Below are positions 1 through 64,000 of a DNA stretch of 64,000 bases, in pieces (within the stretch, counting starts at the first letter, position 1; each line of letters begins with the position of its first letter). Made by a program: the position numbers and the translations under genes. The notes beneath the pieces were generated by a model, which was not told the DNA's origin, made no database searches, and was given only the letters and a program-made list of their open reading frames with translations. Source of the stretch: Rhodanobacteraceae bacterium (GTDB lineage Bacteria; Pseudomonadota; Gammaproteobacteria; Xanthomonadales; Rhodanobacteraceae); the NCBI GenBank assembly GCA_035688305.1, contig DASSNC010000111.1, positions 573-64,572 of the forward strand, read 5' to 3'.

Positions 1-1
1 G

Positions 2-136
2 CCGGATTCCGATTCCTTGCGCGTGCACATCCATGGCCTGCGTGCCGTCATCGACAAGCCCTTCGACAAACCGCTGATCCACACGCGCCACGGCATCGGC
101 TATCGCATGGTCGATCCGGATGCAGTCCCGACGTAA
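2..136 (+). CDS. Response regulator, C-terminal fragment (OmpR/PhoB-type winged-helix domain); the 5' end lies outside the window
   Basis: Frame 2 reads ...LRVHIHGLRAVIDKPFDKPLIHTRHGIGYRMVDPDAVPT with TAA at 134-136, a typical OmpR-family C-terminus. It overlaps the start of the downstream kinase gene. Confidence 0.7.
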   Translation, partial: PDSDSLRVHIHGLRAVIDKPFDKPLIHTRHGIGYRMVDPDAVPT

Positions 137-1418
137 GCTCCGCGTCCGGCTGATTGTCACCTTCACGCTGTTTGGCTTCTGCCTCAGCGCGCTGTTTGCC
201 GGCGCGTCCCTGTACGTGCGCGCCAAGGTCGAAAACCAGCTGATCAACCAGAGCCTCGAAGCCGATGTGCAGCAGGCACTGGAAAACAAGCACCAGCATC
301 CCGACCAGCCCTTGCAATCGAAGCTCGTCGAGGGCTGGTTGTGGAACAATCGCACCGTTTATCAGGCGCCGCTGGCCTGGCAGGGATTGGCGCCAGGCGT
401 TTACGACATGCGCGGCGGCGAGGACGGCAAGCCGCTGCACTACAAGTTGGCGGTGGCCCGCAAGTACGGGCTGGATGCGTTCCTCACCTACGACATCAGT
501 CGCGAAGGATTGGGCAAGCGCCAGTTGGTGACCAGCCTCATCGCCGCGGTGTTGTTGTTCACGCTGTTGTCGCTGGCGGTCGGCTACTGGCTGTCGCGGC
601 GCGTGATGCGGCCGGTGACCGACCTTGCGCAACGGCTGCGTGCGTTCCGCAGCGGTGGCCAGCCCGAAGTCCTGGCCCCCTATTTTGCCGAAGATGAAGT
701 GGGCGAACTGGCCGCCGCGCTGGATGATTACGCGCAGCGCCAGAGTTCGATGATCCAGCGTGACCGCGAATTCAACGCCGACGTCAGCCACGAATTGCGC
801 ACGCCGCTGGCGGTGATCGCCAGCACCACCGAGTTGCTGATGGCCACGCCCGACCTTTCGGAGAAGTTGCGCACCCGCCTGCAGCGAATCGAGCGTGCGG
901 TGCGTCAATCGACCGAGCTGACCCAGGCGCTGCTGTTGCTTTCGCGCGCCGAGCGCTCTGGCCCGGTCGATGGCGAAACCACCGATGTCGCAAGGATCGC
1001 CGAAGAGGTCGCCGACACCCATCGCCCCGACCTGGGCCGCAAGCCGATCACGCTGCGCACGGAAATCGAGGCCGCGGTGTTGGTTGAAGCGCCGTCTTCG
1101 GTGGTGGCGGTGGCGCTCGGCAACCTCGTCGGCAATGCCTGCAAGTACACCCAGGAGGGTGAGATCGTGGTGCGCGTGCAGGCTGGCCGCGTACGCGTCG
1201 AGGATACCGGACCCGGAATCAAGGCCGAGGACGCCGAGCACCTGTTCGAACGAGGCGTGCGTGGCGAAGGCCAGACGGTCAAGGGCGCCGGCCTGGGATT
1301 GGCGATCGTGCGCCGCCTGTGCGAGCTCTACGGTTGGCAGGTGAGCCTGCAGCCGCGCGCCGAACGTGGCGCGGTGGCTACCCTGGATTTCGGCACTGGC
1401 GAGCGGGAAGGCGATTGA
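120..1418 (+). CDS. Sensor histidine kinase (membrane-bound, HAMP + HisKA + HATPase)
   Basis: 432 aa. Hydrophobic N-terminal segments, H-box FNADVSHELRTPL, N box GNLVGNACKYT, G boxes DTGPGI and GAGLGLAIV. Overlaps the upstream response-regulator gene. Confidence 0.9.
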   Translation: MQSRRKLRVRLIVTFTLFGFCLSALFAGASLYVRAKVENQLINQSLEADVQQALENKHQHPDQPLQSKLVEGWLWNNRTVYQAPLAWQGLAPGVYDMRGGEDGKPLHYKLAVARKYGLDAFLTYDISREGLGKRQLVTSLIAAVLLFTLLSLAVGYWLSRRVMRPVTDLAQRLRAFRSGGQPEVLAPYFAEDEVGELAAALDDYAQRQSSMIQRDREFNADVSHELRTPLAVIASTTELLMATPDLSEKLRTRLQRIERAVRQSTELTQALLLLSRAERSGPVDGETTDVARIAEEVADTHRPDLGRKPITLRTEIEAAVLVEAPSSVVAVALGNLVGNACKYTQEGEIVVRVQAGRVRVEDTGPGIKAEDAEHLFERGVRGEGQTVKGAGLGLAIVRRLCELYGWQVSLQPRAERGAVATLDFGTGEREGD

Positions 1419-1593
1419 TTCGACCAACGCGGGTGGGCGCAGGCATTGACCCGACAGGCGTATACTGCCTGTCCCCCGCCGGGCCGCGCGGATGCTGCCC
1501 GGCATGGGCTTGCGGCGAACGCCGCGGTGGGGCACAGTGAGGCCGGGCCAGCGCCTGATGCAGGCACGGTAACGCGACTTCAGGAGGGGGTTC

Positions 1594-2631
1594 ATGGATA
1601 TTGCCGAGCTGCTTGCCTTTTCGGTCAAGAACAAGGCCTCGGACTTGCACCTGTCGGCAGGCTTGCCGCCGATGATCCGCGTGGACGGCGACATCCGTCG
1701 CATCAATCTGCCCGCGCTCGAACACAAGCAGGTTCACTCGCTGGTGTACGACATCATGTCGGACAAGCAGCGGCGCGATTACGAGGAATTCCTCGAGGTC
1801 GATTTCTCGTTCGAGATTCCCGGGCTGGCGCGTTTTCGCGTGAATGCCTTCAACCAGAATCGCGGCGCGGGCGCGGTGTTCCGCACCATTCCGGCCGAAG
1901 TCTGGACGCTGGAAGACCTGGCCACGCCGAAGGTCTTCAAGGAACTCATCGACCAGCCGCAGGGATTGATCCTGGTCACCGGGCCAACCGGGTCGGGCAA
2001 GTCGACCACGCTTGCGGCCATGGTCGATCATGTCAACAAGAACCACTACGGGCACATCCTTTCGATCGAGGATCCGATCGAGTTCGTGCATACCGCGCAA
2101 AAATGCGTGATCAACCAGCGCGAAGTGCACCGTGACACACACGGATTCAACGAAGCCCTGCGCTCGGCGTTGCGCGAAGATCCCGACTACATCCTGGTCG
2201 GCGAAATGCGCGACATCGAAACCATCCGCCTGGCTTTGACGGCAGCGGAAACCGGACACCTGGTGTTCGCAACGCTGCACACCAATTCGGCCGCCAAGAC
2301 CATCGACCGCATCATCGACGTGTTCCCCGGTGGCGAAAAAGCCATGGTCCGCTCGATGCTGTCCGAATCGCTGCGCGCGGTCATCACCCAGACGCTTTTG
2401 AAGAAGGTCGGGGGCGGGCGTATTCCGGCGTGGGAGATCATGGTCGGCATCCCGGCCGTGCGCAACTTGATCCGCGAGGACAAGGTCGCGCAAATGTATT
2501 CGTCCATCCAGACCGGCCAGCAATTCGGCATGCAGACCATGGACCAGTGCCTGCAGGATCTCGTGCGGCGTGGGTTGATTACGCGCCAGGATGCTATGGC
2601 GCGGGCGAAGGTGAAGGAGACTTTCAAATGA
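1594..2631 (+). CDS. pilT: Type IV pilus retraction ATPase PilT
   Basis: 345 aa starting MDIAELLAFSVKNKASDLHLSAG. Walker A GPTGSGKST and the PilT-type AVRNLIREDK motif. GGAGGGGG Shine-Dalgarno sequence upstream. Confidence 0.95.
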   Translation: MDIAELLAFSVKNKASDLHLSAGLPPMIRVDGDIRRINLPALEHKQVHSLVYDIMSDKQRRDYEEFLEVDFSFEIPGLARFRVNAFNQNRGAGAVFRTIPAEVWTLEDLATPKVFKELIDQPQGLILVTGPTGSGKSTTLAAMVDHVNKNHYGHILSIEDPIEFVHTAQKCVINQREVHRDTHGFNEALRSALREDPDYILVGEMRDIETIRLALTAAETGHLVFATLHTNSAAKTIDRIIDVFPGGEKAMVRSMLSESLRAVITQTLLKKVGGGRIPAWEIMVGIPAVRNLIREDKVAQMYSSIQTGQQFGMQTMDQCLQDLVRRGLITRQDAMARAKVKETFK

Positions 2632-2806
2632 CGGGACCCGGTACCCGGGACCCGGGACCCGCGAAAGGCGGGAGCGCGCGCTGGCGCATCAGGCGCGCTG
2701 ACCACGATGTTCCGTTCAATTGCGGACGCGGTGATGAGGGCTTGGGTCGCGGAAGGGCCATTGTGGTGCTCTTCCGGGTCCCGGGTCCCGAGTCCCGGGT
2801 ACCGGG
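2632..2806. repeat. Long-range inverted repeat made of GGGACCC/CCCGGGT-type heptamers, bracketing about 112 nt between pilT and pilU
   Basis: The left arm is cgggacccggtacccgggacccgggacccg (2632-2661). The right arm is ccgggtcccgggtcccgagtcccgggtaccggg (2774-2806). The arms are reverse complements apart from one extra 7-nt unit. An inner hairpin (agcgcgcgctg...caggcgcgct) lies in the loop. Confidence 0.7.
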
Positions 2807-2815
2807 AGTACAACC

Positions 2816-3964
2816 ATGAGCGCAGTCGACTTTTCCTCGTTCCTCAAACTGATGGTGCACAAGAAGGCATCCGACCTTTTCATCACGGCCGGTGTCGCGC
2901 CGTCCATCAAGGTCAACGGGCGCATCGTGCCGATCACCCAGACGCCGTTGTCCGCGCAGGAATCGCGCGACATGGTGTTGAACGTGATGAACCCGATCCA
3001 GCGCGAAGAGTTCGAAAAGACCCATGAGTGCCAATTCGCGATCGGCGTATCCGGGGTCGGCCGCTTCCGCGTGTCGTGCTTCTACCAGCGCAATTGCGTC
3101 GGCATGGTGTTGCGCCGGATCGAGTCGAAAATCCCGACGGTCGAGGAACTCAACCTGCTGCCGATCGTCAAGCAGCTGGCGATGACCAAGCGCGGCATCG
3201 TGATCTTCGTCGGCGCCACCGGGGCCGGCAAATCCACGTCCCTGGCCGCGATGGTGGGTTACCGCAACCAGAACTCGACCGGACACATCATCACCATCGA
3301 AGACCCGATCGAATACGTGCACAAGCACGAAGGCTGCATCATCACCCAGCGCGAGCTCGGCATCGACACCGACAGCTGGGAAAACGCGCTCAAGAACACG
3401 TTGCGCCAGGCGCCCGACGTGATCCTGATCGGCGAGGTGCGTACCCGCGAGACCATGGAATACGCGATGCACTTCTCCGAAACGGGCCACCTGGTGCTGT
3501 GCACCTTGCACGCCAACAACGCCAACCAGGCGCTGGAACGCATCATCCACTTCTTCCCGGAAGACGTGCGCGAACAGTTGTACATGGACCTGTCGCTGAA
3601 CCTCAAGGGCGTCATCGCGCAGCAGTTGATCCCGACGCCGGATGGCAAGGGCCGCTGGGTGTCGATGGAAGTGATGATCGGTACGCCGCTGATCCAGGAC
3701 TACATTCGCAAGGGCGAGATCCACAAGATCAAGGACGTGATGAAGCAGTCGACCAACCTTGGCATGTGTACCTTCGACCAGAACCTGGTCGAGCTGTACC
3801 ACCAGGGCCACGTCAGCTACGAAGACGCCTTGCGCTACGCCGACTCGGCGAACGAAGTGCGCCTCGCGATCAAGCTGGCCCAAGGCGGCGACGCGCATTC
3901 GCTGTCGCAGGGCCTGGGCGATGTGGAGCTGATCGAGACGCGGGAAACCGGTCACCGGCTCTGA
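2816..3964 (+). CDS. pilU: PilT-family ATPase PilU
   Basis: 382 aa starting MSAVDFSSFLKLMVHKKASDLFITAG. Walker A GATGAGKST. Paralogous to the upstream pilT and in the canonical pilT-pilU order. Confidence 0.92.
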   Translation: MSAVDFSSFLKLMVHKKASDLFITAGVAPSIKVNGRIVPITQTPLSAQESRDMVLNVMNPIQREEFEKTHECQFAIGVSGVGRFRVSCFYQRNCVGMVLRRIESKIPTVEELNLLPIVKQLAMTKRGIVIFVGATGAGKSTSLAAMVGYRNQNSTGHIITIEDPIEYVHKHEGCIITQRELGIDTDSWENALKNTLRQAPDVILIGEVRTRETMEYAMHFSETGHLVLCTLHANNANQALERIIHFFPEDVREQLYMDLSLNLKGVIAQQLIPTPDGKGRWVSMEVMIGTPLIQDYIRKGEIHKIKDVMKQSTNLGMCTFDQNLVELYHQGHVSYEDALRYADSANEVRLAIKLAQGGDAHSLSQGLGDVELIETRETGHRL

Positions 3965-4023
3965 AGGTACGGACTGGCGCTGCCGCGCGGCGCACGCATC
4001 GAACCGCCTGCCACCTGACCTGC

Positions 4024-4052
4024 AAAAACCCCGGCTGAGCGCCGGGGTTTTT
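4024..4052. terminator. Bidirectional rho-independent terminator between the convergent pilU and lipoprotein genes
   Basis: The sequence aaaaaccccggc-tgagc-gccggggttttt has a 7-bp GC stem (4029-4035 / 4041-4047) flanked by an A-tract and a T-tract. Confidence 0.8.
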
Positions 4053-4067
4053 GCTTGTGCACTGTGT

Positions 4068-5747
4068 TCAGCGGTGCTGGGTGTCCCCTTCAAAATGCAG
4101 ACCGTCGTGGTCCAGCGTCACCCGCATGTCGATGGCCTTGATCGTCTCGCTCATCCGGTTGAACAGGGTCACGACGTTCTGCATGTCGGCCTGGTTCTTC
4201 GCTGGTGCCATGGCGGCGAAGCGGCCGAACCAACTTGCCAGCACGCCATACATCTTGCCGTCCACATGCATCCGCAACATCGTGTCACCATTGCCTGCCG
4301 GAGCATTCAGCGCGTTCGCGAGCATGCTGTCTTCGCCAGCGCCCACGCCCGCTGCCAGCGAGTGCGAATCGGCAGCGATCCAGCCCTGGTTGCCACCGCC
4401 AAGCATGACCTGCATGCGCGGCGGCAGGTCGAATGCCACCGGCTTGCCGTCGGTGCTGATGGTCTTCAGCGCAAACTGTGGCGCCGTCTGCTGGACCTTC
4501 TGCGCAAGCTCGGCAGGGTTGGAACTGGCCACCAGCACCCGTCCGGCGAATTGCGGACCGGGTTCCCACTTGTCGAGCACCAGGCGCACCCCGAGCAGCG
4601 AGGCGGCTTCCGGGGGCATCTGCACCGGCGGGTTGGCTGCGGTCTGCGCGAACTTGTTCAACGACTGCAGCGCGGGGCATTGATAGGCCTTCTCTGCCGC
4701 GACTTTTGCGCGGTCCTGGATGAACGCCTGCCATTTCTGCAGCGGCAGTGCCAGCACCATGTCGAACATCGAATCGTCGGACTTCGCATCCATGCCCGCC
4801 ACCGGCTGCTTGAGGGCGCTGAGGGCACCGAGCAGTGACGGCGACAGCTTGATGTCGACGCTTTGGCGCATTTCCTGCGGTGTGTAGGTCGTCATGCCGA
4901 GGCTGGCCATGGGCACGTTGCTGGCGAGCGATGCAAATTCGGTTGCGCACGCGGGGTTTGTGGGTGCGGCGCCGAAGTCCTTGGCAAATTCCTGGGTGAC
5001 CGCGTCCTTGCCGTCGAAGGCATTGGCGAACAGTTTCGGCAGGTCGATGTAGCCGGAACCGTAATCGGAATAGCCATGCTCGCTGTTGATTTTCTCAAGC
5101 CGTGCCGCTGCGTTGCTGGTCGGCTTTTTCAGGCCAAGCAACTGTTCCAGCATGTCGGGACTTGCGTCTGCCGGTGCCAGGGTGGCAACCAGTTGCTTGC
5201 CCTCGACGGCAACCAGCACGTGCACCTTGGCGTCGTTGCCGCCGATGAGCCAGTAGGCCTGGTTGCCGACGCTGGCGGTGGGAATGCTCACGCCTGCGCG
5301 TTGTTGCACTTTCGCCCAGAATGCCTTGAAGGTATCGGGCGATGCGAGTTCCGTGCGCATCACCGGGACGTCGCCGATCCCGTACATCGCAAACAGACCC
5401 GTCATCGGGAAGCCCATCGCCGTGGCGACCTCCTTGCGGGTGTGGGCAGTCGCGAGTTCAGCCTGCATCGCGGTGAGGATTTTCGCGACATCGGGATGTT
5501 CGTCACCGACCAGCTTGGCGAGTTGGCCGAACTGGGCAGCATTGGCCTGGGCGCCGGCATTGAACGCGTCAGCCCAGGCGTTGGTGAGTTCCGTTGGAAC
5601 CGGTTGCAGATTGGCGAACAAGTACGGCGTGTCCGCCGGCGCGAAGGTGATTGGCGCGTTGGAGTCGACATGCTTGCCGCAACCGGCAAGCACGAGCGCG
5701 GAAAGGCAGGCCGTCGCGAGGACGGCCCGACGCAGGACTGGACGCAT
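4068..5747 (-). CDS. Hypothetical lipoprotein
   Basis: 559 aa. The N-terminus MRPVLRRAVLATACLSALVLAGCGK carries a signal peptide with lipobox LAGC. High-GC codon bias is consistent with coding. No family recognised. Confidence 0.7.
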   Translation of the reverse strand: MRPVLRRAVLATACLSALVLAGCGKHVDSNAPITFAPADTPYLFANLQPVPTELTNAWADAFNAGAQANAAQFGQLAKLVGDEHPDVAKILTAMQAELATAHTRKEVATAMGFPMTGLFAMYGIGDVPVMRTELASPDTFKAFWAKVQQRAGVSIPTASVGNQAYWLIGGNDAKVHVLVAVEGKQLVATLAPADASPDMLEQLLGLKKPTSNAAARLEKINSEHGYSDYGSGYIDLPKLFANAFDGKDAVTQEFAKDFGAAPTNPACATEFASLASNVPMASLGMTTYTPQEMRQSVDIKLSPSLLGALSALKQPVAGMDAKSDDSMFDMVLALPLQKWQAFIQDRAKVAAEKAYQCPALQSLNKFAQTAANPPVQMPPEAASLLGVRLVLDKWEPGPQFAGRVLVASSNPAELAQKVQQTAPQFALKTISTDGKPVAFDLPPRMQVMLGGGNQGWIAADSHSLAAGVGAGEDSMLANALNAPAGNGDTMLRMHVDGKMYGVLASWFGRFAAMAPAKNQADMQNVVTLFNRMSETIKAIDMRVTLDHDGLHFEGDTQHR

Positions 5748-5783
5748 GGGTGATTCTCCTTGTTCCCCGGGTTGAAACGTGGA

Positions 5784-6695
5784 TTATGCAGGTGGCGTGA
5801 GCAGATCGGCCAGCACGGCCATCCGCACGGCCACCCCGTTGGCGACCTGGTCGAGGATCCGCGATTGCGGGCCATCGGCGATTTCCGGTGCAATCTCGAT
5901 GCCGCGGTTGATCGGCCCGGGGTGCAGTACCTGGCAATCCTGCGCGGCCAGCGCGAGGCGGCGCGCGTCGAGTCCGAAGTGGGCGTGGTAGTCGGCGGCA
6001 TCCGGAAACTGCGCGGCCGCCATGCGTTCCTTCTGGATGCGCAGCATGATCACCACGTCGGTGCCCGCGAGCGCGGCATCGAAATCCCCGCTGGTGCTGC
6101 AGCCAGGGAATTCGGCCAGCGCATCCGGCAGCATCGCGGCCGGCGCGCACAGGCGGATGTCGCCCACGCCCAGCGCGTGCAGCGCCTGCGCATCCGAGCG
6201 CGCGACGCGCGAGTGGCGGATGTCGCCGCAGATCGTCACGCGCAGGTTCTCGAAATCGGGGCGGCGCTGGCGGATGGTCAGCGCGTCCAGCAAGCCTTGC
6301 GTCGGATGCGCGTGGGTGCCGTCACCAGCGTTGATGATGGCTACATTCGACTTCGCGTGCTCGGCGAGGTACTTCGGCATGCCGTTTTCGTTGTGCCGGA
6401 CCACCAGTGCGTCAAGCCCCATTGCCTCCAGCGTGTGCAGCGTGTCGAGCAGGCTTTCGCCCTTGCTGGTGGATGAGTGCGACAGCTCGAAGTTCACGTT
6501 GTCCGCACCCAGTCGCTTGGCCGCCAGCACGAATGACGTGCGGGTGCGCGTCGAGTGTTCGAAGAACAGCGTGAGCACCGTGCGGCCAAGCAGCAGGTCG
6601 CGTGGCGCGCCGTCGCGACGGAAGCCTTCAGCGCGATCGAGCAGGCGGGTGATGACCGTGTGGTCAAGGTTTTCGAGGGTCAGCAGGTGGTGCAT
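5784..6695 (-). CDS. pyrB: Aspartate carbamoyltransferase catalytic subunit
   Basis: The internal ATG at 6695 gives MHHLLTLENL..., with FFEHSTRTRTSF and HPTQGLLD motifs. The 123-codon upstream extension of the ORF is Arg/Pro-rich high-GC read-through. Confidence 0.92.
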   Translation of the reverse strand: MHHLLTLENLDHTVITRLLDRAEGFRRDGAPRDLLLGRTVLTLFFEHSTRTRTSFVLAAKRLGADNVNFELSHSSTSKGESLLDTLHTLEAMGLDALVVRHNENGMPKYLAEHAKSNVAIINAGDGTHAHPTQGLLDALTIRQRRPDFENLRVTICGDIRHSRVARSDAQALHALGVGDIRLCAPAAMLPDALAEFPGCSTSGDFDAALAGTDVVIMLRIQKERMAAAQFPDAADYHAHFGLDARRLALAAQDCQVLHPGPINRGIEIAPEIADGPQSRILDQVANGVAVRMAVLADLLTPPA

Positions 6696-6843
6696 GGGAA
6701 TCCTTTTGCGATCACCCCTGATCGCGGCTTTGCCGAATTGGTCTGGTGCCGCGGGCGTCACGATGGCGGGTAAACCGGAACGGCGTTTCCTCGCCTGACT
6801 TGCCACAACAGCCGCTTCGCTTCCGACGGTCGAACATGGCACG

Positions 6844-7290
6844 CTATTCGGGGTTGGGGTTTGACTGGCCCGACGTCTGCGCCAACCAGCTCTCAAGGAT
6901 AACGGCCGCCGCCAGCGAATCGATGTTGGCCGCGTCGCGGCGGCGTGCGGCGCCCGCCGCGCGCTGCCCGGCAAAGCGGCGCGCGGCCTCCTGGGAGGTA
7001 TGCCGCTCGTCGACCAGATGCACCGGCAGGCCGCTGCGGTTCCCCAGTGTGGTGGCGAACGCACGCGCGGCCCGCGTGATCGCCTGTTCGCCGCCGTCCA
7101 GCGTCAGCGGCAGGCCGACGATCAACGCTTCCGGCTTCCACTCGGCGAGCAGCGCATCGACACGCGTCCATTCGGGCTCGCCCGCGTTCACCATGAGGAT
7201 GGGCAATGGGCGCGCGGACTGGCTGATGTGATTGCCGCTGGCGACACCGATCCGGCGCTGGCCGTAGTCGAATCCCAGCACGCAACTCAT
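6844..7290 (-). CDS. ruvX: Holliday-junction-resolvase-like protein RuvX/YqgF
   Basis: The internal ATG at 7290 gives MSCVLGFDYGQRRIGVASG..., with VDERHTSQEA further on. The start overlaps the stop of the upstream yqgE-like gene. Confidence 0.88.
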   Translation of the reverse strand: MSCVLGFDYGQRRIGVASGNHISQSARPLPILMVNAGEPEWTRVDALLAEWKPEALIVGLPLTLDGGEQAITRAARAFATTLGNRSGLPVHLVDERHTSQEAARRFAGQRAAGAARRRDAANIDSLAAAVILESWLAQTSGQSNPNPE

Positions 7291-7961
7291 GCGCGGCCGG
7301 AATACGAAGTCAGGTTGGCCGGATTGATCCCGACCAACGCCACCGCGGCGCTCCAGCGTTCGTCCAATGCCGTATCGAACAGGACGCGTTCGTCGGCTGC
7401 CACCGTGAGCCACGCGTTGTCGCGCAGTTCCTGCTCGAGCTGGCCGGCGCCCCAACCGGCATAGCCCAGCGCCACCAGCGCGCGGCGCGGACCGCCGCCA
7501 TCCGCCATCGCGGCAAGGATGTCGCGCGAGGTGGTGACGCTGACCATGTCATTGACGCGGTAGCTGGAATCCCATTCGTGCTTGCCCGATACGTGCAGCA
7601 CGAAGCCGCGTTCGGGTTGTACCGGGCCACCGACCAACACGGGCGCGGCGGCGATGTTTTCGCGCTCGCACGGCATGTTCATCTGCTTCAGCACGTCGCC
7701 CAGCGTGAATTCGGAAAGGCGGTTCACCACCAGACCCATCGCGCCGTCGTCGCCGTGCTGGCAGATGAAGGTGATGCCGCGCGCGAAATTGGGATCGCCC
7801 ATGCCCGGCATCGCAATCAGGAAATGCCCGGTGAGCGAGGCCGGCTTGGCGGCGGATGCGCTGGGCACCTTGGCCTGGTTGCGCGCGGACGCCTTGCCTG
7901 ATGGTCGGCGTGGACGGCTCCGGGGCGGGGTTTTTGCAGGTGGCTTGGCCATGGCGAGCAT
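7287..7961 (-). CDS. YqgE/AlgH family protein (UPF0301)
   Basis: 224 aa containing LTGHFLIAMPGMGDPNFARGITFICQHGDDGAMGLVVNR. Conserved yqgE-ruvX arrangement. Confidence 0.85.
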   Translation of the reverse strand: MLAMAKPPAKTPPRSRPRRPSGKASARNQAKVPSASAAKPASLTGHFLIAMPGMGDPNFARGITFICQHGDDGAMGLVVNRLSEFTLGDVLKQMNMPCERENIAAAPVLVGGPVQPERGFVLHVSGKHEWDSSYRVNDMVSVTTSRDILAAMADGGGPRRALVALGYAGWGAGQLEQELRDNAWLTVAADERVLFDTALDERWSAAVALVGINPANLTSYSGRA

Positions 7962-7982
7962 TGTACGCCGCCGCGCTGCCGC

Positions 7983-8891
7983 TCACTCTGGCCGGATGCC
8001 GCGGGTTTGCAGGTGGTTGCCCGGCAGGAATTGCCATACGCGGGTGATTCCGAGCTCGGTGATGCGTTGCCCGGAGGCGTCCTTTTCGCGCGGTATCGGC
8101 GGGAACGGGGCGGCCAGGTGCACGATGCGGATTGCCGCGTTGTCGAGCACCGGATAGCCGGAACTCGCGTTGACGGTCACGCCGCGCACCTGGCCGCTGG
8201 TGTCGATCACGACCGTCAGCATTACGTCGCCGTGCAGGCCGCGCCGGCGCGCTGCATCCGGATAGTTGAGGTTGCCTACCCGTTCAATGTGATGCACCCA
8301 CGCAACTTGATAGGCGGCGTCCGCCACACTGCGCGTGTTGGCCGAGATGTAGCGCCTGCGGGGGCGCCGCGCATACGATTCCTTTGCTTCGCGCACTTCC
8401 TGCTCCAGGCGCGCGGCTTCCAGTCGCTGCGCGACCGGAATGGCCGCCTCCCGTTCGGAGGTCTGCGGCTCCGCTCGCGTATCGCGCTGTTGCGCCACTT
8501 GCATCTGCGCCGCACCGCTGGTGACGACCACGTGCGCGCCGCTGGCGGTTTGCTGGTGCGGCGCTGCCGGCATCACCGGGATCGGGGCGATGCCTGCCTG
8601 GGTGACCGGCAGCGGACCCGAGAAAGGCGCGCCGGGGCGGTGCGCCTGGTCGCTGTTGCCGCCGCCGGCGTTGTTGGCCTGCGCGAGGAAATCGGCCTTT
8701 TTCGGCGCTTCCGCGTTCGAGGTGTTGATCAGGGTGACGTCCAGCGTCGGCAGGCTGGGCGCGGGCTTGGCAAAACCGAAGCCGATGCCGAGGATCAGGA
8801 TTGCGTGCAGCATCAGCGAAAACAGCAATGCCACGCCCATCCGATCTGCGCTGCCGGACGCGTGTTCCATGTTGACCACTGCAGCGTTCAC
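7983..8891 (-). CDS. Energy transducer TonB family protein
   Basis: 302 aa. One N-terminal TM helix, a Pro/Ala-rich spacer, and a TonB C-terminal domain (YPDAARRRGLHGDVMLTVVIDTSGQV). GTG start overlapping the gshB stop. Confidence 0.82.
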   Translation of the reverse strand: MNAAVVNMEHASGSADRMGVALLFSLMLHAILILGIGFGFAKPAPSLPTLDVTLINTSNAEAPKKADFLAQANNAGGGNSDQAHRPGAPFSGPLPVTQAGIAPIPVMPAAPHQQTASGAHVVVTSGAAQMQVAQQRDTRAEPQTSEREAAIPVAQRLEAARLEQEVREAKESYARRPRRRYISANTRSVADAAYQVAWVHHIERVGNLNYPDAARRRGLHGDVMLTVVIDTSGQVRGVTVNASSGYPVLDNAAIRIVHLAAPFPPIPREKDASGQRITELGITRVWQFLPGNHLQTRGIRPE

Positions 8892-9853
8892 ACCATCGCA
8901 CCGCGAGTCGCGTCGGACTCGATCGCATCAAACACCAGACCTGCAATATTAAGCCCGAATTGCGCATCCAGCTCGCGCACGCAGGTGGGTGAGGTGACGT
9001 TGACTTCGGTGAGGTAGTCGCCGATCACGTCCAGCCCCGCGAGCACGATGCCGCGCCGCTGCAATTCCGGGCCCACCTCCGCTGCGATCCAGCGGTCACG
9101 TTCCGAGAGCGGCTGGCCGACGCCCTTGCCGCCGGCGGCCAGGTTGCCCCGAAAATCCGTGCCTTGCGGAATGCGCGCGAGGGCGTACGCCACCGGCTCA
9201 CCGTTGACCACGAGAATGCGCTTGTCGCCGGCGGTGATCTCGGGAATGAACTTCTGCGCCATCACGAAGTGGCGGTCGTCGCCCGCCAACGTCTCCAGGA
9301 TCGAATTGAGGTTCGGATCGTCGCCGCGCGAGCGGAAAATGCCGCGTCCACCCATCCCGTCCAGCGGTTTCAGCACCACCTCGCCCTGCTCGTGCGCGAA
9401 GCGCCGCAGTTCGGCGCGCTCGCGCGCCACCAATGCGGCGGTGCAGCATTGCGGAAACCACTGCGCGGCCAGTTTTTCGTTGAAGTCGCGCAAGGCTTGC
9501 GGGTTGTTCACCACCCGCACGCCCGCGCGCGCAGCCAGGTCCAACACCAGGGTGTCGTAAAGGAATTGCGCGTCGAAGGGCGGGTCCTTGCGGGCCAGCA
9601 CGATGTCCGCGGCCTCGGCCAGCGGCTGCCAGCGAGCTTCGCCCAGCGTGAACCAGTCGGAGCGGCTGTCGCGAACCTCCAGCGGCGCCAGCTGCGCCCA
9701 TGCCACGCCGTTGCGTATGGCGAGGTCGCGCTGCAACATGTACAGCAGCCGATATCCGCGCCGCGCGGCCTCCAGCATCAGCGCGAGGGTCGTGTCCTTC
9801 TCGGGATGGATGGCGGCGATGGGATCCATCAATACCGCAACGGTTTGTGTCAT
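8888..9853 (-). CDS. gshB: Glutathione synthetase
   Basis: The internal ATG at 9853 gives MTQTVAVLMDPIAAIHPEKDTTLALMLEA..., followed by an ATP-grasp region (VLKPLDGMGGRGIF). Confidence 0.92.
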   Translation of the reverse strand: MTQTVAVLMDPIAAIHPEKDTTLALMLEAARRGYRLLYMLQRDLAIRNGVAWAQLAPLEVRDSRSDWFTLGEARWQPLAEAADIVLARKDPPFDAQFLYDTLVLDLAARAGVRVVNNPQALRDFNEKLAAQWFPQCCTAALVARERAELRRFAHEQGEVVLKPLDGMGGRGIFRSRGDDPNLNSILETLAGDDRHFVMAQKFIPEITAGDKRILVVNGEPVAYALARIPQGTDFRGNLAAGGKGVGQPLSERDRWIAAEVGPELQRRGIVLAGLDVIGDYLTEVNVTSPTCVRELDAQFGLNIAGLVFDAIESDATRGAMV

Positions 9854-10054
9854 GGGGGTTCCAAGGACGTGCGCTTGGTGTATCTTGGCACAGGCGGCTG
9901 GTGTTGCCGGGGACGGCATCCGGGATTCGTGGCCAGGGGGCGCGAATTCCGGGATTCAGGCGAGGGAGCGATTGAGGGAATCGTCGTGATAGCCGTCACA
10001 CATGACACGCGGTGCGGCATGCATGTTGCATGAAACCTCACCGCCTCCTGCGAG

Positions 10055-10483
10055 GTGGAATCCATAACCGTGAACGACAACGTCAATCCCGATGGTCTGG
10101 CCGGACTCAAGGTCATGATCATCGACGACTCCAAGACCATTCGCCGCACCGCTGAAACCCTGCTCAAAAAGGAGGGGGCCGAGGTGCTGACGGCCGTTGA
10201 CGGCTTCGAGGCGCTCGCCAAGATTTCCGATCTGCGGCCCGACATCATTTTCGTCGACATCATGATGCCGCGGCTGGATGGCTATCAGACGTGCGCGTTG
10301 ATCAAGAACAATCACGTGTTCCGCAGCACGCCGGTGATCATGCTGTCCTCCAAGGATGGCCTGTTCGACAAGGCGCGCGGGCGGATCGTGGGTTCCGAGC
10401 AGTATCTCACCAAGCCCTTTACGCGCGACGAATTGCTCGGAGCAATCCGGCAGCACGTGCGCGCGCCTGCAACTGTCAAGTGA
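10055..10483 (+). CDS. pilG: Twitching-motility response regulator PilG (CheY-like)
   Basis: 142 aa, single receiver domain (VMIIDDSKTIRR...DIMMPRLDGY...SSKDG...TKPF). First gene of the pilGHIJ-chpA cluster. Confidence 0.9.
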   Translation: MESITVNDNVNPDGLAGLKVMIIDDSKTIRRTAETLLKKEGAEVLTAVDGFEALAKISDLRPDIIFVDIMMPRLDGYQTCALIKNNHVFRSTPVIMLSSKDGLFDKARGRIVGSEQYLTKPFTRDELLGAIRQHVRAPATVK

Positions 10484-10521
10484 CGTCCGCCGGAGGCGGC
10501 GGCGTGCAAGAGAGAGAATTC

Positions 10522-10893
10522 ATGGCAAACATCCTCATCATCGACGACTCGCCCACCGACGTGAAGATTTTTTCCGGCGCGCTGGAGCGGGCAGGGCACA
10601 AGGTCAGCGCAGTCGCGACCGCCGAGGCAGGTATCGCGGCGGCCCAGAAGGAACAGCCCGACCTGGTCTTGATGGATGTGATCATGCCCGGCATGAACGG
10701 CTTCCAGGCCACCCGCAGTCTCACCAAGGATCCGGCGACCAGTGCCATTCCGGTGGTCATCGTCACCACCAAGAACATGGAAACCGACCGCATGTGGGGC
10801 TTGCGCCAGGGCGCCAAGGACGTGCTGGTCAAGCCGATCAGCGAAAAGGATCTGGTCGCCAACGTCAACAAATATCTCCCGGCCAAGGGTTGA
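10522..10893 (+). CDS. pilH: Response regulator PilH (CheY-like)
   Basis: The internal ATG at 10522 gives MANILIIDDSPTDVKIF..., with DVIMPGMNGF further on. The upstream part of the ORF overlaps pilG and is not needed. Confidence 0.9.
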   Translation: MANILIIDDSPTDVKIFSGALERAGHKVSAVATAEAGIAAAQKEQPDLVLMDVIMPGMNGFQATRSLTKDPATSAIPVVIVTTKNMETDRMWGLRQGAKDVLVKPISEKDLVANVNKYLPAKG

Positions 10894-10900
10894 TCGACGC

Positions 10901-11524
10901 ATGAGCAAGAAACGCCGGCAAAAAACGCGTTCGGGCGAGGTCGCCGATGCGACTGGCGCCGCCGAGCACGAGGTTGCCGAATTCGCGCAGCCCGAGGGGG
11001 CGTTTGCGCTGCTGGCCGACTATGAACAGCGCAGCCTTGAGCACGATCCCGGTGTGCCGGAGCAGATCGAAGCGCCCGGCCTGTGGCGCGCGATCGGCTT
11101 TCGCGTGGGTGAGCGCCACTTCGTATGCGGGATCGACGAGATTACGGAAATCCTGATGGTGCCGCCGCCGGTCACCAGCATTCCCGCAACGCGCCCGTGG
11201 TTGCTCGGCGTCGCGAATGTGCGCGGCAACCTGATCGCGCTGGTGGACCTGAAGCAATTCCTGTTCGGGCAGCGCGTGCATGTCACTGGACGCACGCGGG
11301 TACTTGTGGTGCGCCAGAGCGGCGGCAACGTCGGACTGCTGGTGGACGAGCTGCTTGGGCAACGCAACCTCACCGACGCCGACCGTGCCGGGGCCGAGGG
11401 CGAAGCCGATCCCGGTCTCGCGCGTTTCGTCACCGAGAACGTGACGACTGCACAGGCAAGGCTGGGACGATTCAGTATGGTGGAGTTGACGCGCGCGCCG
11501 GAATTCCAGCACGCGGGACTCTAG
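10901..11524 (+). CDS. pilI: CheW-like coupling protein PilI
   Basis: The ATG at 10901 gives MSKKRRQ... CheW domain (PWLLGVANVRGNLIALVDL). Position between pilH and pilJ. Confidence 0.85.
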   Translation: MSKKRRQKTRSGEVADATGAAEHEVAEFAQPEGAFALLADYEQRSLEHDPGVPEQIEAPGLWRAIGFRVGERHFVCGIDEITEILMVPPPVTSIPATRPWLLGVANVRGNLIALVDLKQFLFGQRVHVTGRTRVLVVRQSGGNVGLLVDELLGQRNLTDADRAGAEGEADPGLARFVTENVTTAQARLGRFSMVELTRAPEFQHAGL

Positions 11525-11683
11525 TTTTGCGATCATCCCCGATCGCGGTTGCGTTGGGTGTTTTCGAGTATTGGAGGGGTTGCACACGATGAACACCAGA
11601 ACGGCCCTGGGTGGCCTGACTTTCAACGACAACCGCTCCGAATCAACGGTTCAAACGACAGACTTGGCAATGAGGTGGCAATC

Positions 11684-13684
11684 ATGAGCGCGAATACCGG
11701 TGCGGCACGCCAGCGGGCGTCCCTGCAAACCTGGCTGATCATCCTGCTGCTGGCGTCGATCATTCTCGCCGGCGTGGACTTCTTCCTGTTGAACCGGCAC
11801 GACAGTCAGGACCGTGCGGCGGCGCAGCTCACCACCCACATCCAGGTGAACTCGCAACAGGTCGCGAACTTCGCCCTGCAATCCGCGAACGGCAACATCG
11901 ACGCCTTCAAGGAACTCGCGAGCACGCGTGGCGCGATCGCGGCGGCGGTGCAGCATCTCAACAGCGGCGACCCGGCCACCGGGCTGCCTGCCTATGGCGA
12001 CGCGATCGGCGTGCGCAGCGAGATGGCCGCGCTCTCCAATTCGTGGAACGCGCTGAACAACGACCTGGGCAAGATTCAGGCAAACCGCGGCGCGGTGCTG
12101 GATTCGGCTGCACAGGCTGCCACCTTCAGCCAGCAGATGCCGAACCTGAACTCGAAGATCAACCAGGTCATCAGCATCCTGCAGTCCAAGGGTTCGTCCT
12201 CGCAGATCTACACCGCCTCGCAGCTGATGGTCTCGGGCGACCGCCTGATCCGTCGCGTGGGTGACGTGTTGCAGGGCGGTGCCGACTCGGCATCCGCCGC
12301 CAACGGCCTCGCGCTCGACTCCACCAACTACGGTGCGACCCTGAAACAGCTTGCCGACGGCAGCTCCGGCGAGGCGGCCAAGATCCTCGGCGAGGTGCAA
12401 AAATCGTGGACTGGCCTTGAAGCGCCGGTGCAGAAGGTGATTGCCGCCGCCCCGACGCTGGTGACGGTCAAGAACGCCGCGACCCAGGCCTCGGTGGATT
12501 CCCAGGACGTGTTGTTGAAGGCCAGCAACGTGTCCAACGCCATCGCCAAGCTGCCGCAAACGCGTCCGTTCCCGAACGTGTGGTGGGGCCTTCTGGGCGC
12601 CGTCGCGGCGGGCGTGTTGGCGATCTTGCTGGCAGTCAACTTCATCCGTACCGAGCGCAAGCGTTCGGCCGAAAGCCGCAGTTTGAATGAACGCAACCAG
12701 CAGGCCATCATGCGGTTGCTGGACGAAATGGGCACCCTCGCCGAAGGTGATTTGACGGTAAAGGCGACCGTGACCGAAGACATCACCGGCGCGATCGCGG
12801 ACTCGGTGAACTTCGCCGTGGAAGCGCTGCGTTCGTTGGTGACCACCATCAACGAGACGGCCGTGCGGGTGTCGTCGGCCGCCCAGGAAACGCAGGCTAC
12901 CGCCAAACATCTGGCGGACGCCGCCAACCAGCAGGCCCAGCAGATCACCTCGGCCTCGGCCAAGATCAACGAGATGGCGGTGTCCATCGACCAGGTGTCC
13001 AAGAACTCCGCCGACAGCGCGGAGGTGGCCCAGCGCTCGGTGCAGATCGCATCCAATGGCGCGCAGATCGTGCGCCAGACGATCTCGGGCATGGACTCGA
13101 TTCGCGAGCAGATCCAGGAGACCTCCAAGCGCATCAAACGCCTCGGTGAGTCGTCGCAGGAAATCGGCTCGATCGTCGAGCTCATCAACGACATCGCCGA
13201 GCAGACGAACATCCTGGCCCTGAACGCGGCCATTCAGGCAGCCTCTGCCGGTGAGGCGGGCCGCGGCTTCGCGGTGGTCGCCGACGAAGTGCAGCGACTG
13301 GCCGAACGCGCCACGGGCGCCACCAAGCGTATCGAAACGCTGGTGCAGACGATTCAGTCCGATACGGTCGAGGCGGTCAGCTCGATGGAGCAGACGACGA
13401 CGCAGGTGGTGAACGGTGCGCGCCTCGCCGAGGATGCCGGTACCGCGCTGGGTGAAATTGAAAAGGTGTCGAACAACCTCGCCGGATTGATTCAGGGCAT
13501 CTCCAGCGCCGCCAAGCAGCAGTCCGCGGCGGCCACCAACATCTCGTCGACGATGAGCTCGATTCAGCAGATCACCACGCAAACGTCGGTGGGTGCGAGC
13601 CAGACGGCCGAGTCGATCGGCAATCTCGCGCAACTGGCCCAGGAGCTGCGCCGTTCGGTCGCCGACTTCAAGTTGCCGGCATAA
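11684..13684 (+). CDS. pilJ: Methyl-accepting chemotaxis protein PilJ
   Basis: The ATG at 11684 gives MSANTGAARQRASLQTWLIILLL.... Two TM helices and the highly conserved MCP signalling domain (EIGSIVELINDIAEQTNILALNAAIQAASAGEAGRGFAVVADEVQRLAER). Confidence 0.9.
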   Translation: MSANTGAARQRASLQTWLIILLLASIILAGVDFFLLNRHDSQDRAAAQLTTHIQVNSQQVANFALQSANGNIDAFKELASTRGAIAAAVQHLNSGDPATGLPAYGDAIGVRSEMAALSNSWNALNNDLGKIQANRGAVLDSAAQAATFSQQMPNLNSKINQVISILQSKGSSSQIYTASQLMVSGDRLIRRVGDVLQGGADSASAANGLALDSTNYGATLKQLADGSSGEAAKILGEVQKSWTGLEAPVQKVIAAAPTLVTVKNAATQASVDSQDVLLKASNVSNAIAKLPQTRPFPNVWWGLLGAVAAGVLAILLAVNFIRTERKRSAESRSLNERNQQAIMRLLDEMGTLAEGDLTVKATVTEDITGAIADSVNFAVEALRSLVTTINETAVRVSSAAQETQATAKHLADAANQQAQQITSASAKINEMAVSIDQVSKNSADSAEVAQRSVQIASNGAQIVRQTISGMDSIREQIQETSKRIKRLGESSQEIGSIVELINDIAEQTNILALNAAIQAASAGEAGRGFAVVADEVQRLAERATGATKRIETLVQTIQSDTVEAVSSMEQTTTQVVNGARLAEDAGTALGEIEKVSNNLAGLIQGISSAAKQQSAAATNISSTMSSIQQITTQTSVGASQTAESIGNLAQLAQELRRSVADFKLPA

Positions 13685-13699
13685 GGGGCGGGACCAGCC

Positions 13700-16600
13700 A
13701 TGATGACGGGCGACGACATGATGTCCACGACGACCGACGAGGCCGGCGTGGCTTCCCTCGCGCCCGATGGAGCTGGGAGGATGGCAAGCGGCGCTGCGCG
13801 GAAACCGACGATGCGACTCGAAGAACACCTCGAATTCTCGACCCTCGGTTGGGTCAAACCCCAGATCGACCAGCTCCTGTCCGAGGCGCGGCTGGCGCTG
13901 GAGAGTTATTCGGACTCTCCTGGTGACCAGGCCTCGATGCACAGCTGCATCGATCTGCTGCACCAGGTTCTGGGCACCTTGCGGATGGTCGAGTTGTACG
14001 GCGCCGCCGAGCTTGCGCAGGAGATGGAACATCTTGCGCAGAACCTGCTGGAAGAAAACATCGCCAAGCGCGACGAGGCCTTCGGCGCGCTGATGCGCGG
14101 CCTGGTGCAACTGCCCGATTACTTCGACCTGATCGAGACCGGCCACAAGGACATCCCGATCGTCCTGTTGCCGCTGATCAATGAAATGCGCGACGCGCGC
14201 GCGGCCGCGCCGGTTGACGAGAAGGTGCTGTTCCACCCCGATATCGACCGCCCGTTGCCGGCGCAGGCGGCGGGTGCGCGCGCGGCGTTCCCGTTCGCCG
14301 ATCTGCGCCAGCGCACCACCCAGGTCCGCCTGCGTTTCCAGGTGCAGTTGCTGGCGTGGACGCAGGGCCACGAGCCCGATTTCGCCGTGATGCGCGGCTG
14401 CCTGGATGAGTTGCTGTCGATCAGCCATGCCGAAGCTGCGCGCCGGCTGTGGTGGGTCGCCGGTGGCGTGGTGGAGGCACTGCAACAGGGCCGCCTCGAT
14501 CAGCATGCGGCCAGCTTGCGCCAGCAATTTGGCCAGCTCGACCGCACCATCCGCAAGATGCAGGATCAAGGCGAGGACGTCTGCAGTGACGAGGATTCGC
14601 ACGAACTGACGCGTACGCTGCTGTACTTCATCGCGCACGCCAAGCCCGGAGACGGGCGCAGCAATGACGTGTTCCATGCGTTCGCGCTGGACCGGGTGTT
14701 GCCGACCGCCGAAGAGCTCGAGCACGCGCGTGCCGCGATGTCCGGGCGCAACCGCGCGCTGCTGGACACCGTCGCCAAGGCCGTCCGCGAAGACCTGTTG
14801 CGCGTGAAGGAAGGGCTGGACATCTTCCTGCGCCGCGACGAACGCGACAACCAGCAGCTTGTGCCGCACCTCGATACGCTGCAGCGCGTGGCCGACACAC
14901 TCACGATGCTGGGCCTGGAAGGGCCCGCCCGGATGATTGGCGAGCAGCGTCAGACCATCGCCCACATCATCGACGGCAAACGCGAACCCAAACCGGAAAC
15001 CGTGCTGGATGTCGCCAGCGCCTTGTTGTACGTCGATGCCTCGCTCGACGAACACATCGAAAACCTCGGCGCGCCCGAGGACAGTGATTCCTCGCTGCCG
15101 ACCAGCGAAGCGCGCAAGATCATGCGTGCGCTTATGCGTGAAGCCGGTGCCAATCTCGGCCGCGTCAAGGACGCCCTGACCGCCTTCATCGAATCGGCAT
15201 GGTCGCACGACCGCCTGGCTGGCGTGCCGAAGATGCTGGCCGAAGTCAGCGGCGCGCTGCGGATTCTCAATCTGGAACGGCCGGCGGGGCTGGTCGATGG
15301 CATCGACCGCTATATCGACAACGAGCTCGTGATTGACCGGACGGTACCCACGGTCGATGAGATGGACCTGCTGGCCGATGCCTTGGCGGGCGTCGAGTAC
15401 TACCTCGAAATCGGGCGCGACTCCAGCGCCAGCAACGACCAGCTTCTCGCTGGCGCCCAGCGCAGTCTGGAATCGCTGCATTACTGGCCAGTGCCGGAGC
15501 GCCGCGCGCCGGTCGCCGTGGTCGAAGCAGCCGATGGATCCGACGATGTTGCCGCACCGCTGCCGGCCGAGGAATTCGAGTCAACCGCTACACCGACCGA
15601 GCCGCACGCCGCCCCACCGGCCGCTCCAGCCGCACCTGCGGCCGTTGCCGACGAGTCGCTGGTCGTGCCGGGGGTCGGGCCGGGCAAGTGGGTCGATGTC
15701 GAGGAAGAAGTTCTGGAACCCATCACCGGCGATGGTGTGGCCGTTGACACCACGTTCCAGGACGCTGCAGGCATTGACGAGGAAATTCGCGAGGTCTTCG
15801 TCGAGGAAGTCGGCGAGGAGATCGCCAACATCAGTGTCAACCTGCCGGCGTGGAAATCCAATCCGGAAGACCTGGACACACTCAAGAACGTGCGCCGCTC
15901 GTTCCACACCCTGAAGGGTTCGGGGCGGCTGGTGGGCGCGATGGCGCTGGGCGAGTTCAGCTGGAAGGTCGAGAACATGCTCAATCGCGTGCTCGACCAC
16001 ACCATCCAGCCCGACGCCAACGTGCAGGACCTGGTGGATACCGCAGTGGCCGCGCTGCCCAAACTGCACGCGGGGCTGCAGGGAGACCCGGTTGCGCTGG
16101 ACCCGCCGCTGGACGCGATCATGCAGGCGGCCGACAAGCTGGCTGCCGGCGAACCGGCGCGGGTTGCCGACTTCGTGCAAGGCTACCGGAAGACCATTCG
16201 TACCGTCCGCCGCTGGGTTCCACAAGCCGAGGCGGTGGTGGCAGCGCCCGCGCCTGTGGCGCCGGTGTCCGTCATTACCTCGCCGGAGTCGGGCCTGCCG
16301 GTGGTGGATCCGATTTTGCTCGACGTGCTGCGCACCGAGGTTGGCCAGCATGTGGGCAGCCTGCGTGATTATCTTGGCCGCAATGGCAACCACGATGTCG
16401 CCGTGGACGACGAGCTGGTGCGTGCCGTGCATACGCTGCACGGGGCGGTCGCCATGGTCGGCATCGATTCGTTGTCGAGCATGCTGGGCCCGATGGAAGT
16501 GTGGATGCGCCGGGTGCGCAGCGCGGACGCGCCGCTCGATCGCGAGGGCTGCGACGCCGTGCGCGACGCCGTCGCGATGACCGACCACGTGATGGCGCAA

Positions 16601-19600
16601 TTCGACGCGCCGATGCCGGATGTGCCCGATAGCACCGTCCTGACCGAGCGGATCGAGACCCTGCGTGACCGTTGGCCGGAAGCGGCACCCTTGGGTGGAC
16701 CGCGCCAGCACATTGCACATCCCGTCACTCCCGAGCCGATTGTCGAGGAAGCGCCCGAGGGGGCTGCCTTGGCCGGATTGGATGCCGGTGGTGCGGAGGA
16801 AGACGCCGAAGCGCGCGCCATGCGCGAAGCCGAAGAGCAGCTTGCGGCTGACCAGGCTGAGGCCGACCGTGTTGCTGCGGAGAAGGCGGAAGCCGAACGC
16901 ATTGCCGCCGAGCAAGCCGAAGCCGAACGGGCTGCAGCAGAACAGGCCGAGCAGGCCGAAGCCGAACGCGCCGCCGCCGAGCAGGCCGAGCAAGAACGGG
17001 CTGCAGCAGAACAGGCCGAGCAAGAACGTGCCGCCGCGGAGCAGGCCGAAGCCGAACGTGCCGCCGCGGAGCAGGCCGAAGCCGAGCGGGCTGCGGCAGA
17101 ACAGGCTGAGCAAGAACGTGCCGCCGCCGAGCAAGCCGAAGCCGAACGTGCCGCAGCCGAGCAGGCTGAAGCCGAGCGTGCCGCAGCCGAGAAGGCCGAA
17201 GCCGAACGTGCCGCAGCCGAGCAGGCCGAAGCCGAACGTGCCGCCGCCGAGCAGGCCGAAGCCGAGCGTGCCGCCGCCGAGAAGGCCGAGGCGGAACGTA
17301 TTGCGGCCGAGCAGGCCGAGGCGGAACGTATTGCGGCCGAGCAGGCCGAACAGGAACGTGCGGCTGCCGCGAAAGCGGAGGCCGAGCGTATTGCTGCTGC
17401 CCGCGAGCAGGCCGCCCGCGAAATCGCCGCCAACGCCTTGCCGGCATTCCCGGACGATCCGCAGCCGGAGGGTGCGCTCGACATCGAGAATCTCGATCCT
17501 GAGCTCGCAGGCCTGTTCACCGAGGAAGCTGGAGAATTGCTGGACGCCAGCGATGGCCTGTTGGCTACCCTCCGCAGCGCGCCCGACGATGTCGAGAGCG
17601 TACGCGGGCTGCAACGCAACCTGCACACGCTCAAGGGCGGTGCGCGCGTGGTGGGTATTTCCGCCGTGGGCGACCTCGCGCATGTGATGGAAACGCTGCT
17701 GGAACAGATCGTCGACCACAAGCGCGCACTTGAACCCATCGAGGTCGATTCGCTGGAGCGCGGTTTCGACCGCCTGCAGGACATGGTGCATCGGGTATCG
17801 GAAGGCCAGGCCATTGCCACGCCGGTGCATGCGATCGAGCGCTTCGATGCGCTCGCGAGCGGACGCCCGATTGCCGGTGTCACGTCCGAAGCGCAACAGC
17901 CGGAATCGGCTGCTGCCCCGGCGCCGATTCCGCCACCGCGTCCGGCGCCCGCGCCCGTTGCCGAAGCCGAAGTGCGCGCGCCGGCGGAACTTATCCGCGT
18001 ACGCTCGGACCTGCTCGATTCAATGGTCAACGCGGCCGGCGAGGCGTCGATTTACCGCGCGCGCCTCGAACAGCAGGTCAGCAACTTCCGCTTCAACCTG
18101 GTCGAACTGGACCAGACCGTTGCACGTTTGCGCGAACAGTTGCGCAAGCTCGAGATCGAAACCGAAACCCAGATCCTGTCGCGCTACCAGCGCGAGAACG
18201 AGGCCGGCGAAAGCACGACCTTCGATCCACTGGAACTCGATCGCTTCTCGAACCTGCAGCAGTACTCGCGTGCCTTGGCCGAGTCGGTTTCGGACTTGGC
18301 ATCCATCCAGGACATCCTGGACGACCAGACCCGCCAGTCCGAAACCTTGCTGCTGCAGCAGTCGCGCGTGAACTCGGACTTGCAGGACGGCCTGATGCGC
18401 ACGCGCATGGTGCCGTTCGAGTCGATGGTGCCGAACCTGCGCCGTACCCTGCGTGGTGCCGCCGACGAGCTCGGCAAGCGCGCGCAGTTGCGCGTGGTCG
18501 GCGCGCAGGGCGAAATGGATCGCAACGTGCTCGAGCGCATGAAGGCGCCGTTCGAGCACATGCTGCGTAACGCGTTGACGCACGGCATCGAGGATCCCGC
18601 GCAGCGCGTCGCCGTCGGCAAGCCGATGGAAGGCACGGTCACCATCGAAGTCGGCCGTCTGGGTACGGAAGTGTTGGTGCGGGTGTCCGATGACGGCGCC
18701 GGCTTCAACCGCGACGCGATCCGCGCCAAGGCCATCGAACGCGGCCTGCTGGCGCCGGACGTGCCGGTGTCGGACAGCGAGCTGTACAACTTCGTCCTGC
18801 AGACGGGCTTCTCCACTGCCGGCGAGGTCAGCCAGTTGGCCGGCCGTGGCGTCGGCATGGACGTGGTCGCCAATGAAATCCGCCAGCTTGGCGGCTCGCT
18901 CACGATCGAGTCGGAACGCGGCCAGGGCACGGCGTTCAACATCCGCCTGCCATTCACGCTGGCGGTCACACAGGCCATCACGGTGCGCGCGGCCGAAACG
19001 GTGTTTGCGGTGCCAATGACCTCGGTGCAGGCGGTGTCGCGCATCCGCCGCGAGGAATTGGCCGAGCGCCTTGCCAGCGGCGACCTGAAGGTCGAATACG
19101 CCGGCGAGGAGTACGCGCTGCACGATCTCTCCGAGTTGCTGGGATTCCCGGCGTCGAAGATTCCCGAAGAGAATACCGGTCAGCTGCCACTGCTGATGGT
19201 GCGGGCAGGGGACCTGCGCGCCGCGATCCGCATCGACATGGTGATCGGGTCGCGCGAGATCGTGGTGAAGCCGGTCGGTCCGCAGATCAGCAACGTGCCG
19301 GGCATGTTCGGCGCCACCATCATGGGCGACGGCTCGGTGATGTTGATACTCGACCTTGCGCCGTTGGTGCGGCATTTCGTTGCCAATCGCGCCGCGGCAG
19401 CCTTGGCACTGGCGACCGAGCAGGAAAGCGGCACCGTTGCGGCACCGGCGGAACCGGCAGCCCCGCCCGTGGACGAACGCGGTCCAAGCCTGGTCATGGT
19501 GGTGGACGATTCGATCACCATGCGCAAGGTCACCACGCGCGTGCTCGAACGCGAGAACTTCGAAGTCATCACGGCGAAGGACGGCGTGGATGCGCTGGAG

Positions 19601-19858
19601 AAGCTGCAGGACCGCGTGCCGGATGTGATGTTGCTCGATATCGAGATGCCGCGCATGGACGGCTACGAGTTGGCGACGCACATGCGCAACGACGTGCGCT
19701 TCCGCCAGGTGCCGATCATCATGATCACCTCGCGCATGGGCGAAAAACACCGCCAGCGCGCATTCGAGATTGGCGTCGATCGCTACCTCGGCAAGCCGTA
19801 CAGCGAACCGGACCTCTTGCGCAATGTCGCCGAGATCCTGGAGGCGGGGCGTGGCTGA
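13700..19858 (+). CDS. chpA: Hybrid CheA-type histidine kinase ChpA/PilL (multiple Hpt domains, kinase core, CheW domain, C-terminal receiver)
   Basis: 2052 aa. Several Hpt signatures (RSFHTLKGSGRLVG, VRAVHTLHGAVAMVG, RNLHTLKGGARVVG). CheA HATPase (GRGVGMDVV). Receiver domain (VMVVDDSITMRK...DIEMPRMDGY). Confidence 0.92.
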   Translation: MMTGDDMMSTTTDEAGVASLAPDGAGRMASGAARKPTMRLEEHLEFSTLGWVKPQIDQLLSEARLALESYSDSPGDQASMHSCIDLLHQVLGTLRMVELYGAAELAQEMEHLAQNLLEENIAKRDEAFGALMRGLVQLPDYFDLIETGHKDIPIVLLPLINEMRDARAAAPVDEKVLFHPDIDRPLPAQAAGARAAFPFADLRQRTTQVRLRFQVQLLAWTQGHEPDFAVMRGCLDELLSISHAEAARRLWWVAGGVVEALQQGRLDQHAASLRQQFGQLDRTIRKMQDQGEDVCSDEDSHELTRTLLYFIAHAKPGDGRSNDVFHAFALDRVLPTAEELEHARAAMSGRNRALLDTVAKAVREDLLRVKEGLDIFLRRDERDNQQLVPHLDTLQRVADTLTMLGLEGPARMIGEQRQTIAHIIDGKREPKPETVLDVASALLYVDASLDEHIENLGAPEDSDSSLPTSEARKIMRALMREAGANLGRVKDALTAFIESAWSHDRLAGVPKMLAEVSGALRILNLERPAGLVDGIDRYIDNELVIDRTVPTVDEMDLLADALAGVEYYLEIGRDSSASNDQLLAGAQRSLESLHYWPVPERRAPVAVVEAADGSDDVAAPLPAEEFESTATPTEPHAAPPAAPAAPAAVADESLVVPGVGPGKWVDVEEEVLEPITGDGVAVDTTFQDAAGIDEEIREVFVEEVGEEIANISVNLPAWKSNPEDLDTLKNVRRSFHTLKGSGRLVGAMALGEFSWKVENMLNRVLDHTIQPDANVQDLVDTAVAALPKLHAGLQGDPVALDPPLDAIMQAADKLAAGEPARVADFVQGYRKTIRTVRRWVPQAEAVVAAPAPVAPVSVITSPESGLPVVDPILLDVLRTEVGQHVGSLRDYLGRNGNHDVAVDDELVRAVHTLHGAVAMVGIDSLSSMLGPMEVWMRRVRSADAPLDREGCDAVRDAVAMTDHVMAQFDAPMPDVPDSTVLTERIETLRDRWPEAAPLGGPRQHIAHPVTPEPIVEEAPEGAALAGLDAGGAEEDAEARAMREAEEQLAADQAEADRVAAEKAEAERIAAEQAEAERAAAEQAEQAEAERAAAEQAEQERAAAEQAEQERAAAEQAEAERAAAEQAEAERAAAEQAEQERAAAEQAEAERAAAEQAEAERAAAEKAEAERAAAEQAEAERAAAEQAEAERAAAEKAEAERIAAEQAEAERIAAEQAEQERAAAAKAEAERIAAAREQAAREIAANALPAFPDDPQPEGALDIENLDPELAGLFTEEAGELLDASDGLLATLRSAPDDVESVRGLQRNLHTLKGGARVVGISAVGDLAHVMETLLEQIVDHKRALEPIEVDSLERGFDRLQDMVHRVSEGQAIATPVHAIERFDALASGRPIAGVTSEAQQPESAAAPAPIPPPRPAPAPVAEAEVRAPAELIRVRSDLLDSMVNAAGEASIYRARLEQQVSNFRFNLVELDQTVARLREQLRKLEIETETQILSRYQRENEAGESTTFDPLELDRFSNLQQYSRALAESVSDLASIQDILDDQTRQSETLLLQQSRVNSDLQDGLMRTRMVPFESMVPNLRRTLRGAADELGKRAQLRVVGAQGEMDRNVLERMKAPFEHMLRNALTHGIEDPAQRVAVGKPMEGTVTIEVGRLGTEVLVRVSDDGAGFNRDAIRAKAIERGLLAPDVPVSDSELYNFVLQTGFSTAGEVSQLAGRGVGMDVVANEIRQLGGSLTIESERGQGTAFNIRLPFTLAVTQAITVRAAETVFAVPMTSVQAVSRIRREELAERLASGDLKVEYAGEEYALHDLSELLGFPASKIPEENTGQLPLLMVRAGDLRAAIRIDMVIGSREIVVKPVGPQISNVPGMFGATIMGDGSVMLILDLAPLVRHFVANRAAAALALATEQESGTVAAPAEPAAPPVDERGPSLVMVVDDSITMRKVTTRVLERENFEVITAKDGVDALEKLQDRVPDVMLLDIEMPRMDGYELATHMRNDVRFRQVPIIMITSRMGEKHRQRAFEIGVDRYLGKPYSEPDLLRNVAEILEAGRG
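16847..17400 (+). repeat. About 18 tandem 30-bp units inside chpA, encoding (AEQAEAERAA)n
   Basis: Direct reading shows near-identical 10-aa units (AEQAEAERAA / AEQAEQERAA / AEKAEAERIA). One unit carries a 3-codon insertion. Confidence 0.9.
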
Positions 19859-21146
19859 CCAGGGCACCCGCGCCTTGCCGCGCATTGCATTCGTGTTCGG
19901 CGACGCGTCGCTGGCCGAGCACGTGCGTGATGCAGTGACCGGGCACGCCGAAATCACCTATTCGGTTCCTGCGCAGGACTTCGATGCGGCACGCCTGGTC
20001 GATGCACAGGTAGCCTCGGCGTTGGTGAACGTCGACGGGGGTGACTGGCTAGATGAAATCGAGTCGCGCCTGAATGCCGCCGGTGTCCCCGTGGTGTTCA
20101 ATGATCCTGATTATTCACGCGGCCTCGATGGTTGGGACCGCGCGCGCTGGTTGCGCCACCTGACCGCGAAGCTGTGCGGCAGCGACGACTATGATCCGCC
20201 GCGGCCGGTAGCCGTGGCGGACGCGCCGGATGCTGCGCCGGCGGAAGTGGACACAACCGCGCCCGCTGCTGTTGCGGAGGTCGCCAGCGACGAGACCAAC
20301 TCGCCCGGTGCAACGGACGATCCCGAGGCCGACGGCGATTTGGCGGCGGGCGAACCAGCGTCCCGCTCCAGCGACGCGGTGGCGGAACGGCCGCTGTCGC
20401 CGCATGAAATAGAAACCATGACGGCCGACTTCGTGGCGACGCCCGAGTTGCACACCAAATCGGCGTCGTCGTGGCAGCCGACCGCCGTCACCGTACAAGT
20501 GTCGGCGCAGCCTTCCGTTGCAGCGAGGTTGCCGGAGGCCACGCCGCAATCCGGACCCGCCACGCCTGAACCAGTCGCGTCCGAACCGGCCGAAATGGGT
20601 CCTGACGCATCCACGCAACCCGCGATCGATCCGCCGCAGGCATCCGACCAGGATGCAACGACGGATCTTCTGGACGTGGACACCGAAGCATTGTCGGCGA
20701 TGATCGACGAGCGCCTGGCGCAACCGGAAGCGTCCGCAGGCCTGCAAGAGACATGGGACGTTCCGGGTGCGACGGCTGGCGATATGGATGCACCTGCAGA
20801 TCCGGCATTGGGCGACCCCGTGCCCTCGGATGACGCGGCTGCGGGCATGCACACGATTCCCGTGGCTGACGTATCTGAGGCGCCCGCCAGCGATCCGGAC
20901 GCCGACGTGTTGGCGAGCCTGCCGTCGCTCGACGATTGGCAGTTGCTCGATGCGGATGCCATGCCTGAAGCTGCCAAATCCGGCAGTGGGCGGGTTGCGT
21001 CGGAGCTGCCCGACAGTCTTTCCGACCTTTCGCTGGTGCCCATGGATCCCACGGGCGATATTCCCATCAACACCGATCCGATCGAACGCTGGATCGACGA
21101 AGCCGAGGGCCGTACCAAGCCCAAGGGTGACGGAGACAAAGCATGA
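19851..21146 (+). CDS. Pil-Chp-associated hypothetical protein with an acidic Pro/Ala/Asp-rich C-terminal two thirds
   Basis: ORF 19770-21146. The likely GTG start at 19851 overlaps the chpA stop by 8 nt. The first ~110 aa look globular (RIAFVFGDASLAEHVRDAV...) and the rest is low complexity. The stop overlaps the start of the next gene (ATGA at 21143). Confidence 0.55.
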   Translation: MADQGTRALPRIAFVFGDASLAEHVRDAVTGHAEITYSVPAQDFDAARLVDAQVASALVNVDGGDWLDEIESRLNAAGVPVVFNDPDYSRGLDGWDRARWLRHLTAKLCGSDDYDPPRPVAVADAPDAAPAEVDTTAPAAVAEVASDETNSPGATDDPEADGDLAAGEPASRSSDAVAERPLSPHEIETMTADFVATPELHTKSASSWQPTAVTVQVSAQPSVAARLPEATPQSGPATPEPVASEPAEMGPDASTQPAIDPPQASDQDATTDLLDVDTEALSAMIDERLAQPEASAGLQETWDVPGATAGDMDAPADPALGDPVPSDDAAAGMHTIPVADVSEAPASDPDADVLASLPSLDDWQLLDADAMPEAAKSGSGRVASELPDSLSDLSLVPMDPTGDIPINTDPIERWIDEAEGRTKPKGDGDKA

Positions 21147-21631
21147 ACGACGACCTGGGTTTGCCGCGCGAAATTCGCGGCGTCATGCTTCCCGTCACGG
21201 GTGGCCGCGTGCTGGTGCCCAACACCACGATGGCCGAGGTGATCTCCTACGCCAAACCCGCACCCGTGCGCGGTGCGCCCCCATGGTTGCTGGGTCGCCT
21301 TACGTGGCGCGGCTGGGGCCTGCCGGTGCTGGCGTTCTCGTCGTTGGCGGGTGTGGCCGGTGGCGGCGAAGCGACCGAAAACGCGCGCGTCGCGATCCTG
21401 AAGGCGCTGAGCGGCCACCCCCGGCTGCCCTATTTCGGCGTGTTGAGTCAGGGCTTTCCGCGCCTGACCCTGATTTCCGAAGCGATCATGAAACCCGATG
21501 AGAGCGCCGACGCCGAGGCACTGCCGGCGTGCGTGCGCGAGCAGGTGATCGTGCACGATGAAGCGGCCTGGATTCCCGATCTTGCGGCGGTCGAGAACAT
21601 GGTCGTGGAGGCGTTGAGCGTTGCCGCTTGA
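21143..21631 (+). CDS. chpC: CheW-like protein (ChpC-type)
   Basis: 162 aa containing PWLLGRLTWRGWGLPVLAF, a CheW-like core. Last gene of the Pil-Chp cluster. Confidence 0.75.
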   Translation: MNDDLGLPREIRGVMLPVTGGRVLVPNTTMAEVISYAKPAPVRGAPPWLLGRLTWRGWGLPVLAFSSLAGVAGGGEATENARVAILKALSGHPRLPYFGVLSQGFPRLTLISEAIMKPDESADAEALPACVREQVIVHDEAAWIPDLAAVENMVVEALSVAA

Positions 21632-22514
21632 GCGCATCGAGACGCGCAACGCCGAGATCGGCGACGGCTTTTTCGTGCGGCGGGCCTTGCCCAGCAAGCT
21701 GCGCCGCATGGTCGGTGCTTGGTGTTTTCTCGATCATCTTGGCCCGGTTGCCTACCAGGCCGGCGGTGGACTTGCGGTAGGGCCACATCCGCATATCGGC
21801 CTGCAGACTTTTACCTGGATGATCGAAGGCGAGGTCATCCATCGCGACAGTCTCGGCAACGAACAGACGATTTCGCCCGGCCAGGTCAACCTCATGACGG
21901 CTGGCCACGGCATCTCCCATTCCGAGGATTCGCCACCCGGCCGCGGCGGTCGCGCGCACGCAGTGCAGTTGTGGATCGCACTGGACGAAGCGCATCGCCA
22001 CGGGCCGCCCGCTTTTTGCAACTATCCCACGCTGCCGGTGAGCGAGCGCGATGGGTGCCGCATCACACTGCTGGTCGGTTCGCTCGCCGGGCAGCACTCG
22101 CCGGTGGAAGTGTTCTCGCCATTGCTCGGTGTGGACGTTGCGCTGCAGTGCGCGACGACGCTCGATGTGCCGTTGGATCCAGCGTTCGAACACGCCGCGC
22201 TGGTACTCGAAGGCGAAGTGACGATTGCCGGCGAATCGTTCGTGCCCGGCACGCTCGCCTACCTCGGCAGCGATCGCGATGGCGTTTCGTTGCAATGCGC
22301 GGCGCCGGCGCGGATGGTGCTGGTCGGCGGTGCGCCATTCGGCGAAGACATCCTGCTGTGGTGGAATTTTGTCGCCCGCACGCAGCAGGAGATGGCTGAC
22401 GCCGTGCGCGACTGGAACCACGGCACCCGTTTCGGCGAGGTCCACGGCAGCCCGTCGCGGCGTTTGGTCGCGCCGGATGTCACACAGCTCAGGTTGCGAT
22501 CGCCGGGCCGCTGA
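21621..22514 (+). CDS. Pirin family protein
   Basis: 297 aa containing PHPHIGLQTFTWMIEGEVIHRDSLGNEQTISPGQVNLMTAGHGISHSE, the cupin metal-site motif of pirins. TTG start overlapping the chpC stop. Confidence 0.88.
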   Translation: MPLERIETRNAEIGDGFFVRRALPSKLRRMVGAWCFLDHLGPVAYQAGGGLAVGPHPHIGLQTFTWMIEGEVIHRDSLGNEQTISPGQVNLMTAGHGISHSEDSPPGRGGRAHAVQLWIALDEAHRHGPPAFCNYPTLPVSERDGCRITLLVGSLAGQHSPVEVFSPLLGVDVALQCATTLDVPLDPAFEHAALVLEGEVTIAGESFVPGTLAYLGSDRDGVSLQCAAPARMVLVGGAPFGEDILLWWNFVARTQQEMADAVRDWNHGTRFGEVHGSPSRRLVAPDVTQLRLRSPGR

Positions 22515-22521
22515 GCCTGCG

Positions 22522-23256
22522 TCAGAAGTCGCCGAAGAGTGCCTGCAAGACCGCGATTGCCGCAAGCCCGGCGGTTTCGGTGCGCAGGATGCGCGGGCCG
22601 AGCGACAGCTTGGCGAATCCGGCCGTGTGCAGTGCGGCGAGGTCACCGTCCCCGAATCCGCCTTCCGGGCCAACCGCGATCACGCTGTGGGGCGTGGGTT
22701 GCAGCGCACGTGGAGCGCGGGCTTCGCCGGGATGCAATACCAATCGGGTTGAGTGGGGATCCGCAGCGAGCGCGGTCAGCCAGGCGGCCAGCGGTTGCGC
22801 CGGGTGCAGCGCCGGAACGATGGCGCGGCCGGATTGCTCGCAGGCGGCGATCGCGACAGCTCGCCAATGTTCGAGGCGTTTGGCTGCGCGGCCATCGTCG
22901 AGCTTCACTTCACTGCGTTCGGTCACCAGCGGCACGATCGCGGCAACCCCCAGTTCCGTGGCTTTCTGCACGATCCAGTCCATCTTCTCGCCGCGCGCCA
23001 CGGCCTGCGCCAGGGTGATGCGCAGCGGTGATTCGCGGGTGACGGCCTGCCGGGACTCGATCTGCACCGCGGCGTCGCGACCGCTGGCCGAGGTCAGGTG
23101 TGCCGGGTAATCGTGGCCATCGCCATTGAACAAGGTGAGCGCAGCGCCGGCGCGCAGGCGCAACACGCGCAGCACGTGGGCCGCAGCCGGCGCGGGCAGT
23201 GTGACTTCGGTACCGACTTGCAGGGCGGTGGCGACGTGGATGCGGATGTTGCGCAT
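22522..23256 (-). CDS. rsmE: 16S rRNA (uracil1498-N3)-methyltransferase RsmE
   Basis: The ATG at 23256 gives MRNIRIHVATALQVGTEVTLP..., with a C-terminal GPEGGF...LGPRILRTETA motif. Confidence 0.9.
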   Translation of the reverse strand: MRNIRIHVATALQVGTEVTLPAPAAAHVLRVLRLRAGAALTLFNGDGHDYPAHLTSASGRDAAVQIESRQAVTRESPLRITLAQAVARGEKMDWIVQKATELGVAAIVPLVTERSEVKLDDGRAAKRLEHWRAVAIAACEQSGRAIVPALHPAQPLAAWLTALAADPHSTRLVLHPGEARAPRALQPTPHSVIAVGPEGGFGDGDLAALHTAGFAKLSLGPRILRTETAGLAAIAVLQALFGDF

Positions 23257-23383
23257 GGGCGTGGAACTCGTCCGGGGCGACGGCGGTCTCAAGTATGAAC
23301 GAAACCTGTTGCGCCGGACGCGCGTTCACGTTGGCGCGAGCGCGTGGGTGGACAATGAAGCGTCAAGCACCGGAGAAACCAAC

Positions 23384-23722
23384 ATGAAAATGAACAGACT
23401 CTTCATGGCCTTGGCTGCCACAGGCTTCGCGGCGGCAGTGTCCGCGTCGGCATTCGCCGGGCAGGCGTCGCCGAGTCAGGACGCCGCCGCGAGTCAGACC
23501 AACACGGCCACGGCGCCTGCGAAGGCCAAGCGTGCCGTGCCGGCGCCCGGCAGCCGCAACTGCATCCAGAGCACCGGCAGCCACATCCCGCCGCCGAAGG
23601 GCCAGTGCCTGCCGGTGGCAGGCAACAGCTACAGCCAGCAGGACATTCGGCGCACTGGTGCCACGGACGTTGGTCGGGCGCTGCAGATGCTTGATCCATC
23701 CGTCACGGTGCACGGGCATTAG
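23384..23722 (+). CDS. Small secreted protein resembling the first segment of a TonB-dependent-receptor plug
   Basis: The ATG at 23384 gives MKMNRLFMALAATGFAAAVSASAFAGQ, a signal peptide. It is followed by STGSHIPPP...YSQQDIRRTGATDVGRALQMLDPSVTV. 112 aa in total. Confidence 0.6.
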   Translation: MKMNRLFMALAATGFAAAVSASAFAGQASPSQDAAASQTNTATAPAKAKRAVPAPGSRNCIQSTGSHIPPPKGQCLPVAGNSYSQQDIRRTGATDVGRALQMLDPSVTVHGH

Positions 23723-23847
23723 CGAAACCATCAATCGTCATGGCGGCATTGCCGCATCGGTGAGGTCTTGGCATAGGTGGTTCGGGCACGCGCGGCCCGA
23801 ACAGCCGCGCGTCGGCTGGGCATCCACGGCCATCAGCAGGAACGGAA

Positions 23848-25212
23848 TCAAGTGGCGGCGGCTTCGATGGCATCCGCGGCGACCGCGATCATGCGATCGA
23901 TGTCGCCTTCGTCGATGCAGTACGGTGGCAGGAAGTAGACCGTATCGCCCAGCGGGCGCAGCAACATGCCGTGCGCGAGGGCGTGGCGATAGAAGCGCAG
24001 GCCGCGCCGCTGCGCGCCTGGCCAGGGCGTACGTGTAATCTTGTCGGCCACCAGATCCATGGCAGCGATCATGCCCGTCTGGCGCAGGTTGGCCACGTGC
24101 GGATGCGCGCGCAGCGGTTCCAGCCGCCTGGCCAGATGCGCCGCCAGTTCCTGGTTGCGCTGCAGCACCGGTTGTTCGGCGAAGATCGCCAGGGAGGCCA
24201 GGGCGGCCGCGCAGGCAATCGGATTGCCGCCGAAAGTGTGCGAGTGCAGGAAGGCGTTGTTGGCGGCGTAGTCGCCAAGGAATGCCGCGTACACGTTAGC
24301 AGTCGTCAGCACGGCCGACATCGGCAGCGCACCGCCGGTCAGTCCCTTCGACAGGCACATGAAGTCCGGCGTGATGGAGGCCTGCTCGCACGCGAACAGG
24401 GTGCCGGTGCGGCCAAAGCCCACCGCGATCTCGTCGGCGATCAAGTGCACGTCGAATTCATCGCACAGCTTGCGCAAGCCGGCAAGGTAAAGCGGTGCGT
24501 GCATGCGCATGCCGCCAGAGCATTGCACCAGCGGCTCGATGATCACCGCGCAGGTCTCGTGCGCATGCTGTTCCATGATCGCGCGCATGTCGCCGAGGCG
24601 CCGGCGCGCCACTTCGTCGGCGGTCTCGCCCGCTTCGGCGTCCAGCCAGTCCGGCGAGGGCGCGACAATTGGCTCCAGCAGCAACGGCCCATACACCGCG
24701 CGGTACAGGGGCAGGTCGCTGACGCTGAGCGCGCCCAGCGTTTCGCCATGATAGGCGTTGGCCAGCGCGATGAAGCGGGTGCGTTGGGGCTGGCCGCTGT
24801 TGTGCCAATAATGGAAACTCATTTTCAGCGCGATTTCCACCGCGCTGGCGCCATCGCTGGCGTAGAACACGCGTTCAAGGCCCGGCGGGGTGATCCGCAC
24901 CAGCTCTTCGGACAGGCGCAGCCCCGGCTCATGGGTGAAGCCCGCGAACATCACGTGGTTGAGCGTGGCGGCCTGCTCGGCCACGGCCGCGGCGATGCGC
25001 GGGTTGGCGTGGCCGAACAGGTTGCTCCACCACGAGCTGATGCCGTCGAAATAACGCTTGCCCTCGGCATCGATCAGCCAGGCGCCGTCGCCGCGCACGA
25101 CCGGAATCAACGGCAGCGCGCCGTCGTGTTCGCGCATCTGGGTGCAGGGATGCCAGTTGTGGGCGAGGTCGCGTGCAGCCAGTGCGGCGTTGCTTTGGGG
25201 CGGGGTTTTCAT
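23848..25212 (-). CDS. bioA: Adenosylmethionine-8-amino-7-oxononanoate aminotransferase
   Basis: The ATG at 25212 gives MKTPPQSNAALAARDLAHNWHPCTQM.... Class-III aminotransferase with the PLP lysine context (CLSKGLTGG). Confidence 0.92.
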   Translation of the reverse strand: MKTPPQSNAALAARDLAHNWHPCTQMREHDGALPLIPVVRGDGAWLIDAEGKRYFDGISSWWSNLFGHANPRIAAAVAEQAATLNHVMFAGFTHEPGLRLSEELVRITPPGLERVFYASDGASAVEIALKMSFHYWHNSGQPQRTRFIALANAYHGETLGALSVSDLPLYRAVYGPLLLEPIVAPSPDWLDAEAGETADEVARRRLGDMRAIMEQHAHETCAVIIEPLVQCSGGMRMHAPLYLAGLRKLCDEFDVHLIADEIAVGFGRTGTLFACEQASITPDFMCLSKGLTGGALPMSAVLTTANVYAAFLGDYAANNAFLHSHTFGGNPIACAAALASLAIFAEQPVLQRNQELAAHLARRLEPLRAHPHVANLRQTGMIAAMDLVADKITRTPWPGAQRRGLRFYRHALAHGMLLRPLGDTVYFLPPYCIDEGDIDRMIAVAADAIEAAAT

Positions 25213-25266
25213 CCCGGCATGATCGCGGCGATGACGGTACGGCTCAAGCACAGCTAAGCTTGGACG

Positions 25267-26076
25267 ATGGCTGTGAACGTCGATGCCCCGTTCCTCGATG
25301 ATGCGCTCGCCGTGGCGTTGGATGCCGCGCGCGCCGCCGGCGAGCGCATCGAACACCACTTCGACCGGGGTGTCGAAGTGGAGCTGAAACCGGATGCAAC
25401 CCCGGTGACGGTGGCCGACCGCGAGGCCGAGGATCTCATCCGCGCCGCGATCCTGCGGGCGTTCCCGGAGCACGCGATTTACGGTGAGGAGCGCGGACGC
25501 AGCGGCCACGGCGAATTCCTGTGGCTGGTCGACCCGCTGGACGGCACCAAGAGCTTCGTGCGCCACACGCCCTACTTTTCCACCCAGATCGCATTGATGC
25601 ATGCGGGCGAGCTGGTGCTGGGCGTGTCGCACGCGTCGGTCTATGGCGAGACCATGTGGGCGCGGCGCGGCGGCGGCGCGTTCCTTGGCGGGCAGCGCGT
25701 GCGGGTTGCGGACACGCGTGCCGTCGCTGACGCATCGCTGTCACTTGGCAACATCAAATCGCTGACCCGCGATGCCGGGCGCTGGCGCGCGTTCGGGGAC
25801 CTTCTGGGCGACGTCAACCGGGTGCGCGGCTATGGCGATTTCTGCCATTACCACCTGCTCGCGCGTGGCGCGCTGGACGTGGTGGTGGAGTCCGACGTCA
25901 ACATCCTCGACATCGCGGCACTCGCCGTGATCGTGCGTGAGGCCGGTGGCGCCTTCACCGATCTGGACGGCGCCGGGCTGACGCTGGCGACAACCAGCGT
26001 GCTGGCGGCGGCTCCGGGGTTGCACGCAACGGTGCGCGACCGGCTGCGGCGGCCCGAAGCAACTTCCGGGACTTGA
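25267..26076 (+). CDS. Inositol monophosphatase family protein
   Basis: 269 aa with IMPase motifs (GEERG, WLVDPLDGTKSFVR). Confidence 0.85.
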   Translation: MAVNVDAPFLDDALAVALDAARAAGERIEHHFDRGVEVELKPDATPVTVADREAEDLIRAAILRAFPEHAIYGEERGRSGHGEFLWLVDPLDGTKSFVRHTPYFSTQIALMHAGELVLGVSHASVYGETMWARRGGGAFLGGQRVRVADTRAVADASLSLGNIKSLTRDAGRWRAFGDLLGDVNRVRGYGDFCHYHLLARGALDVVVESDVNILDIAALAVIVREAGGAFTDLDGAGLTLATTSVLAAAPGLHATVRDRLRRPEATSGT

Positions 26077-26155
26077 CAAAAGCGCCGAATGTGTCACGTT
26101 TGTTACAGTTATCTGCAGCAGACCAGATGGATTCCCCGCAAACAAGGAGAACGTC

Positions 26156-26359
26156 ATGTCCGTGACCAAGGTCATCGAATTGAGCGCGTCGTCGCCGAAG
26201 GGCATCGAAGATGCGGTTCGACATGGGCTCGAGAAAGCCTCCAAGACCGTGAAGAACATGCGCGGCGCGTGGGTCAACGACATCAAGATTTCCACGGATG
26301 CCGACGGCACGATCCGCGAATGGCGGGTCAATATGCGGATCAATTTCGAGGTCGATTGA
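26156..26359 (+). CDS. Dodecin family protein
   Basis: 67 aa reading MSVTKVIELSASSPKGIEDAVRHGLEKASKTVKNMRGAWVNDIKI..., a pattern typical of bacterial dodecins. AAGGAGAA Shine-Dalgarno sequence upstream. Confidence 0.8.
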   Translation: MSVTKVIELSASSPKGIEDAVRHGLEKASKTVKNMRGAWVNDIKISTDADGTIREWRVNMRINFEVD

Positions 26360-26444
26360 TGCAAACAGGAATCGCGTGGCCGGCTCGGTCGGACCGGTCG
26401 CAGTGTGAAGACGTGAGGGCGTCTGCAACGGAGCGTGCAAATCA

Positions 26445-27143
26445 ATGAGTGCCGTGACGTGGGCCGTCGGGTGTCTGGAAGACGATCAGGACCAGGCCGA
26501 GTTGTTGCGACTTTGGCTTGAGCACGCCGGATACGGTTGTGCGTTGTTCCGCAACGCCACCGATTTCCGTCGGCGCCTCGGCAGTGAGGCTGTCGATCTG
26601 CTGTTGCTGGATCGCAGCCTGCCGGATGCAACCGGCCTGGATGTGCTCAGCTTCATACGCCAGTCGTCCAATGCCAGCTTGCCCGTGATCTTCCTGACCG
26701 CAAGCGGCGAGGAATCCGACATCGTCGAAGGCCTGGCCGCGGGCGCGGACGACTACGTCGTCAAGCCGCCCAAGCAAGGTGAGCTGCTGGCGCGGGTGGC
26801 AGCCGTGCTGCGCCGCCGCGGCGCTGACCTGGAAGGCTCCGACGTGCTGGAAATGCCGCCGTACCGGCTCGACTCGCAGCGCCGGCAGATCCTGATTGAC
26901 GGTGTGCCGGTGGACCTGACCCAACGCGAATATGAGCTCGCAAACTACCTGTTCCGTCGTCAGGGACGCATCGTCAGTCGCGATGCGCTGCTGGAAAATG
27001 TCTGGAACCTGGCGGGCGACGTCACCACCCGCACCGTCGATACGCACATCAGCCGCCTGCGCAAGAAGCTCGGCCTGTCGGGCGAGAACGGCTGGCGCCT
27101 CACGGCGGTGTATCAGCACGGGTATCGCATCGAACAGATTTGA
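26445..27143 (+). CDS. OmpR-family response regulator with no adjacent kinase gene
   Basis: 232 aa with a receiver domain (LLLLDRSLPD...KP) and a winged-helix domain (LTQREYELANYLFRRQGRIVSRDALL...VDTHISRLRKKL). Confidence 0.88.
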   Translation: MSAVTWAVGCLEDDQDQAELLRLWLEHAGYGCALFRNATDFRRRLGSEAVDLLLLDRSLPDATGLDVLSFIRQSSNASLPVIFLTASGEESDIVEGLAAGADDYVVKPPKQGELLARVAAVLRRRGADLEGSDVLEMPPYRLDSQRRQILIDGVPVDLTQREYELANYLFRRQGRIVSRDALLENVWNLAGDVTTRTVDTHISRLRKKLGLSGENGWRLTAVYQHGYRIEQI

Positions 27144-27290
27144 TGCGCGTGCATCCATGAGTGCGGCATTACACACGGTCGCAGCAACTCTGGTGATCAG
27201 GCGGTACCAGCCGCAGATTCAGCCATCCGTGACCGATAGCTGCTCAGCAAGCAGCTACACTTGCTGGCCGATTGACTGCATTGCCGCCAG

Positions 27291-27878
27291 ATGTTGAACT
27301 CGACGATTCTGGAAACGCTGCGGAACCTGCACGCGGCAGCCTGCGCGAGCGGCGACCCCGAGCCGAATGCGATGACGGTGGCGACCGCCGATCCGGGTGG
27401 CCGCGTGCACGCGCGCATGGTGCTCCTCAAGACGTTCGACGCACGCGGCCTGACGTTCTTCACCCACTACGACGGCGACAAGGGCGTGCAGCTGGCGGCC
27501 AACCCGCGAGTCGCGCTGTGCCTGTATTGGCGGCACCTGGCACCCGCAGCGCAGGTACGCGTCGAGGGACGCGCCGAGAAGATGCCGGCGGCGGAATCGG
27601 ACGCGTATTTTGCAAGCCGTGAGCGCTTGAGCCAACTTGGTGCCTGGGCATCGTTGCAGTCGCAGACCTTGCCCGATCGCGGCGTGCTGGATGCGCGGAT
27701 CGCTGAATTCGAGCGCAAATTCGCCGGTCGCGACGTGCCGCGTCCCGAAGAATGGGGCGGATACCGCGTGGTGCCCGATCTGGTCGAGTTCTGGTACGCG
27801 GGAGAACACCGCTGGAATGAACGCGAACGTTGGGAGCTGGTCGGCGATGATTGGCAGCAGCGGTTGCTGTATCCGTGA
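27291..27878 (+). CDS. pdxH: Pyridoxamine 5'-phosphate oxidase
   Basis: 195 aa with YFASRERLSQLGAWASLQS and the WGGYRVVPDLVEFWYAGEHRWNER signature. Confidence 0.9.
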   Translation: MLNSTILETLRNLHAAACASGDPEPNAMTVATADPGGRVHARMVLLKTFDARGLTFFTHYDGDKGVQLAANPRVALCLYWRHLAPAAQVRVEGRAEKMPAAESDAYFASRERLSQLGAWASLQSQTLPDRGVLDARIAEFERKFAGRDVPRPEEWGGYRVVPDLVEFWYAGEHRWNERERWELVGDDWQQRLLYP

Positions 27879-28672
27879 GCGGTGGTCCACGCCGCATTGT
27901 TTGCCTGACGGAAGAACCGACCGAAGTCCTGTATGCCCTCGGCGAGCAGGACCGCATCGTCGGCATCTCGGGTTTCACGGTACGTCCACCGCGTGCGCGC
28001 AAGGAAAAACCGAAAGTCTCGGCGTTCACCAGCGCGAAGATCGACCGAATCCTCGCACTCAAGCCCGACATGGCCATCGGGTTTTCCGATATCCAGGCCG
28101 ACATCGCACGCGAGTTGATCAAGGCTGGAGTCGAGGTATGGATCAGCAACCATCGATCCGTCGACGGGATCCTCGCCTACGTGCGGCGCCTGGGTGCGCT
28201 GGTAGGCGTACCCGCCAAGGCGGAGGCGTACGCCGGTGTGCTGGAGGCGCACGTCGAAACGGTGCGTGCCGCGGGTGCTGCGCTCCCGCGCCATCCGCGC
28301 GTGTATTTCGAGGAATGGGACGAGCCGCTGATCACCGGCATCCAGTGGGTGGCCGAACTGGTCCGCATCGCCGGTGGCGACGACGTGTTTCCCGAGCGGG
28401 CGGCCGAGTCACTGGCGAAGCAGCGCATCCTGGCCGATCCGATGGAAGTCGTACGCCGCCAACCGGACATCATCCTCGCGTCGTGGTGCGGCAAGAAATT
28501 CCAGCCGGACGCGGTGACGGCCCGCGCCGGGTGGCACGCGATTCCCGCCGTGCGCGACGGTGAGCTGCACGAGATCAAGTCGCCGATCATCCTGCAGCCT
28601 GGGCCGGCGGCGCTCACCGACGGGCTTGATGCGATGCATGCGGTCATTGCCCGCTGGGCAGGGCATCGTTGA
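27875..28672 (+). CDS. Fe/B12-type periplasmic-binding-fold protein (BtuF-like, cobalamin-binding family) with no visible signal peptide
   Basis: ORF 27851-28672. A GTG at 27875 gives a GTGA overlap with the pdxH stop; a TTG at 27851 is the alternative. Contains RIVCLTEEPTEVLYALGEQDRIVGISGF and LKPDMAIGF, typical of this fold. Confidence 0.72.
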   Translation: MSGGPRRIVCLTEEPTEVLYALGEQDRIVGISGFTVRPPRARKEKPKVSAFTSAKIDRILALKPDMAIGFSDIQADIARELIKAGVEVWISNHRSVDGILAYVRRLGALVGVPAKAEAYAGVLEAHVETVRAAGAALPRHPRVYFEEWDEPLITGIQWVAELVRIAGGDDVFPERAAESLAKQRILADPMEVVRRQPDIILASWCGKKFQPDAVTARAGWHAIPAVRDGELHEIKSPIILQPGPAALTDGLDAMHAVIARWAGHR

Positions 28673-28757
28673 ACGTGATGATGTCGCTGACGTTGGCTTG
28701 GGCCCACTCGAACAGTGGCATCGGCGTACGGGTTCCGCTCGCCTCTGCGGCGAGCGG

Positions 28758-29275
28758 GCTACTTTTGTTTCGGCAAAAGTAGCCAAAACCATTGCGCCCG
28801 GCGTAGCGGTTTCGGCAACGTCGTGTTGCCGAAACTACCCTTGGTGCTCGCAGATCGCGCGCCGGCGCGAACTCGGCCATCCGTGGCCTCGAACATGCGC
28901 GCCTTGCTCGCGCGATCTGCTGCGCGCCGCGGCGCCACGCAAGGGCGCGTTTGTGGCCCTTGGTCCGGCCATCCATGGCCTCGTTCGAGGCAAGGACAGG
29001 CAGGCCGCTGCGTACTAACCTGCGCGCAGGAAGCGCGCCAGTTGGGGCCCCTCAAACACGGTGGGCGGTCGACGGATCAGCCCGGAGGGTGGCGCACGGG
29101 ATGTGCGCCAGTTTGCCGCAGGGCCATGGATGGCCCGTCGGCAAACCCCGGCGGCCGCGCGCGGACCCGGAGCCCATGGATGGGCGGAGGGCGGGTTTGC
29201 GGGGTGGCCTTCTCTTTGGTGACTTTCTCTTGGCCACACAAGAGAAAGTCACCCGCCCGCCCGGGAGGCGGGCGG
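28758..29275. repeat. Non-coding mosaic of stacked perfect palindromes and CCATGGATGG-type motifs
   Basis: Hairpins at 28758-28783 (10-bp stem), 28809-28835 (11 bp), 29219-29252 (13 bp, gtgactttctctt/aagagaaagtcac) and 29253-29275 (9 bp). There are also five copies of ggccatccatggcc-like palindromes. ORFs here overlap on both strands with no coding signal. Confidence 0.7.
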
Positions 29276-29383
29276 AACAAGCCATGGATGGCGGTTTGCG
29301 ATAACGCGAGGCAACCCGTACGGTGACGCGTCCCGCGAAGCAGGTGAGGTTGATCGTTTTGAGGGAAAACCGGAGCCGTTGCC

Positions 29384-29953
29384 TCAGATGCGATGCCCGA
29401 GATCCATCAGCCACGCCACCGCGACCGTCTCGAACAGCAGGATCACCAGGATTGCCAGCGCTGGCGAAAAATCGAAGCCGCCGATCAGGGGCAACACTTT
29501 GCGGAACGGCTTCAGCACCGGCGCGACGATCTTGCCGAGCAACGGCACCAGCGCATTGCGCGGATCGACGTTGACGTAACTCAGCAGTGCCCACGCGAAT
29601 ATCATCACGAGATAGGCGATCGCGAAGAAGTTCAACACGTCGGCGGCGCCCAGCACCAGCGTGCCGACGTTCGACGACCAGAATCCGGGCGTGACGAAGC
29701 GCAACAGGAAGTTCTTGGCGACTTCGAGGATCCAGATGATCAGCAAGGCCGCGAGATTGATGCGTCGCAGCGTCGGGATCACCGGCCGCAGCGGCGTGAG
29801 GATCGGATTGGTGGCGCGGTACAGGAACTGGCAGATCGGGTTGTAGAAGTCCGCGCGCGTGGCTTCGGCGAGCAGCCGGAATGCGAACAGCGCGACCACC
29901 GCGCCGAACAGGAACTCGATCAGGAGCGTCAGGGCGTTGGCGAGGTAAATCAT
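29384..29953 (-). CDS. yggT: YggT family membrane protein
   Basis: 189 aa, hydrophobic, containing NPICQFLYRATNPILTPLRPVIP. The start overlaps the proC stop (ATGA), giving the conserved proC-yggT order. Confidence 0.85.
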   Translation of the reverse strand: MIYLANALTLLIEFLFGAVVALFAFRLLAEATRADFYNPICQFLYRATNPILTPLRPVIPTLRRINLAALLIIWILEVAKNFLLRFVTPGFWSSNVGTLVLGAADVLNFFAIAYLVMIFAWALLSYVNVDPRNALVPLLGKIVAPVLKPFRKVLPLIGGFDFSPALAILVILLFETVAVAWLMDLGHRI

Positions 29954-30813
29954 TCCGCGCGGTCCAGCTCGGCCGACATTTCGGCCCCGCGTTGACGCGC
30001 TGCTGCCAGCGCACTTTCAACCAGTGCGCGCAGCCCGCCTTGCTCGAACGTTTCCAACGCCGCGGCGGTGGTGCCGTGCGGGGAGGTGACGCGGCGGCGC
30101 AGCTCCGCGGGGGGCTCACTGCTTTCGGTCAGCATGCGTCCGGCGCCGAGGCAGGTTTGCGCCGCCAGCGCTCGCGCCGTGTCGCGCGGCAGGCCCAGCT
30201 TCACGGCGGCATCTTCCATGGCCTCGACCAGCAGGAAGAAGTACGCGGGTCCCGAACCGGACAACCCCGTAACGGTGTCCATCTGCGCCTCGTCGTCGAT
30301 CCAGCGCACCACGCCAGCCGCGCCCAGGATGCCCTCGGCCAGCGCATGCTGTGCCGTGCTGACGTTGCCGTTGGCGCACAGCCCACTTGCGCCTGCGCCA
30401 ACCAGTGCCGGCGTATTCGGCATGCAACGAACGATCGCATGCTGCGGGCCAAGCAGTCGTTCAAGTTGCGCGATGCGGATGCCGGCTGCAATGGAAATCA
30501 CCAGCGGATTGGCGCCGCGCAGCGAACCTGCCAGGGCGACGCAGACCTCGCTCATCACCTGCGGTTTCACCGCCAGGACCACGCAGTCGGCACCGTTGAC
30601 GGCATCCGCGTTTTCCGCGAACACTTGCACCCCGAATTCCTGCGCCAACGCGTCGCGCGCTTCGGCCCGTGGTTCGGCGACCCGGATTGATGCGGCTTGT
30701 GCGCCGCGCGCAATCTGCGCGCCGATCAGGCTGCGCGCCATGTTGCCGCCGCCGATGAAGGCAATGGCCGGAGGCTGGGAGCCTTGGGCGCGCGGGTCAT
30801 TACGCTCGGTCAT
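29950..30813 (-). CDS. proC: Pyrroline-5-carboxylate reductase
   Basis: The ATG at 30813 gives MTERNDPRAQGSQPPAIAFIGGGNMARSLI.... C-terminal TSPHGTTAAALE motif. Confidence 0.92.
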   Translation of the reverse strand: MTERNDPRAQGSQPPAIAFIGGGNMARSLIGAQIARGAQAASIRVAEPRAEARDALAQEFGVQVFAENADAVNGADCVVLAVKPQVMSEVCVALAGSLRGANPLVISIAAGIRIAQLERLLGPQHAIVRCMPNTPALVGAGASGLCANGNVSTAQHALAEGILGAAGVVRWIDDEAQMDTVTGLSGSGPAYFFLLVEAMEDAAVKLGLPRDTARALAAQTCLGAGRMLTESSEPPAELRRRVTSPHGTTAAALETFEQGGLRALVESALAAARQRGAEMSAELDRAE

Positions 30814-30873
30814 GGCTTGAACGCCTTTCGTCAATTCACAAGGCGGTGATTGTAGCTGTGGGGATGGATTGCC

Positions 30874-31622
30874 TTCAGGCGATCGCCAAGCCGCCTCGTT
30901 GCAGGTTGGGTTGCGTGTCGTAGGTTGGGTTGGATGCAATGAAGCCCAACGGAATCCGCGTGCGCTATCTGAACCGCCCCGTAGGTTGGGTTGACCCCGA
31001 ATTTATTCGGGGGAAGCCCAACAAGATTTCCCAGCTCGCGTTGGGCTTCGCCGGAAGAAGCCCGGCTCAGCCCAACCTACGGGTTCCAGGCGATCGCCAA
31101 GCCGCCTCGTTGCAGGTTGGGGTGCGTGTCGTAGGTTGGGCTGGATGCAATGAAGCCCAACGGAATCCGCGTGCGCCATCTGAACCGCCTCGTAGGTTGG
31201 GTTGACCCCGAATTTATTCGGGGCAAGCCCAACAAGATTTCCCAGCTCGCGTTGGGCTTCGCCGGAAGAAGCCCGGCTCAGCCCAACCTACGGGTTTCAG
31301 GCGAGCGCCACGTGTCGTGGGTTGCGTTGGATGCAATGAAGCCCAACGGGTCCACGCGAGATCGTGTTGGGCTTCGCGAAGATCCGCTCAGCCCAACCTA
31401 CGGGTTTCAGGCGATCGCCACGTGTCGTGGGTCGGGTTGGATGCAATGAAGCCCAACGGGTCCACGCGAGATCGTGTTGGGCTTCGCGAAGATCCGCTCA
31501 GCCCAACCTACGGGTTTCAGGCGATCGCCACGTGTCGTAGGTTGGGCTGAATGCAATGAAGCCCAACAGGTTGGCGCGGGATTGTGTTGGGCTTCGCGAA
31601 GAGCCGCTCAGCCCAACCTACG
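30874..31622. repeat. REP-type palindromic element array: two units of about 211 bp followed by three units of about 110 bp
   Basis: Repeated gtaggttgggctg...aagcccaac palindromes separated by caggcgatcgcc. The unit periods were measured from the repeated cag positions (30877/31088 and 31300/31410/31520). Confidence 0.88.
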
Positions 31623-31652
31623 TTACGCCCGAGTCCCGAATCTCGGTGGCTT

Positions 31653-34600
31653 TCAGCTTTGCGCCGCCAGCTTGCGGCGTGCCCGCTCGGCCTTGCGAGC
31701 CGCCTTGCGCTCGCGGCGCCGGTTCGCGCGGTTGCCGAAGACAAGGTAGATCGCAGGCGTCGAAAGCAGGGTCAGGCTTTGCGAGAAGATCAGGCCGCCG
31801 AACATCGCGATGCCGAGTGGGCGGCGCAGGTCGGCTCCGGTACCGAAACCGATCAGCAGCGGCACCGAGGCCAGGATCGCGACCATCGTGGTCATCATGA
31901 TCGGGCGGAACCGCACCAGGCAGGCCTCGCGCACCGCGTCCAGCGGTGTCTTGCCCTCGCGTTGCGCGACCAGCGCGAAGTCGATCATCATGATCGCGTT
32001 CTTTTTCACCAGCCCGATCAGCAGGATCAGCGCCATGATCGCGACGATCGACAACGGCGTGCCGGTGACCTTGAGCGCCAGCAGCGCGCCAACACCCGCG
32101 GCCGGCAAGGTCGAAAGAATCGTGACCGGGTGGATCAGGTTTTCGTACAACATGCCGAGCACCAGATACACCGCGAGGATCGCGCCCAGCAGCAACAGCG
32201 GCATCATCGCCATCTGTTGCTCGAAGCGCCGGAAGAAATCGCCCAGGCCGAGCTTGATGTCGCCGGGCATGCGCATTTCGGAGATCGTCCTGTTGATCTG
32301 CGCGGTGGCCTCGCCCATGCTCACGCCCGGCGCGAGGTTGAACGACAGCGACATGCTGGTCATCTGGTTGATGTGCTCGATCTCGCTGGGCGCGATGGTG
32401 GCCTCCTGATGCGCGATCGCGCTGATCGGGATCATCTGCCCGCTGGATGAGCGCACATGGATGGTGTTGAGTGCTGCTGGTGAAGCAGTCTGCGATGGCA
32501 GCGCCGTCATCACCACTTGATACTGGTTGCTGTCGGAATAGATCGTCGAGATCGGGCGTTGCCCGAAAGCGTTGTACAGCGCGTCGTCGACCGTGGCCAT
32601 CGACACGCCCAGCCGCGAGGCCTTGGCGCGGTCGACCACCATGTTCTGCATCAGCGAACCGTCGTCGAGGTCGGTGCCAACGTTGCGGAAGATCGGGTTC
32701 TTCTTCAGTTCCGCCTGCAACTTCGGCAGCCACTCCTCAAGTTCGACGGCGCTGTTGCTCTGCAGGTTCACGCTGTATTGGCCACCCTGGCTGCTGCCAC
32801 CGCCGCCGCCGCCCAGGTCCTGCAGGGCGCGGAAGCGCACGTCGAGGTCGGGGTAGCGGTCGACCTTGGCCGACAGCCGCGCCACCACGTCCTGGGTGGA
32901 CTTCTCGCGGCCGTGACCCAGCGGTTTCAGCTGCACGCTGAACCAGCCGCTGGCACCGCGGCGGCTGGTGCCGATCGACGCGCCCACGTATTCAACCGCC
33001 GGATCGGCGCGCAACATCTTCACCAGCGCGCTGGTGCGGCTTTCAAGATCCGTGAACGACATCGTCACGCCACCGCTGGCGCGGCCCCAGATCAGGCCTG
33101 TGTCCTGCGGCGGGAAGGCCGTGCCGGGCAGGGCGGTGAAGAGGTAGATCGTCAAGGCCAGCAGTGCCAGCGGCGACCACGCCATCAACTTCGGATGCCG
33201 GTACAGCGACCAGTCGAGCGTGCGGGTATAGACCTTCAGCATGCCGGCATGGAAGCCGTCCAGCATGCGTGACAACTTCGATGGGGTGGCCTTGGCCTCC
33301 GCCTCGTGGTGACGCAGGAAGCGGCCACACAGCGCCGGCGTCAGCGTCAGCGAGACCAACATCGACACGAAGATCGCGGCGATCACCGTCACCGTGAATT
33401 CGCGGAACCACATGCCGATGAACGAGGGCGCGAACAGGATCGGCATGAACACGGCGATCAGCGAGGCCGTGATCGCGATGATGGTGAAGCCGATTTCCCT
33501 GGCGCCGAGGAGTGCCGCTTCGAGGCGCGACTTGTTCTCGTCGAGGTGGCGCATGATGTTCTCGATCACCACGATCGCGTCGTCGACCACGAAGGTCAGT
33601 GCGATCACCAGCGCCAGCAACGACAAATTGTCGAGCGTGTAATCGAGCGCGTACATCACGATGAAGGCGCCGCACAACGACAAGGGCACGGCCGCGGCTG
33701 CAATCAGCGTGGGCGCGAGCCGGCGCAGGAACACCGCCATGGTCAGCACCACCATCGCGAGGCTGATCAACAAGGTGAGCTGGACGTCGTTGACCGAGTT
33801 GCGGATGGTGGACGTTTCATCGAAGTACGAGGTCAATTTCGTGCCGGGTGGCAGCAGGTTCTGCAGCCCCGGCAATTCCCGCTTGACGCTGTCCACCGTT
33901 GCGATCACGTTGGCGTCGGAGCGCTTGTAGATCTGCAGCTGGATCGAGCGCTTGCCGTTGAAGTAGGCGGCCTGGAACTGGTCTTCGGCGCCCTGATAGA
34001 CGTTGGCGACATCCCGCAGGTACACCGGCGTGCCGTTGTGCGTGGCGACCACGAGGTTGGCGAAATCGGCGGCGGTGCGCAGCTTGTCGGTCGCGACGAT
34101 GGTGGTGGTGATGTCGCCGTCGGTCAGGAAGCCCTGTGGCGAGGTCACGTTGGCGGCCGTGACCGCATTGCGGATCTGGTTGCTCGACAGCCCCAGCGAT
34201 GCGAGCTTGTGCAGGTCGACGTCCACCCGCACTGCCGGTTGCGCGCTGCCCGAAACGTCGACCGAGGCCACGCCGGGAAGCTGGCTGAGGCGCGGCTGCA
34301 ACAGGGTGTTGGCGGCGTCGAACAGCTCCGACATCGGCTGGGTGTCGGAGGTAAGCGCCAAGGTCAAGACTGGATCGTCGTTGGGATTGGCCTTGTGCCA
34401 CTGCGGCATCGACAACCCGGTGGGCAGGTCAGGCACCGCTGCGTTGATCGCGGCATCGACTTCCTGCGCGGCCGTGTTGATGTCGACATCGGAATCGAAC
34501 AACAGCAACACGAAGGCGCTGCCGTTGGAGCTGCGTGAACGCATCATGTCGATGCCGGGGATCTGGCCGAGGTGGCGCTCCAGCGGTGCGGTCACCGTGC

Positions 34601-34781
34601 TCGAAATGGTGGTGGCGTTGGCGCCGGGTTCGCTCGCCGAAACCCAGATCGCCGGGAACGACACCTGCGGCAACGCGCTGATCCCGAGCAGCGTGTAGCA
34701 CAGCGCACCGATTGCCAGCACGCCCGCTGCGAGCAGCGAGGTGCCGATGGGGCGTCGAATGAATGGGCCGGAGATGTTCAT
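31653..34781 (-). CDS. mdtC: RND multidrug efflux permease, second of a tandem pair (MdtC-type)
   Basis: 1042 aa starting MNISGPFIRRPIGTSLLAAGVLAIG, with 12-TM RND architecture. Downstream of a paralogous RND gene and a membrane fusion protein gene. Confidence 0.85.
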   Translation of the reverse strand: MNISGPFIRRPIGTSLLAAGVLAIGALCYTLLGISALPQVSFPAIWVSASEPGANATTISSTVTAPLERHLGQIPGIDMMRSRSSNGSAFVLLLFDSDVDINTAAQEVDAAINAAVPDLPTGLSMPQWHKANPNDDPVLTLALTSDTQPMSELFDAANTLLQPRLSQLPGVASVDVSGSAQPAVRVDVDLHKLASLGLSSNQIRNAVTAANVTSPQGFLTDGDITTTIVATDKLRTAADFANLVVATHNGTPVYLRDVANVYQGAEDQFQAAYFNGKRSIQLQIYKRSDANVIATVDSVKRELPGLQNLLPPGTKLTSYFDETSTIRNSVNDVQLTLLISLAMVVLTMAVFLRRLAPTLIAAAAVPLSLCGAFIVMYALDYTLDNLSLLALVIALTFVVDDAIVVIENIMRHLDENKSRLEAALLGAREIGFTIIAITASLIAVFMPILFAPSFIGMWFREFTVTVIAAIFVSMLVSLTLTPALCGRFLRHHEAEAKATPSKLSRMLDGFHAGMLKVYTRTLDWSLYRHPKLMAWSPLALLALTIYLFTALPGTAFPPQDTGLIWGRASGGVTMSFTDLESRTSALVKMLRADPAVEYVGASIGTSRRGASGWFSVQLKPLGHGREKSTQDVVARLSAKVDRYPDLDVRFRALQDLGGGGGGSSQGGQYSVNLQSNSAVELEEWLPKLQAELKKNPIFRNVGTDLDDGSLMQNMVVDRAKASRLGVSMATVDDALYNAFGQRPISTIYSDSNQYQVVMTALPSQTASPAALNTIHVRSSSGQMIPISAIAHQEATIAPSEIEHINQMTSMSLSFNLAPGVSMGEATAQINRTISEMRMPGDIKLGLGDFFRRFEQQMAMMPLLLLGAILAVYLVLGMLYENLIHPVTILSTLPAAGVGALLALKVTGTPLSIVAIMALILLIGLVKKNAIMMIDFALVAQREGKTPLDAVREACLVRFRPIMMTTMVAILASVPLLIGFGTGADLRRPLGIAMFGGLIFSQSLTLLSTPAIYLVFGNRANRRRERKAARKAERARRKLAAQS

Positions 34782-34956
34782 GGCGCCACGGCGGGGGATT
34801 GGAGACGGGTAATGGGGGTGCGTGCAGCGGACATCTCCGCCAGAGCGGAATACCTGGCCGCGGCGTTCGGCAATCCCTGCCGCCCGCGTTGCACGGACGG
34901 TTCGTTCGGAGCGCCCCCACTACCCGCCTTCCGTCCCCGCGCATGTGCCGTGGCCA

Positions 34957-37900
34957 TCAGGAACCCTCGGCGGGCGCATGCGCCAGTTCGGCATGACGTT
35001 GTCCGAAACGCTCCCGCAGCCACTCGCTGAAGCGCTCCATGTACAGGTAGATCACCGGCGTGGTGTACAGCGTCACCAGTTGCGAGAGCAGCAGGCCGCC
35101 GACGATCGAGATGCCCAGCGGTTGCCGGAGCTCCGCGCCGATGCCGTTGCCGAGTGCCAGCGGCAGCGCGCCGAACAGCGCCGCGAAAGTGGTCATCATG
35201 ATTGGCCGGAAACGCAGCAGGCAGGCGCGCCGGATCGCGTCGTGCGGGTTCATGCCGCCGCGTTGCGCGGTGATCGCAAAGTCGATCATCAGGATCGCGT
35301 TCTTCTTCACGATGCCGATCAACAGCACGATGCCGACGATTCCGTCCACCGACAGCGGCAACCCGAAGATGATCAACGCCAGCAACGCGCCGACGCCGGC
35401 CGGCGGCAGGGTCGAAAGGATCGTCAGCGGGTGGATGTAGCTTTCATACAGCACGCCCAGCACGATGTAGATCACGATGATCGCGGCCAGCAGCAACAGC
35501 ACTTCGTTGCCGAGCGAAGAGGAGAATTCCGCTGCCTTGCCGATGAAGCCGGCACGGATTTGTGCGGGCAGGTTCTGCGATGCTGCGACGCCGTTGATCG
35601 CATCGACCGCCTGCGACAGCGAATAGCCGGGCGCGACGTTGAACGAGATGATCACCGCCGGCAGCTGGTTCTGGTGGGCGATTACCAGGGGTGCGTCGGT
35701 GACGGTCGCCGACGCCAGCGCCGACAATGGCACGGTGCCGCCGCCGCCCAACTGGATGCCGGTGTTCGACTGCCCGATGCCGGTCGAAGTCGACGAATTG
35801 GACGACTTCAACATGCCGAGGCTGGTGGCGTTGCTGCCGGTCAGCGCGCCACTGGCGCCGTTCGAGCGCACCCGCAGCATGTTCATGAGGTCGGAACGGT
35901 TGCGGAATTGCGGCGCGACCTCCAGCACCACCCGGTACTGGTTCTGCTGGGTGAAGATGGTCGAAATCTGGCGCTGGCCGTAGGCGTCGTACAGGGTGTC
36001 ATCGATGGTCTGCACCGGCACGCCGAGGCGGCTCGCGGCGGTACGGTCGATGTTAAGCTGCAGCGCGCGTCCGTTTGCCGCGAGGTTGTCGGAGACGTCC
36101 GTGACCTCGGGCAATTGCCGGATCGCGGCCAGCATCTTGCGGGCGTACGGTGCAAGGTCGGTCGCGCTCACTTCCGACAATGCGTATTGGTACTCCGTCG
36201 GTGCGACCGTCGAGTCGAGCGTGATGTCCTGCACCGGCTTCAGGAACAGTTCCACGCCCGGAATGCCTGCGACATCGTGCTGCAGGCTGGCCACGACGTC
36301 GCGCAGGCTGCCGCGCTGGCCGCGCGGCTTCAGCACGATGCTGACCTGGCCCTGGTTGAGCGTGGGATTGATCGTGCCTGCGCCGATGAATGCCGCGACG
36401 CCGGCCACCGCCGGATCGCGCCGCAAGGCCGCGGTGACGGCCTGGGTGTGCTTTTCCATCGCCGGAAACGCGATGTCGTTGTCGGCTTGCACCACGCCCG
36501 TGATGAGGCCGGTGTCCTGCTCGGGCAACAGGTCTTTCGGGATCGCCACGTACAAGACGATCGTCACCGCCACCGAGGCCAGCGCAATCAGGATGGTGGT
36601 GCGTTGGTGTGCCAGTACCCAGTCAAGCGTGACTTCGTACCAATACAGCATCTTGGCGTAGAAGCCCCGCCGGTTCTGCAACGCGGCTTCGTCACCCTGC
36701 GGCAGTGAGCCGGGCTTCAAGAGGTAAGCACACATCATCGGCGTGAGTGTCAGCGACACGACCATCGAGATTGCAACCGCAATGGTGAGCACCCACGCGA
36801 ATTCGTGGAACAGGCGGCCGGTGACGCCGGGCATCAGCAACAGCGGCAGGAATACCGCGATCAGGGAAACCGTCAACGACAGCACGGTGAAGGCGATTTC
36901 GCGCGAACCGATCTCGGCTGCCTCGCGGCCGCCCTTGCCCTTTTCGATGTAGCGCACGATGTTCTCGATCATCACGATCGCATCGTCCACCACGAAGCCG
37001 GTGGCCACAGTCAGTGCCATCAACGACAGGTTGTCCAGCGAGAACCCTGCGAACGCCATCACCGCGAAGGTGCCGACCAGCGACAGGGGCACCGCGACGG
37101 CGGGGATCAAGGTCGCCCACAACCGCCGCAGGAACGCGAAGATCACCGCCACCACCAGCGCGATCGCCAGCAGCAGGGTCATCTCCACGTCGTGCACCGA
37201 GGCGCGGATCGTCACCGTGCGGTCGGCGAACACCGACAGATGCACGCCCGCGGGCAGCGTCGCGCGCAACTCGGGCAGGGTCTGCTCGATCTGGTCGACG
37301 GTCTTGATGATGTTGGCGCCGGGCTGGCGGCGGATGTCCATCAGTACCGCGGGTTTCCCGTTCGCCCAGGCGGCCAGCTGGTCGTTCTCGACGCCCTCGA
37401 TCACGTCGGCGACGTCCGACAGTCGCACCGACGCGCCATTCTTGTAGGCAATGATGGTGTTGGCGTAATCGGTCGCGCTTTGCAACTGGTCGTTGGTGCC
37501 GATCACGTAGGTCTGCACCGCGCCGTTCAACGAGCCCTTGGCGGCGTTGACGTTGGCCTGCGTCAGCGAGCTGCGGATATCCTCCATGGTCAGGCCGAGG
37601 TTGCCGAGCTTGCCCGGATCGACCTGCACGCGCACCGCCGGACGCACGTTGCCGGCGATCGACACCAGCCCGACGCCCGGCACCTGCGCGAGGCGTTGGG
37701 AGAGGATCGAGTCGGCGAAATTGTTGACGTCGCGCAACGGCAGGCTGTCGGAAGTGAGCGTGAGCGTCAGGATCGGCGCATCGGCTGGATTGACGCGCTT
37801 GTACACCGGCGGATAGGGCAGGCTGCCCGGCAGGCGTGCGGTGCGCAACGCCGACTGCACGTCCTGCGAGGCGACGTCGAGGTCGGTGTTCATCGCGAAC

Positions 37901-38181
37901 TGCAGGGTGATGGTTGACAGCCCCGAGGCGCTGTTCGAGCTCATCATCGTGAGCCCGGAAATCTGGCCGAGCTGCTGTTCCAGCGGCGTCGTCACCAGGG
38001 TCGCGACGGTGGTCGCGCTGGCACCCGGGTATTGCGTGCTGACCACCAGGCTGGGCGCCTCGATTTCCGGCAGGGCGGAAACCGGCAGCGCCTTGTAGCC
38101 GATGATGCCCAGCAGCAACACCGCCAGCATCAACAACGAGGTGGCGATCGGTCGGCGGATGAAGAGGCTGGAGAAGCTCAT
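34957..38181 (-). CDS. mdtB: RND multidrug efflux permease, first of a tandem pair (MdtB-type)
   Basis: 1074 aa starting MSFSSLFIRRPIATSLLMLAVLLLG. RND family. Confidence 0.85.
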   Translation of the reverse strand: MSFSSLFIRRPIATSLLMLAVLLLGIIGYKALPVSALPEIEAPSLVVSTQYPGASATTVATLVTTPLEQQLGQISGLTMMSSNSASGLSTITLQFAMNTDLDVASQDVQSALRTARLPGSLPYPPVYKRVNPADAPILTLTLTSDSLPLRDVNNFADSILSQRLAQVPGVGLVSIAGNVRPAVRVQVDPGKLGNLGLTMEDIRSSLTQANVNAAKGSLNGAVQTYVIGTNDQLQSATDYANTIIAYKNGASVRLSDVADVIEGVENDQLAAWANGKPAVLMDIRRQPGANIIKTVDQIEQTLPELRATLPAGVHLSVFADRTVTIRASVHDVEMTLLLAIALVVAVIFAFLRRLWATLIPAVAVPLSLVGTFAVMAFAGFSLDNLSLMALTVATGFVVDDAIVMIENIVRYIEKGKGGREAAEIGSREIAFTVLSLTVSLIAVFLPLLLMPGVTGRLFHEFAWVLTIAVAISMVVSLTLTPMMCAYLLKPGSLPQGDEAALQNRRGFYAKMLYWYEVTLDWVLAHQRTTILIALASVAVTIVLYVAIPKDLLPEQDTGLITGVVQADNDIAFPAMEKHTQAVTAALRRDPAVAGVAAFIGAGTINPTLNQGQVSIVLKPRGQRGSLRDVVASLQHDVAGIPGVELFLKPVQDITLDSTVAPTEYQYALSEVSATDLAPYARKMLAAIRQLPEVTDVSDNLAANGRALQLNIDRTAASRLGVPVQTIDDTLYDAYGQRQISTIFTQQNQYRVVLEVAPQFRNRSDLMNMLRVRSNGASGALTGSNATSLGMLKSSNSSTSTGIGQSNTGIQLGGGGTVPLSALASATVTDAPLVIAHQNQLPAVIISFNVAPGYSLSQAVDAINGVAASQNLPAQIRAGFIGKAAEFSSSLGNEVLLLLAAIIVIYIVLGVLYESYIHPLTILSTLPPAGVGALLALIIFGLPLSVDGIVGIVLLIGIVKKNAILMIDFAITAQRGGMNPHDAIRRACLLRFRPIMMTTFAALFGALPLALGNGIGAELRQPLGISIVGGLLLSQLVTLYTTPVIYLYMERFSEWLRERFGQRHAELAHAPAEGS

Positions 38182-38215
38182 GCTCGCGGGACTCGGGACC
38201 CGTCGATCGTGTTCA

Positions 38216-39520
38216 TCACCGCCTCCGCCCGCGCCCGCCGTCCTTGGCCGCAGCCTTGATTTCGGCAGTGGTGGGTGGCGCCGGAATTTCGCCGGGCTTC
38301 ATCGGCGTGACCTTGCTGCCTTCCTTCAGCCGGAACTGGCCGGCGGTGACCACCAGGTCGCCGGCTTTCAAGCCCTTGCTGATGATCAGCCCGGTGTCGC
38401 CGGATTCGCCGCTGGTCGTGACGGGCTGCATCGTCACGTACTTCGCGGGCTTGTCATTGGCGGGCGCGCTCCCCGCCGCGTGCGCACCACGGGCGCCGCG
38501 ACGTGGCTTCTTCGCGCCGTCAGCAGCCGAGCTGGCTCCCGCGGGCGGCGTGTCCGTCACCAGCCACACGTACTCGCCGTTCGGGCCGCGCTGCACCGCC
38601 GCGGTCGGCACCACCAGCGCATTGTCATCCACGCTGACCTGCAGCCGTATGTTGGCGTATTGGCCCGGATACAGCTGGTTCTTCGCGTTCGGAAATTCCG
38701 CCTTCAACTTGAACGAGCCGGTATCGGGGTCGATCTGGTTGTCGATGACCTTCAGCACGCCATCGGCCTCGACGGTATTGCCGTCGGGGTCCAGTACCGC
38801 CACCGTCAGCGGCGCCTTGGCCTGCGCGGCGCGCACTTCATCGAGGTACTTGCCAGCCAGCGAGAAGATCACGTCGATCGGGTGCATCTGGGTGACCGTG
38901 ACGATGGTGGTGCCGGTGTTGATCACGTTGCCGGGGGTCACCTGCCGGATACCTGCGACGCCCTCGATCGGCGAGGTGACCTTGGTGAAACCGAGTTGTA
39001 CCCGGGTGTTCTGGATGGACGCGTCGTCGGCGGCGACCGCAGCCCGCCATTGTGCGAGCGTGTTCTTCTGGGTGATGCGGTCGATCTGGGCGACGTACTC
39101 GCGGTATTTCGGATCCTCGGAACGCTGCAGGTTGGCTTTGGCCGTGGCGAGCTGGGTCTGGTCCTGGGCCCGCTTGGCGAGCGCCTGGTTCAATTGTGCC
39201 TGCAGGGTGCGGGGATCGATCTCGGCCAACACCTGTCCCTGCTTGACCGGGCCACCTTCCACGAAATCCAGTTTCATCAGCTCGCCGCCGACCTGCGGCT
39301 GCACGTTGACCGAGTTGATCGGTTGCACCGTGCCCTGGTTGCCGAGGTACATCGGCACGTTCTGTGCCGCCACCGGCACCACGGTGACCGGTACCGGTGC
39401 GTTGGCGCCGAAGTCACCAAAGCCGCGATGCCCCGCGCCGCTGAAGACGCGCCACAGGATGATGACGAGGATCACGACGCCGACCAGCGTCCAAATCCAT
39501 TTGCTTCGCGACATGCGCAT
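38216..39520 (-). CDS. mdtA: RND efflux membrane fusion (periplasmic adaptor) protein, MdtA-type
   Basis: 434 aa. N-terminal TM anchor and a HlyD-like coiled-coil/lipoyl/beta-barrel pattern (VTVVPVAAQNVPMYL..., GQVLAEIDPRTLQAQL). First gene of the operon. Confidence 0.85.
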   Translation of the reverse strand: MRMSRSKWIWTLVGVVILVIILWRVFSGAGHRGFGDFGANAPVPVTVVPVAAQNVPMYLGNQGTVQPINSVNVQPQVGGELMKLDFVEGGPVKQGQVLAEIDPRTLQAQLNQALAKRAQDQTQLATAKANLQRSEDPKYREYVAQIDRITQKNTLAQWRAAVAADDASIQNTRVQLGFTKVTSPIEGVAGIRQVTPGNVINTGTTIVTVTQMHPIDVIFSLAGKYLDEVRAAQAKAPLTVAVLDPDGNTVEADGVLKVIDNQIDPDTGSFKLKAEFPNAKNQLYPGQYANIRLQVSVDDNALVVPTAAVQRGPNGEYVWLVTDTPPAGASSAADGAKKPRRGARGAHAAGSAPANDKPAKYVTMQPVTTSGESGDTGLIISKGLKAGDLVVTAGQFRLKEGSKVTPMKPGEIPAPPTTAEIKAAAKDGGRGRRR

Positions 39521-39713
39521 GCGGGTGTTGTCCGGAGGGGTAATGGGCCACGCTTGGACCGTCCGCGCGGCGAACGGTTCGCCGCAACGTGGCGGCGTGT
39601 GCCTAAATTACCCGATCACCCGTGCGCGTGCCCCTGCCGAACGGCATGCCGCGGGGCATGACAACCGTCACGACCCTTGGCCAGTACCGGGAGCCGCCGC
39701 CAGGCGAAGCTCG

Positions 39714-41291
39714 TCAGGGTGCCGAGTGGCTTTCGCCTTGGGTGAAGCTCAGGATGCCCTTGCGATCGAGCCACCACAGCACCAGCGCGACCAGCAAGGC
39801 AAAGATCGTGCAACCGATGCCCGCAACGCCGAGCCAGTTGTACAGCCGGGTGTAGATCGGCATCATCTGGACCGGATCGGTGATGGTGGCCGGCACGCTG
39901 GCCAGGGTCGCGACCAGCCCGCCGAGGTATTGCGCGACACCCGAAGCGACGAAGTACGCCCCCATCATGAACCCGCCCATGCGTGCCGGCACGTAGCGGG
40001 CCACGAACGCGAGGCCGAGGCCAGAGGTCAACAGTTCGCCGATCGAGCCGAATCCGTAGCCCCAAACCATGACCCACTGGCTGGTCTTGCCGGGTTCGGT
40101 GGTGAAATGCCCGGCCGCGCCGTAGATGAAGAATCCGATCGCCACCGCGGCAAAGCCGAGCGCAAATTTGCTGGCGATGGACAGATCCTTGCCGCGTTTG
40201 GCAGCGCGGGTATAGATGACGGCAAGGATCGGACTGAGCGCGAAGATCCAGAGTGGATTCAGCGCCTGGAACTGCGCCGGCGACCAATCGAATATGTGCA
40301 GGCCAAACAGCCGGAAGGCGGGGTCGACATCGCGCAGCGCGAACAGGTTCAGCGACGTCGACATCTGCTGGTAGAAGATGAAGAAGAACACCGTTTCGAT
40401 GACCAGGATCAGCGCGATGATGATGCCCGCGCGCTCGGTGCGGTGGCACGAGGCGATCAACCACGCGAAGATCGCCAGCACGCAAGCGCCGGCGACCAGC
40501 ACGAAATATTGCGCGACCGTGCGATCCTTCAGGATGTAGGCCGAGATGAATACCACCGCTACGCCGCCGGCGATGACTGTCAGCAGCTTCCAGAACTTCA
40601 TCGGATGGTGGTCCGGCCCGGAACCGATGGCGCTCAAGGTGTGGCGCATCACCATGTAGTTGCCGAGGCCGACCAGCAGGCCCACGCAGCACACCGCGAA
40701 CGCGATGTGCCAGCCGAGGCCGTCGCCAAACAGGTTGCGGGCGTTGTCGCCCAGCAGCCAGGTCAGCTGGCCGTTGAACGGCGCGTTGAAGTAATCCTTG
40801 ATTTTCGGCGTCGCCAGCATCGAAAAGGTCGAGCCGATGTTCACCGCCATGTAGTAAATGGTGAAGGCGGCGTCGATCTTGGTGTCATCGCCTTCGTAGA
40901 TCTTGCGCACGAGGTTGCCGGCGTTGGCCTTGAACAGGCCGTTGCCGACCACGATCACGCCCAGGGCAAAGAACAGGAAGTTCGAGCTGTGCGCCGGCAC
41001 CACCATCAGTGCATAGCCGATCGCCAGCACGACGGCGCCCAGCAGCATGGTGTGGCGGGTGCCAAAGAATTTGTCGCCCACCCAGCCGCCGATTGCCGGC
41101 GCGACGTAGATCAGTGCCGCCGCCGCCCCCCAGGTCAGGTTGGCCGGCGTATCCTGGAAGCCCAGCCGCTCAACCATGTAGTAAATGATCAGCGCCTGCA
41201 TGCCGTAGTAGCCGAAGCGTTCCCACATCTCGATCAGGAATACGGTCGAGAACGAGCGGGTCTTGGATACCGTGGGCATGCTTGCGTTCAT
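39714..41291 (-). CDS. POT/PTR2-family di-/tripeptide:proton symporter
   Basis: 525 aa with the signature FLIEMWERFGYYGMQALIIYYM and multiple TM segments. Confidence 0.9.
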   Translation of the reverse strand: MNASMPTVSKTRSFSTVFLIEMWERFGYYGMQALIIYYMVERLGFQDTPANLTWGAAAALIYVAPAIGGWVGDKFFGTRHTMLLGAVVLAIGYALMVVPAHSSNFLFFALGVIVVGNGLFKANAGNLVRKIYEGDDTKIDAAFTIYYMAVNIGSTFSMLATPKIKDYFNAPFNGQLTWLLGDNARNLFGDGLGWHIAFAVCCVGLLVGLGNYMVMRHTLSAIGSGPDHHPMKFWKLLTVIAGGVAVVFISAYILKDRTVAQYFVLVAGACVLAIFAWLIASCHRTERAGIIIALILVIETVFFFIFYQQMSTSLNLFALRDVDPAFRLFGLHIFDWSPAQFQALNPLWIFALSPILAVIYTRAAKRGKDLSIASKFALGFAAVAIGFFIYGAAGHFTTEPGKTSQWVMVWGYGFGSIGELLTSGLGLAFVARYVPARMGGFMMGAYFVASGVAQYLGGLVATLASVPATITDPVQMMPIYTRLYNWLGVAGIGCTIFALLVALVLWWLDRKGILSFTQGESHSAP

Positions 41292-41393
41292 GGGCGTACG
41301 GGGGTGTTTGTGGCCGAGGATCGGTCAAGACTACCCGAACACAGGCTGAATGTGGCGGGGGCGGGGAACGGGGAACAGGGGACACGGGCAGTT

Positions 41394-41655
41394 TGTAGGT
41401 TGGGCTGAGCGCTTCTTGCGAAGCCCAACGCGTTCACGCGTGAAACCATTGGGCAGGCGATCGCGCGTACATGCGGGTAGCGAGCCTGATGGCTCCCCGT
41501 CACTGGCTGTCACGCTTTTCCGCGTCTGTAGGTTGGGCTGAGCGCTTTTTGCGAAGCCCAACGCGTTCACACGTGAAACCATTGGGCAGGCGATCGCGCG
41601 TACATGCGGGTAGCGAGCCTGATGGCTCCCCGTCACTGGCTGTTATGCTTTCCCG
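41394..41655. repeat. Two tandem units of about 133 bp, same REP family as the 30874-31622 array
   Basis: The sequence tgtaggttgggctgagcgcttc/tttgcgaagcccaacgcgttcac...gggcaggcgatcgcgcgtacatgcgggtagcgagcctgatggctccccgtcactggctgt is repeated, starting at 41394 and again at 41527. Confidence 0.88.
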
Positions 41656-41679
41656 AGTTCCGAATCCCGAGTCCCGCCC

Positions 41680-42237
41680 ATGCAGCTCTACCTCGACCTC
41701 CTGCGCGACGTGCTCGAGAACGGCGCCCGCAAGGACGACCGCACCGGCACCGGAACGCTATCTGTGTTCGGGCGGCAAATCCGCATGGACCTTGCCGCCG
41801 GCTTCCCGCTGCTCACCACCAAGAAACTGCACCTGAAGTCCATCGTGCACGAGTTGCTGTGGTTCCTGCGCGGCGACACCAACATCGCGTACCTGAAGGA
41901 ACACGGCGTCAGCATCTGGAACGAATGGGCCGACGCCAGCGGCGACCTCGGCCCCGTGTACGGCAGGCAGTGGCGGGCCTGGCCGACGCCCGACGGACGC
42001 AGCATCGACCAGATTTCGCGGGTGGTCGAACAGATCAGGCAGCGCCCCGATTCGCGCCGCATGCTGGTCAGCGCCTGGAACGTCGGCGAGCTGGACCAGA
42101 TGGCCCTGATGCCCTGCCACGCCTTGTTCCAGTTCTACGTCGCGAATGGGAAATTGTCGTGCCAGCTGTACCAACGCTCGGCGGATATCTTTCTTGGCGT
42201 GCCGTTCTTTTCAGGCATAGCAATTCTGAAGGCCTAG
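41680..42237 (+). pseudogene. thyA: Native thymidylate synthase, truncated after about 176 codons by the island insertion
   Basis: It reads as canonical ThyA ([15 protein letters not shown]...[16 protein letters not shown]) up to 42207. Nine unrelated codons (FSGIAILKA) and a TAG stop follow. The roughly 88 C-terminal residues expected from established ThyA sequences are absent, and base composition drops at the same point. Confidence 0.85.
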
Positions 42238-42340
42238 GTACTCGTTTCCCTGTAGGCCATATCGCTATTGTCCATGATCCAGGGCGAGCGTGTTGCGCCT
42301 CAGGCCTATGTCAGTTATACCGGCCAACGAAATTGGGAGT

Positions 42341-43243
42341 ATGAGCGTGCGTCATCCGGAACATCAGTATCTTGATTTGCTTGCGCAGGTTCTGAACCAT
42401 GGCGACGAACGCCTCGACCGGACCGGCGTTGGCACTCGCTCGATCTTTGGTGCCATGGTTCGCTTCGACTTATCTGATGGAACTGCTCCCATCCTTACGA
42501 CCAAACGCGTCTACTGGAAGACCGCCGTGAAGGAGATGCTCTGGTTCCTGACGGGTGGGACGAATATAAAGCCGCTGCTTCGCGAAAAGGTGCGAATCTG
42601 GACTGATTGGCCTTTGGACAAATTTCGCCGAACTACCGGGCAGAATATTTCACAAGAAGAGTTTGAGCAACGAATTTTAGACGACGATGACTTCGCCGCT
42701 CAATGGGGTGATCTCGGGCCGGTGTACGGCAAGCAGTGGCGTCGGTGGCTGGGATCAGACGGCCGAGAACATGATCAAATTGCAAATTTAATACTTGCGT
42801 TACGCGAAAAACCAACAAGCCGGCGCATGCTGTTTCACGGCTGGAATGTTGCTGAGCTCGACAAAATGGCGCTCCCTCCTTGTCACATGGTTTATCAATA
42901 TCATGTGACATCTACGGGTCGCCTTAACTGTTTGTTATTTCAGAGATCGGTCGACTTGCTGCTGGGAGCCGCTTTCAATTATGTCGGTGCAACAGCATTG
43001 CAACTAATGCTTGCGCAGCAAGCTGGTCTTAATCCAGGAGAGTTGGTTTGGGTTGGTGGTGACGTTCATTTGTATCTTAATCATCTCGATCAAGCGCGTG
43101 AGCAGCTCTCACGTGAGCCCCGCCCGTTCCCAAAGATCAGGCTCACGCGTCATGCGTCGAGCATCGACGACTATAGGATCGACGACTTCAAAGTCGATGA
43201 CTACTTGCCGCACCCGCCGATTAAGGCTGATGTCGCGGTTTAG
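42341..43243 (+). CDS. thyA: Island-borne complete thymidylate synthase (long type with an inserted small domain)
   Basis: ATG at 42341 preceded by GGGAG. The 300-aa product starts MSVRHPEHQYLDLLAQVLNHGDERLDRTGVGTRSIFG. Motifs include [36 protein letters not shown] and HLYLNH. The C-terminus PHPPIKADVAV is intact. Confidence 0.9.
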   Translation: MSVRHPEHQYLDLLAQVLNHGDERLDRTGVGTRSIFGAMVRFDLSDGTAPILTTKRVYWKTAVKEMLWFLTGGTNIKPLLREKVRIWTDWPLDKFRRTTGQNISQEEFEQRILDDDDFAAQWGDLGPVYGKQWRRWLGSDGREHDQIANLILALREKPTSRRMLFHGWNVAELDKMALPPCHMVYQYHVTSTGRLNCLLFQRSVDLLLGAAFNYVGATALQLMLAQQAGLNPGELVWVGGDVHLYLNHLDQAREQLSREPRPFPKIRLTRHASSIDDYRIDDFKVDDYLPHPPIKADVAV

Positions 43244-43298
43244 ATCTGGTTGTGATGGAGGGGCACACTCTCGCAGCGATCGGTGCCCACGGGGTACG

Positions 43299-45920
43299 TT
43301 GAGTGAGCACAGGCTGCGTTCTCTACTCGATCACGATTGTAAAGACGGACGAATCCTGGCCGATCGTGGCGGCAAAATAAGCCGACGCCACTACGCAGGT
43401 CTACTCGGCTGTACTCACAGTGCCCTGGCGAGGTTCAAGGCTGTGTTCGCGGAGTACGAGCAGCGACTCGGTATAGTGACGGGTCCGATGCAACACTTCT
43501 CTGAGATGAGAAAATGGCTCACTAAGTCATACGAGTCACGAGAGCTAGGGATTCGCGATAACAAGTTGGACCGAGTTGCATTCATGATGCACTTTGGTCT
43601 GCGTGGTGGGACTTTTATGAGACGCCACCCACCAATTCGGAAGTTGTTCGAGGAGTTTGATGCTCGCGCGAAACGTGAAAGCTATCTTCCGCTCGAGAGA
43701 TATAAGGAACTCGAACGAGTAGTGGCCATACTTGCCGCTGGGCCTGTCCTCAACAAAGACCGAATGACCATTAATCAGGTCGAGCTCGCGAAAGCAGCCA
43801 AGGTTCCTAGGGCCAGACTCGGCAGCAGGCCTTTTGCAGATGTAGTTGCGGCAAGCCAAGCGACAATCTCGGCTGAAGTCGCTGCAAGTAGAATTGATCC
43901 ATATGTTCACGGCCGCGTTTTCCCGTTTAGTGACTTAATAGCACCTTGGTCAGAGCTATTTCTCGAGCGTGTTGGGATTCGATTCAAACATATAGCGGTG
44001 GGCCTATCGCCATCAACGGTTAAAGGCCCTTATCTCCAGCTTGTTCATATGCTTGCCTGGATCGGCAGAAGTGAGAATCCGCACTGTCGAACAGTTGTTG
44101 CCGAAGCCAATAAATTTGGCCGAGTGCACTCAGTCGATGAATGGGAGGAGGCGTTATTTGTCTACCGTGATCGACTGGTTGCAACGATTGCCGATGGATC
44201 AGCGACGGAAAGTTCCGTTGACGGTGCGATTTCTGCACTGCGTATCGTGCTCAACGCTCTGTCTTCGGCGCAGGTCGTGCCACCTGTTGCGATAACCTTA
44301 CCAGGCATTAAGCACGTCAGGCGTCGAAGCGGCCACCTGAGGAGCGTTGCGGAGGCGAGCCTCACTGACGCGGGGCAAGAAGCCGATTACGTTGCATTCG
44401 CACGAGATCGCTTCCTCGATGCGTGCAAGGGTTCGGGCACCGACATGGGGATGGGCGACACGGACGACTTCATCAACGGGTTAACCGTTGAGATTAGCGT
44501 CTCTCATGATTTGTCTAGCGATCCTGTTGAGGCGATTCGCCTTGTGCTGGAGCGGCGCCTCCGTGCTCTTCACAGCCATGCAGCGGCGATCGTTGATAGT
44601 GCTGTGAAGGCCAGACAGCGAGGTCACGAACTGCTCTTGCGCTCTCAAATCGACGGGGCGGCATTCGAAGCCGGCTACCTTGCGTCTACTGGCAATCCGT
44701 ACAAATTAAGGCAACTTGTCCGAGAGTTTTTCCCAAATCCGGCTGATTCCACAAAAGCCAAGACTGAACAAGGCGTTGCGAATCTGCTAGCGCTGATCCA
44801 ACAGCGGTGTGGGGGAGTCCCACCGGTGGGCAACAAAAACAATAGTCTTGGTTACGGGCAGTTCTTTGCCAAACGCTATCTCGCCTATGGTGGACTAGCA
44901 ACTATCGGTAGATTGCTGAATCCGGATTCGGATACTGTTGGCGCAGTCCTTACTCTGTATCTCATCGAAAGCGGGGCGAACGTAAGCGTAGGTCGTACGC
45001 TCGATCGGGAATGCATGGAAGCCAGTGACCTAAGCAAATATTGCCGCATCACCGGTTACAAGGCCCGAGCTAAGGGAAAACCCATCATAGTTGACTTGCC
45101 AGAACGCTCGCCGGCTGTGGAGGCAATTAAATGGTTCTTATCGAGCAGCGAAGAACTGAAAGCCGCTGCGGGACGTGACAGCGATCGACTATTTCTAATG
45201 CGGATTGGCGGTCGCGTACAACTGATGACACCGCATTGGTACAACAATTGGTTCAAATCATTCGCGGGGTCAGTGCCAGAGCTGCAGGGCGTAAAACTGC
45301 TCCCGAGCATGATTCGGCCATCTGTACTCCTACACGCTTCGCTCGGAAACGAAGGCCGACTCGCGGTGGGAATGGCTATCGGCCAACACGGACTCGCCGT
45401 GACTCAAGGCTATCAGCAGAAGTGGCCCACCAGGCTGTTGTATGACGAAAATATCCGGCGCTTTCAAAAAGCATTCGAAACCCTGGTCCTTTCCGGTGCG
45501 GAGGATGTGGCGTTGAAACTTGGCATTACGGTGGAACAGTTCACTGCACGGTTGGGAGAGTTGCGCGCCACTGGGCTCGGCACCTTCTGTAGGGATCAGC
45601 GGGGGCGCTCCAGTGAGCCCGGTAAAAAATGCTCCACGCTCGACTGCTGGAACGACTGCCCGCATATGCTTATTGTGGCTGAGGTAGAGGCAATCGCTGC
45701 ACTTCAACTCTGGCAAAGGTCGCTACGGGCTGCGCGCCCAGATTGGGAACGCGACCAGCCTGAGCGTTGGGATCGGGTGTGGCTTCCTTGGCTCTGCCTC
45801 ACAGATGTCGTCGAGGAAAAGATGGTGCGCGGTCCTATGATCAAGATTTGGAATGCGGCAATGCGCCGAGCATCTGAGATCTCCGCGAAATCCGACTACG
45901 TACCGCCTCACCCTTGGTAA
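43299..45920 (+). CDS. Large tyrosine-recombinase-like protein, first of the trio (Tn554 TnpA-like position)
   Basis: ORF 43011-45920. Its upstream part overlaps thyA in another frame, so the start is uncertain; a TTG at 43299 is the first plausible start after the thyA stop. C-terminal catalytic-domain-like motifs: SGANVSVGRTLD (Arg I), ITGYKARAKGK, LLPSMIRPSVLLHA (x-x-Arg), GQHGLAVTQGY (His...Tyr). Confidence 0.65.
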   Translation: MSEHRLRSLLDHDCKDGRILADRGGKISRRHYAGLLGCTHSALARFKAVFAEYEQRLGIVTGPMQHFSEMRKWLTKSYESRELGIRDNKLDRVAFMMHFGLRGGTFMRRHPPIRKLFEEFDARAKRESYLPLERYKELERVVAILAAGPVLNKDRMTINQVELAKAAKVPRARLGSRPFADVVAASQATISAEVAASRIDPYVHGRVFPFSDLIAPWSELFLERVGIRFKHIAVGLSPSTVKGPYLQLVHMLAWIGRSENPHCRTVVAEANKFGRVHSVDEWEEALFVYRDRLVATIADGSATESSVDGAISALRIVLNALSSAQVVPPVAITLPGIKHVRRRSGHLRSVAEASLTDAGQEADYVAFARDRFLDACKGSGTDMGMGDTDDFINGLTVEISVSHDLSSDPVEAIRLVLERRLRALHSHAAAIVDSAVKARQRGHELLLRSQIDGAAFEAGYLASTGNPYKLRQLVREFFPNPADSTKAKTEQGVANLLALIQQRCGGVPPVGNKNNSLGYGQFFAKRYLAYGGLATIGRLLNPDSDTVGAVLTLYLIESGANVSVGRTLDRECMEASDLSKYCRITGYKARAKGKPIIVDLPERSPAVEAIKWFLSSSEELKAAAGRDSDRLFLMRIGGRVQLMTPHWYNNWFKSFAGSVPELQGVKLLPSMIRPSVLLHASLGNEGRLAVGMAIGQHGLAVTQGYQQKWPTRLLYDENIRRFQKAFETLVLSGAEDVALKLGITVEQFTARLGELRATGLGTFCRDQRGRSSEPGKKCSTLDCWNDCPHMLIVAEVEAIAALQLWQRSLRAARPDWERDQPERWDRVWLPWLCLTDVVEEKMVRGPMIKIWNAAMRRASEISAKSDYVPPHPW

Positions 45921-45924
45921 TTGT

Positions 45925-47979
45925 ATGACTAAGGACGCCGCACTTACTCATCCGAGCGTCATACCAGTTCCGCTTGACATGGATGATCGACGCCGTGCGT
46001 CATGGCTGCTGAACAAGTACACCGACTCGATTTGGGTAGTTACCGACACACATGATCGTGGTCAGAGGAATGCGATCCAGTTTCAGTTTAGGCTGGCTGA
46101 CGGGAGGTCTCTGATAAACGCCGATAGGCTGTACGCGACGGTTAAAGAATATGCTTGGTGGGTGCGGGACTCCAGATACAGCCGCATTGACGACGCATCC
46201 ACACACGCGACGATGGTGCGCAACTTGATGAATTTCGCACACGCGCTAAGCCTACGCAACATCTGGTCGTTTGCCCATTTGCAACCGTACGACCTGGAGC
46301 AACTGATAGAGGACTGCCGCTTTGGTACCGATGCTCTAATCCACGCTTCGGAACGAGTTGAAGCACATCTACGAAAATTGGAAGAAGCGAACAAAAGCGA
46401 GCCCAGGCCGTATGGAGGGCTTCCCCCGTATGTCAATCCAGCCACCGGTAGGCGCACTGGCTTCGTCTCTTCAGGCCAGATTCTGGCGGCGTGTAACCTG
46501 CCCACTAGCGCGCGCACGTTGCGACGTGTCGGTGAGCTGATTGCGCGAGCTGCTGCGGCAAATGGTCTACGGATAAGGCGGCCGCTTCGCAACTTTGCCG
46601 GCGATCTTGACCAGTTGCCTAATGTGACAGTCCAAGCTTTACATCGGTCGTTAGATCCGCTCGAGCAACTTTATGCCATGCGGCGCAAGATCTTGGCTGA
46701 GTCCATCGGGTTTAGACCATTTCCATGCGGCGCTGCACGAGTTGCGGCTGCCAAGGGGGTGGGTGCTGCGCGTACCCCCATTCCGCCACCGATGCTCGTG
46801 CTTCATCTTTTTGAGCAATCCGCGCGCTGTATCTCCGACTACGATGAAAAGCTGAAACCCAGTCAGATGGAGCGAAGCGACGTATTCCGAATGGCATCTG
46901 CGTGCTGGATCGTTATCGCCGGGTTTACCGCTCGTCGCGATGAGGAGATCGACGATTTGCGCCATGGGTGCCTTCGAGGAGATGAGCAAGCCGGTTGGTG
47001 GCTCCATGTGTACATTGAAAAGACTTTGCAGCGTAAGGAATGGATCCCGGTGCCAAGACTTGTAGCAAGGGCGGTCGAAATAATGTCGGCCATCAGTGCG
47101 ACTGCACGGCAGGAAGCAGGCGGCGATCAGCTGTTCCAGTGGCTACATCCGGACAGCAGAAGAACGGTTCGGATCGATGTTGGCCGCCAACTAGATGAAT
47201 TCGCCGAGGCGGTGCACGTCCCACTGCATCGTTCGCCTGACGGGTCAGTCGCTGCTTGGCACTGGCATCCCCATCAGTTTCGGCGGTTCTTTGCCGTTTT
47301 GTACTTTTACCGCTTCGAGGGTGCAACGATCGAGGCTTTGTCGCACCATCTCCGACACTTCAGTTTGGAGATGACAAAGCGCTACGTGACTCAGGACCCG
47401 GAGGTTGCTGCTCTTTGGCGTGATGTCGAATGGGGCTACTTGGGTGAGGTTGCACGATCCATTGTCGCGGGCGAGCGTTCTGTCTCTGGTGCCGCCGGTG
47501 AGCGATTGAAAAAGGTCGCACACCGTCTTATTGACATGTTTCGGCGCAAGCTGCTGATCATCTCACCAGAACGCGTTGGCGCCAGCGTCGCACTGATTAT
47601 GCGGCGCCAAGGAATGGTGCTGACGCCTAAGCCTTGGGTTATCTGCTCCTGCCCAAGAACGCGTGACGCTGCGATACTTGCAGCATGCCGCCGCGAACAA
47701 CCTGTTGATGTAGCGGCGGTGGGCCCCGACTTTGCGCATGCTGGTCCTTTAGTTTGCTCTTCATGTCCCCACGCCATAACGCAAAGGGATCGGTGTAGTG
47801 CCATCGATGCCGAAGTCAAACATCTGGAGGCCGCTGCCGTGTCTCAACCTCGCACTAACACTCTGCTTGGAGCGCTCGAGGAAGCCCGGGTAATCGAGCT
47901 GCGCCGCGTTCGGGAAACGCAGTACGAACACGCAAGCGCTGTCAGGTGGGCGACTCAGGAAATGGAGGGAAATGGATGA
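45925..47979 (+). CDS. Tyrosine recombinase, second of the trio (Tn554 TnpB-like position)
   Basis: The ATG at 45925 lies 5 nt after the previous stop. Motifs: FTARRDEEIDDL (Arg I), HPHQFRRFFA (His-x-x-Arg), LSHHLRHFSLEMTKRYV (His...Tyr nucleophile). Confidence 0.8.
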   Translation: MTKDAALTHPSVIPVPLDMDDRRRASWLLNKYTDSIWVVTDTHDRGQRNAIQFQFRLADGRSLINADRLYATVKEYAWWVRDSRYSRIDDASTHATMVRNLMNFAHALSLRNIWSFAHLQPYDLEQLIEDCRFGTDALIHASERVEAHLRKLEEANKSEPRPYGGLPPYVNPATGRRTGFVSSGQILAACNLPTSARTLRRVGELIARAAAANGLRIRRPLRNFAGDLDQLPNVTVQALHRSLDPLEQLYAMRRKILAESIGFRPFPCGAARVAAAKGVGAARTPIPPPMLVLHLFEQSARCISDYDEKLKPSQMERSDVFRMASACWIVIAGFTARRDEEIDDLRHGCLRGDEQAGWWLHVYIEKTLQRKEWIPVPRLVARAVEIMSAISATARQEAGGDQLFQWLHPDSRRTVRIDVGRQLDEFAEAVHVPLHRSPDGSVAAWHWHPHQFRRFFAVLYFYRFEGATIEALSHHLRHFSLEMTKRYVTQDPEVAALWRDVEWGYLGEVARSIVAGERSVSGAAGERLKKVAHRLIDMFRRKLLIISPERVGASVALIMRRQGMVLTPKPWVICSCPRTRDAAILAACRREQPVDVAAVGPDFAHAGPLVCSSCPHAITQRDRCSAIDAEVKHLEAAAVSQPRTNTLLGALEEARVIELRRVRETQYEHASAVRWATQEMEGNG

Positions 47980-48521
47980 GGTCCCCACGGACAACCTTGC
48001 TCGACAGAGGTCGGGGTGCCAAGCCCCAAACAGTCGAACAACGGATTGAAAGACGCCTCGAAGTCCTGCGGGAATGGCTCCGTAGTGGTGTCCCGGTGGG
48101 CAGATCCATTCCTAAGAATCTGAAAGCAGTACGCATATGGGAAGAAGCCGAACTCCGTATACAACCCATCGCATCGCCGAATGAATTCACGACGACGCAT
48201 CGGTTGCACGGCCCTCTTATACGTGACATTGCCGGAATTCTCACTGAGCTGAAGAAGCGCTACAAGCAACCAGCAAGAGCCCAGCCAAAAGCATCAACAT
48301 CAGTAGAGAAATTCGATCGCAAGGCGTTCGAAAGGCAACTTGAGGCAGTGGTGTCGCAATGGCACTCAGAGCGCGATCAGCGATTGAGTCAAGAAAGGCG
48401 CGCCGATGCGGCTGAAGCCCGCAATGTATTGTTGCTTGAGGAGAGCGCAAAAAAGGATGTTCTTATCGCCGATCTTCGGCGACAAGTCGCAGTGCATAAA
48501 GGTTTGAGGGTAGTGAAGTGA
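47976..48521 (+). CDS. Small coiled-coil protein, third of the trio (Tn554 TnpC-like position)
   Basis: The ATG at 47976 forms an ATGA overlap with the previous stop, with a GGAGGGA Shine-Dalgarno sequence at 47964-47970. 181 aa. The C-terminal half is heptad-like and charged (ERQLEAVVSQWHSERDQRLSQERRADAAEARNVLLLEE). No family recognised. Confidence 0.55.
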   Translation: MRSPRTTLLDRGRGAKPQTVEQRIERRLEVLREWLRSGVPVGRSIPKNLKAVRIWEEAELRIQPIASPNEFTTTHRLHGPLIRDIAGILTELKKRYKQPARAQPKASTSVEKFDRKAFERQLEAVVSQWHSERDQRLSQERRADAAEARNVLLLEESAKKDVLIADLRRQVAVHKGLRVVK

Positions 48522-48574
48522 GGCTTGATGCCGGCAATGCATACGACATCGGCAGAATTCGGACAGACAATGCA

Positions 48575-51500
48575 TTATGGAGAGTCTGACGGCCTGATCG
48601 CGAATCGCACCTTCTCTTCATGGCTTGCATTCTTGGATCGACGTGCCGTCGCAGCAGTAAATTCTCGGACCCCAATAAGCGCCTCCAGTTGAGTCCGGCC
48701 GGTTGCGTTCAAAACGATGGCCGCCCCTTCTCCCCAGAGGCAATCGCCGTGCGTTTGGCCATCAGGCGCTCCGTCTCGCCAGCAATAGGCAGTTGCTACG
48801 ATCGCCCCGGTGGTGTCTGCCCACGTAGAGGAGCCGTCATCTGCAATTCGCCAGTTGAGGCTCGCGGTAAGGGAGGGATCGAGAGTCAGCTCGAAGTTAG
48901 GAAGCGACCCCAAACCCTCACGTTCGACGCGGCAAACAGGGATCCACGCTCTGGTTTCAGGTCCGCCGTTAAGTCCCGCGGGCGCTGAAACGGGTAGGCC
49001 ATCATACAGAAAGCGAGGATCGATACGAGCAGGAAGTCTCGTTCCGAATAAGCGCATCCGTGTCCATTCATAGGTAGTGAAAGCGTCTCTTCCGTGAAAA
49101 TGAGACACCCCCGCGAGGATTGTGTCTGGGCCGAGATCCACATCACTCAAGTCCTCTTCCACCGCCGCCAGCCAGTCTTCCTCGTCCACCCTGAATCCGG
49201 GCATCGTCGGTCGGTGGACAAATTCGGGCCTAATATCCATCTTAGTCCGCAGTGGGACTTGGGACTCGCCGAGGGCCCAAACCAATTGATCGATCTCGTC
49301 GGCACTGATTCGGCCTGCCCGTTCTAGTTCTCCGGCGATCCGTCGTAGGGCCCTTAGCGCCCCGACCACATGGGGGTATCGAAACGTCAATCGGAAGCCT
49401 AGTTTTGACATCTCCCGCTCTAATCCATCGAGACCTGGCTGCCCGAACGCCTCTAATCCACCCCAACTTTCGATCAGATCTTGGACTCTGCGCCGAATGT
49501 GACCCGTCGAAACACCAGCGGCCTCGGCAAGCCGGCTGACGAGATGATCGACGGGAGCGCTCCAAGCCGCGACATCCGATACAGCGGGCGGCCCGAAAGG
49601 TCGTCGGCGAAGAGAGTTAGCCCTAACGACCGGTTGTAGGGGCGGGAGAGCCAAACTGTAGAAAACTGGGGTCGGAGCGACTTGGCGCCCGACATCCAAT
49701 CCCCACTTCATGGTCAATGCTTTCGCAAGCGAACGCACTACGATGTCGTCGTGATCAACAAGCGCAACAACGCGGGTCTCCAGCACCCCCCGGAGTTTCG
49801 TTCTACCCCACGCGCGGGCGAGACGAAGGCCCTCAATCACCTCTTCCGCGGCACCCGAAAGCATTGATTCGATCAGTGTCGTTAGCGCATCTTCATCGAT
49901 GTCTGCCAAGGCGGAAAGGCCTCGTTCCGCGTGCCATCTGAGTTCGGGAATGGGAAGCGCTAAAAGTTGGTGAAATAGCTTCGCAGTTAAAGCTGAGTCT
50001 GTATCAACATCGATCATCTCGATGTCTTTACCAAGTCGGTAGTCGCGTGTGCAAGGCAATTGCTCCTCCACTGACTCCCACATTGCCTGCCAATTCGGGG
50101 CAGTCGTGAGCACCGGCCAGATGTCATCGATATCCCACAGAAGCGAGTTAGTCATCTCTTCTCCAGCTGCCAGCGCCGATGCGAAGTTCGCGTAAGCATC
50201 TGCGTGGACAGCGGCCCCATCCAACTTCAATCGGGCCTGGAAGTAACGTCGACGACCACCGCCCATCGTCCAGGACCAGCTTGCACTACGATCCTCAGCA
50301 ATCACATAACCGTTGACCAGGCGAGCAGCCACATCGTTGCGGCCAACGGCCAATGCTCTATCCACCAAGCTGAATCGAGCGCGGTTATCCTGGCTTATGC
50401 GGGCATGTCGATCGAACAAAGCAAGCGCTACATCAATATCGGCCGTTGGAATCAGCCTGATGAATGCCTTCGTCGCGTCATAGTCAACGGATCCGTCTGT
50501 CGCCACTTCGTCGAGCCGAGCCGTGAGGCTCGTTATGTCGGCAACATCGTCATAACGTGTTGGAGAGTCTCCGCCGCTTCTGCGCAGCGTCGGCTCGCCG
50601 GCGAGCCTTGCCATGCCCGCGCGGATGCCTCCTGAAGGCACTCCACGCTTCTCAACCTCTAGCGCCAGTGTGTCGAGAAGCGAATGCCTGACGTCCATCT
50701 GCGAATGGATCTCGATATTCATTTGCAGAATATTGGCTATAACATCGACTTCCGCAGGTGCCGCGACGCCCATGGCTTCGCGAATGAACCACCCTTCTGA
50801 CTCACTGCGGTAATACGCTGCCCTATGGAAGGGCAGGCAGAGCGAAACCCAGGTCTCGACACAAGCCCTGAGGCGCCGTGGATCTCGCTTGACCAAGCCG
50901 ATCATCAAGGCATCCACGACGTCCGGTAATTCAATCAGATCGGCGTTGTTGAGAGCCAGTGCCGTGCTGATGCCAAGCTTCGCGTTATCCAACATCGCCT
51001 CTACGATGATCTCGTGAGCGATTCGGCCAGCTGCGTCTCTACCTTCTGTTAGCGTCATGCCGACGGCTTGCCGAGCAAGCGTGCGTACACGCGCGAATCG
51101 CCCGACCGGATCGATACGATTAGCCTCGCGCAGGAGTGCTATCCAGAAGGCATACTGCGGATCCTTTTTCGCTTGAACGGCATAACCGAGTGTTTCAGCT
51201 CTGCCTTCCGCTAACAACGCTCGTGCACGATCTTTGCGTCCGATTTGCGCGAATGCAACAGCCAAGCGAGCTGTACTCGAAAGAAACTCGCTCGGAGTAT
51301 TCTCGTCCCGACGTTCCAGCAATCCGCTTAAGCGCCGCTCCGCATCATCGACATTCCCACCTAACTGTGCCATCGTGCAGGCGATCACACTCTCGAGGGG
51401 GACGAAGCGATTTCGTTCTGTCGGGCTATCGGCAAGGACTTGATCGATCTCATTTACTGCCATTGCGAACTCATTCAGTCCCAATCTAGCTGCCGACTCC

Positions 51501-54500
51501 AAAAGGGACCGCACCACCTCCGATGCCGCGGAAGTCAGCTGGCTGGTAGCGAAGAACTCGCCTGCCTCTTGGGCACGCGTTCGGCACACGTAACGCATGA
51601 ACCGCGCGCATTCTTGCGCAATTTCACCGTGAGCTATCGATGCTGCAGCATTTCGACTACGCGCAGCTAGCTGCCCTGCGAGCTCGCTGAACTGTTGCAA
51701 CGGTCTCAGCTGAGGCTTGCCCGATTGCGGAGCGGTGGCAACCGACAAGCTGAGCAAGGTCGCCAGTTCTGAGTATTCCATCACTGCTCGCGTAACGTGC
51801 TTGACCGACTCGTAGTTGATGGAATCATCAAGCTCGGAAATCGCGGGTGGCGCAAGCCCTTGGAAAAGAGATCGCGCATTAGTCAGCAGATTTCTATGGG
51901 CAATCTTAAGGGCAACCTTTCTCCTCAGCCAATCTGAGGTTTCCGAAAGCGCCCGTACATCTGTCGTGGCCTGCTCAATTAATGCTGTCGCATCTGCTGT
52001 CCTCCCGCGGGTCAATAGATGTGCAGCCGCCCAAAGGCGCAAGAACACGTGTGCACCGGGCTCCAAGCGGAAATCGGCGATTATTGTGCCTACATCAACT
52101 GCCGAATCGAATGCCAAGGCTGCCATTGCGGCACGTTTTCGTAGCAGATTCCCGAGGTCGTTCGGGTCCTGAAATGGATGATTGTCACGCCCGGCGACCT
52201 CGACGATACGGTCAATCCCGGACAAGATCTCAGTCGGCGTCCTAAAATGGATTGCCTGCTCAACCCAATTCTCAAGCTCGCTACGTTGGGAAACCGGACC
52301 TCCGGTGGACCCGTCGTCACTTCCCAGGTCGTGCAATGGTTCGATGCGCTCGAAGAGAGATCTTGCTCGATCCAAGTTTCCCTCGGCCAACCACGCAGCC
52401 ACCACGGCGTATCCGTTACCGCCTACCTCCTCAATGAATGCCTCCGCATCATCAACGTCGCCAGTTGCAATCAAGGCCTCGACCGTATCATCCGACTGCT
52501 CAATGGCCGAAAATCGACGAGTCAACTCGTCCGACGAAAAGATCAAACGGAAGGCTGCTGTTGGATCCCGCACCTCCTTCAAAGAATTGAAGGCCAGCCT
52601 GATATCGTCCTGAATGCTACCCACCGATCGGCCGGCTAGAAACTGCTCGCGAAAGAGCGCCGGAGTCGCGAGTACTAGCGCCTCTTGATGCGCTCCAGAG
52701 CGCAACAGATAGCGCAATTGCAGATACCGTTGAGGCGAATCATCGCCTGCGCTTACCGCGATTTCCGCCAATCGTCGGTATAGCTGTGTTGAGTATTCAG
52801 GATCTGGCACTCCATAACGCAATCTGGGTATGCGGGCCACAAACAGCCGAAAACTGTTGTGAAAGACCGACCAGCCACGCCCATTACTGATGAGGAGATG
52901 GCGAACGTTGCGCCAGGCGCGATCTATGGCGTCGATGGAGTAGAACTGTTCGAGCTGGCCCAGATCCAATGGAGCCTCTGATCTAGCGATGAGCCCGAGA
53001 ATGTCCATGATCTCTTGGTCATCGTCCAACCCGCGCAATGCGGATGTGTACAACGCCTCGACGTCTCCCGAGTATTCGAACCCTCCATCCAGAATACTCG
53101 CCCGTTCCACCTCGTCCTTGGCAGCGAGCAGCGCTTCGATCAGGTAGTGAGTCGCAAGCGGATGACCTTGCGCCAACTCGCGTAAGCGCGTCCTCGAGAT
53201 GGTCTCTGGAAGCCCCATAGCATCCGCCATTGCGGAAATTGCACCCTGAGACAGAGGGGCGATTTCCACATGGCGTCTTGGCAAACCCGATTGGTCTCGA
53301 ACAGAAGGTGGAATGCCGGGCAGATCTACGCGCTGGGTCCCCAGAAGGAACACAACGCCATCGGGAATCGAGGCCGGAAGTGGCAATTCCGAAAGAAATG
53401 ACCGCTCGGGGCGCTCCTCTCGAGGTACATGATCCAATCCATCGACGACAATAAGCGTTCGAGTACCAGTTTCTTGGAACCGCGTACCCGCTGCGCTAAG
53501 CAATGCTTCGAGTTCCTCCCGCCTTTCTTGAGGTGACTCCCGCCGGAACCGAAGACCGCGCAGACCGGTTCGTCGTAGCCCTACGATCAGGTCCTCTTGA
53601 AAGTCGGCTGCCTCTGCGCGGCCTATCCCTTGGGCAGCTCCAGGCACGAAAGCCAGGTACCTGACCACAACAAGCCGAGGCTCCGATTCGAATGCAATCT
53701 GCAGCAAAGTGGACTTGCCGGAACCAGGAGGCCCGACTAATGACACATATCCCGATGTGCTTCCATTCAATGCAAGCCTAAGTTGCTCCTCCGTAGCCGG
53801 ATTGCGCTGTACGGCAGCGCCAACGGGAAACTGGTGGCGATGCAGGGTCTCGACATCGAGCCAGCCCATTTCTCGCAGGAATGCTTCTCTGGTCCATCGA
53901 TCCTGCTCGGGAACGCGAGCAACAAGAGTTGGCAAGCGCTGCGCTATCCGATCTACTTGCGGCTGTGAGAGATCGGTTATGCCAAATCGAGTGGCGAAAT
54001 CTGGATCTCCGCCATGGACGAGTTCGAAATGGCGCAGAAACTCCTCGAATCCAGCATCGTCGAGGCTCGACTTCCCAAGTAGATGTTCGACAAATGAGCC
54101 CCAACGAGATACTTTCCACTCCGCCAACGTCCATGAAGGGTGTGCCCTCCAGTCTTCGACGAACTGTCGCGTCGTTCCACCATCATCAGTTAGCCGATCA
54201 TTTTCCGACGGAATATCCGATACAACGACGCGAATTCTTACCGTCTGACCCGGGCAACTTTCCCGTAGCTGCTGCCAAGCGAGAACTAATCCAGATAGCA
54301 AACCGTCGCTCCCGGTCAAGAGCGAACTGATCCGAAACGCGGAGGGGTTCCGTGCAGTCTTGAATTGGTGTCCCACCACTTCGTCGTCATACCCCAACAC
54401 GACGTCGTCGGCGATTCCGGCACATCGATCTGCGAGGCCCACCCAGCGCAGGTCTCCGCCGTCCAACCCGCGGTAGATGGCCGCGGCCGCAGCTTCGTAC

Positions 54501-54616
54501 TGGCGGGTGTATCCGCGCTGTGCCCGTCTCTCACCCTCTCCCGGAGCAGTTGTTCGGGTAGCAGAAGCTTCAGGTGAGGGTTCGGGATCTAGGGCAGGGG
54601 AAGCGGGGACACTCAT
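48575..54616 (-). CDS. Giant STAND-type NTPase with an N-terminal Cap4/DUF4297-like PD-(D/E)xK nuclease domain and long helical-repeat C-terminus (Avs/NLR-like)
   Basis: 2013 aa. N-terminal RGYTRQYE...GIADDVVLGYDDEVVGHQFK (nt 54359-54430). Walker A GPPGSGKS (nt 53711-53734), Walker B LIVVDGLDH, and a GHPLATHYL winged-helix-type motif. About 1400 aa of Leu/Ala-rich helical repeats and a distinct C-terminal ~250 aa follow. Confidence 0.8.
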   Translation of the reverse strand: MSVPASPALDPEPSPEASATRTTAPGEGERRAQRGYTRQYEAAAAAIYRGLDGGDLRWVGLADRCAGIADDVVLGYDDEVVGHQFKTARNPSAFRISSLLTGSDGLLSGLVLAWQQLRESCPGQTVRIRVVVSDIPSENDRLTDDGGTTRQFVEDWRAHPSWTLAEWKVSRWGSFVEHLLGKSSLDDAGFEEFLRHFELVHGGDPDFATRFGITDLSQPQVDRIAQRLPTLVARVPEQDRWTREAFLREMGWLDVETLHRHQFPVGAAVQRNPATEEQLRLALNGSTSGYVSLVGPPGSGKSTLLQIAFESEPRLVVVRYLAFVPGAAQGIGRAEAADFQEDLIVGLRRTGLRGLRFRRESPQERREELEALLSAAGTRFQETGTRTLIVVDGLDHVPREERPERSFLSELPLPASIPDGVVFLLGTQRVDLPGIPPSVRDQSGLPRRHVEIAPLSQGAISAMADAMGLPETISRTRLRELAQGHPLATHYLIEALLAAKDEVERASILDGGFEYSGDVEALYTSALRGLDDDQEIMDILGLIARSEAPLDLGQLEQFYSIDAIDRAWRNVRHLLISNGRGWSVFHNSFRLFVARIPRLRYGVPDPEYSTQLYRRLAEIAVSAGDDSPQRYLQLRYLLRSGAHQEALVLATPALFREQFLAGRSVGSIQDDIRLAFNSLKEVRDPTAAFRLIFSSDELTRRFSAIEQSDDTVEALIATGDVDDAEAFIEEVGGNGYAVVAAWLAEGNLDRARSLFERIEPLHDLGSDDGSTGGPVSQRSELENWVEQAIHFRTPTEILSGIDRIVEVAGRDNHPFQDPNDLGNLLRKRAAMAALAFDSAVDVGTIIADFRLEPGAHVFLRLWAAAHLLTRGRTADATALIEQATTDVRALSETSDWLRRKVALKIAHRNLLTNARSLFQGLAPPAISELDDSINYESVKHVTRAVMEYSELATLLSLSVATAPQSGKPQLRPLQQFSELAGQLAARSRNAAASIAHGEIAQECARFMRYVCRTRAQEAGEFFATSQLTSAASEVVRSLLESAARLGLNEFAMAVNEIDQVLADSPTERNRFVPLESVIACTMAQLGGNVDDAERRLSGLLERRDENTPSEFLSSTARLAVAFAQIGRKDRARALLAEGRAETLGYAVQAKKDPQYAFWIALLREANRIDPVGRFARVRTLARQAVGMTLTEGRDAAGRIAHEIIVEAMLDNAKLGISTALALNNADLIELPDVVDALMIGLVKRDPRRLRACVETWVSLCLPFHRAAYYRSESEGWFIREAMGVAAPAEVDVIANILQMNIEIHSQMDVRHSLLDTLALEVEKRGVPSGGIRAGMARLAGEPTLRRSGGDSPTRYDDVADITSLTARLDEVATDGSVDYDATKAFIRLIPTADIDVALALFDRHARISQDNRARFSLVDRALAVGRNDVAARLVNGYVIAEDRSASWSWTMGGGRRRYFQARLKLDGAAVHADAYANFASALAAGEEMTNSLLWDIDDIWPVLTTAPNWQAMWESVEEQLPCTRDYRLGKDIEMIDVDTDSALTAKLFHQLLALPIPELRWHAERGLSALADIDEDALTTLIESMLSGAAEEVIEGLRLARAWGRTKLRGVLETRVVALVDHDDIVVRSLAKALTMKWGLDVGRQVAPTPVFYSLALPPLQPVVRANSLRRRPFGPPAVSDVAAWSAPVDHLVSRLAEAAGVSTGHIRRRVQDLIESWGGLEAFGQPGLDGLEREMSKLGFRLTFRYPHVVGALRALRRIAGELERAGRISADEIDQLVWALGESQVPLRTKMDIRPEFVHRPTMPGFRVDEEDWLAAVEEDLSDVDLGPDTILAGVSHFHGRDAFTTYEWTRMRLFGTRLPARIDPRFLYDGLPVSAPAGLNGGPETRAWIPVCRVEREGLGSLPNFELTLDPSLTASLNWRIADDGSSTWADTTGAIVATAYCWRDGAPDGQTHGDCLWGEGAAIVLNATGRTQLEALIGVREFTAATARRSKNASHEEKVRFAIRPSDSP

Positions 54617-54787
54617 CGGTTCATGATAGTGAATGGCCTTCGATGCCGCTGGAATGGGCCCGGAGTCGGAAATTGGGTCGGCGGCAACAAGGCAACGCCA
54701 CCGCAGATCGGCTTGGACGTGCAGAAGGCCAAGCGCAAAGAATTTTGGAGCAAGTCCGGCAACCGACCCATCGACTCTACGGCTAAC

Positions 54788-56305
54788 TTACGTCTCGGAA
54801 TTCGAAACTGCCGCCGCGTCGGTATCTTGGGGCCATTCAAGGCAGCTCCGGATGTTAAATCCGCCCGTTGAGCCGTACTTCGTCACATCGGCGGGAAGAT
54901 GATCCGTCAGATATCGGTGAACACGGCGAACAATGGCTGCATCAAAGCTCAGGATGCCCAGGGGGATCGGGAATCCGCGGCCATCGTTAATTGGCGCGTG
55001 AACAACCACGGCGGCAACTCTGCGCGGAATCAGGAGGACTTCGAGCGAGCTTGGAATCGCCCCAGTATTTGGCCTGCAGAAGATTGTGGGAGCGGCTTTA
55101 GTCAGCCGCCGCTGAGGTTTTCCTTCATCAATCAAGATGGGGCTGCGCTCCATCTTTCTGCCAGTGGCGTCTACATCAACGCCTTCCTTCGTGAGCGTTT
55201 CGAGAAGCTCCAGGAAGGATCGCGAAGCACCCCATGCTGACTGCTTCGGCACGACCCACAAGAAAACGTCATCATTGCTAAGCGCAGGTTCGTTTGCGTA
55301 GCCGATAGCCGTTGTAATTCGTACGATGTTCTCGGGTTGATACAGCGCTCCAGCGATGCCAACGGTGGGCCTATTGCTGCGCAACTCACCGGCGCGACCG
55401 GCCAATTCCTTGAAGTAACGAAGCGATGCAAAACCAGAGCGATTCACATACTCCTTTAGGTACTCGGGCGCGATATTCGTCAGGACGTCGAGCGCATTGA
55501 CATCCTCCGGCGTCTTTACGGTTCGAAGATTCTCCAGAAACTCCGCCACACCATGGACGACTCGGTCTCGATCGGCAAGTTCGTGCCCTGTTCTCCACTT
55601 CTCCAGAAGCGCTTCAGGTTCGCTAGGCCTCCGAACTGAGGCCATGGCAACAAACGGGACGACTGCTGAGAATCGGTCGCCGGCGACTACGTCATCCACT
55701 GAGTACAAGGACCTCTTTAGTTGATCCACCGCCTCCCTGTCCCTGCGACTTGAAATCTCTCCATAGAATCTGCGAAAGGACTCAGGAACGTGCCTCGAAG
55801 CGTTGGCGACCAGGTCCGGATCTCGAATCGCAAGCTCAGGTAGCGATCTTTCAAATTCGGATTGGTGCTCCCGATCGCAGGGCGCAAGAGAGAGTAAATC
55901 GAATCCAACTCTTTCTGTTTTTTTAGCGACGTCGTAGATCTGAGGCTTGTCGCTCGCCTTAAAGAGGGCGTTGCCGGCATCCGTCAGCCAAATGCGTCCT
56001 TCGGAGCGAGATATATAGGCTCGGGCTTCGGCATCACGTATGACGTACGCCATTTCATTGGCGTTGAAGCCAAAGAAGCTTGCAGCAGTTTCCTCTGGCA
56101 TGCCGTCGGCAGAATGCAATAGTCGCAGCAAGAACTCGGTTGTTAGCGAAACCTCGCCAACTTCGGCCACTTTGTGCCGCACCACGAACTGTCTGGCCGG
56201 AAGTTGCACGTCGAAAATTCCGACGGGAACCCGAACGTCGATCGATTCAGGTTCGGCTCCAATTGCTGCCTTGCGCAATGAAAGCACGCGACGAGCCCCG
56301 CTCAT
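54788..56305 (-). CDS. Hypothetical 505-aa protein, translationally coupled to the NERD-kinase-helicase gene
   Basis: The ATG at 56305 overlaps the upstream gene's TGA (ATGA at 56302-56305). The long ORF has composition matching its neighbours. I see no nucleotide-binding, HxK (PLD) or other catalytic motif. Confidence 0.7.
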   Translation of the reverse strand: MSGARRVLSLRKAAIGAEPESIDVRVPVGIFDVQLPARQFVVRHKVAEVGEVSLTTEFLLRLLHSADGMPEETAASFFGFNANEMAYVIRDAEARAYISRSEGRIWLTDAGNALFKASDKPQIYDVAKKTERVGFDLLSLAPCDREHQSEFERSLPELAIRDPDLVANASRHVPESFRRFYGEISSRRDREAVDQLKRSLYSVDDVVAGDRFSAVVPFVAMASVRRPSEPEALLEKWRTGHELADRDRVVHGVAEFLENLRTVKTPEDVNALDVLTNIAPEYLKEYVNRSGFASLRYFKELAGRAGELRSNRPTVGIAGALYQPENIVRITTAIGYANEPALSNDDVFLWVVPKQSAWGASRSFLELLETLTKEGVDVDATGRKMERSPILIDEGKPQRRLTKAAPTIFCRPNTGAIPSSLEVLLIPRRVAAVVVHAPINDGRGFPIPLGILSFDAAIVRRVHRYLTDHLPADVTKYGSTGGFNIRSCLEWPQDTDAAAVSNSET

Positions 56306-59300
56306 ACGTCACCTTCCTTCCGCTTGACCCTGCCAGTGACCTTCTCTTTTCCCTTCCTCGACGATTTTGGTGAAGCCAGAAGCTCGGAGGCGTCCAGGCG
56401 CATGGCGTCACCGCCTTTGACCTCTTCGTCGAAGCCGGCCGAAACAGCACCAAGCGGAGACCCTTCTCTCCATGCTGCCTTTGCGCCCACGATGACAAGA
56501 CGATCCATCGCTCGACTCAGGGCGACATTGATTCGATTCTTCTTCGCCAGGAAGCCGGGCTGTATTGTAGGCGCCCCGCGGTCCTTGATCCCATCTGCGT
56601 TGTTTCGAACCAGCGACAGAATCACAATGAGGTTTTCTTTGCCTTGGTAGCTGTCGATAGTGTCAACCTTGATCGCGCGCCTGAATACCTCTGGAAGGCT
56701 CTCGGATTGGAGTTTCCGTCTCACGAGTTCAAGCTGCGCCGCATACGCGCAGATCACGCCGATCGCCTCCACGCCATCCGGCAGAGTCTTAATCCAGCTC
56801 AAGAATGGCTCGTGTTCGGACCAGCGCTTAAGCAGCCAGACGATCACATCCGCTTCGGCGGCATTGTGTAAACTCCCACGCCTTATACTTCCGGCCCTTT
56901 GGTAAGCGCTCGCACCCATGGCGTCCGTACTCACCCACACGAGTGGAACCGCCAGTTCAGGCGGCAGGGCCCCCGGAGGAATTTCTGGCTTGGTCCGTTC
57001 GTGTTGCAGAGCTCGGTCGTAGAACGAGTTGGAGACCAACCTGCCGATCGGCGGAAGCATCCGATACTGCTTCTTTAACGTATGCCCCCCATGTTTGCCG
57101 TATGTGGATTCGAACGCGCGCTCGAAATCGCTCTTAACCACTTCGGCTGCCGAAATCTTCAACTCAAGCGCGAGAGCATCCACGACATCTGGAGAATGCT
57201 GGGGTTCGAGTTGCGCGTGGTCGCCTACTAGCACGACCCATTTCCCCGCTTGTATTGGAACCGCCAGCTCGCTCGGAGTGCAGCGCGCCGCCTCATCCAC
57301 GATCACGAGATCAAAGGTTGTCTTCGTCAGCCCCAAGGAAGAACGGCCAAGGCCTACGCATGTACCCGAGACTACTTGCCGGGTGCCGGCTAGAAAAGTC
57401 TCGTAGCTCCTCTGCCATGTAGAGACAGTTCCGACGATGTCCCGCCCGAGCTCTGCGATGTTTCGCAGCCGCTCAACCCTATGAGCAGTTTCATTCGAAA
57501 GCCTTGAGAAGAAGAGGGAGGTGACCATGTTCTCGACCTCGCTCGATTCAACTTCTGACAGGTCGCAATCAATACCACGATCTAGAAGGCGCTGCTGCAC
57601 AGTTGCCTTCAATGAGTTGACTCGGACTGTTTCGCTGTTTGCCTCGACCAACTCGGAAACGCGGGCCAGTATCGGCCGGATTGTGTCCTCGAAGAACATC
57701 ACGGTCTCGCATTCGGTTTCACTCAGTCCAAGATATCTCGCAACGACACCCATCCTTAATTCGCGGGTCGCGACGAAGTCATCCTTATAAGCTCGTTCAA
57801 CGGCAGCGGCGTGGTATGGCCTCAACGACTCGGAAATCTGGCCCTCAGCGCCAACCCGAATCATGCTTAGCGAGTCGCGGTCCTTTCCGAACAAGTTCAA
57901 TACGGCCTCGGCCGCGTTGTTGACAGCTTCATGCGATTGACTGGCAACTAGCACGTTCCTCGCGAGCCCATGAGTCAGCGCGTAGTGCACCAGTGCGCCA
58001 ATGAAGCGCGTCTTTCCTGTCCCTGGGGGGCCCTGCAACAAGCCCAACGGCCGATGCGCGACGATTCCTTTGAATGCGGCCACCTGCGTCGGATTGAGCT
58101 TATAGCGCTGCACCAGCAGGTCTTCTTCCACCTCAATGGTGATGTTGTAGGGCCGCTTGCCTGTGGCAGGGTAAAAAGCGTCGAGCAACTCAGGAGCAAC
58201 GGAGTTTTTGGTGAGAATTCGAGTTGTTGCCTCCTCGCGGCGCTGCCAGCTCGTGTTCTCCATACGACTTTGGAACCGGAGGCGGTCGCCATCTCGAACG
58301 ATGGGGCCTCGAGAGCCGTCGACGTAACCGTGAATGGCCAAAGCGTCTGCAGATGTCTTCTGAACGTCGAGGGCCCCGATCTTGCGCCAGATGCCGTTAT
58401 TGTCGAGTCGCTCAACTGCGACCACGTCCTTTCGGTCGAAATCCAGGTTGCCGACCGACAGCTGAATCGGTAATACGTGAAGACGCGCTTGCGAGCGATA
58501 TGTACTGTCGCCTAAGGCAAGAACCTCCGTCTTGAGCTCGCCCTCGATCCGAATCGAACGCTCCCACAACAGTGGCACATCCAAACTACCCCTTGCTCCA
58601 CCTTCGCCGGCTGCTTGCTCTCGCTCTACAAGCTCGTCCTCCTTTGCTTCGATGCTGGCGACTTGAGACAGTTCCTGCTCGCTCTCTTCCTTTATCTGAG
58701 GTGGTGGCGCGCCCAGTGCAGCCGCAACCTCAGGGAGTTGGAGGATCGACGAAATAGCCCCCAATTGACTCAATCCGCTTTCAATCACGAGATTCGCGCG
58801 GAATCCGCAGATCTTCTGCTTCGCGAGCCAAGATGCCTGCGCTTGTTCAAGCTTGTTGCGCCACGCCTTCGAGGGCGCTCCGGTAGCGCCCAATTCGACC
58901 GAAAGCTCCTCGACTGCGCCAACGATTTTGAGTCGCCTGTCGCTTTTCACAATCCAAAACTGCCCTTCGTCAGGAAGCATCGGGCCAGATTCAGTGCGAG
59001 GAATGGAGATGGTGAAACTCGGCAGATCACTTTCAGTAGGCGGTTTCGCAGCGACTTCGAGAGCCTCGCGTAGCGGTAACAATGTACCGTTCGCTGGAGG
59101 TCCCATGCGACATTCTTCGATGGCCCTTTCGATTCGTCGAGCGACTTCCGCATTGATGTCTAGCCTCGCCAGAAGTTCCTCTGCGATTTTTGTCACTGCG
59201 TAGCGATCGCGCTCGAATCGCCCACCCGAAGCGGGTGAATAGGCTCGAGATCGACGAGATCCGTCTTGGGCGGATGAGTAGTCGACCATGTCAATGAGAA

Positions 59301-61227
59301 CCGGCAGGGGCTTGCCTGCACTTCCATCGACAATGATGTTGTCAGGTTTTAGGTCTCCATGAGCCACCGCTCGCCCATGCAGATTTTCAATCACATCGAT
59401 GAGCTCGACGATAAACTCTATCGCTGCAAGCGCCTCTCCTAGTGGGCCGGTTCCCATGCTCTCCGCAAGCGTTCTGCCGGGAACATACTCCTGAACCAGA
59501 ACAATCGCATCGCCAGTCCAATGCACATTAAGCAGTCGAGCAGTCCCCTTAGCCGGAGCCTCTGCTAACTGCTGAGCATGGTCTAAAAACGCAAGGATTC
59601 GGGAGCGCTCCTTAGCAATGTTCCCGAGCGTGAGCGACTGCCACATCTTTACGAGGCGCAGTTGTCCTTCGGAATCGGCTCTCCAGACAATCGCCCGCTC
59701 ATCGTCGCTTATGAGCTCGGTCTCGAGATAAGCCTTGAAGATATCTCTCTGTGTCTTCAATGTTCGGTAGCGCTCGAGCCCTTCGATTGTCGACTTTTCA
59801 TCGCTGCCTGAAACAAGAGCGGCGTTGAACGCTGCAAGCATTTCGCCCGCGTCGCTGAATCGATTGGACTGGTCCACGTCCAGACACTTCTCGAACCACG
59901 GATGCAGATTAGAAAACTCTCCGTCTGCGTCGATCGTACTGTTCCATTCTGGCGGCTCGCCGCGGGGAGGCTCCCCAAATAGCAGACGGTGAATCACGCA
60001 TCCCAGCAAAAATACATCCCTGCGAAGTAGATCAACAGGTCCACCCAAGATGTCCTCAGGCATGCTGGAAGTAGAAAGAAACTGAAACCGAGACTCGCCT
60101 AGCGTCTGGACTTCAGGTAAAGATGCAGACATCAAATGTGAGAGTTTTACCGTACTTGGTAGCTCCACCCATACGCTGTGAGCACCCAAATCCAAGTGAG
60201 CGGCGTTCAATGCGTGAATCGGTGCTACCGACGACAGAACCTGTCGTGCTAAGGCGATGCGTTCTCCTGCGGTGGCACCAGCGAGGTCCGACTGAGCGAA
60301 CTCGCTCAAGCGCTTCATCCGTCGTCGGCGCTCGAAAACCTCCCAGTAAGAGACACCACGCTCCGGATCTTCCGCCTTTGGCTTGAAAATCGACTCACCG
60401 CACTTCGGGTTCCGATCATCCAACCAAGCGATAACCTTCCTTTCACGACCTGCTATTTCCGCGCGCCCGGCTTCGGTCTGAAACCGTGTGTCAGCCTTTG
60501 CAAAGTTCCAGCGGCGCAGGAGTCCGCAGGAATTGTCAATTCCAGACTCCTCCACGTCAAACTCGGCATAGAGCTCTTCACGGTGCTGGAATGTGGGCGC
60601 GTCTACACGCGCTATGAAGCCACCATAATTGCGTTTGCCAACTTGGAATATTCCACCACCCACATTGAAAAAGCGCCTGAAGCGCTGCATCCAGACATCG
60701 CTCGTGAAGTCTTCGAAGAAGACAGGACCAAAGGCTTTGATTCTTTTATCCTTGTTTCGGACAACCTTGATGAAGTCATCGATGTAGAAGACGAACGCTG
60801 ACTCGCTATCGGCAATCTGAGACCGATCTTTGGTATTGGTCAGCACTACCGCTGACTGGATCATCGGGGTGGGCAGAGGATCAGTTAATCCCTCCTTCTT
60901 AGCCTGCTCTGATAATGATTTTTTAAGAATGGGATGAAGTTCGCGCGCGATCTCTGCGATTTTCCCTACGGGGGATCGACCATTGTTGCGGTTTCCATTG
61001 AACCAGTTGCCATCGCGACTACTGATCGGCCCCTTCCAGTCCTTCAAGTCGACCAGCAAAAAGCGATCTTCCAACACAAGAACTACGTCGATTTCTCGAG
61101 TACCTTTTCCAGGCAAAGACAGATCAAGGTTCGTAAACGCGTGCCAACTATCTGGGAGAGCCTTAAGTTTGTCTAATCCTGGAACCTCACGAACATGAAT
61201 TCCACGGCCATTGTTGAATATTTTCAT
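56302..61227 (-). CDS. Fusion protein with NERD nuclease-like domain, pseudokinase-like segment, Ser/Thr-kinase-like domain and Upf1/DNA2-like SF1 helicase
   Basis: 1641 aa. NERD motif EIDVVLVLEDRFLLVDLKDWKG (aa ~45-66). Degenerate kinase loop HLDLGAHS (nt 60175-60198) followed by DVFLLGCVIHRLLFGEPP. Second kinase with LRLVKMW (beta3 Lys), VQEYVPGRTLAE (hinge), HGDLKPDN (nt 59338-59361) and LIDMVDY. Helicase motifs GPPGTGKT (nt 58009-58032), VIVDEAARC, GDHAQLEP, KKQYRM, TIDSYQGKE and VALSRA. Confidence 0.85.
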   Translation of the reverse strand: MKIFNNGRGIHVREVPGLDKLKALPDSWHAFTNLDLSLPGKGTREIDVVLVLEDRFLLVDLKDWKGPISSRDGNWFNGNRNNGRSPVGKIAEIARELHPILKKSLSEQAKKEGLTDPLPTPMIQSAVVLTNTKDRSQIADSESAFVFYIDDFIKVVRNKDKRIKAFGPVFFEDFTSDVWMQRFRRFFNVGGGIFQVGKRNYGGFIARVDAPTFQHREELYAEFDVEESGIDNSCGLLRRWNFAKADTRFQTEAGRAEIAGRERKVIAWLDDRNPKCGESIFKPKAEDPERGVSYWEVFERRRRMKRLSEFAQSDLAGATAGERIALARQVLSSVAPIHALNAAHLDLGAHSVWVELPSTVKLSHLMSASLPEVQTLGESRFQFLSTSSMPEDILGGPVDLLRRDVFLLGCVIHRLLFGEPPRGEPPEWNSTIDADGEFSNLHPWFEKCLDVDQSNRFSDAGEMLAAFNAALVSGSDEKSTIEGLERYRTLKTQRDIFKAYLETELISDDERAIVWRADSEGQLRLVKMWQSLTLGNIAKERSRILAFLDHAQQLAEAPAKGTARLLNVHWTGDAIVLVQEYVPGRTLAESMGTGPLGEALAAIEFIVELIDVIENLHGRAVAHGDLKPDNIIVDGSAGKPLPVLIDMVDYSSAQDGSRRSRAYSPASGGRFERDRYAVTKIAEELLARLDINAEVARRIERAIEECRMGPPANGTLLPLREALEVAAKPPTESDLPSFTISIPRTESGPMLPDEGQFWIVKSDRRLKIVGAVEELSVELGATGAPSKAWRNKLEQAQASWLAKQKICGFRANLVIESGLSQLGAISSILQLPEVAAALGAPPPQIKEESEQELSQVASIEAKEDELVEREQAAGEGGARGSLDVPLLWERSIRIEGELKTEVLALGDSTYRSQARLHVLPIQLSVGNLDFDRKDVVAVERLDNNGIWRKIGALDVQKTSADALAIHGYVDGSRGPIVRDGDRLRFQSRMENTSWQRREEATTRILTKNSVAPELLDAFYPATGKRPYNITIEVEEDLLVQRYKLNPTQVAAFKGIVAHRPLGLLQGPPGTGKTRFIGALVHYALTHGLARNVLVASQSHEAVNNAAEAVLNLFGKDRDSLSMIRVGAEGQISESLRPYHAAAVERAYKDDFVATRELRMGVVARYLGLSETECETVMFFEDTIRPILARVSELVEANSETVRVNSLKATVQQRLLDRGIDCDLSEVESSEVENMVTSLFFSRLSNETAHRVERLRNIAELGRDIVGTVSTWQRSYETFLAGTRQVVSGTCVGLGRSSLGLTKTTFDLVIVDEAARCTPSELAVPIQAGKWVVLVGDHAQLEPQHSPDVVDALALELKISAAEVVKSDFERAFESTYGKHGGHTLKKQYRMLPPIGRLVSNSFYDRALQHERTKPEIPPGALPPELAVPLVWVSTDAMGASAYQRAGSIRRGSLHNAAEADVIVWLLKRWSEHEPFLSWIKTLPDGVEAIGVICAYAAQLELVRRKLQSESLPEVFRRAIKVDTIDSYQGKENLIVILSLVRNNADGIKDRGAPTIQPGFLAKKNRINVALSRAMDRLVIVGAKAAWREGSPLGAVSAGFDEEVKGGDAMRLDASELLASPKSSRKGKEKVTGRVKRKEGDV

Positions 61228-61422
61228 TCAGCGCGCCTGCTCTTGAGTCCACACATGCTCCGCCATCCAAGCACCAATCCGCCAAGGTTCCGGAGCCACT
61301 CAGAACCCGTGTTGCGCATAACGACGCTTGATCTTCACGGGTTGCTTTGTCGGTAATCTGACCGAATTAACTTGATTCGAGCTACCAATCTCCTTGATGC
61401 ACGCGCCTTGGATGCGTCGATC

Positions 61423-64000
61423 TCAGACCGAAGTATCGGTGGAACGCACCACGCTCCCTTCGCGCAATGATTCGTAAAGCCGGGCAGGGCCCAACAATAC
61501 CTCACGGATACCAGTACGCACGCGTTCGGAATCCAGGGCCTGGGTGCTCATCGAGGTATGCGCGGCCAAGGCATCCATGATCGCATTCATCAGCTCTCTG
61601 CCGAGGTCGGGCGAGTTGGCGAACTGCTCCTTGGTATTGCTGGCCGCCTGCTGAATCAGGGTTTCCGATTCCAGCAGTTTGCCCTTGATGACATTGTTCA
61701 CGTAGCTCAGCTTATCGTTTTCGGTAAGGTCGCCCTGGAACAGGTCGTTGACCTGCTCGATGATCTGCGCGAGCTGCTCCTTCGCCGGGTCGCGAATCTC
61801 ATGCGTCCCGGTTTCGTCCATCGGCTTCAGCTTCGGGTACCGCTGGTCCATCAGTGACATCGCGGCCTTGCCAAGATTGCGCAGCCGGTGATGGGTCAGC
61901 ACGATTTGCGACAGGTCGATGGTTTCGCGCTCGCGGCCGAATTCCAGCAGCGGCAACAGGCGCTTGAAGAAGATCGCCCGCTTCTCCACCGCCGTATTGC
62001 CGTAATCGAAGATCTGCGACAGGAATGCGTACACACGCAGATAGATGCCGAGGTTCTTCTTGAACAGTTGCAGCGCGTTCATCTCGTCCTGCGCGGCTTG
62101 CTCGGCCTTGGCATCCCGGCCCTCCTGCGCAGCACGCCATGACTGCTGTGCAGCCCGGTACTGCCTCAGCAAGCGTTCCGCGACCGGTTCGATCGTCGCC
62201 GCCAGTTCACGTTGAGCGCCTTGCGGATCCAGTTCCGCCCGCACCACGCGCTCGACTTCGTTGTCGTCGTAGTGCCCGGATGCGTTTAGTTGTGCAAGCA
62301 GGTCGTAGACCAGATTCGGATCGGTGACACGCTCCAGCTCTGCGGTTTCGTAGTAGGTCTTGAACGCCTGCAGAATTTCCCCGGCATCGTTGACGAAATC
62401 CAGTACGTAGGTGGTGTCCTTCTTGCCGAACGGGCCGCGATACGCCCGATTGAGACGTGACAATGTCTGCACAGCTTGGATGCCGGCAAGGCGCTTGTCC
62501 ACGTACATGCCGCACAGCAAAGGCTGGTCGAAGCCGGTCTGGAACTTGTTGGCGACCAGCAGGATTTGATACTCGTCGGTCGCGAACGCCTCGCGCATGT
62601 CCTGGCGGCGCAGGGTCGGATTCAGCGACGTGCTGTTTTCCGTGAACGCGTCCGGACCGGATTCGGGGTCGTGCACTTCGCCCGAGAACGCCACCAGCGT
62701 GCCGATCGGATAGCCGCGATCCTTGATGTACTTGTCGATGGCAAGCTGCCAGCGCACCGCCTCCACGCGGCTGGCCACCACCACCATCGCCTTGGCGTGG
62801 CCGTCGAGCAACGGCGCGACGTTCTCGCGGAAGTGCTCGACCACCACCTGCACCTTCTGCGCGATGTTGTACGGGTGCAGCCGCACCCAGCGCATGATGC
62901 CCTTCAGGGCCGAGTTGACCTCGACTTCCTTCTCGTCCCATTCCTTGCCCTGGTTGGCCAGCTTGAACGCGAGTTTGTACGGTGTGTAGTTTTCCAGCAC
63001 GTCGAGGATGAATTCCTCCTCGATCGCTTGGCGCATGGAATAGATGTGGAACGGCGCGGGCTTGTTGTCGTCGCCCGCCGGCCGGTCCGGAGCGGGTCGC
63101 GTGCCGAACAGCTCCATCGTCTTGGCCTTCGGTGTCGCGGTGAAGGCCACGTAGGTCACGCCCGCGGTGTTCGCCCGTGCGGCCATCTGCACGGCCAGCA
63201 TGTCCTCGGTGTCGATCTCGCCGCCGTCTTCTATCTCCGCAAGTTCCTGCACGGAGAGCACCTGCCGCAACTTGCTGGCTGCCTCGCCGGTCTGCGAACT
63301 GTGCGCCTCGTCGGCGATCACCGCAAAGCGCTTGCCCTGCGTCGCGGCCAGTTCCTGTACGGTCTTCAGCGCGAACGGAAAAGTCTGGATCGTGCACACG
63401 ACGATCTTCTTGCCGCCGGCCAGCGCTTTCGCCAGCTCCGCACTCTTGGCCGCGCTTTCGCCGGTGACGACCTCGACCACGCCGGTGGTGCGCTCGAAGT
63501 CGAACACCGCATCACGCAACTGCGCGTCCAGCACGTTGCGGTCGCTCACCACCAGCACGGTGTCGAACACCTTGCGGTTGTCGGCATCGTGCAGGTCGGC
63601 GAGGAAGTGCGCCGTCCACGCGATCGAATTGGTCTTGCCGGAACCGGCCGAATGCTGTATCAGGTATTTCCCGCCGGCGCCCTTCGCGTACACATCCACC
63701 ACCAGTTTGCGTGTCGCGTCCAACTGGTGATAGCGCGGAAAGATCAGCGCCTTGATACGTTTTTTCTCGTCGCGCGGCGTGACCAGGTAGCGACCGATGA
63801 TTTCGAGCCAACTGTCACGCTGCCAAACCTGTTCCCACAGGTACGCGGTGCGGTAGCCGTCAGGATTCACCGGGTTGCCCTTGCCGCCATGGTCGCCGCG
63901 GTTGAACGGCAGGAACGCCGTCGCCGCACCAGCCAGCCGCGTGGTCATTTCCACTTCGCTGCTGCTGACCGCGAAGTGCACCAGCGCGCCGCCGGGGAAC
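61423..64000 (-). CDS. hsdR: Type I restriction enzyme R subunit (HsdR); the N-terminus lies outside the window
   Basis: The reading frame is open to the window edge. Motifs: LIQHSAGSGKTNSIAW (motif I), VIADEAHSSQTG (DEAH), FTATPK and QTLSRLNR (motif VI). High, host-like GC. Confidence 0.9.
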   Translation of the reverse strand, partial: FPGGALVHFAVSSSEVEMTTRLAGAATAFLPFNRGDHGGKGNPVNPDGYRTAYLWEQVWQRDSWLEIIGRYLVTPRDEKKRIKALIFPRYHQLDATRKLVVDVYAKGAGGKYLIQHSAGSGKTNSIAWTAHFLADLHDADNRKVFDTVLVVSDRNVLDAQLRDAVFDFERTTGVVEVVTGESAAKSAELAKALAGGKKIVVCTIQTFPFALKTVQELAATQGKRFAVIADEAHSSQTGEAASKLRQVLSVQELAEIEDGGEIDTEDMLAVQMAARANTAGVTYVAFTATPKAKTMELFGTRPAPDRPAGDDNKPAPFHIYSMRQAIEEEFILDVLENYTPYKLAFKLANQGKEWDEKEVEVNSALKGIMRWVRLHPYNIAQKVQVVVEHFRENVAPLLDGHAKAMVVVASRVEAVRWQLAIDKYIKDRGYPIGTLVAFSGEVHDPESGPDAFTENSTSLNPTLRRQDMREAFATDEYQILLVANKFQTGFDQPLLCGMYVDKRLAGIQAVQTLSRLNRAYRGPFGKKDTTYVLDFVNDAGEILQAFKTYYETAELERVTDPNLVYDLLAQLNASGHYDDNEVERVVRAELDPQGAQRELAATIEPVAERLLRQYRAAQQSWRAAQEGRDAKAEQAAQDEMNALQLFKKNLGIYLRVYAFLSQIFDYGNTAVEKRAIFFKRLLPLLEFGRERETIDLSQIVLTHHRLRNLGKAAMSLMDQRYPKLKPMDETGTHEIRDPAKEQLAQIIEQVNDLFQGDLTENDKLSYVNNVIKGKLLESETLIQQAASNTKEQFANSPDLGRELMNAIMDALAAHTSMSTQALDSERVRTGIREVLLGPARLYESLREGSVVRSTDTSV

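Follow-up and report, generated by a model that had tools for sequence, protein, structure and literature searches.

Why does a single bacterial protein carry two kinase-like domains in succession, held between a nuclease-related domain and a helicase? An earlier note, made from the letters of a 64,000-nucleotide stretch of a Rhodanobacteraceae bacterium genome (the window), described such a reading frame, suspected a role in anti-phage defence, likened its kinase pair to the tandem-kinase immune proteins of plants and knew of no characterised protein with this exact order of domains. Does the protein belong to a known defence system, and what could its first, degenerate kinase fold be doing there?

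The locus encodes a long-form MkoA and its partner

The reading frame stands exactly as first delimited and lies on the minus strand, which the earlier note had not given (Table 1). It starts with ATG and, by the ORF list and translation, runs uninterrupted over 1641 aa; an identical protein is also called in three independent Logan assemblies and in JGI data. All motifs quoted before are in place: in the first kinase-like segment (K1) HLDLGAHS (aa 344), DVFLLGCVIHRLLFGEPP (aa 404) and RFSDAGEML (aa 456), in the second (K2) LVKMW (aa 525), QEYVPGRTL (aa 579), HGDLKPDN (aa 623) and LIDMVDY (aa 644), and in the helicase GPPGTGKT (aa 1066) and DEAARC (aa 1311). The protein consists, in this order, of a NERD nuclease, K1, K2, a variable middle region and a Upf1-like SF1B helicase.

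Table 1. Features of the mkoAB locus, with positions in the window; domain limits preceded by ~ are approximate.
Feature	Position	Strand	Basis
mkoA, whole ORF, type I Mokosh MkoA long form, 1641 aa	56302..61227	-	ORF list, translation, PADLOC, E. coli homology
NERD (PD-(D/E)xK-type nuclease-related), aa 20-129 by Pfam	60841..61170	-	Pfam, invariant core, PglW collinearity
K1, predicted pseudokinase: kinase fold, catalytic residues degenerate, aa ~195-485	59773..60645	-	Family profile, AF2, Foldseek
K2, compact Hanks-type kinase, complete catalytic set, aa ~495-725	59053..59745	-	Pfam, PDB, invariant residues, PglW collinearity
Middle region, no assigned family, aa ~726-1040	58108..59052	-	Least conserved part of MkoA
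Upf1-like SF1B helicase core, aa ~1041-1590	56458..58107	-	Pfam AAA_11/AAA_12, PDB Upf1 matches
mkoB, partner gene, 505 aa; start overlaps mkoA stop (ATGA)	54788..56305	-	PADLOC MkoB, E. coli homology
MkoB winged helix-turn-helix (wHTH), aa ~54-115	55961..56146	-	AF2 and Foldseek
MkoB C-terminal PLD-like fold, degenerate HKD motif, aa ~300-490	54836..55408	-	Foldseek

The suspected anti-phage setting is borne out by PADLOC, whose MkoA model PDLC03921 matches with 1592.6 bits (aa 1-1616 on profile positions 1-1603 of 1607) and whose MkoB model PDLC03923 matches the adjoining gene with 353.9 bits. It is highly probable, the mechanism proposed below included, that the reading frame is the mkoA gene of a two-gene type I Mokosh anti-phage system, with mkoB translationally coupled to it.

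A comparison with Mokosh MkoA-type proteins, which the earlier note had suggested, leads to system SG199 of E. coli SEC470, listed as 'v' (verified) with an MkoA of 1652 aa and an MkoB of 478 aa that the table labels 'HTH' (Millman 2022). The SEC470-type MkoA is 30% identical to that of the window and collinear with it over five regions (E=1e-165); its Pfam order is the same, and all five domain HMMs of the window family match it in order, that of the middle region with iE=2.1e-16. The supposed lack of a characterised precedent therefore does not hold: the domain order is real but already present in an experimentally verified Mokosh system. Both pairs are two-gene operons with an ATGA-type overlap, and the two MkoB proteins are similar in size and homologous (E=5e-15, 21% identity), give no Pfam PLD match and miss the HKD Lys. 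K1 of SEC470 is also degenerate (AHRDVADHS, SNF), although its HRD is intact (HLD in the window), and the K2 of SEC470 has His at the position of the catalytic-loop Lys of window K2. The two pairs come from different hosts and different islands. Judged from sequence, the window system appears to belong to the long subtype typified by SEC470, with only 30% MkoA identity.

This architecture is widespread. At E<=1e-30, at least 194 representative clusters share it; of the 92 long matches among the best 150, all but two contain the five parts from NERD to helicase, and these two miss one part each. In E. coli, Pseudomonas asiatica and Bradyrhizobium the MkoA homologue is directly followed by a Pfam-less gene of 478-490 aa, whose homology to window MkoB was compared for E. 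coli only. The other verified type I Mokosh system considered, SG202 of E. coli ETEC H10407 ('Kinase-Helicase', 1215 aa, and 'HTH-PLD', 602 aa), likewise has a kinase-like MkoA N-terminus, a Upf1-like helicase (matched by the helicase HMM of the window family with E=5.9e-42) and a second gene with an HTH. Unlike window MkoA, its MkoA lacks NERD and carries a single kinase-like domain, missed by both the K1 and the K2 HMMs, and the PLD domain of its MkoB is bona fide (SHAK...D).

PglW and the neighbouring defence genes

mkoAB sits in a low-GC defence island of the Rhodanobacteraceae genome, with GC of 0.53-0.57 over about 42-62 kb of the window against 0.62-0.69 in the flanks. Its neighbours are an Avs1b-like STAND protein (2013 aa) and a type I R subunit (hsdR-like), and the hsdR-like gene, mkoA, mkoB and the STAND gene lie in tandem on the minus strand.

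Could MkoA be a diverged PglW (BREX type 2 / Pgl), or form one unit with the R subunit or the STAND protein? The tandem gene arrangement would suit a single unit, and PglW of Streptomyces coelicolor likewise has a NERD, an inactive kinase-like domain and an active Hanks kinase: the N-terminal ~700 aa of MkoA are collinear with the PglW profile, NERD, K1 and K2 falling on positions 14-153, 288-441 and 546-660. MkoA, however, scores 83.4 bits, far below the PglW family cutoff of 990, and its C-terminal half is a Upf1-like helicase, whereas that of PglW consists of wHTH repeats and an inactive STAND domain (PMC12839542). PglW acts together with PglX, PglY and PglZ, and homologues of PglX, PglZ and BrxC were not found among the neighbours scanned. 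The MkoAB pair occurs in E. coli, Pseudomonas and Bradyrhizobium without STAND or hsdR neighbours, and the SEC470 pair by itself protects E. coli (Millman 2022). This reading is largely refuted already, and we give it almost no credence.

The best NCBIfam match for MkoA aa 22-482 is the MAD6 kinase of the MADS system (NF047741; 117.6 bits, far below the cutoff of 460), which also has a NERD followed by a kinase domain. The MAD6 model has 612 positions and no helicase part, and K1 and K2 both map onto its single kinase region, at positions 281-469 and 183-336, respectively.

A degenerate kinase fold precedes a kinase with a full catalytic set

The two consecutive kinase-like segments of the earlier note are upheld by profiles, by structure prediction and by structural search. 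AlphaFold2 (AF2) models MkoA aa 195-725 (pLDDT 85.4) as two bilobal kinase-type domains, and Foldseek returns at least 2000 PDB matches at E<=1e-3, with all 50 of those listed being kinase structures. K2 is recognised directly, by Pfam Pkinase (47.3 bits, cutoff 31.7) and by Stk1 in the PDB (E=5.8e-8). Its C-lobe is short in the AF2 model, and the catalytic residues said to be retained, K527, H623-G-D625-L-K627-P-D-N630 and D646, are indeed invariant in 40 of 40 homologues.

K1 as a single sequence scores weakly (Pfam, E=0.0037; Stk1 in the PDB, E=0.002). Its family profile matches 377 PDB sequences at E<=0.01, with protein kinases making up all 60 listed and Stk1 (1.1e-8) and B-Raf (3e-8) at the top; Pkinase was matched by 12 of 13 isolated K1 segments, and hhalign places the K1 and K2 profiles in register (E=2e-4). 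Aligned to Stk1, HLDLGAHS lies over HRDIKPQN and S-H-L over D-F-G, and the reported loss of the catalytic-loop Lys and Asn and of a DFG-type Asp is real: H344-L-D346-L-G348-A-H350-S351 replaces HRDxKxxN, and S363-H-L replaces DFG. R238 occupies the beta3 Lys position; D346 and R456 are retained, as are E262 (alphaC Glu) and E391 (APE Glu). Sequence alignment with kinases reaches only the hinge and C-lobe, so that beta3 and alphaC were assigned from the AF2 secondary structure. With four residues gone (beta3 Lys, catalytic-loop Lys and Asn, DFG Asp), K1 is a predicted pseudokinase. The MkoA tandem is a degenerate kinase fold followed by a kinase with a full catalytic set.

The substituted K1 sites R238, G348, H350, S351, S363 and H364 are fixed in 40 of 40 homologues, and conservation is higher in K1 than in K2 (mean identity 58% vs 49%). 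Do these features betray an atypical enzyme or a ligand sensor, which would give MkoA two functional kinase domains? The HxD Asp is still present in K1, together with invariant H344, D346, H350, S351 and H364, and K1 may therefore bind nucleotide or have an unusual activity; the His/Asp/Ser cluster would bind nucleotide or a molecule of phage origin, or carry out phosphotransfer without metal. The fixed substitutions, the retained D346, E262, E391 and R456 and the high conservation all speak for such a role. Yet a kinase fold without beta3 Lys, Mg-binding Asn and DFG Asp is by standard definition a pseudokinase. The verified E. coli homologue has Asn in place of H364 (SNF vs SHL), so that the His cluster is not universal, and the equivalent PglW domain is reported to have no ATP site (PMC4365076). 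We consider a functional K1 of this kind unlikely.

What, then, of the likeness to plants? Plant tandem kinase proteins (WTK1/Yr15, Rpg1, Sr62) are immune proteins in which a kinase is fused to a pseudokinase, to our knowledge without a nuclease or helicase. On that model K1 would mimic a host or phage kinase target and bait a phage effector, and K2, once released, would cause abortive infection. A pseudokinase-kinase tandem is confirmed in MkoA, its setting is immune, and pseudokinases fused to active kinases also occur in the defence proteins PglW and DndF. K1, however, ranks with the best-conserved parts of MkoA and it is the middle region that varies, whereas an arms-race surface is expected to vary; and homology to the plant proteins is limited to the general kinase fold, as far as we know with no specific homology to be expected. 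A decoy is, in our view, still less probable than an active K1. So conserved a domain is more in keeping with a fixed role as regulator or scaffold than with a decoy that evolves fast.

Full-length JAK (7t6f_A) heads the Foldseek matches and is the best one to span both K1 and K2, over 607 columns against ~300 for single-domain kinases. JAK is an analogy only. Over the pair, identity is 14% and rmsd 22 A, so that MkoA and JAK place the two domains differently, and JAK has FERM-SH2 where MkoA has nuclease and helicase. In the literature searched, we did not find stated for MkoA the fixed degenerate sites of K1, its conservation above K2 or full-length JAK as the best structural match spanning both.

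The flanking NERD and helicase

Both domains said to flank the tandem score above their Pfam cutoffs. NERD is matched over aa 20-129 with 39.9 bits (gathering cutoff 22.1) and extends over aa ~14-160 by the PglW and MAD6 profiles. Residues E45, D47, D60 and K62 are unchanged in 40 of 40 homologues; by its sequence, the MkoA NERD keeps an intact PD-(D/E)xK-type core. In the C-terminal half AAA_11 (aa 1043-1342) and AAA_12 (aa 1365-1583) match with E=3e-34 and 3e-37. The best PDB matches are yeast Upf1 (E=1.9e-25) and human Upf1, with Sen1, DNA2, IGHMBP2 and ZNFX1 among the others; the Walker A motif (GPPGTGKT, 1066-1073) and DEAAR (1311-1315) do not vary among homologues, and the Upf1-like SF1B helicase has all motifs. 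The intervening middle region (~315 aa; mean identity 39% among homologues) gave no domain-specific match in Pfam, NCBIfam or PADLOC.

MkoB is predicted to combine a winged helix with a PLD-like fold

The AF2 model of MkoB (pLDDT 83.7) contains a wHTH with many MarR-type matches in Foldseek (rmsd 1.3-2.3 A over ~65 columns). The C-terminal part matches TrmB (6.7e-4), phospholipase D 7e0m (8.9e-4), NucT (4.6e-3), vaccinia F13, FAM83 BJ-TSA-9 and Nuc 1byr (2.9e-2), each over ~180 columns, and BFVD matches include poxvirus F13-like proteins. With marginal Foldseek E-values of 7e-4 to 3e-2, this model suggests a PLD-like C-terminus. A Pfam search gave no PLD match, and profile comparison detected no similarity to the PLD-type MkoB of H10407 (E=0.69). 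Set against HxK(x)4D(x)6GSxN, the sequence H436-A-P...G450-I-L-S-F-D has the same distance from His to Gly and a Pro in place of the Lys. The HKD His persists in 90% or more of the homologues, and MkoB may thus retain some catalysis; as the Lys is missing, the intact NERD may be the nuclease. The literature searched did not state that MkoB combines a wHTH with a PLD-like fold that has the His and misses the HKD Lys.

A proposed mechanism

How might these parts work together? NERD has already been tabulated in type I Mokosh (PMC10952713), and a module of NERD, inactive kinase and active kinase has been reported from PglW and from some DndF proteins (PMC4365076, PMC12839542); in the literature searched we found no description of the type I Mokosh mechanism or of the role of its kinase or NERD. 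Helicase ATP-site mutants of the tested Mokosh systems lose defence (Millman 2022, whose text names no particular system for the helicase and PLD mutations). The second kinase of PglW autophosphorylates and is needed for defence, and K677A abolishes both (PMC4365076). We propose that the first step is the event hypothesised by Millman, which would then be relayed to the N-terminal module of MkoA. There K2 would autophosphorylate or phosphorylate targets, as the second kinase of PglW does, with K1 acting as its non-catalytic regulator or scaffold. Nuclease activity would come from NERD and not from MkoB, which, with its wHTH and a PLD-like fold missing the HKD Lys, is probably a nucleic-acid-binding partner. 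As a separate observation, the order of K1 and K2 in MkoA is that of JH2 and JH1 on the single JAK chain, pseudokinase then kinase.

A type I Mokosh operon with a long MkoA

The gene mkoA is uninterrupted from an ATG start (ORF list and translation), and gene calls from JGI data and from three independent Logan assemblies give the identical protein. MkoA matches the PADLOC MkoA model PDLC03921 along its full length: at 1592.6 bits, its residues 1-1616 align with positions 1-1603 of the 1607 in the profile. Its stop codon overlaps the start of mkoB in an ATGA, and MkoB scores 353.9 bits against the PADLOC MkoB model PDLC03923. Type I Mokosh was defined as a gene combining a helicase with a Ser/Thr kinase (STK), accompanied by a PLD gene (Millman et al. 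2022). MkoA carries a COG1112/Upf1-like SF1 RNA helicase and, within the same gene, a Ser/Thr kinase domain (Pkinase, aa 564-660); the match to the curated MkoA model is full-length, and the adjoining gene belongs to the MkoB family. The locus is a type I Mokosh system of the long MkoA subtype, in which NERD, a degenerate kinase-fold domain (K1), a second kinase (K2), a middle region and the helicase follow one another, a kind already verified by experiment. A scan for promoters and terminators around the mkoAB operon gave counts no higher than in shuffled sequence.

Coordinates of genes (window positions) and of MkoA domains (residues; for NERD, K1 and K2 the segments aligned with PglW), with matches of the window-family domain HMMs in SEC470-type MkoA of E. 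coli
Feature	Position	Strand	Length	Remarks
Hybrid CheA-type kinase	13700-19858	+	2052 aa
thyA	42290-43243			GC drop begins just after it
Island ORF 1	43011-45920	+	969 aa	inside low-GC island
Island ORF 2	45853-47979	+	708 aa	inside low-GC island
Island ORF 3	47946-48521	+	191 aa	inside low-GC island
STAND-type NTPase	48575-54616	-	2013 aa	directly downstream of mkoB; AAA_16/AAA_22/NACHT-like at aa ~280-460
mkoB	54788..56305	-	505 aa
mkoA	56302..61227	-	1641 aa
hsdR-like ORF	61423-63981	-	852 aa	right island edge, GC rising again
NERD	aa 14-152			PglW profile (NCBIfam) positions 14-153; HMM E=1.7e-17
K1	aa 297-435			PglW profile (NCBIfam) positions 288-441; HMM E=2.1e-38
K2	aa 538-653			PglW profile (NCBIfam) positions 546-660; HMM E=6.9e-22
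Middle region	aa ~726-1040			HMM E=2.1e-16
Helicase				HMM E=5e-147

Does the order of domains set this protein apart? Among the verified systems, SG199 of E. coli SEC470 is listed with a 'Kinase-Helicase' MkoA of 1652 aa and a MkoB of 478 aa labelled only 'HTH' (Millman et al. 2022). We retrieved the two SEC470-type genes from the genome of an E. coli (locus L005). Its MkoA is collinear with that of the window at 30% identity (E=1e-165), shows the same Pfam order and contains all five domains detected by the window-family HMMs, in order. Its K1 is also degenerate, reading AHRDVADHS and SNF, and its MkoB is homologous to the window MkoB (E=5e-15). The earlier note was thus right to describe tandem kinase folds with NERD and a helicase, but not in implying that their order was uncharacterised: a homologue of the same architecture already belongs to the verified SEC470 type I system. 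System, architecture and the cassette of NERD, pseudokinase and kinase are all on record, and little is added as discovery; the pseudokinase-kinase tandem of MkoA is a small gain in annotation, not a new kind of system. A literature search found no paper that ascribes this tandem to MkoA, nor one on how type I Mokosh works.

Mokosh systems confer protection from phage, which for the long form has been shown only with the SEC470 system, whose MkoA is 30% identical to that of the window (Millman et al. 2022). Mutations of the helicase ATP site and of the PLD site abolish defence in tested Mokosh systems, the source not stating which (Millman et al. 2022). The verified type I system of E. coli ETEC H10407 has an MkoA of 1215 aa and a MkoB of 602 aa labelled 'HTH-PLD' (Millman et al. 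2022). Because the K1 and K2 HMMs find no match in the kinase of H10407 MkoA, the short and long forms of MkoA have only the helicase in common. On visual inspection, the lone 'STK' domain in H10407 MkoA (locus L009, 7010-10657) has LLHRHLDENAIL for HRDLKxxN and TGF for DFG, and on these motifs it may also be a pseudokinase.

Two kinase folds in succession

On its own, K1 (aa ~195-485) remains below threshold (Pfam Pkinase E=0.0037 for the single sequence). Pkinase matches 12 of 13 isolated K1 segments, and a profile of 13 K1 sequences reaches 377 PDB sequences at E<=0.01 (best 1.1e-8), all 60 of the matches listed being protein kinases. K2 is recognised by Pkinase directly (47.3 bits, above the 31.7 cutoff). 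The two profiles are in register (hhalign E=2e-4), and in the E. coli MkoA homologue each of the two HMMs cross-detects the catalytic-loop region of the other. AlphaFold2 modelled aa 195-725, from an alignment of 40 sequences, as two successive domains (pLDDT 85.4), both containing N-lobe strands and the helices alphaC, alphaE and alphaF; the C-lobe is full in K1 and short in K2, and the activation segment of K2 is poorly modelled. A Foldseek search of the PDB with this model returned at least 2000 matches at E<=1e-3, the 50 listed all being kinase structures. The best was full-length JAK (7t6f_A, 607 columns aligned), in which a pseudokinase precedes a kinase on one chain, the same order as in K1-K2. 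Profiles, AlphaFold2 and Foldseek bear out, well above chance, the tandem of kinase folds beside NERD and helicase, and the structural check places two kinase folds in the region. All nine motifs quoted in the earlier note lie at the expected residues of MkoA.

Is K1 still a kinase in more than fold? We took as a pseudokinase any kinase fold in which the VAIK Lys, the HRD Asp or the DFG Asp, or more than one of them, is missing. In an alignment to Staphylococcus aureus Stk1, HLDLGAHS of K1 falls on HRDIKPQN and S-H-L on D-F-G, while the alphaF region is matched by DVFLLGCVIHRLLFGEPP. G348, S351 and S363 stand in the places of the catalytic-loop Lys and Asn and of the DFG Asp, the very losses that had been read from the sequence. 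Across 40 full-length MkoA sequences, down to 43% identity, the substitutions are fixed without exception: R238 for the beta3 Lys, G348, S351 and S363-H364 for DFG, the place of R238 being read from its strand in the AlphaFold2 model and from the register (W+2) that it shares with K2, rather than from a kinase sequence alignment. Retained in K1, and equally invariant (40/40), are H344, D346, E262, E391, D404 and R456. Mean identity to the window MkoA is 58% in K1 and 49% in K2, with 53% in NERD, 39% in the middle region and 60% in the helicase; K1 is not decaying. By its residues and its modelled fold, K1 is a pseudokinase in the customary sense and is predicted to be inactive. It would regulate or scaffold K2. 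Rival readings make this conserved domain an atypical enzyme or a sensor, or else a decoy; the first would sit with the invariant H344 and D346, and has the fixed replacements at the Lys, Asn and DFG places against it.

The catalytic loop of K2 reads H623-G-D625-L-K627-P-D-N630, and K527, H623, G624, D625, K627, N630 and D646 are invariant in all 40 sequences. The beta3 Lys (K527), the HGDLKPDN loop and D646 are thus retained, as had been claimed for the second domain. Judged by K527, D625 and D646, K2 is likely a live kinase, and would phosphorylate itself or other targets.

NERD, helicase and the resemblance to PglW

The Pfam NERD match spans aa 20-129 and exceeds the cutoff (39.9 bits; cutoff 22.1). 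E45, D47, D60 and K62 are invariant in 40 of 40 sequences, and the catalytic core of NERD is intact. NERD in type I Mokosh has been tabulated in a 2023 review (PMC10952713). The C-terminal half contains AAA_11 (aa 1043-1342, E=3e-34) and AAA_12 (aa 1365-1583, E=3e-37). Searched against the PDB, it finds yeast Upf1/NAM7 first (E=1.9e-25), then human UPF1, Sen1, DNA2, IGHMBP2 and ZNFX1. The Walker A Lys K1072, the DE pair (D1311, E1312), Q1387, R1389 and R1572 are likewise invariant (40/40).

Could MkoA be a PglW? In PglW, NERD is joined by two further domains, the first kinase-like but atypical and lacking an ATP site, the second a Hanks kinase, whose K677A mutation abolishes both autophosphorylation and defence (Hoskisson et al. 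2015, PMC4365076). The N-terminal order of BREX type 2 PglW (NERD, inactive kinase, active kinase) is found in MkoA, collinear with the PglW profile (table), whereas its C-terminal wHTH repeats and inactive STAND are missing, the C-terminal half of MkoA being a helicase. Membership was rejected for this difference and for a score of 83.4 bits against the family cutoff of 990. None of the BREX components PglX, PglZ and BrxC occurs among the scanned neighbours of mkoA. We also rejected membership in MAD6 of the MADS system, a protein with NERD plus one kinase: MkoA scores 117.6 bits against the NCBIfam equivalog cutoff of 460 and has two kinase folds and a helicase. The tripartite arrangement of NERD, inactive kinase and active kinase is described for PglW and some DndF proteins (2026 NAR paper, PMC12839542). 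This common cassette ties Mokosh to BREX type 2 and DndFGH.

MkoB and the possible role of NERD

Over 99% of its length, MkoB has the same sequence as a hypothetical protein from a Rhodanobacteraceae MAG, which accords with a GC content of 62-69% in most of the window. None of 79 MkoB homologues has a Pfam match, PLD included, and HxK or HxR is absent throughout the window MkoB. Against PLD-type MkoB of PADLOC there is a weak N-terminal match (E=0.0074). A sequence link to the PLD-type MkoB of H10407 was rejected, since the profiles show no similarity (hhalign E=0.69) and the family profile has no match among PDB sequences. The AlphaFold2 model of MkoB (pLDDT 83.7) gives many Foldseek matches to MarR-type wHTH domains. 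Over ~180 columns it also matches TrmB (6.7e-4), phospholipase D 7e0m (8.9e-4), NucT (4.6e-3) and Nuc (2.9e-2), as well as vaccinia F13 and FAM83 BJ-TSA-9, all members of the PLD-like clan; in a viral library its matches again include F13-like proteins of poxviruses. Because sequence searches gave no link to PLD-type MkoB, the PLD-like call is a structural one.

The near-invariant stretch H436-A-P...G450-I-L-S453-F-D455 lies on a strand-loop-strand-helix element of the model. From H436 to G450, His and Gly are spaced as in HxK(x)4D(x)6GSxN, with Pro in place of Lys. SEC470 MkoB reads H-I-S...G-F-I-T at this site, with the same loss of Lys. With moderate confidence, we read MkoB as a wHTH joined to a probably non-canonical, possibly inactive PLD-like domain as modelled. 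The rival view, that MkoB is a real nuclease, gains from the HKD-like His, which no fewer than 90% of 40 homologues retain, and has the missing Lys against it.

Because MkoB lacks the HKD Lys, NERD would be the nuclease of the long-MkoA subtype. A fuller proposal, which we think rather unlikely as a whole, joins these points: MkoB, with its PLD-like fold and His but no HKD Lys, would be a catalytically retired PLD effector; the nuclease role would have moved to the NERD fused to MkoA; and NERD would be gated by a JAK-like pseudokinase-kinase switch, common to PglW and DndF, that reads sensing by the Upf1-like helicase. If a retired PLD and a NERD effector were the case, NERD-pseudokinase-kinase would be a portable effector and switch module of Mokosh, BREX type 2 (PglW) and DndFGH. 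A clean domain map of MkoA is useful for the design of mutants of type I Mokosh. It separates the likely live K2 (K527, D625, D646) from the fixed pseudokinase K1, and adds an intact NERD core and, for the long-MkoA subtype, a MkoB without the HKD Lys.

Family size, synteny and genomic setting

A profile search found at least 247 MkoA-family clusters at 90% identity, from Alpha-, Beta- and Gammaproteobacteria; nearly all full-length ones measure 1620-1690 aa and have NERD, Pkinase and AAA_11/12. The closest named relative is from Stenotrophomonas (73%). An exhaustive HMMER scan with aa 1-725 gave 194 representative clusters (50% identity) at E<=1e-30. Among its best 150 matches, 90 of the 92 that are at least 1400 aa long show the full NERD-K1-K2-middle-helicase order, the other two each wanting one part. 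Helicase-less NERD-kinase homologues of ~1000 aa were rejected as a separate form, since most end at or before the helicase start and come from short contigs. A homologue of 1014 aa in Halopseudomonas pelagia has NERD, K1, K2 and the middle region and ends before the helicase on a complete-size contig of 4.55 Mb; its gene has either been split or become a pseudogene.

Directly 3' of the MkoA homologues of E. coli, Pseudomonas asiatica and Bradyrhizobium lies a Pfam-less gene of 478-490 aa, whose homology to the window MkoB was compared for the E. coli gene only. The P. asiatica locus adjoins an integrase. At these three loci no STAND or hsdR neighbour occurs, and a linkage of mkoAB to the STAND gene was rejected on this synteny.

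In the window, GC content falls to 0.53-0.57 over ~42-62 kb, against 0.62-0.69 in the flanks. The drop begins just after thyA and ends near the hsdR-like gene, which suggests that ~42000-62000 is a horizontally acquired island. No tRNA gene occurs in the 64-kb window, and tRNA genes were rejected as island borders; none of the ORFs scanned in the window has an integrase domain. The island holds three genes without matches, the STAND NTPase, mkoB and mkoA. The STAND protein resembles Avs1b weakly (E=7e-16 in PADLOC; 48 bits in NCBIfam, where the cutoff is 1500) and is probably a separate Avs-like defence gene. The three consecutive ORFs have no match in Pfam, PADLOC or NCBIfam and are a candidate for an uncharacterised defence or mobile-element module; on the Logan contig, the last two are called with 684 aa or more, truncated where the locus ends, and with 181 aa. 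The hsdR-like ORF aligns with TIGR00348 at positions 215-670 of 674 only, the N-terminal ~200 positions of the model appearing absent, and a stop codon shortly before the edge of the window delimits it; the window shows neither hsdM nor hsdS.

Left of the island lie housekeeping genes: a ChpA-like hybrid kinase, RND efflux pumps, a POT transporter and an aminotransferase. The hybrid kinase, with three Hpt stretches, HATPase_c, CheW and a receiver, resembles the ChpA-like chemosensory kinases and is ordinary chromosomal context.
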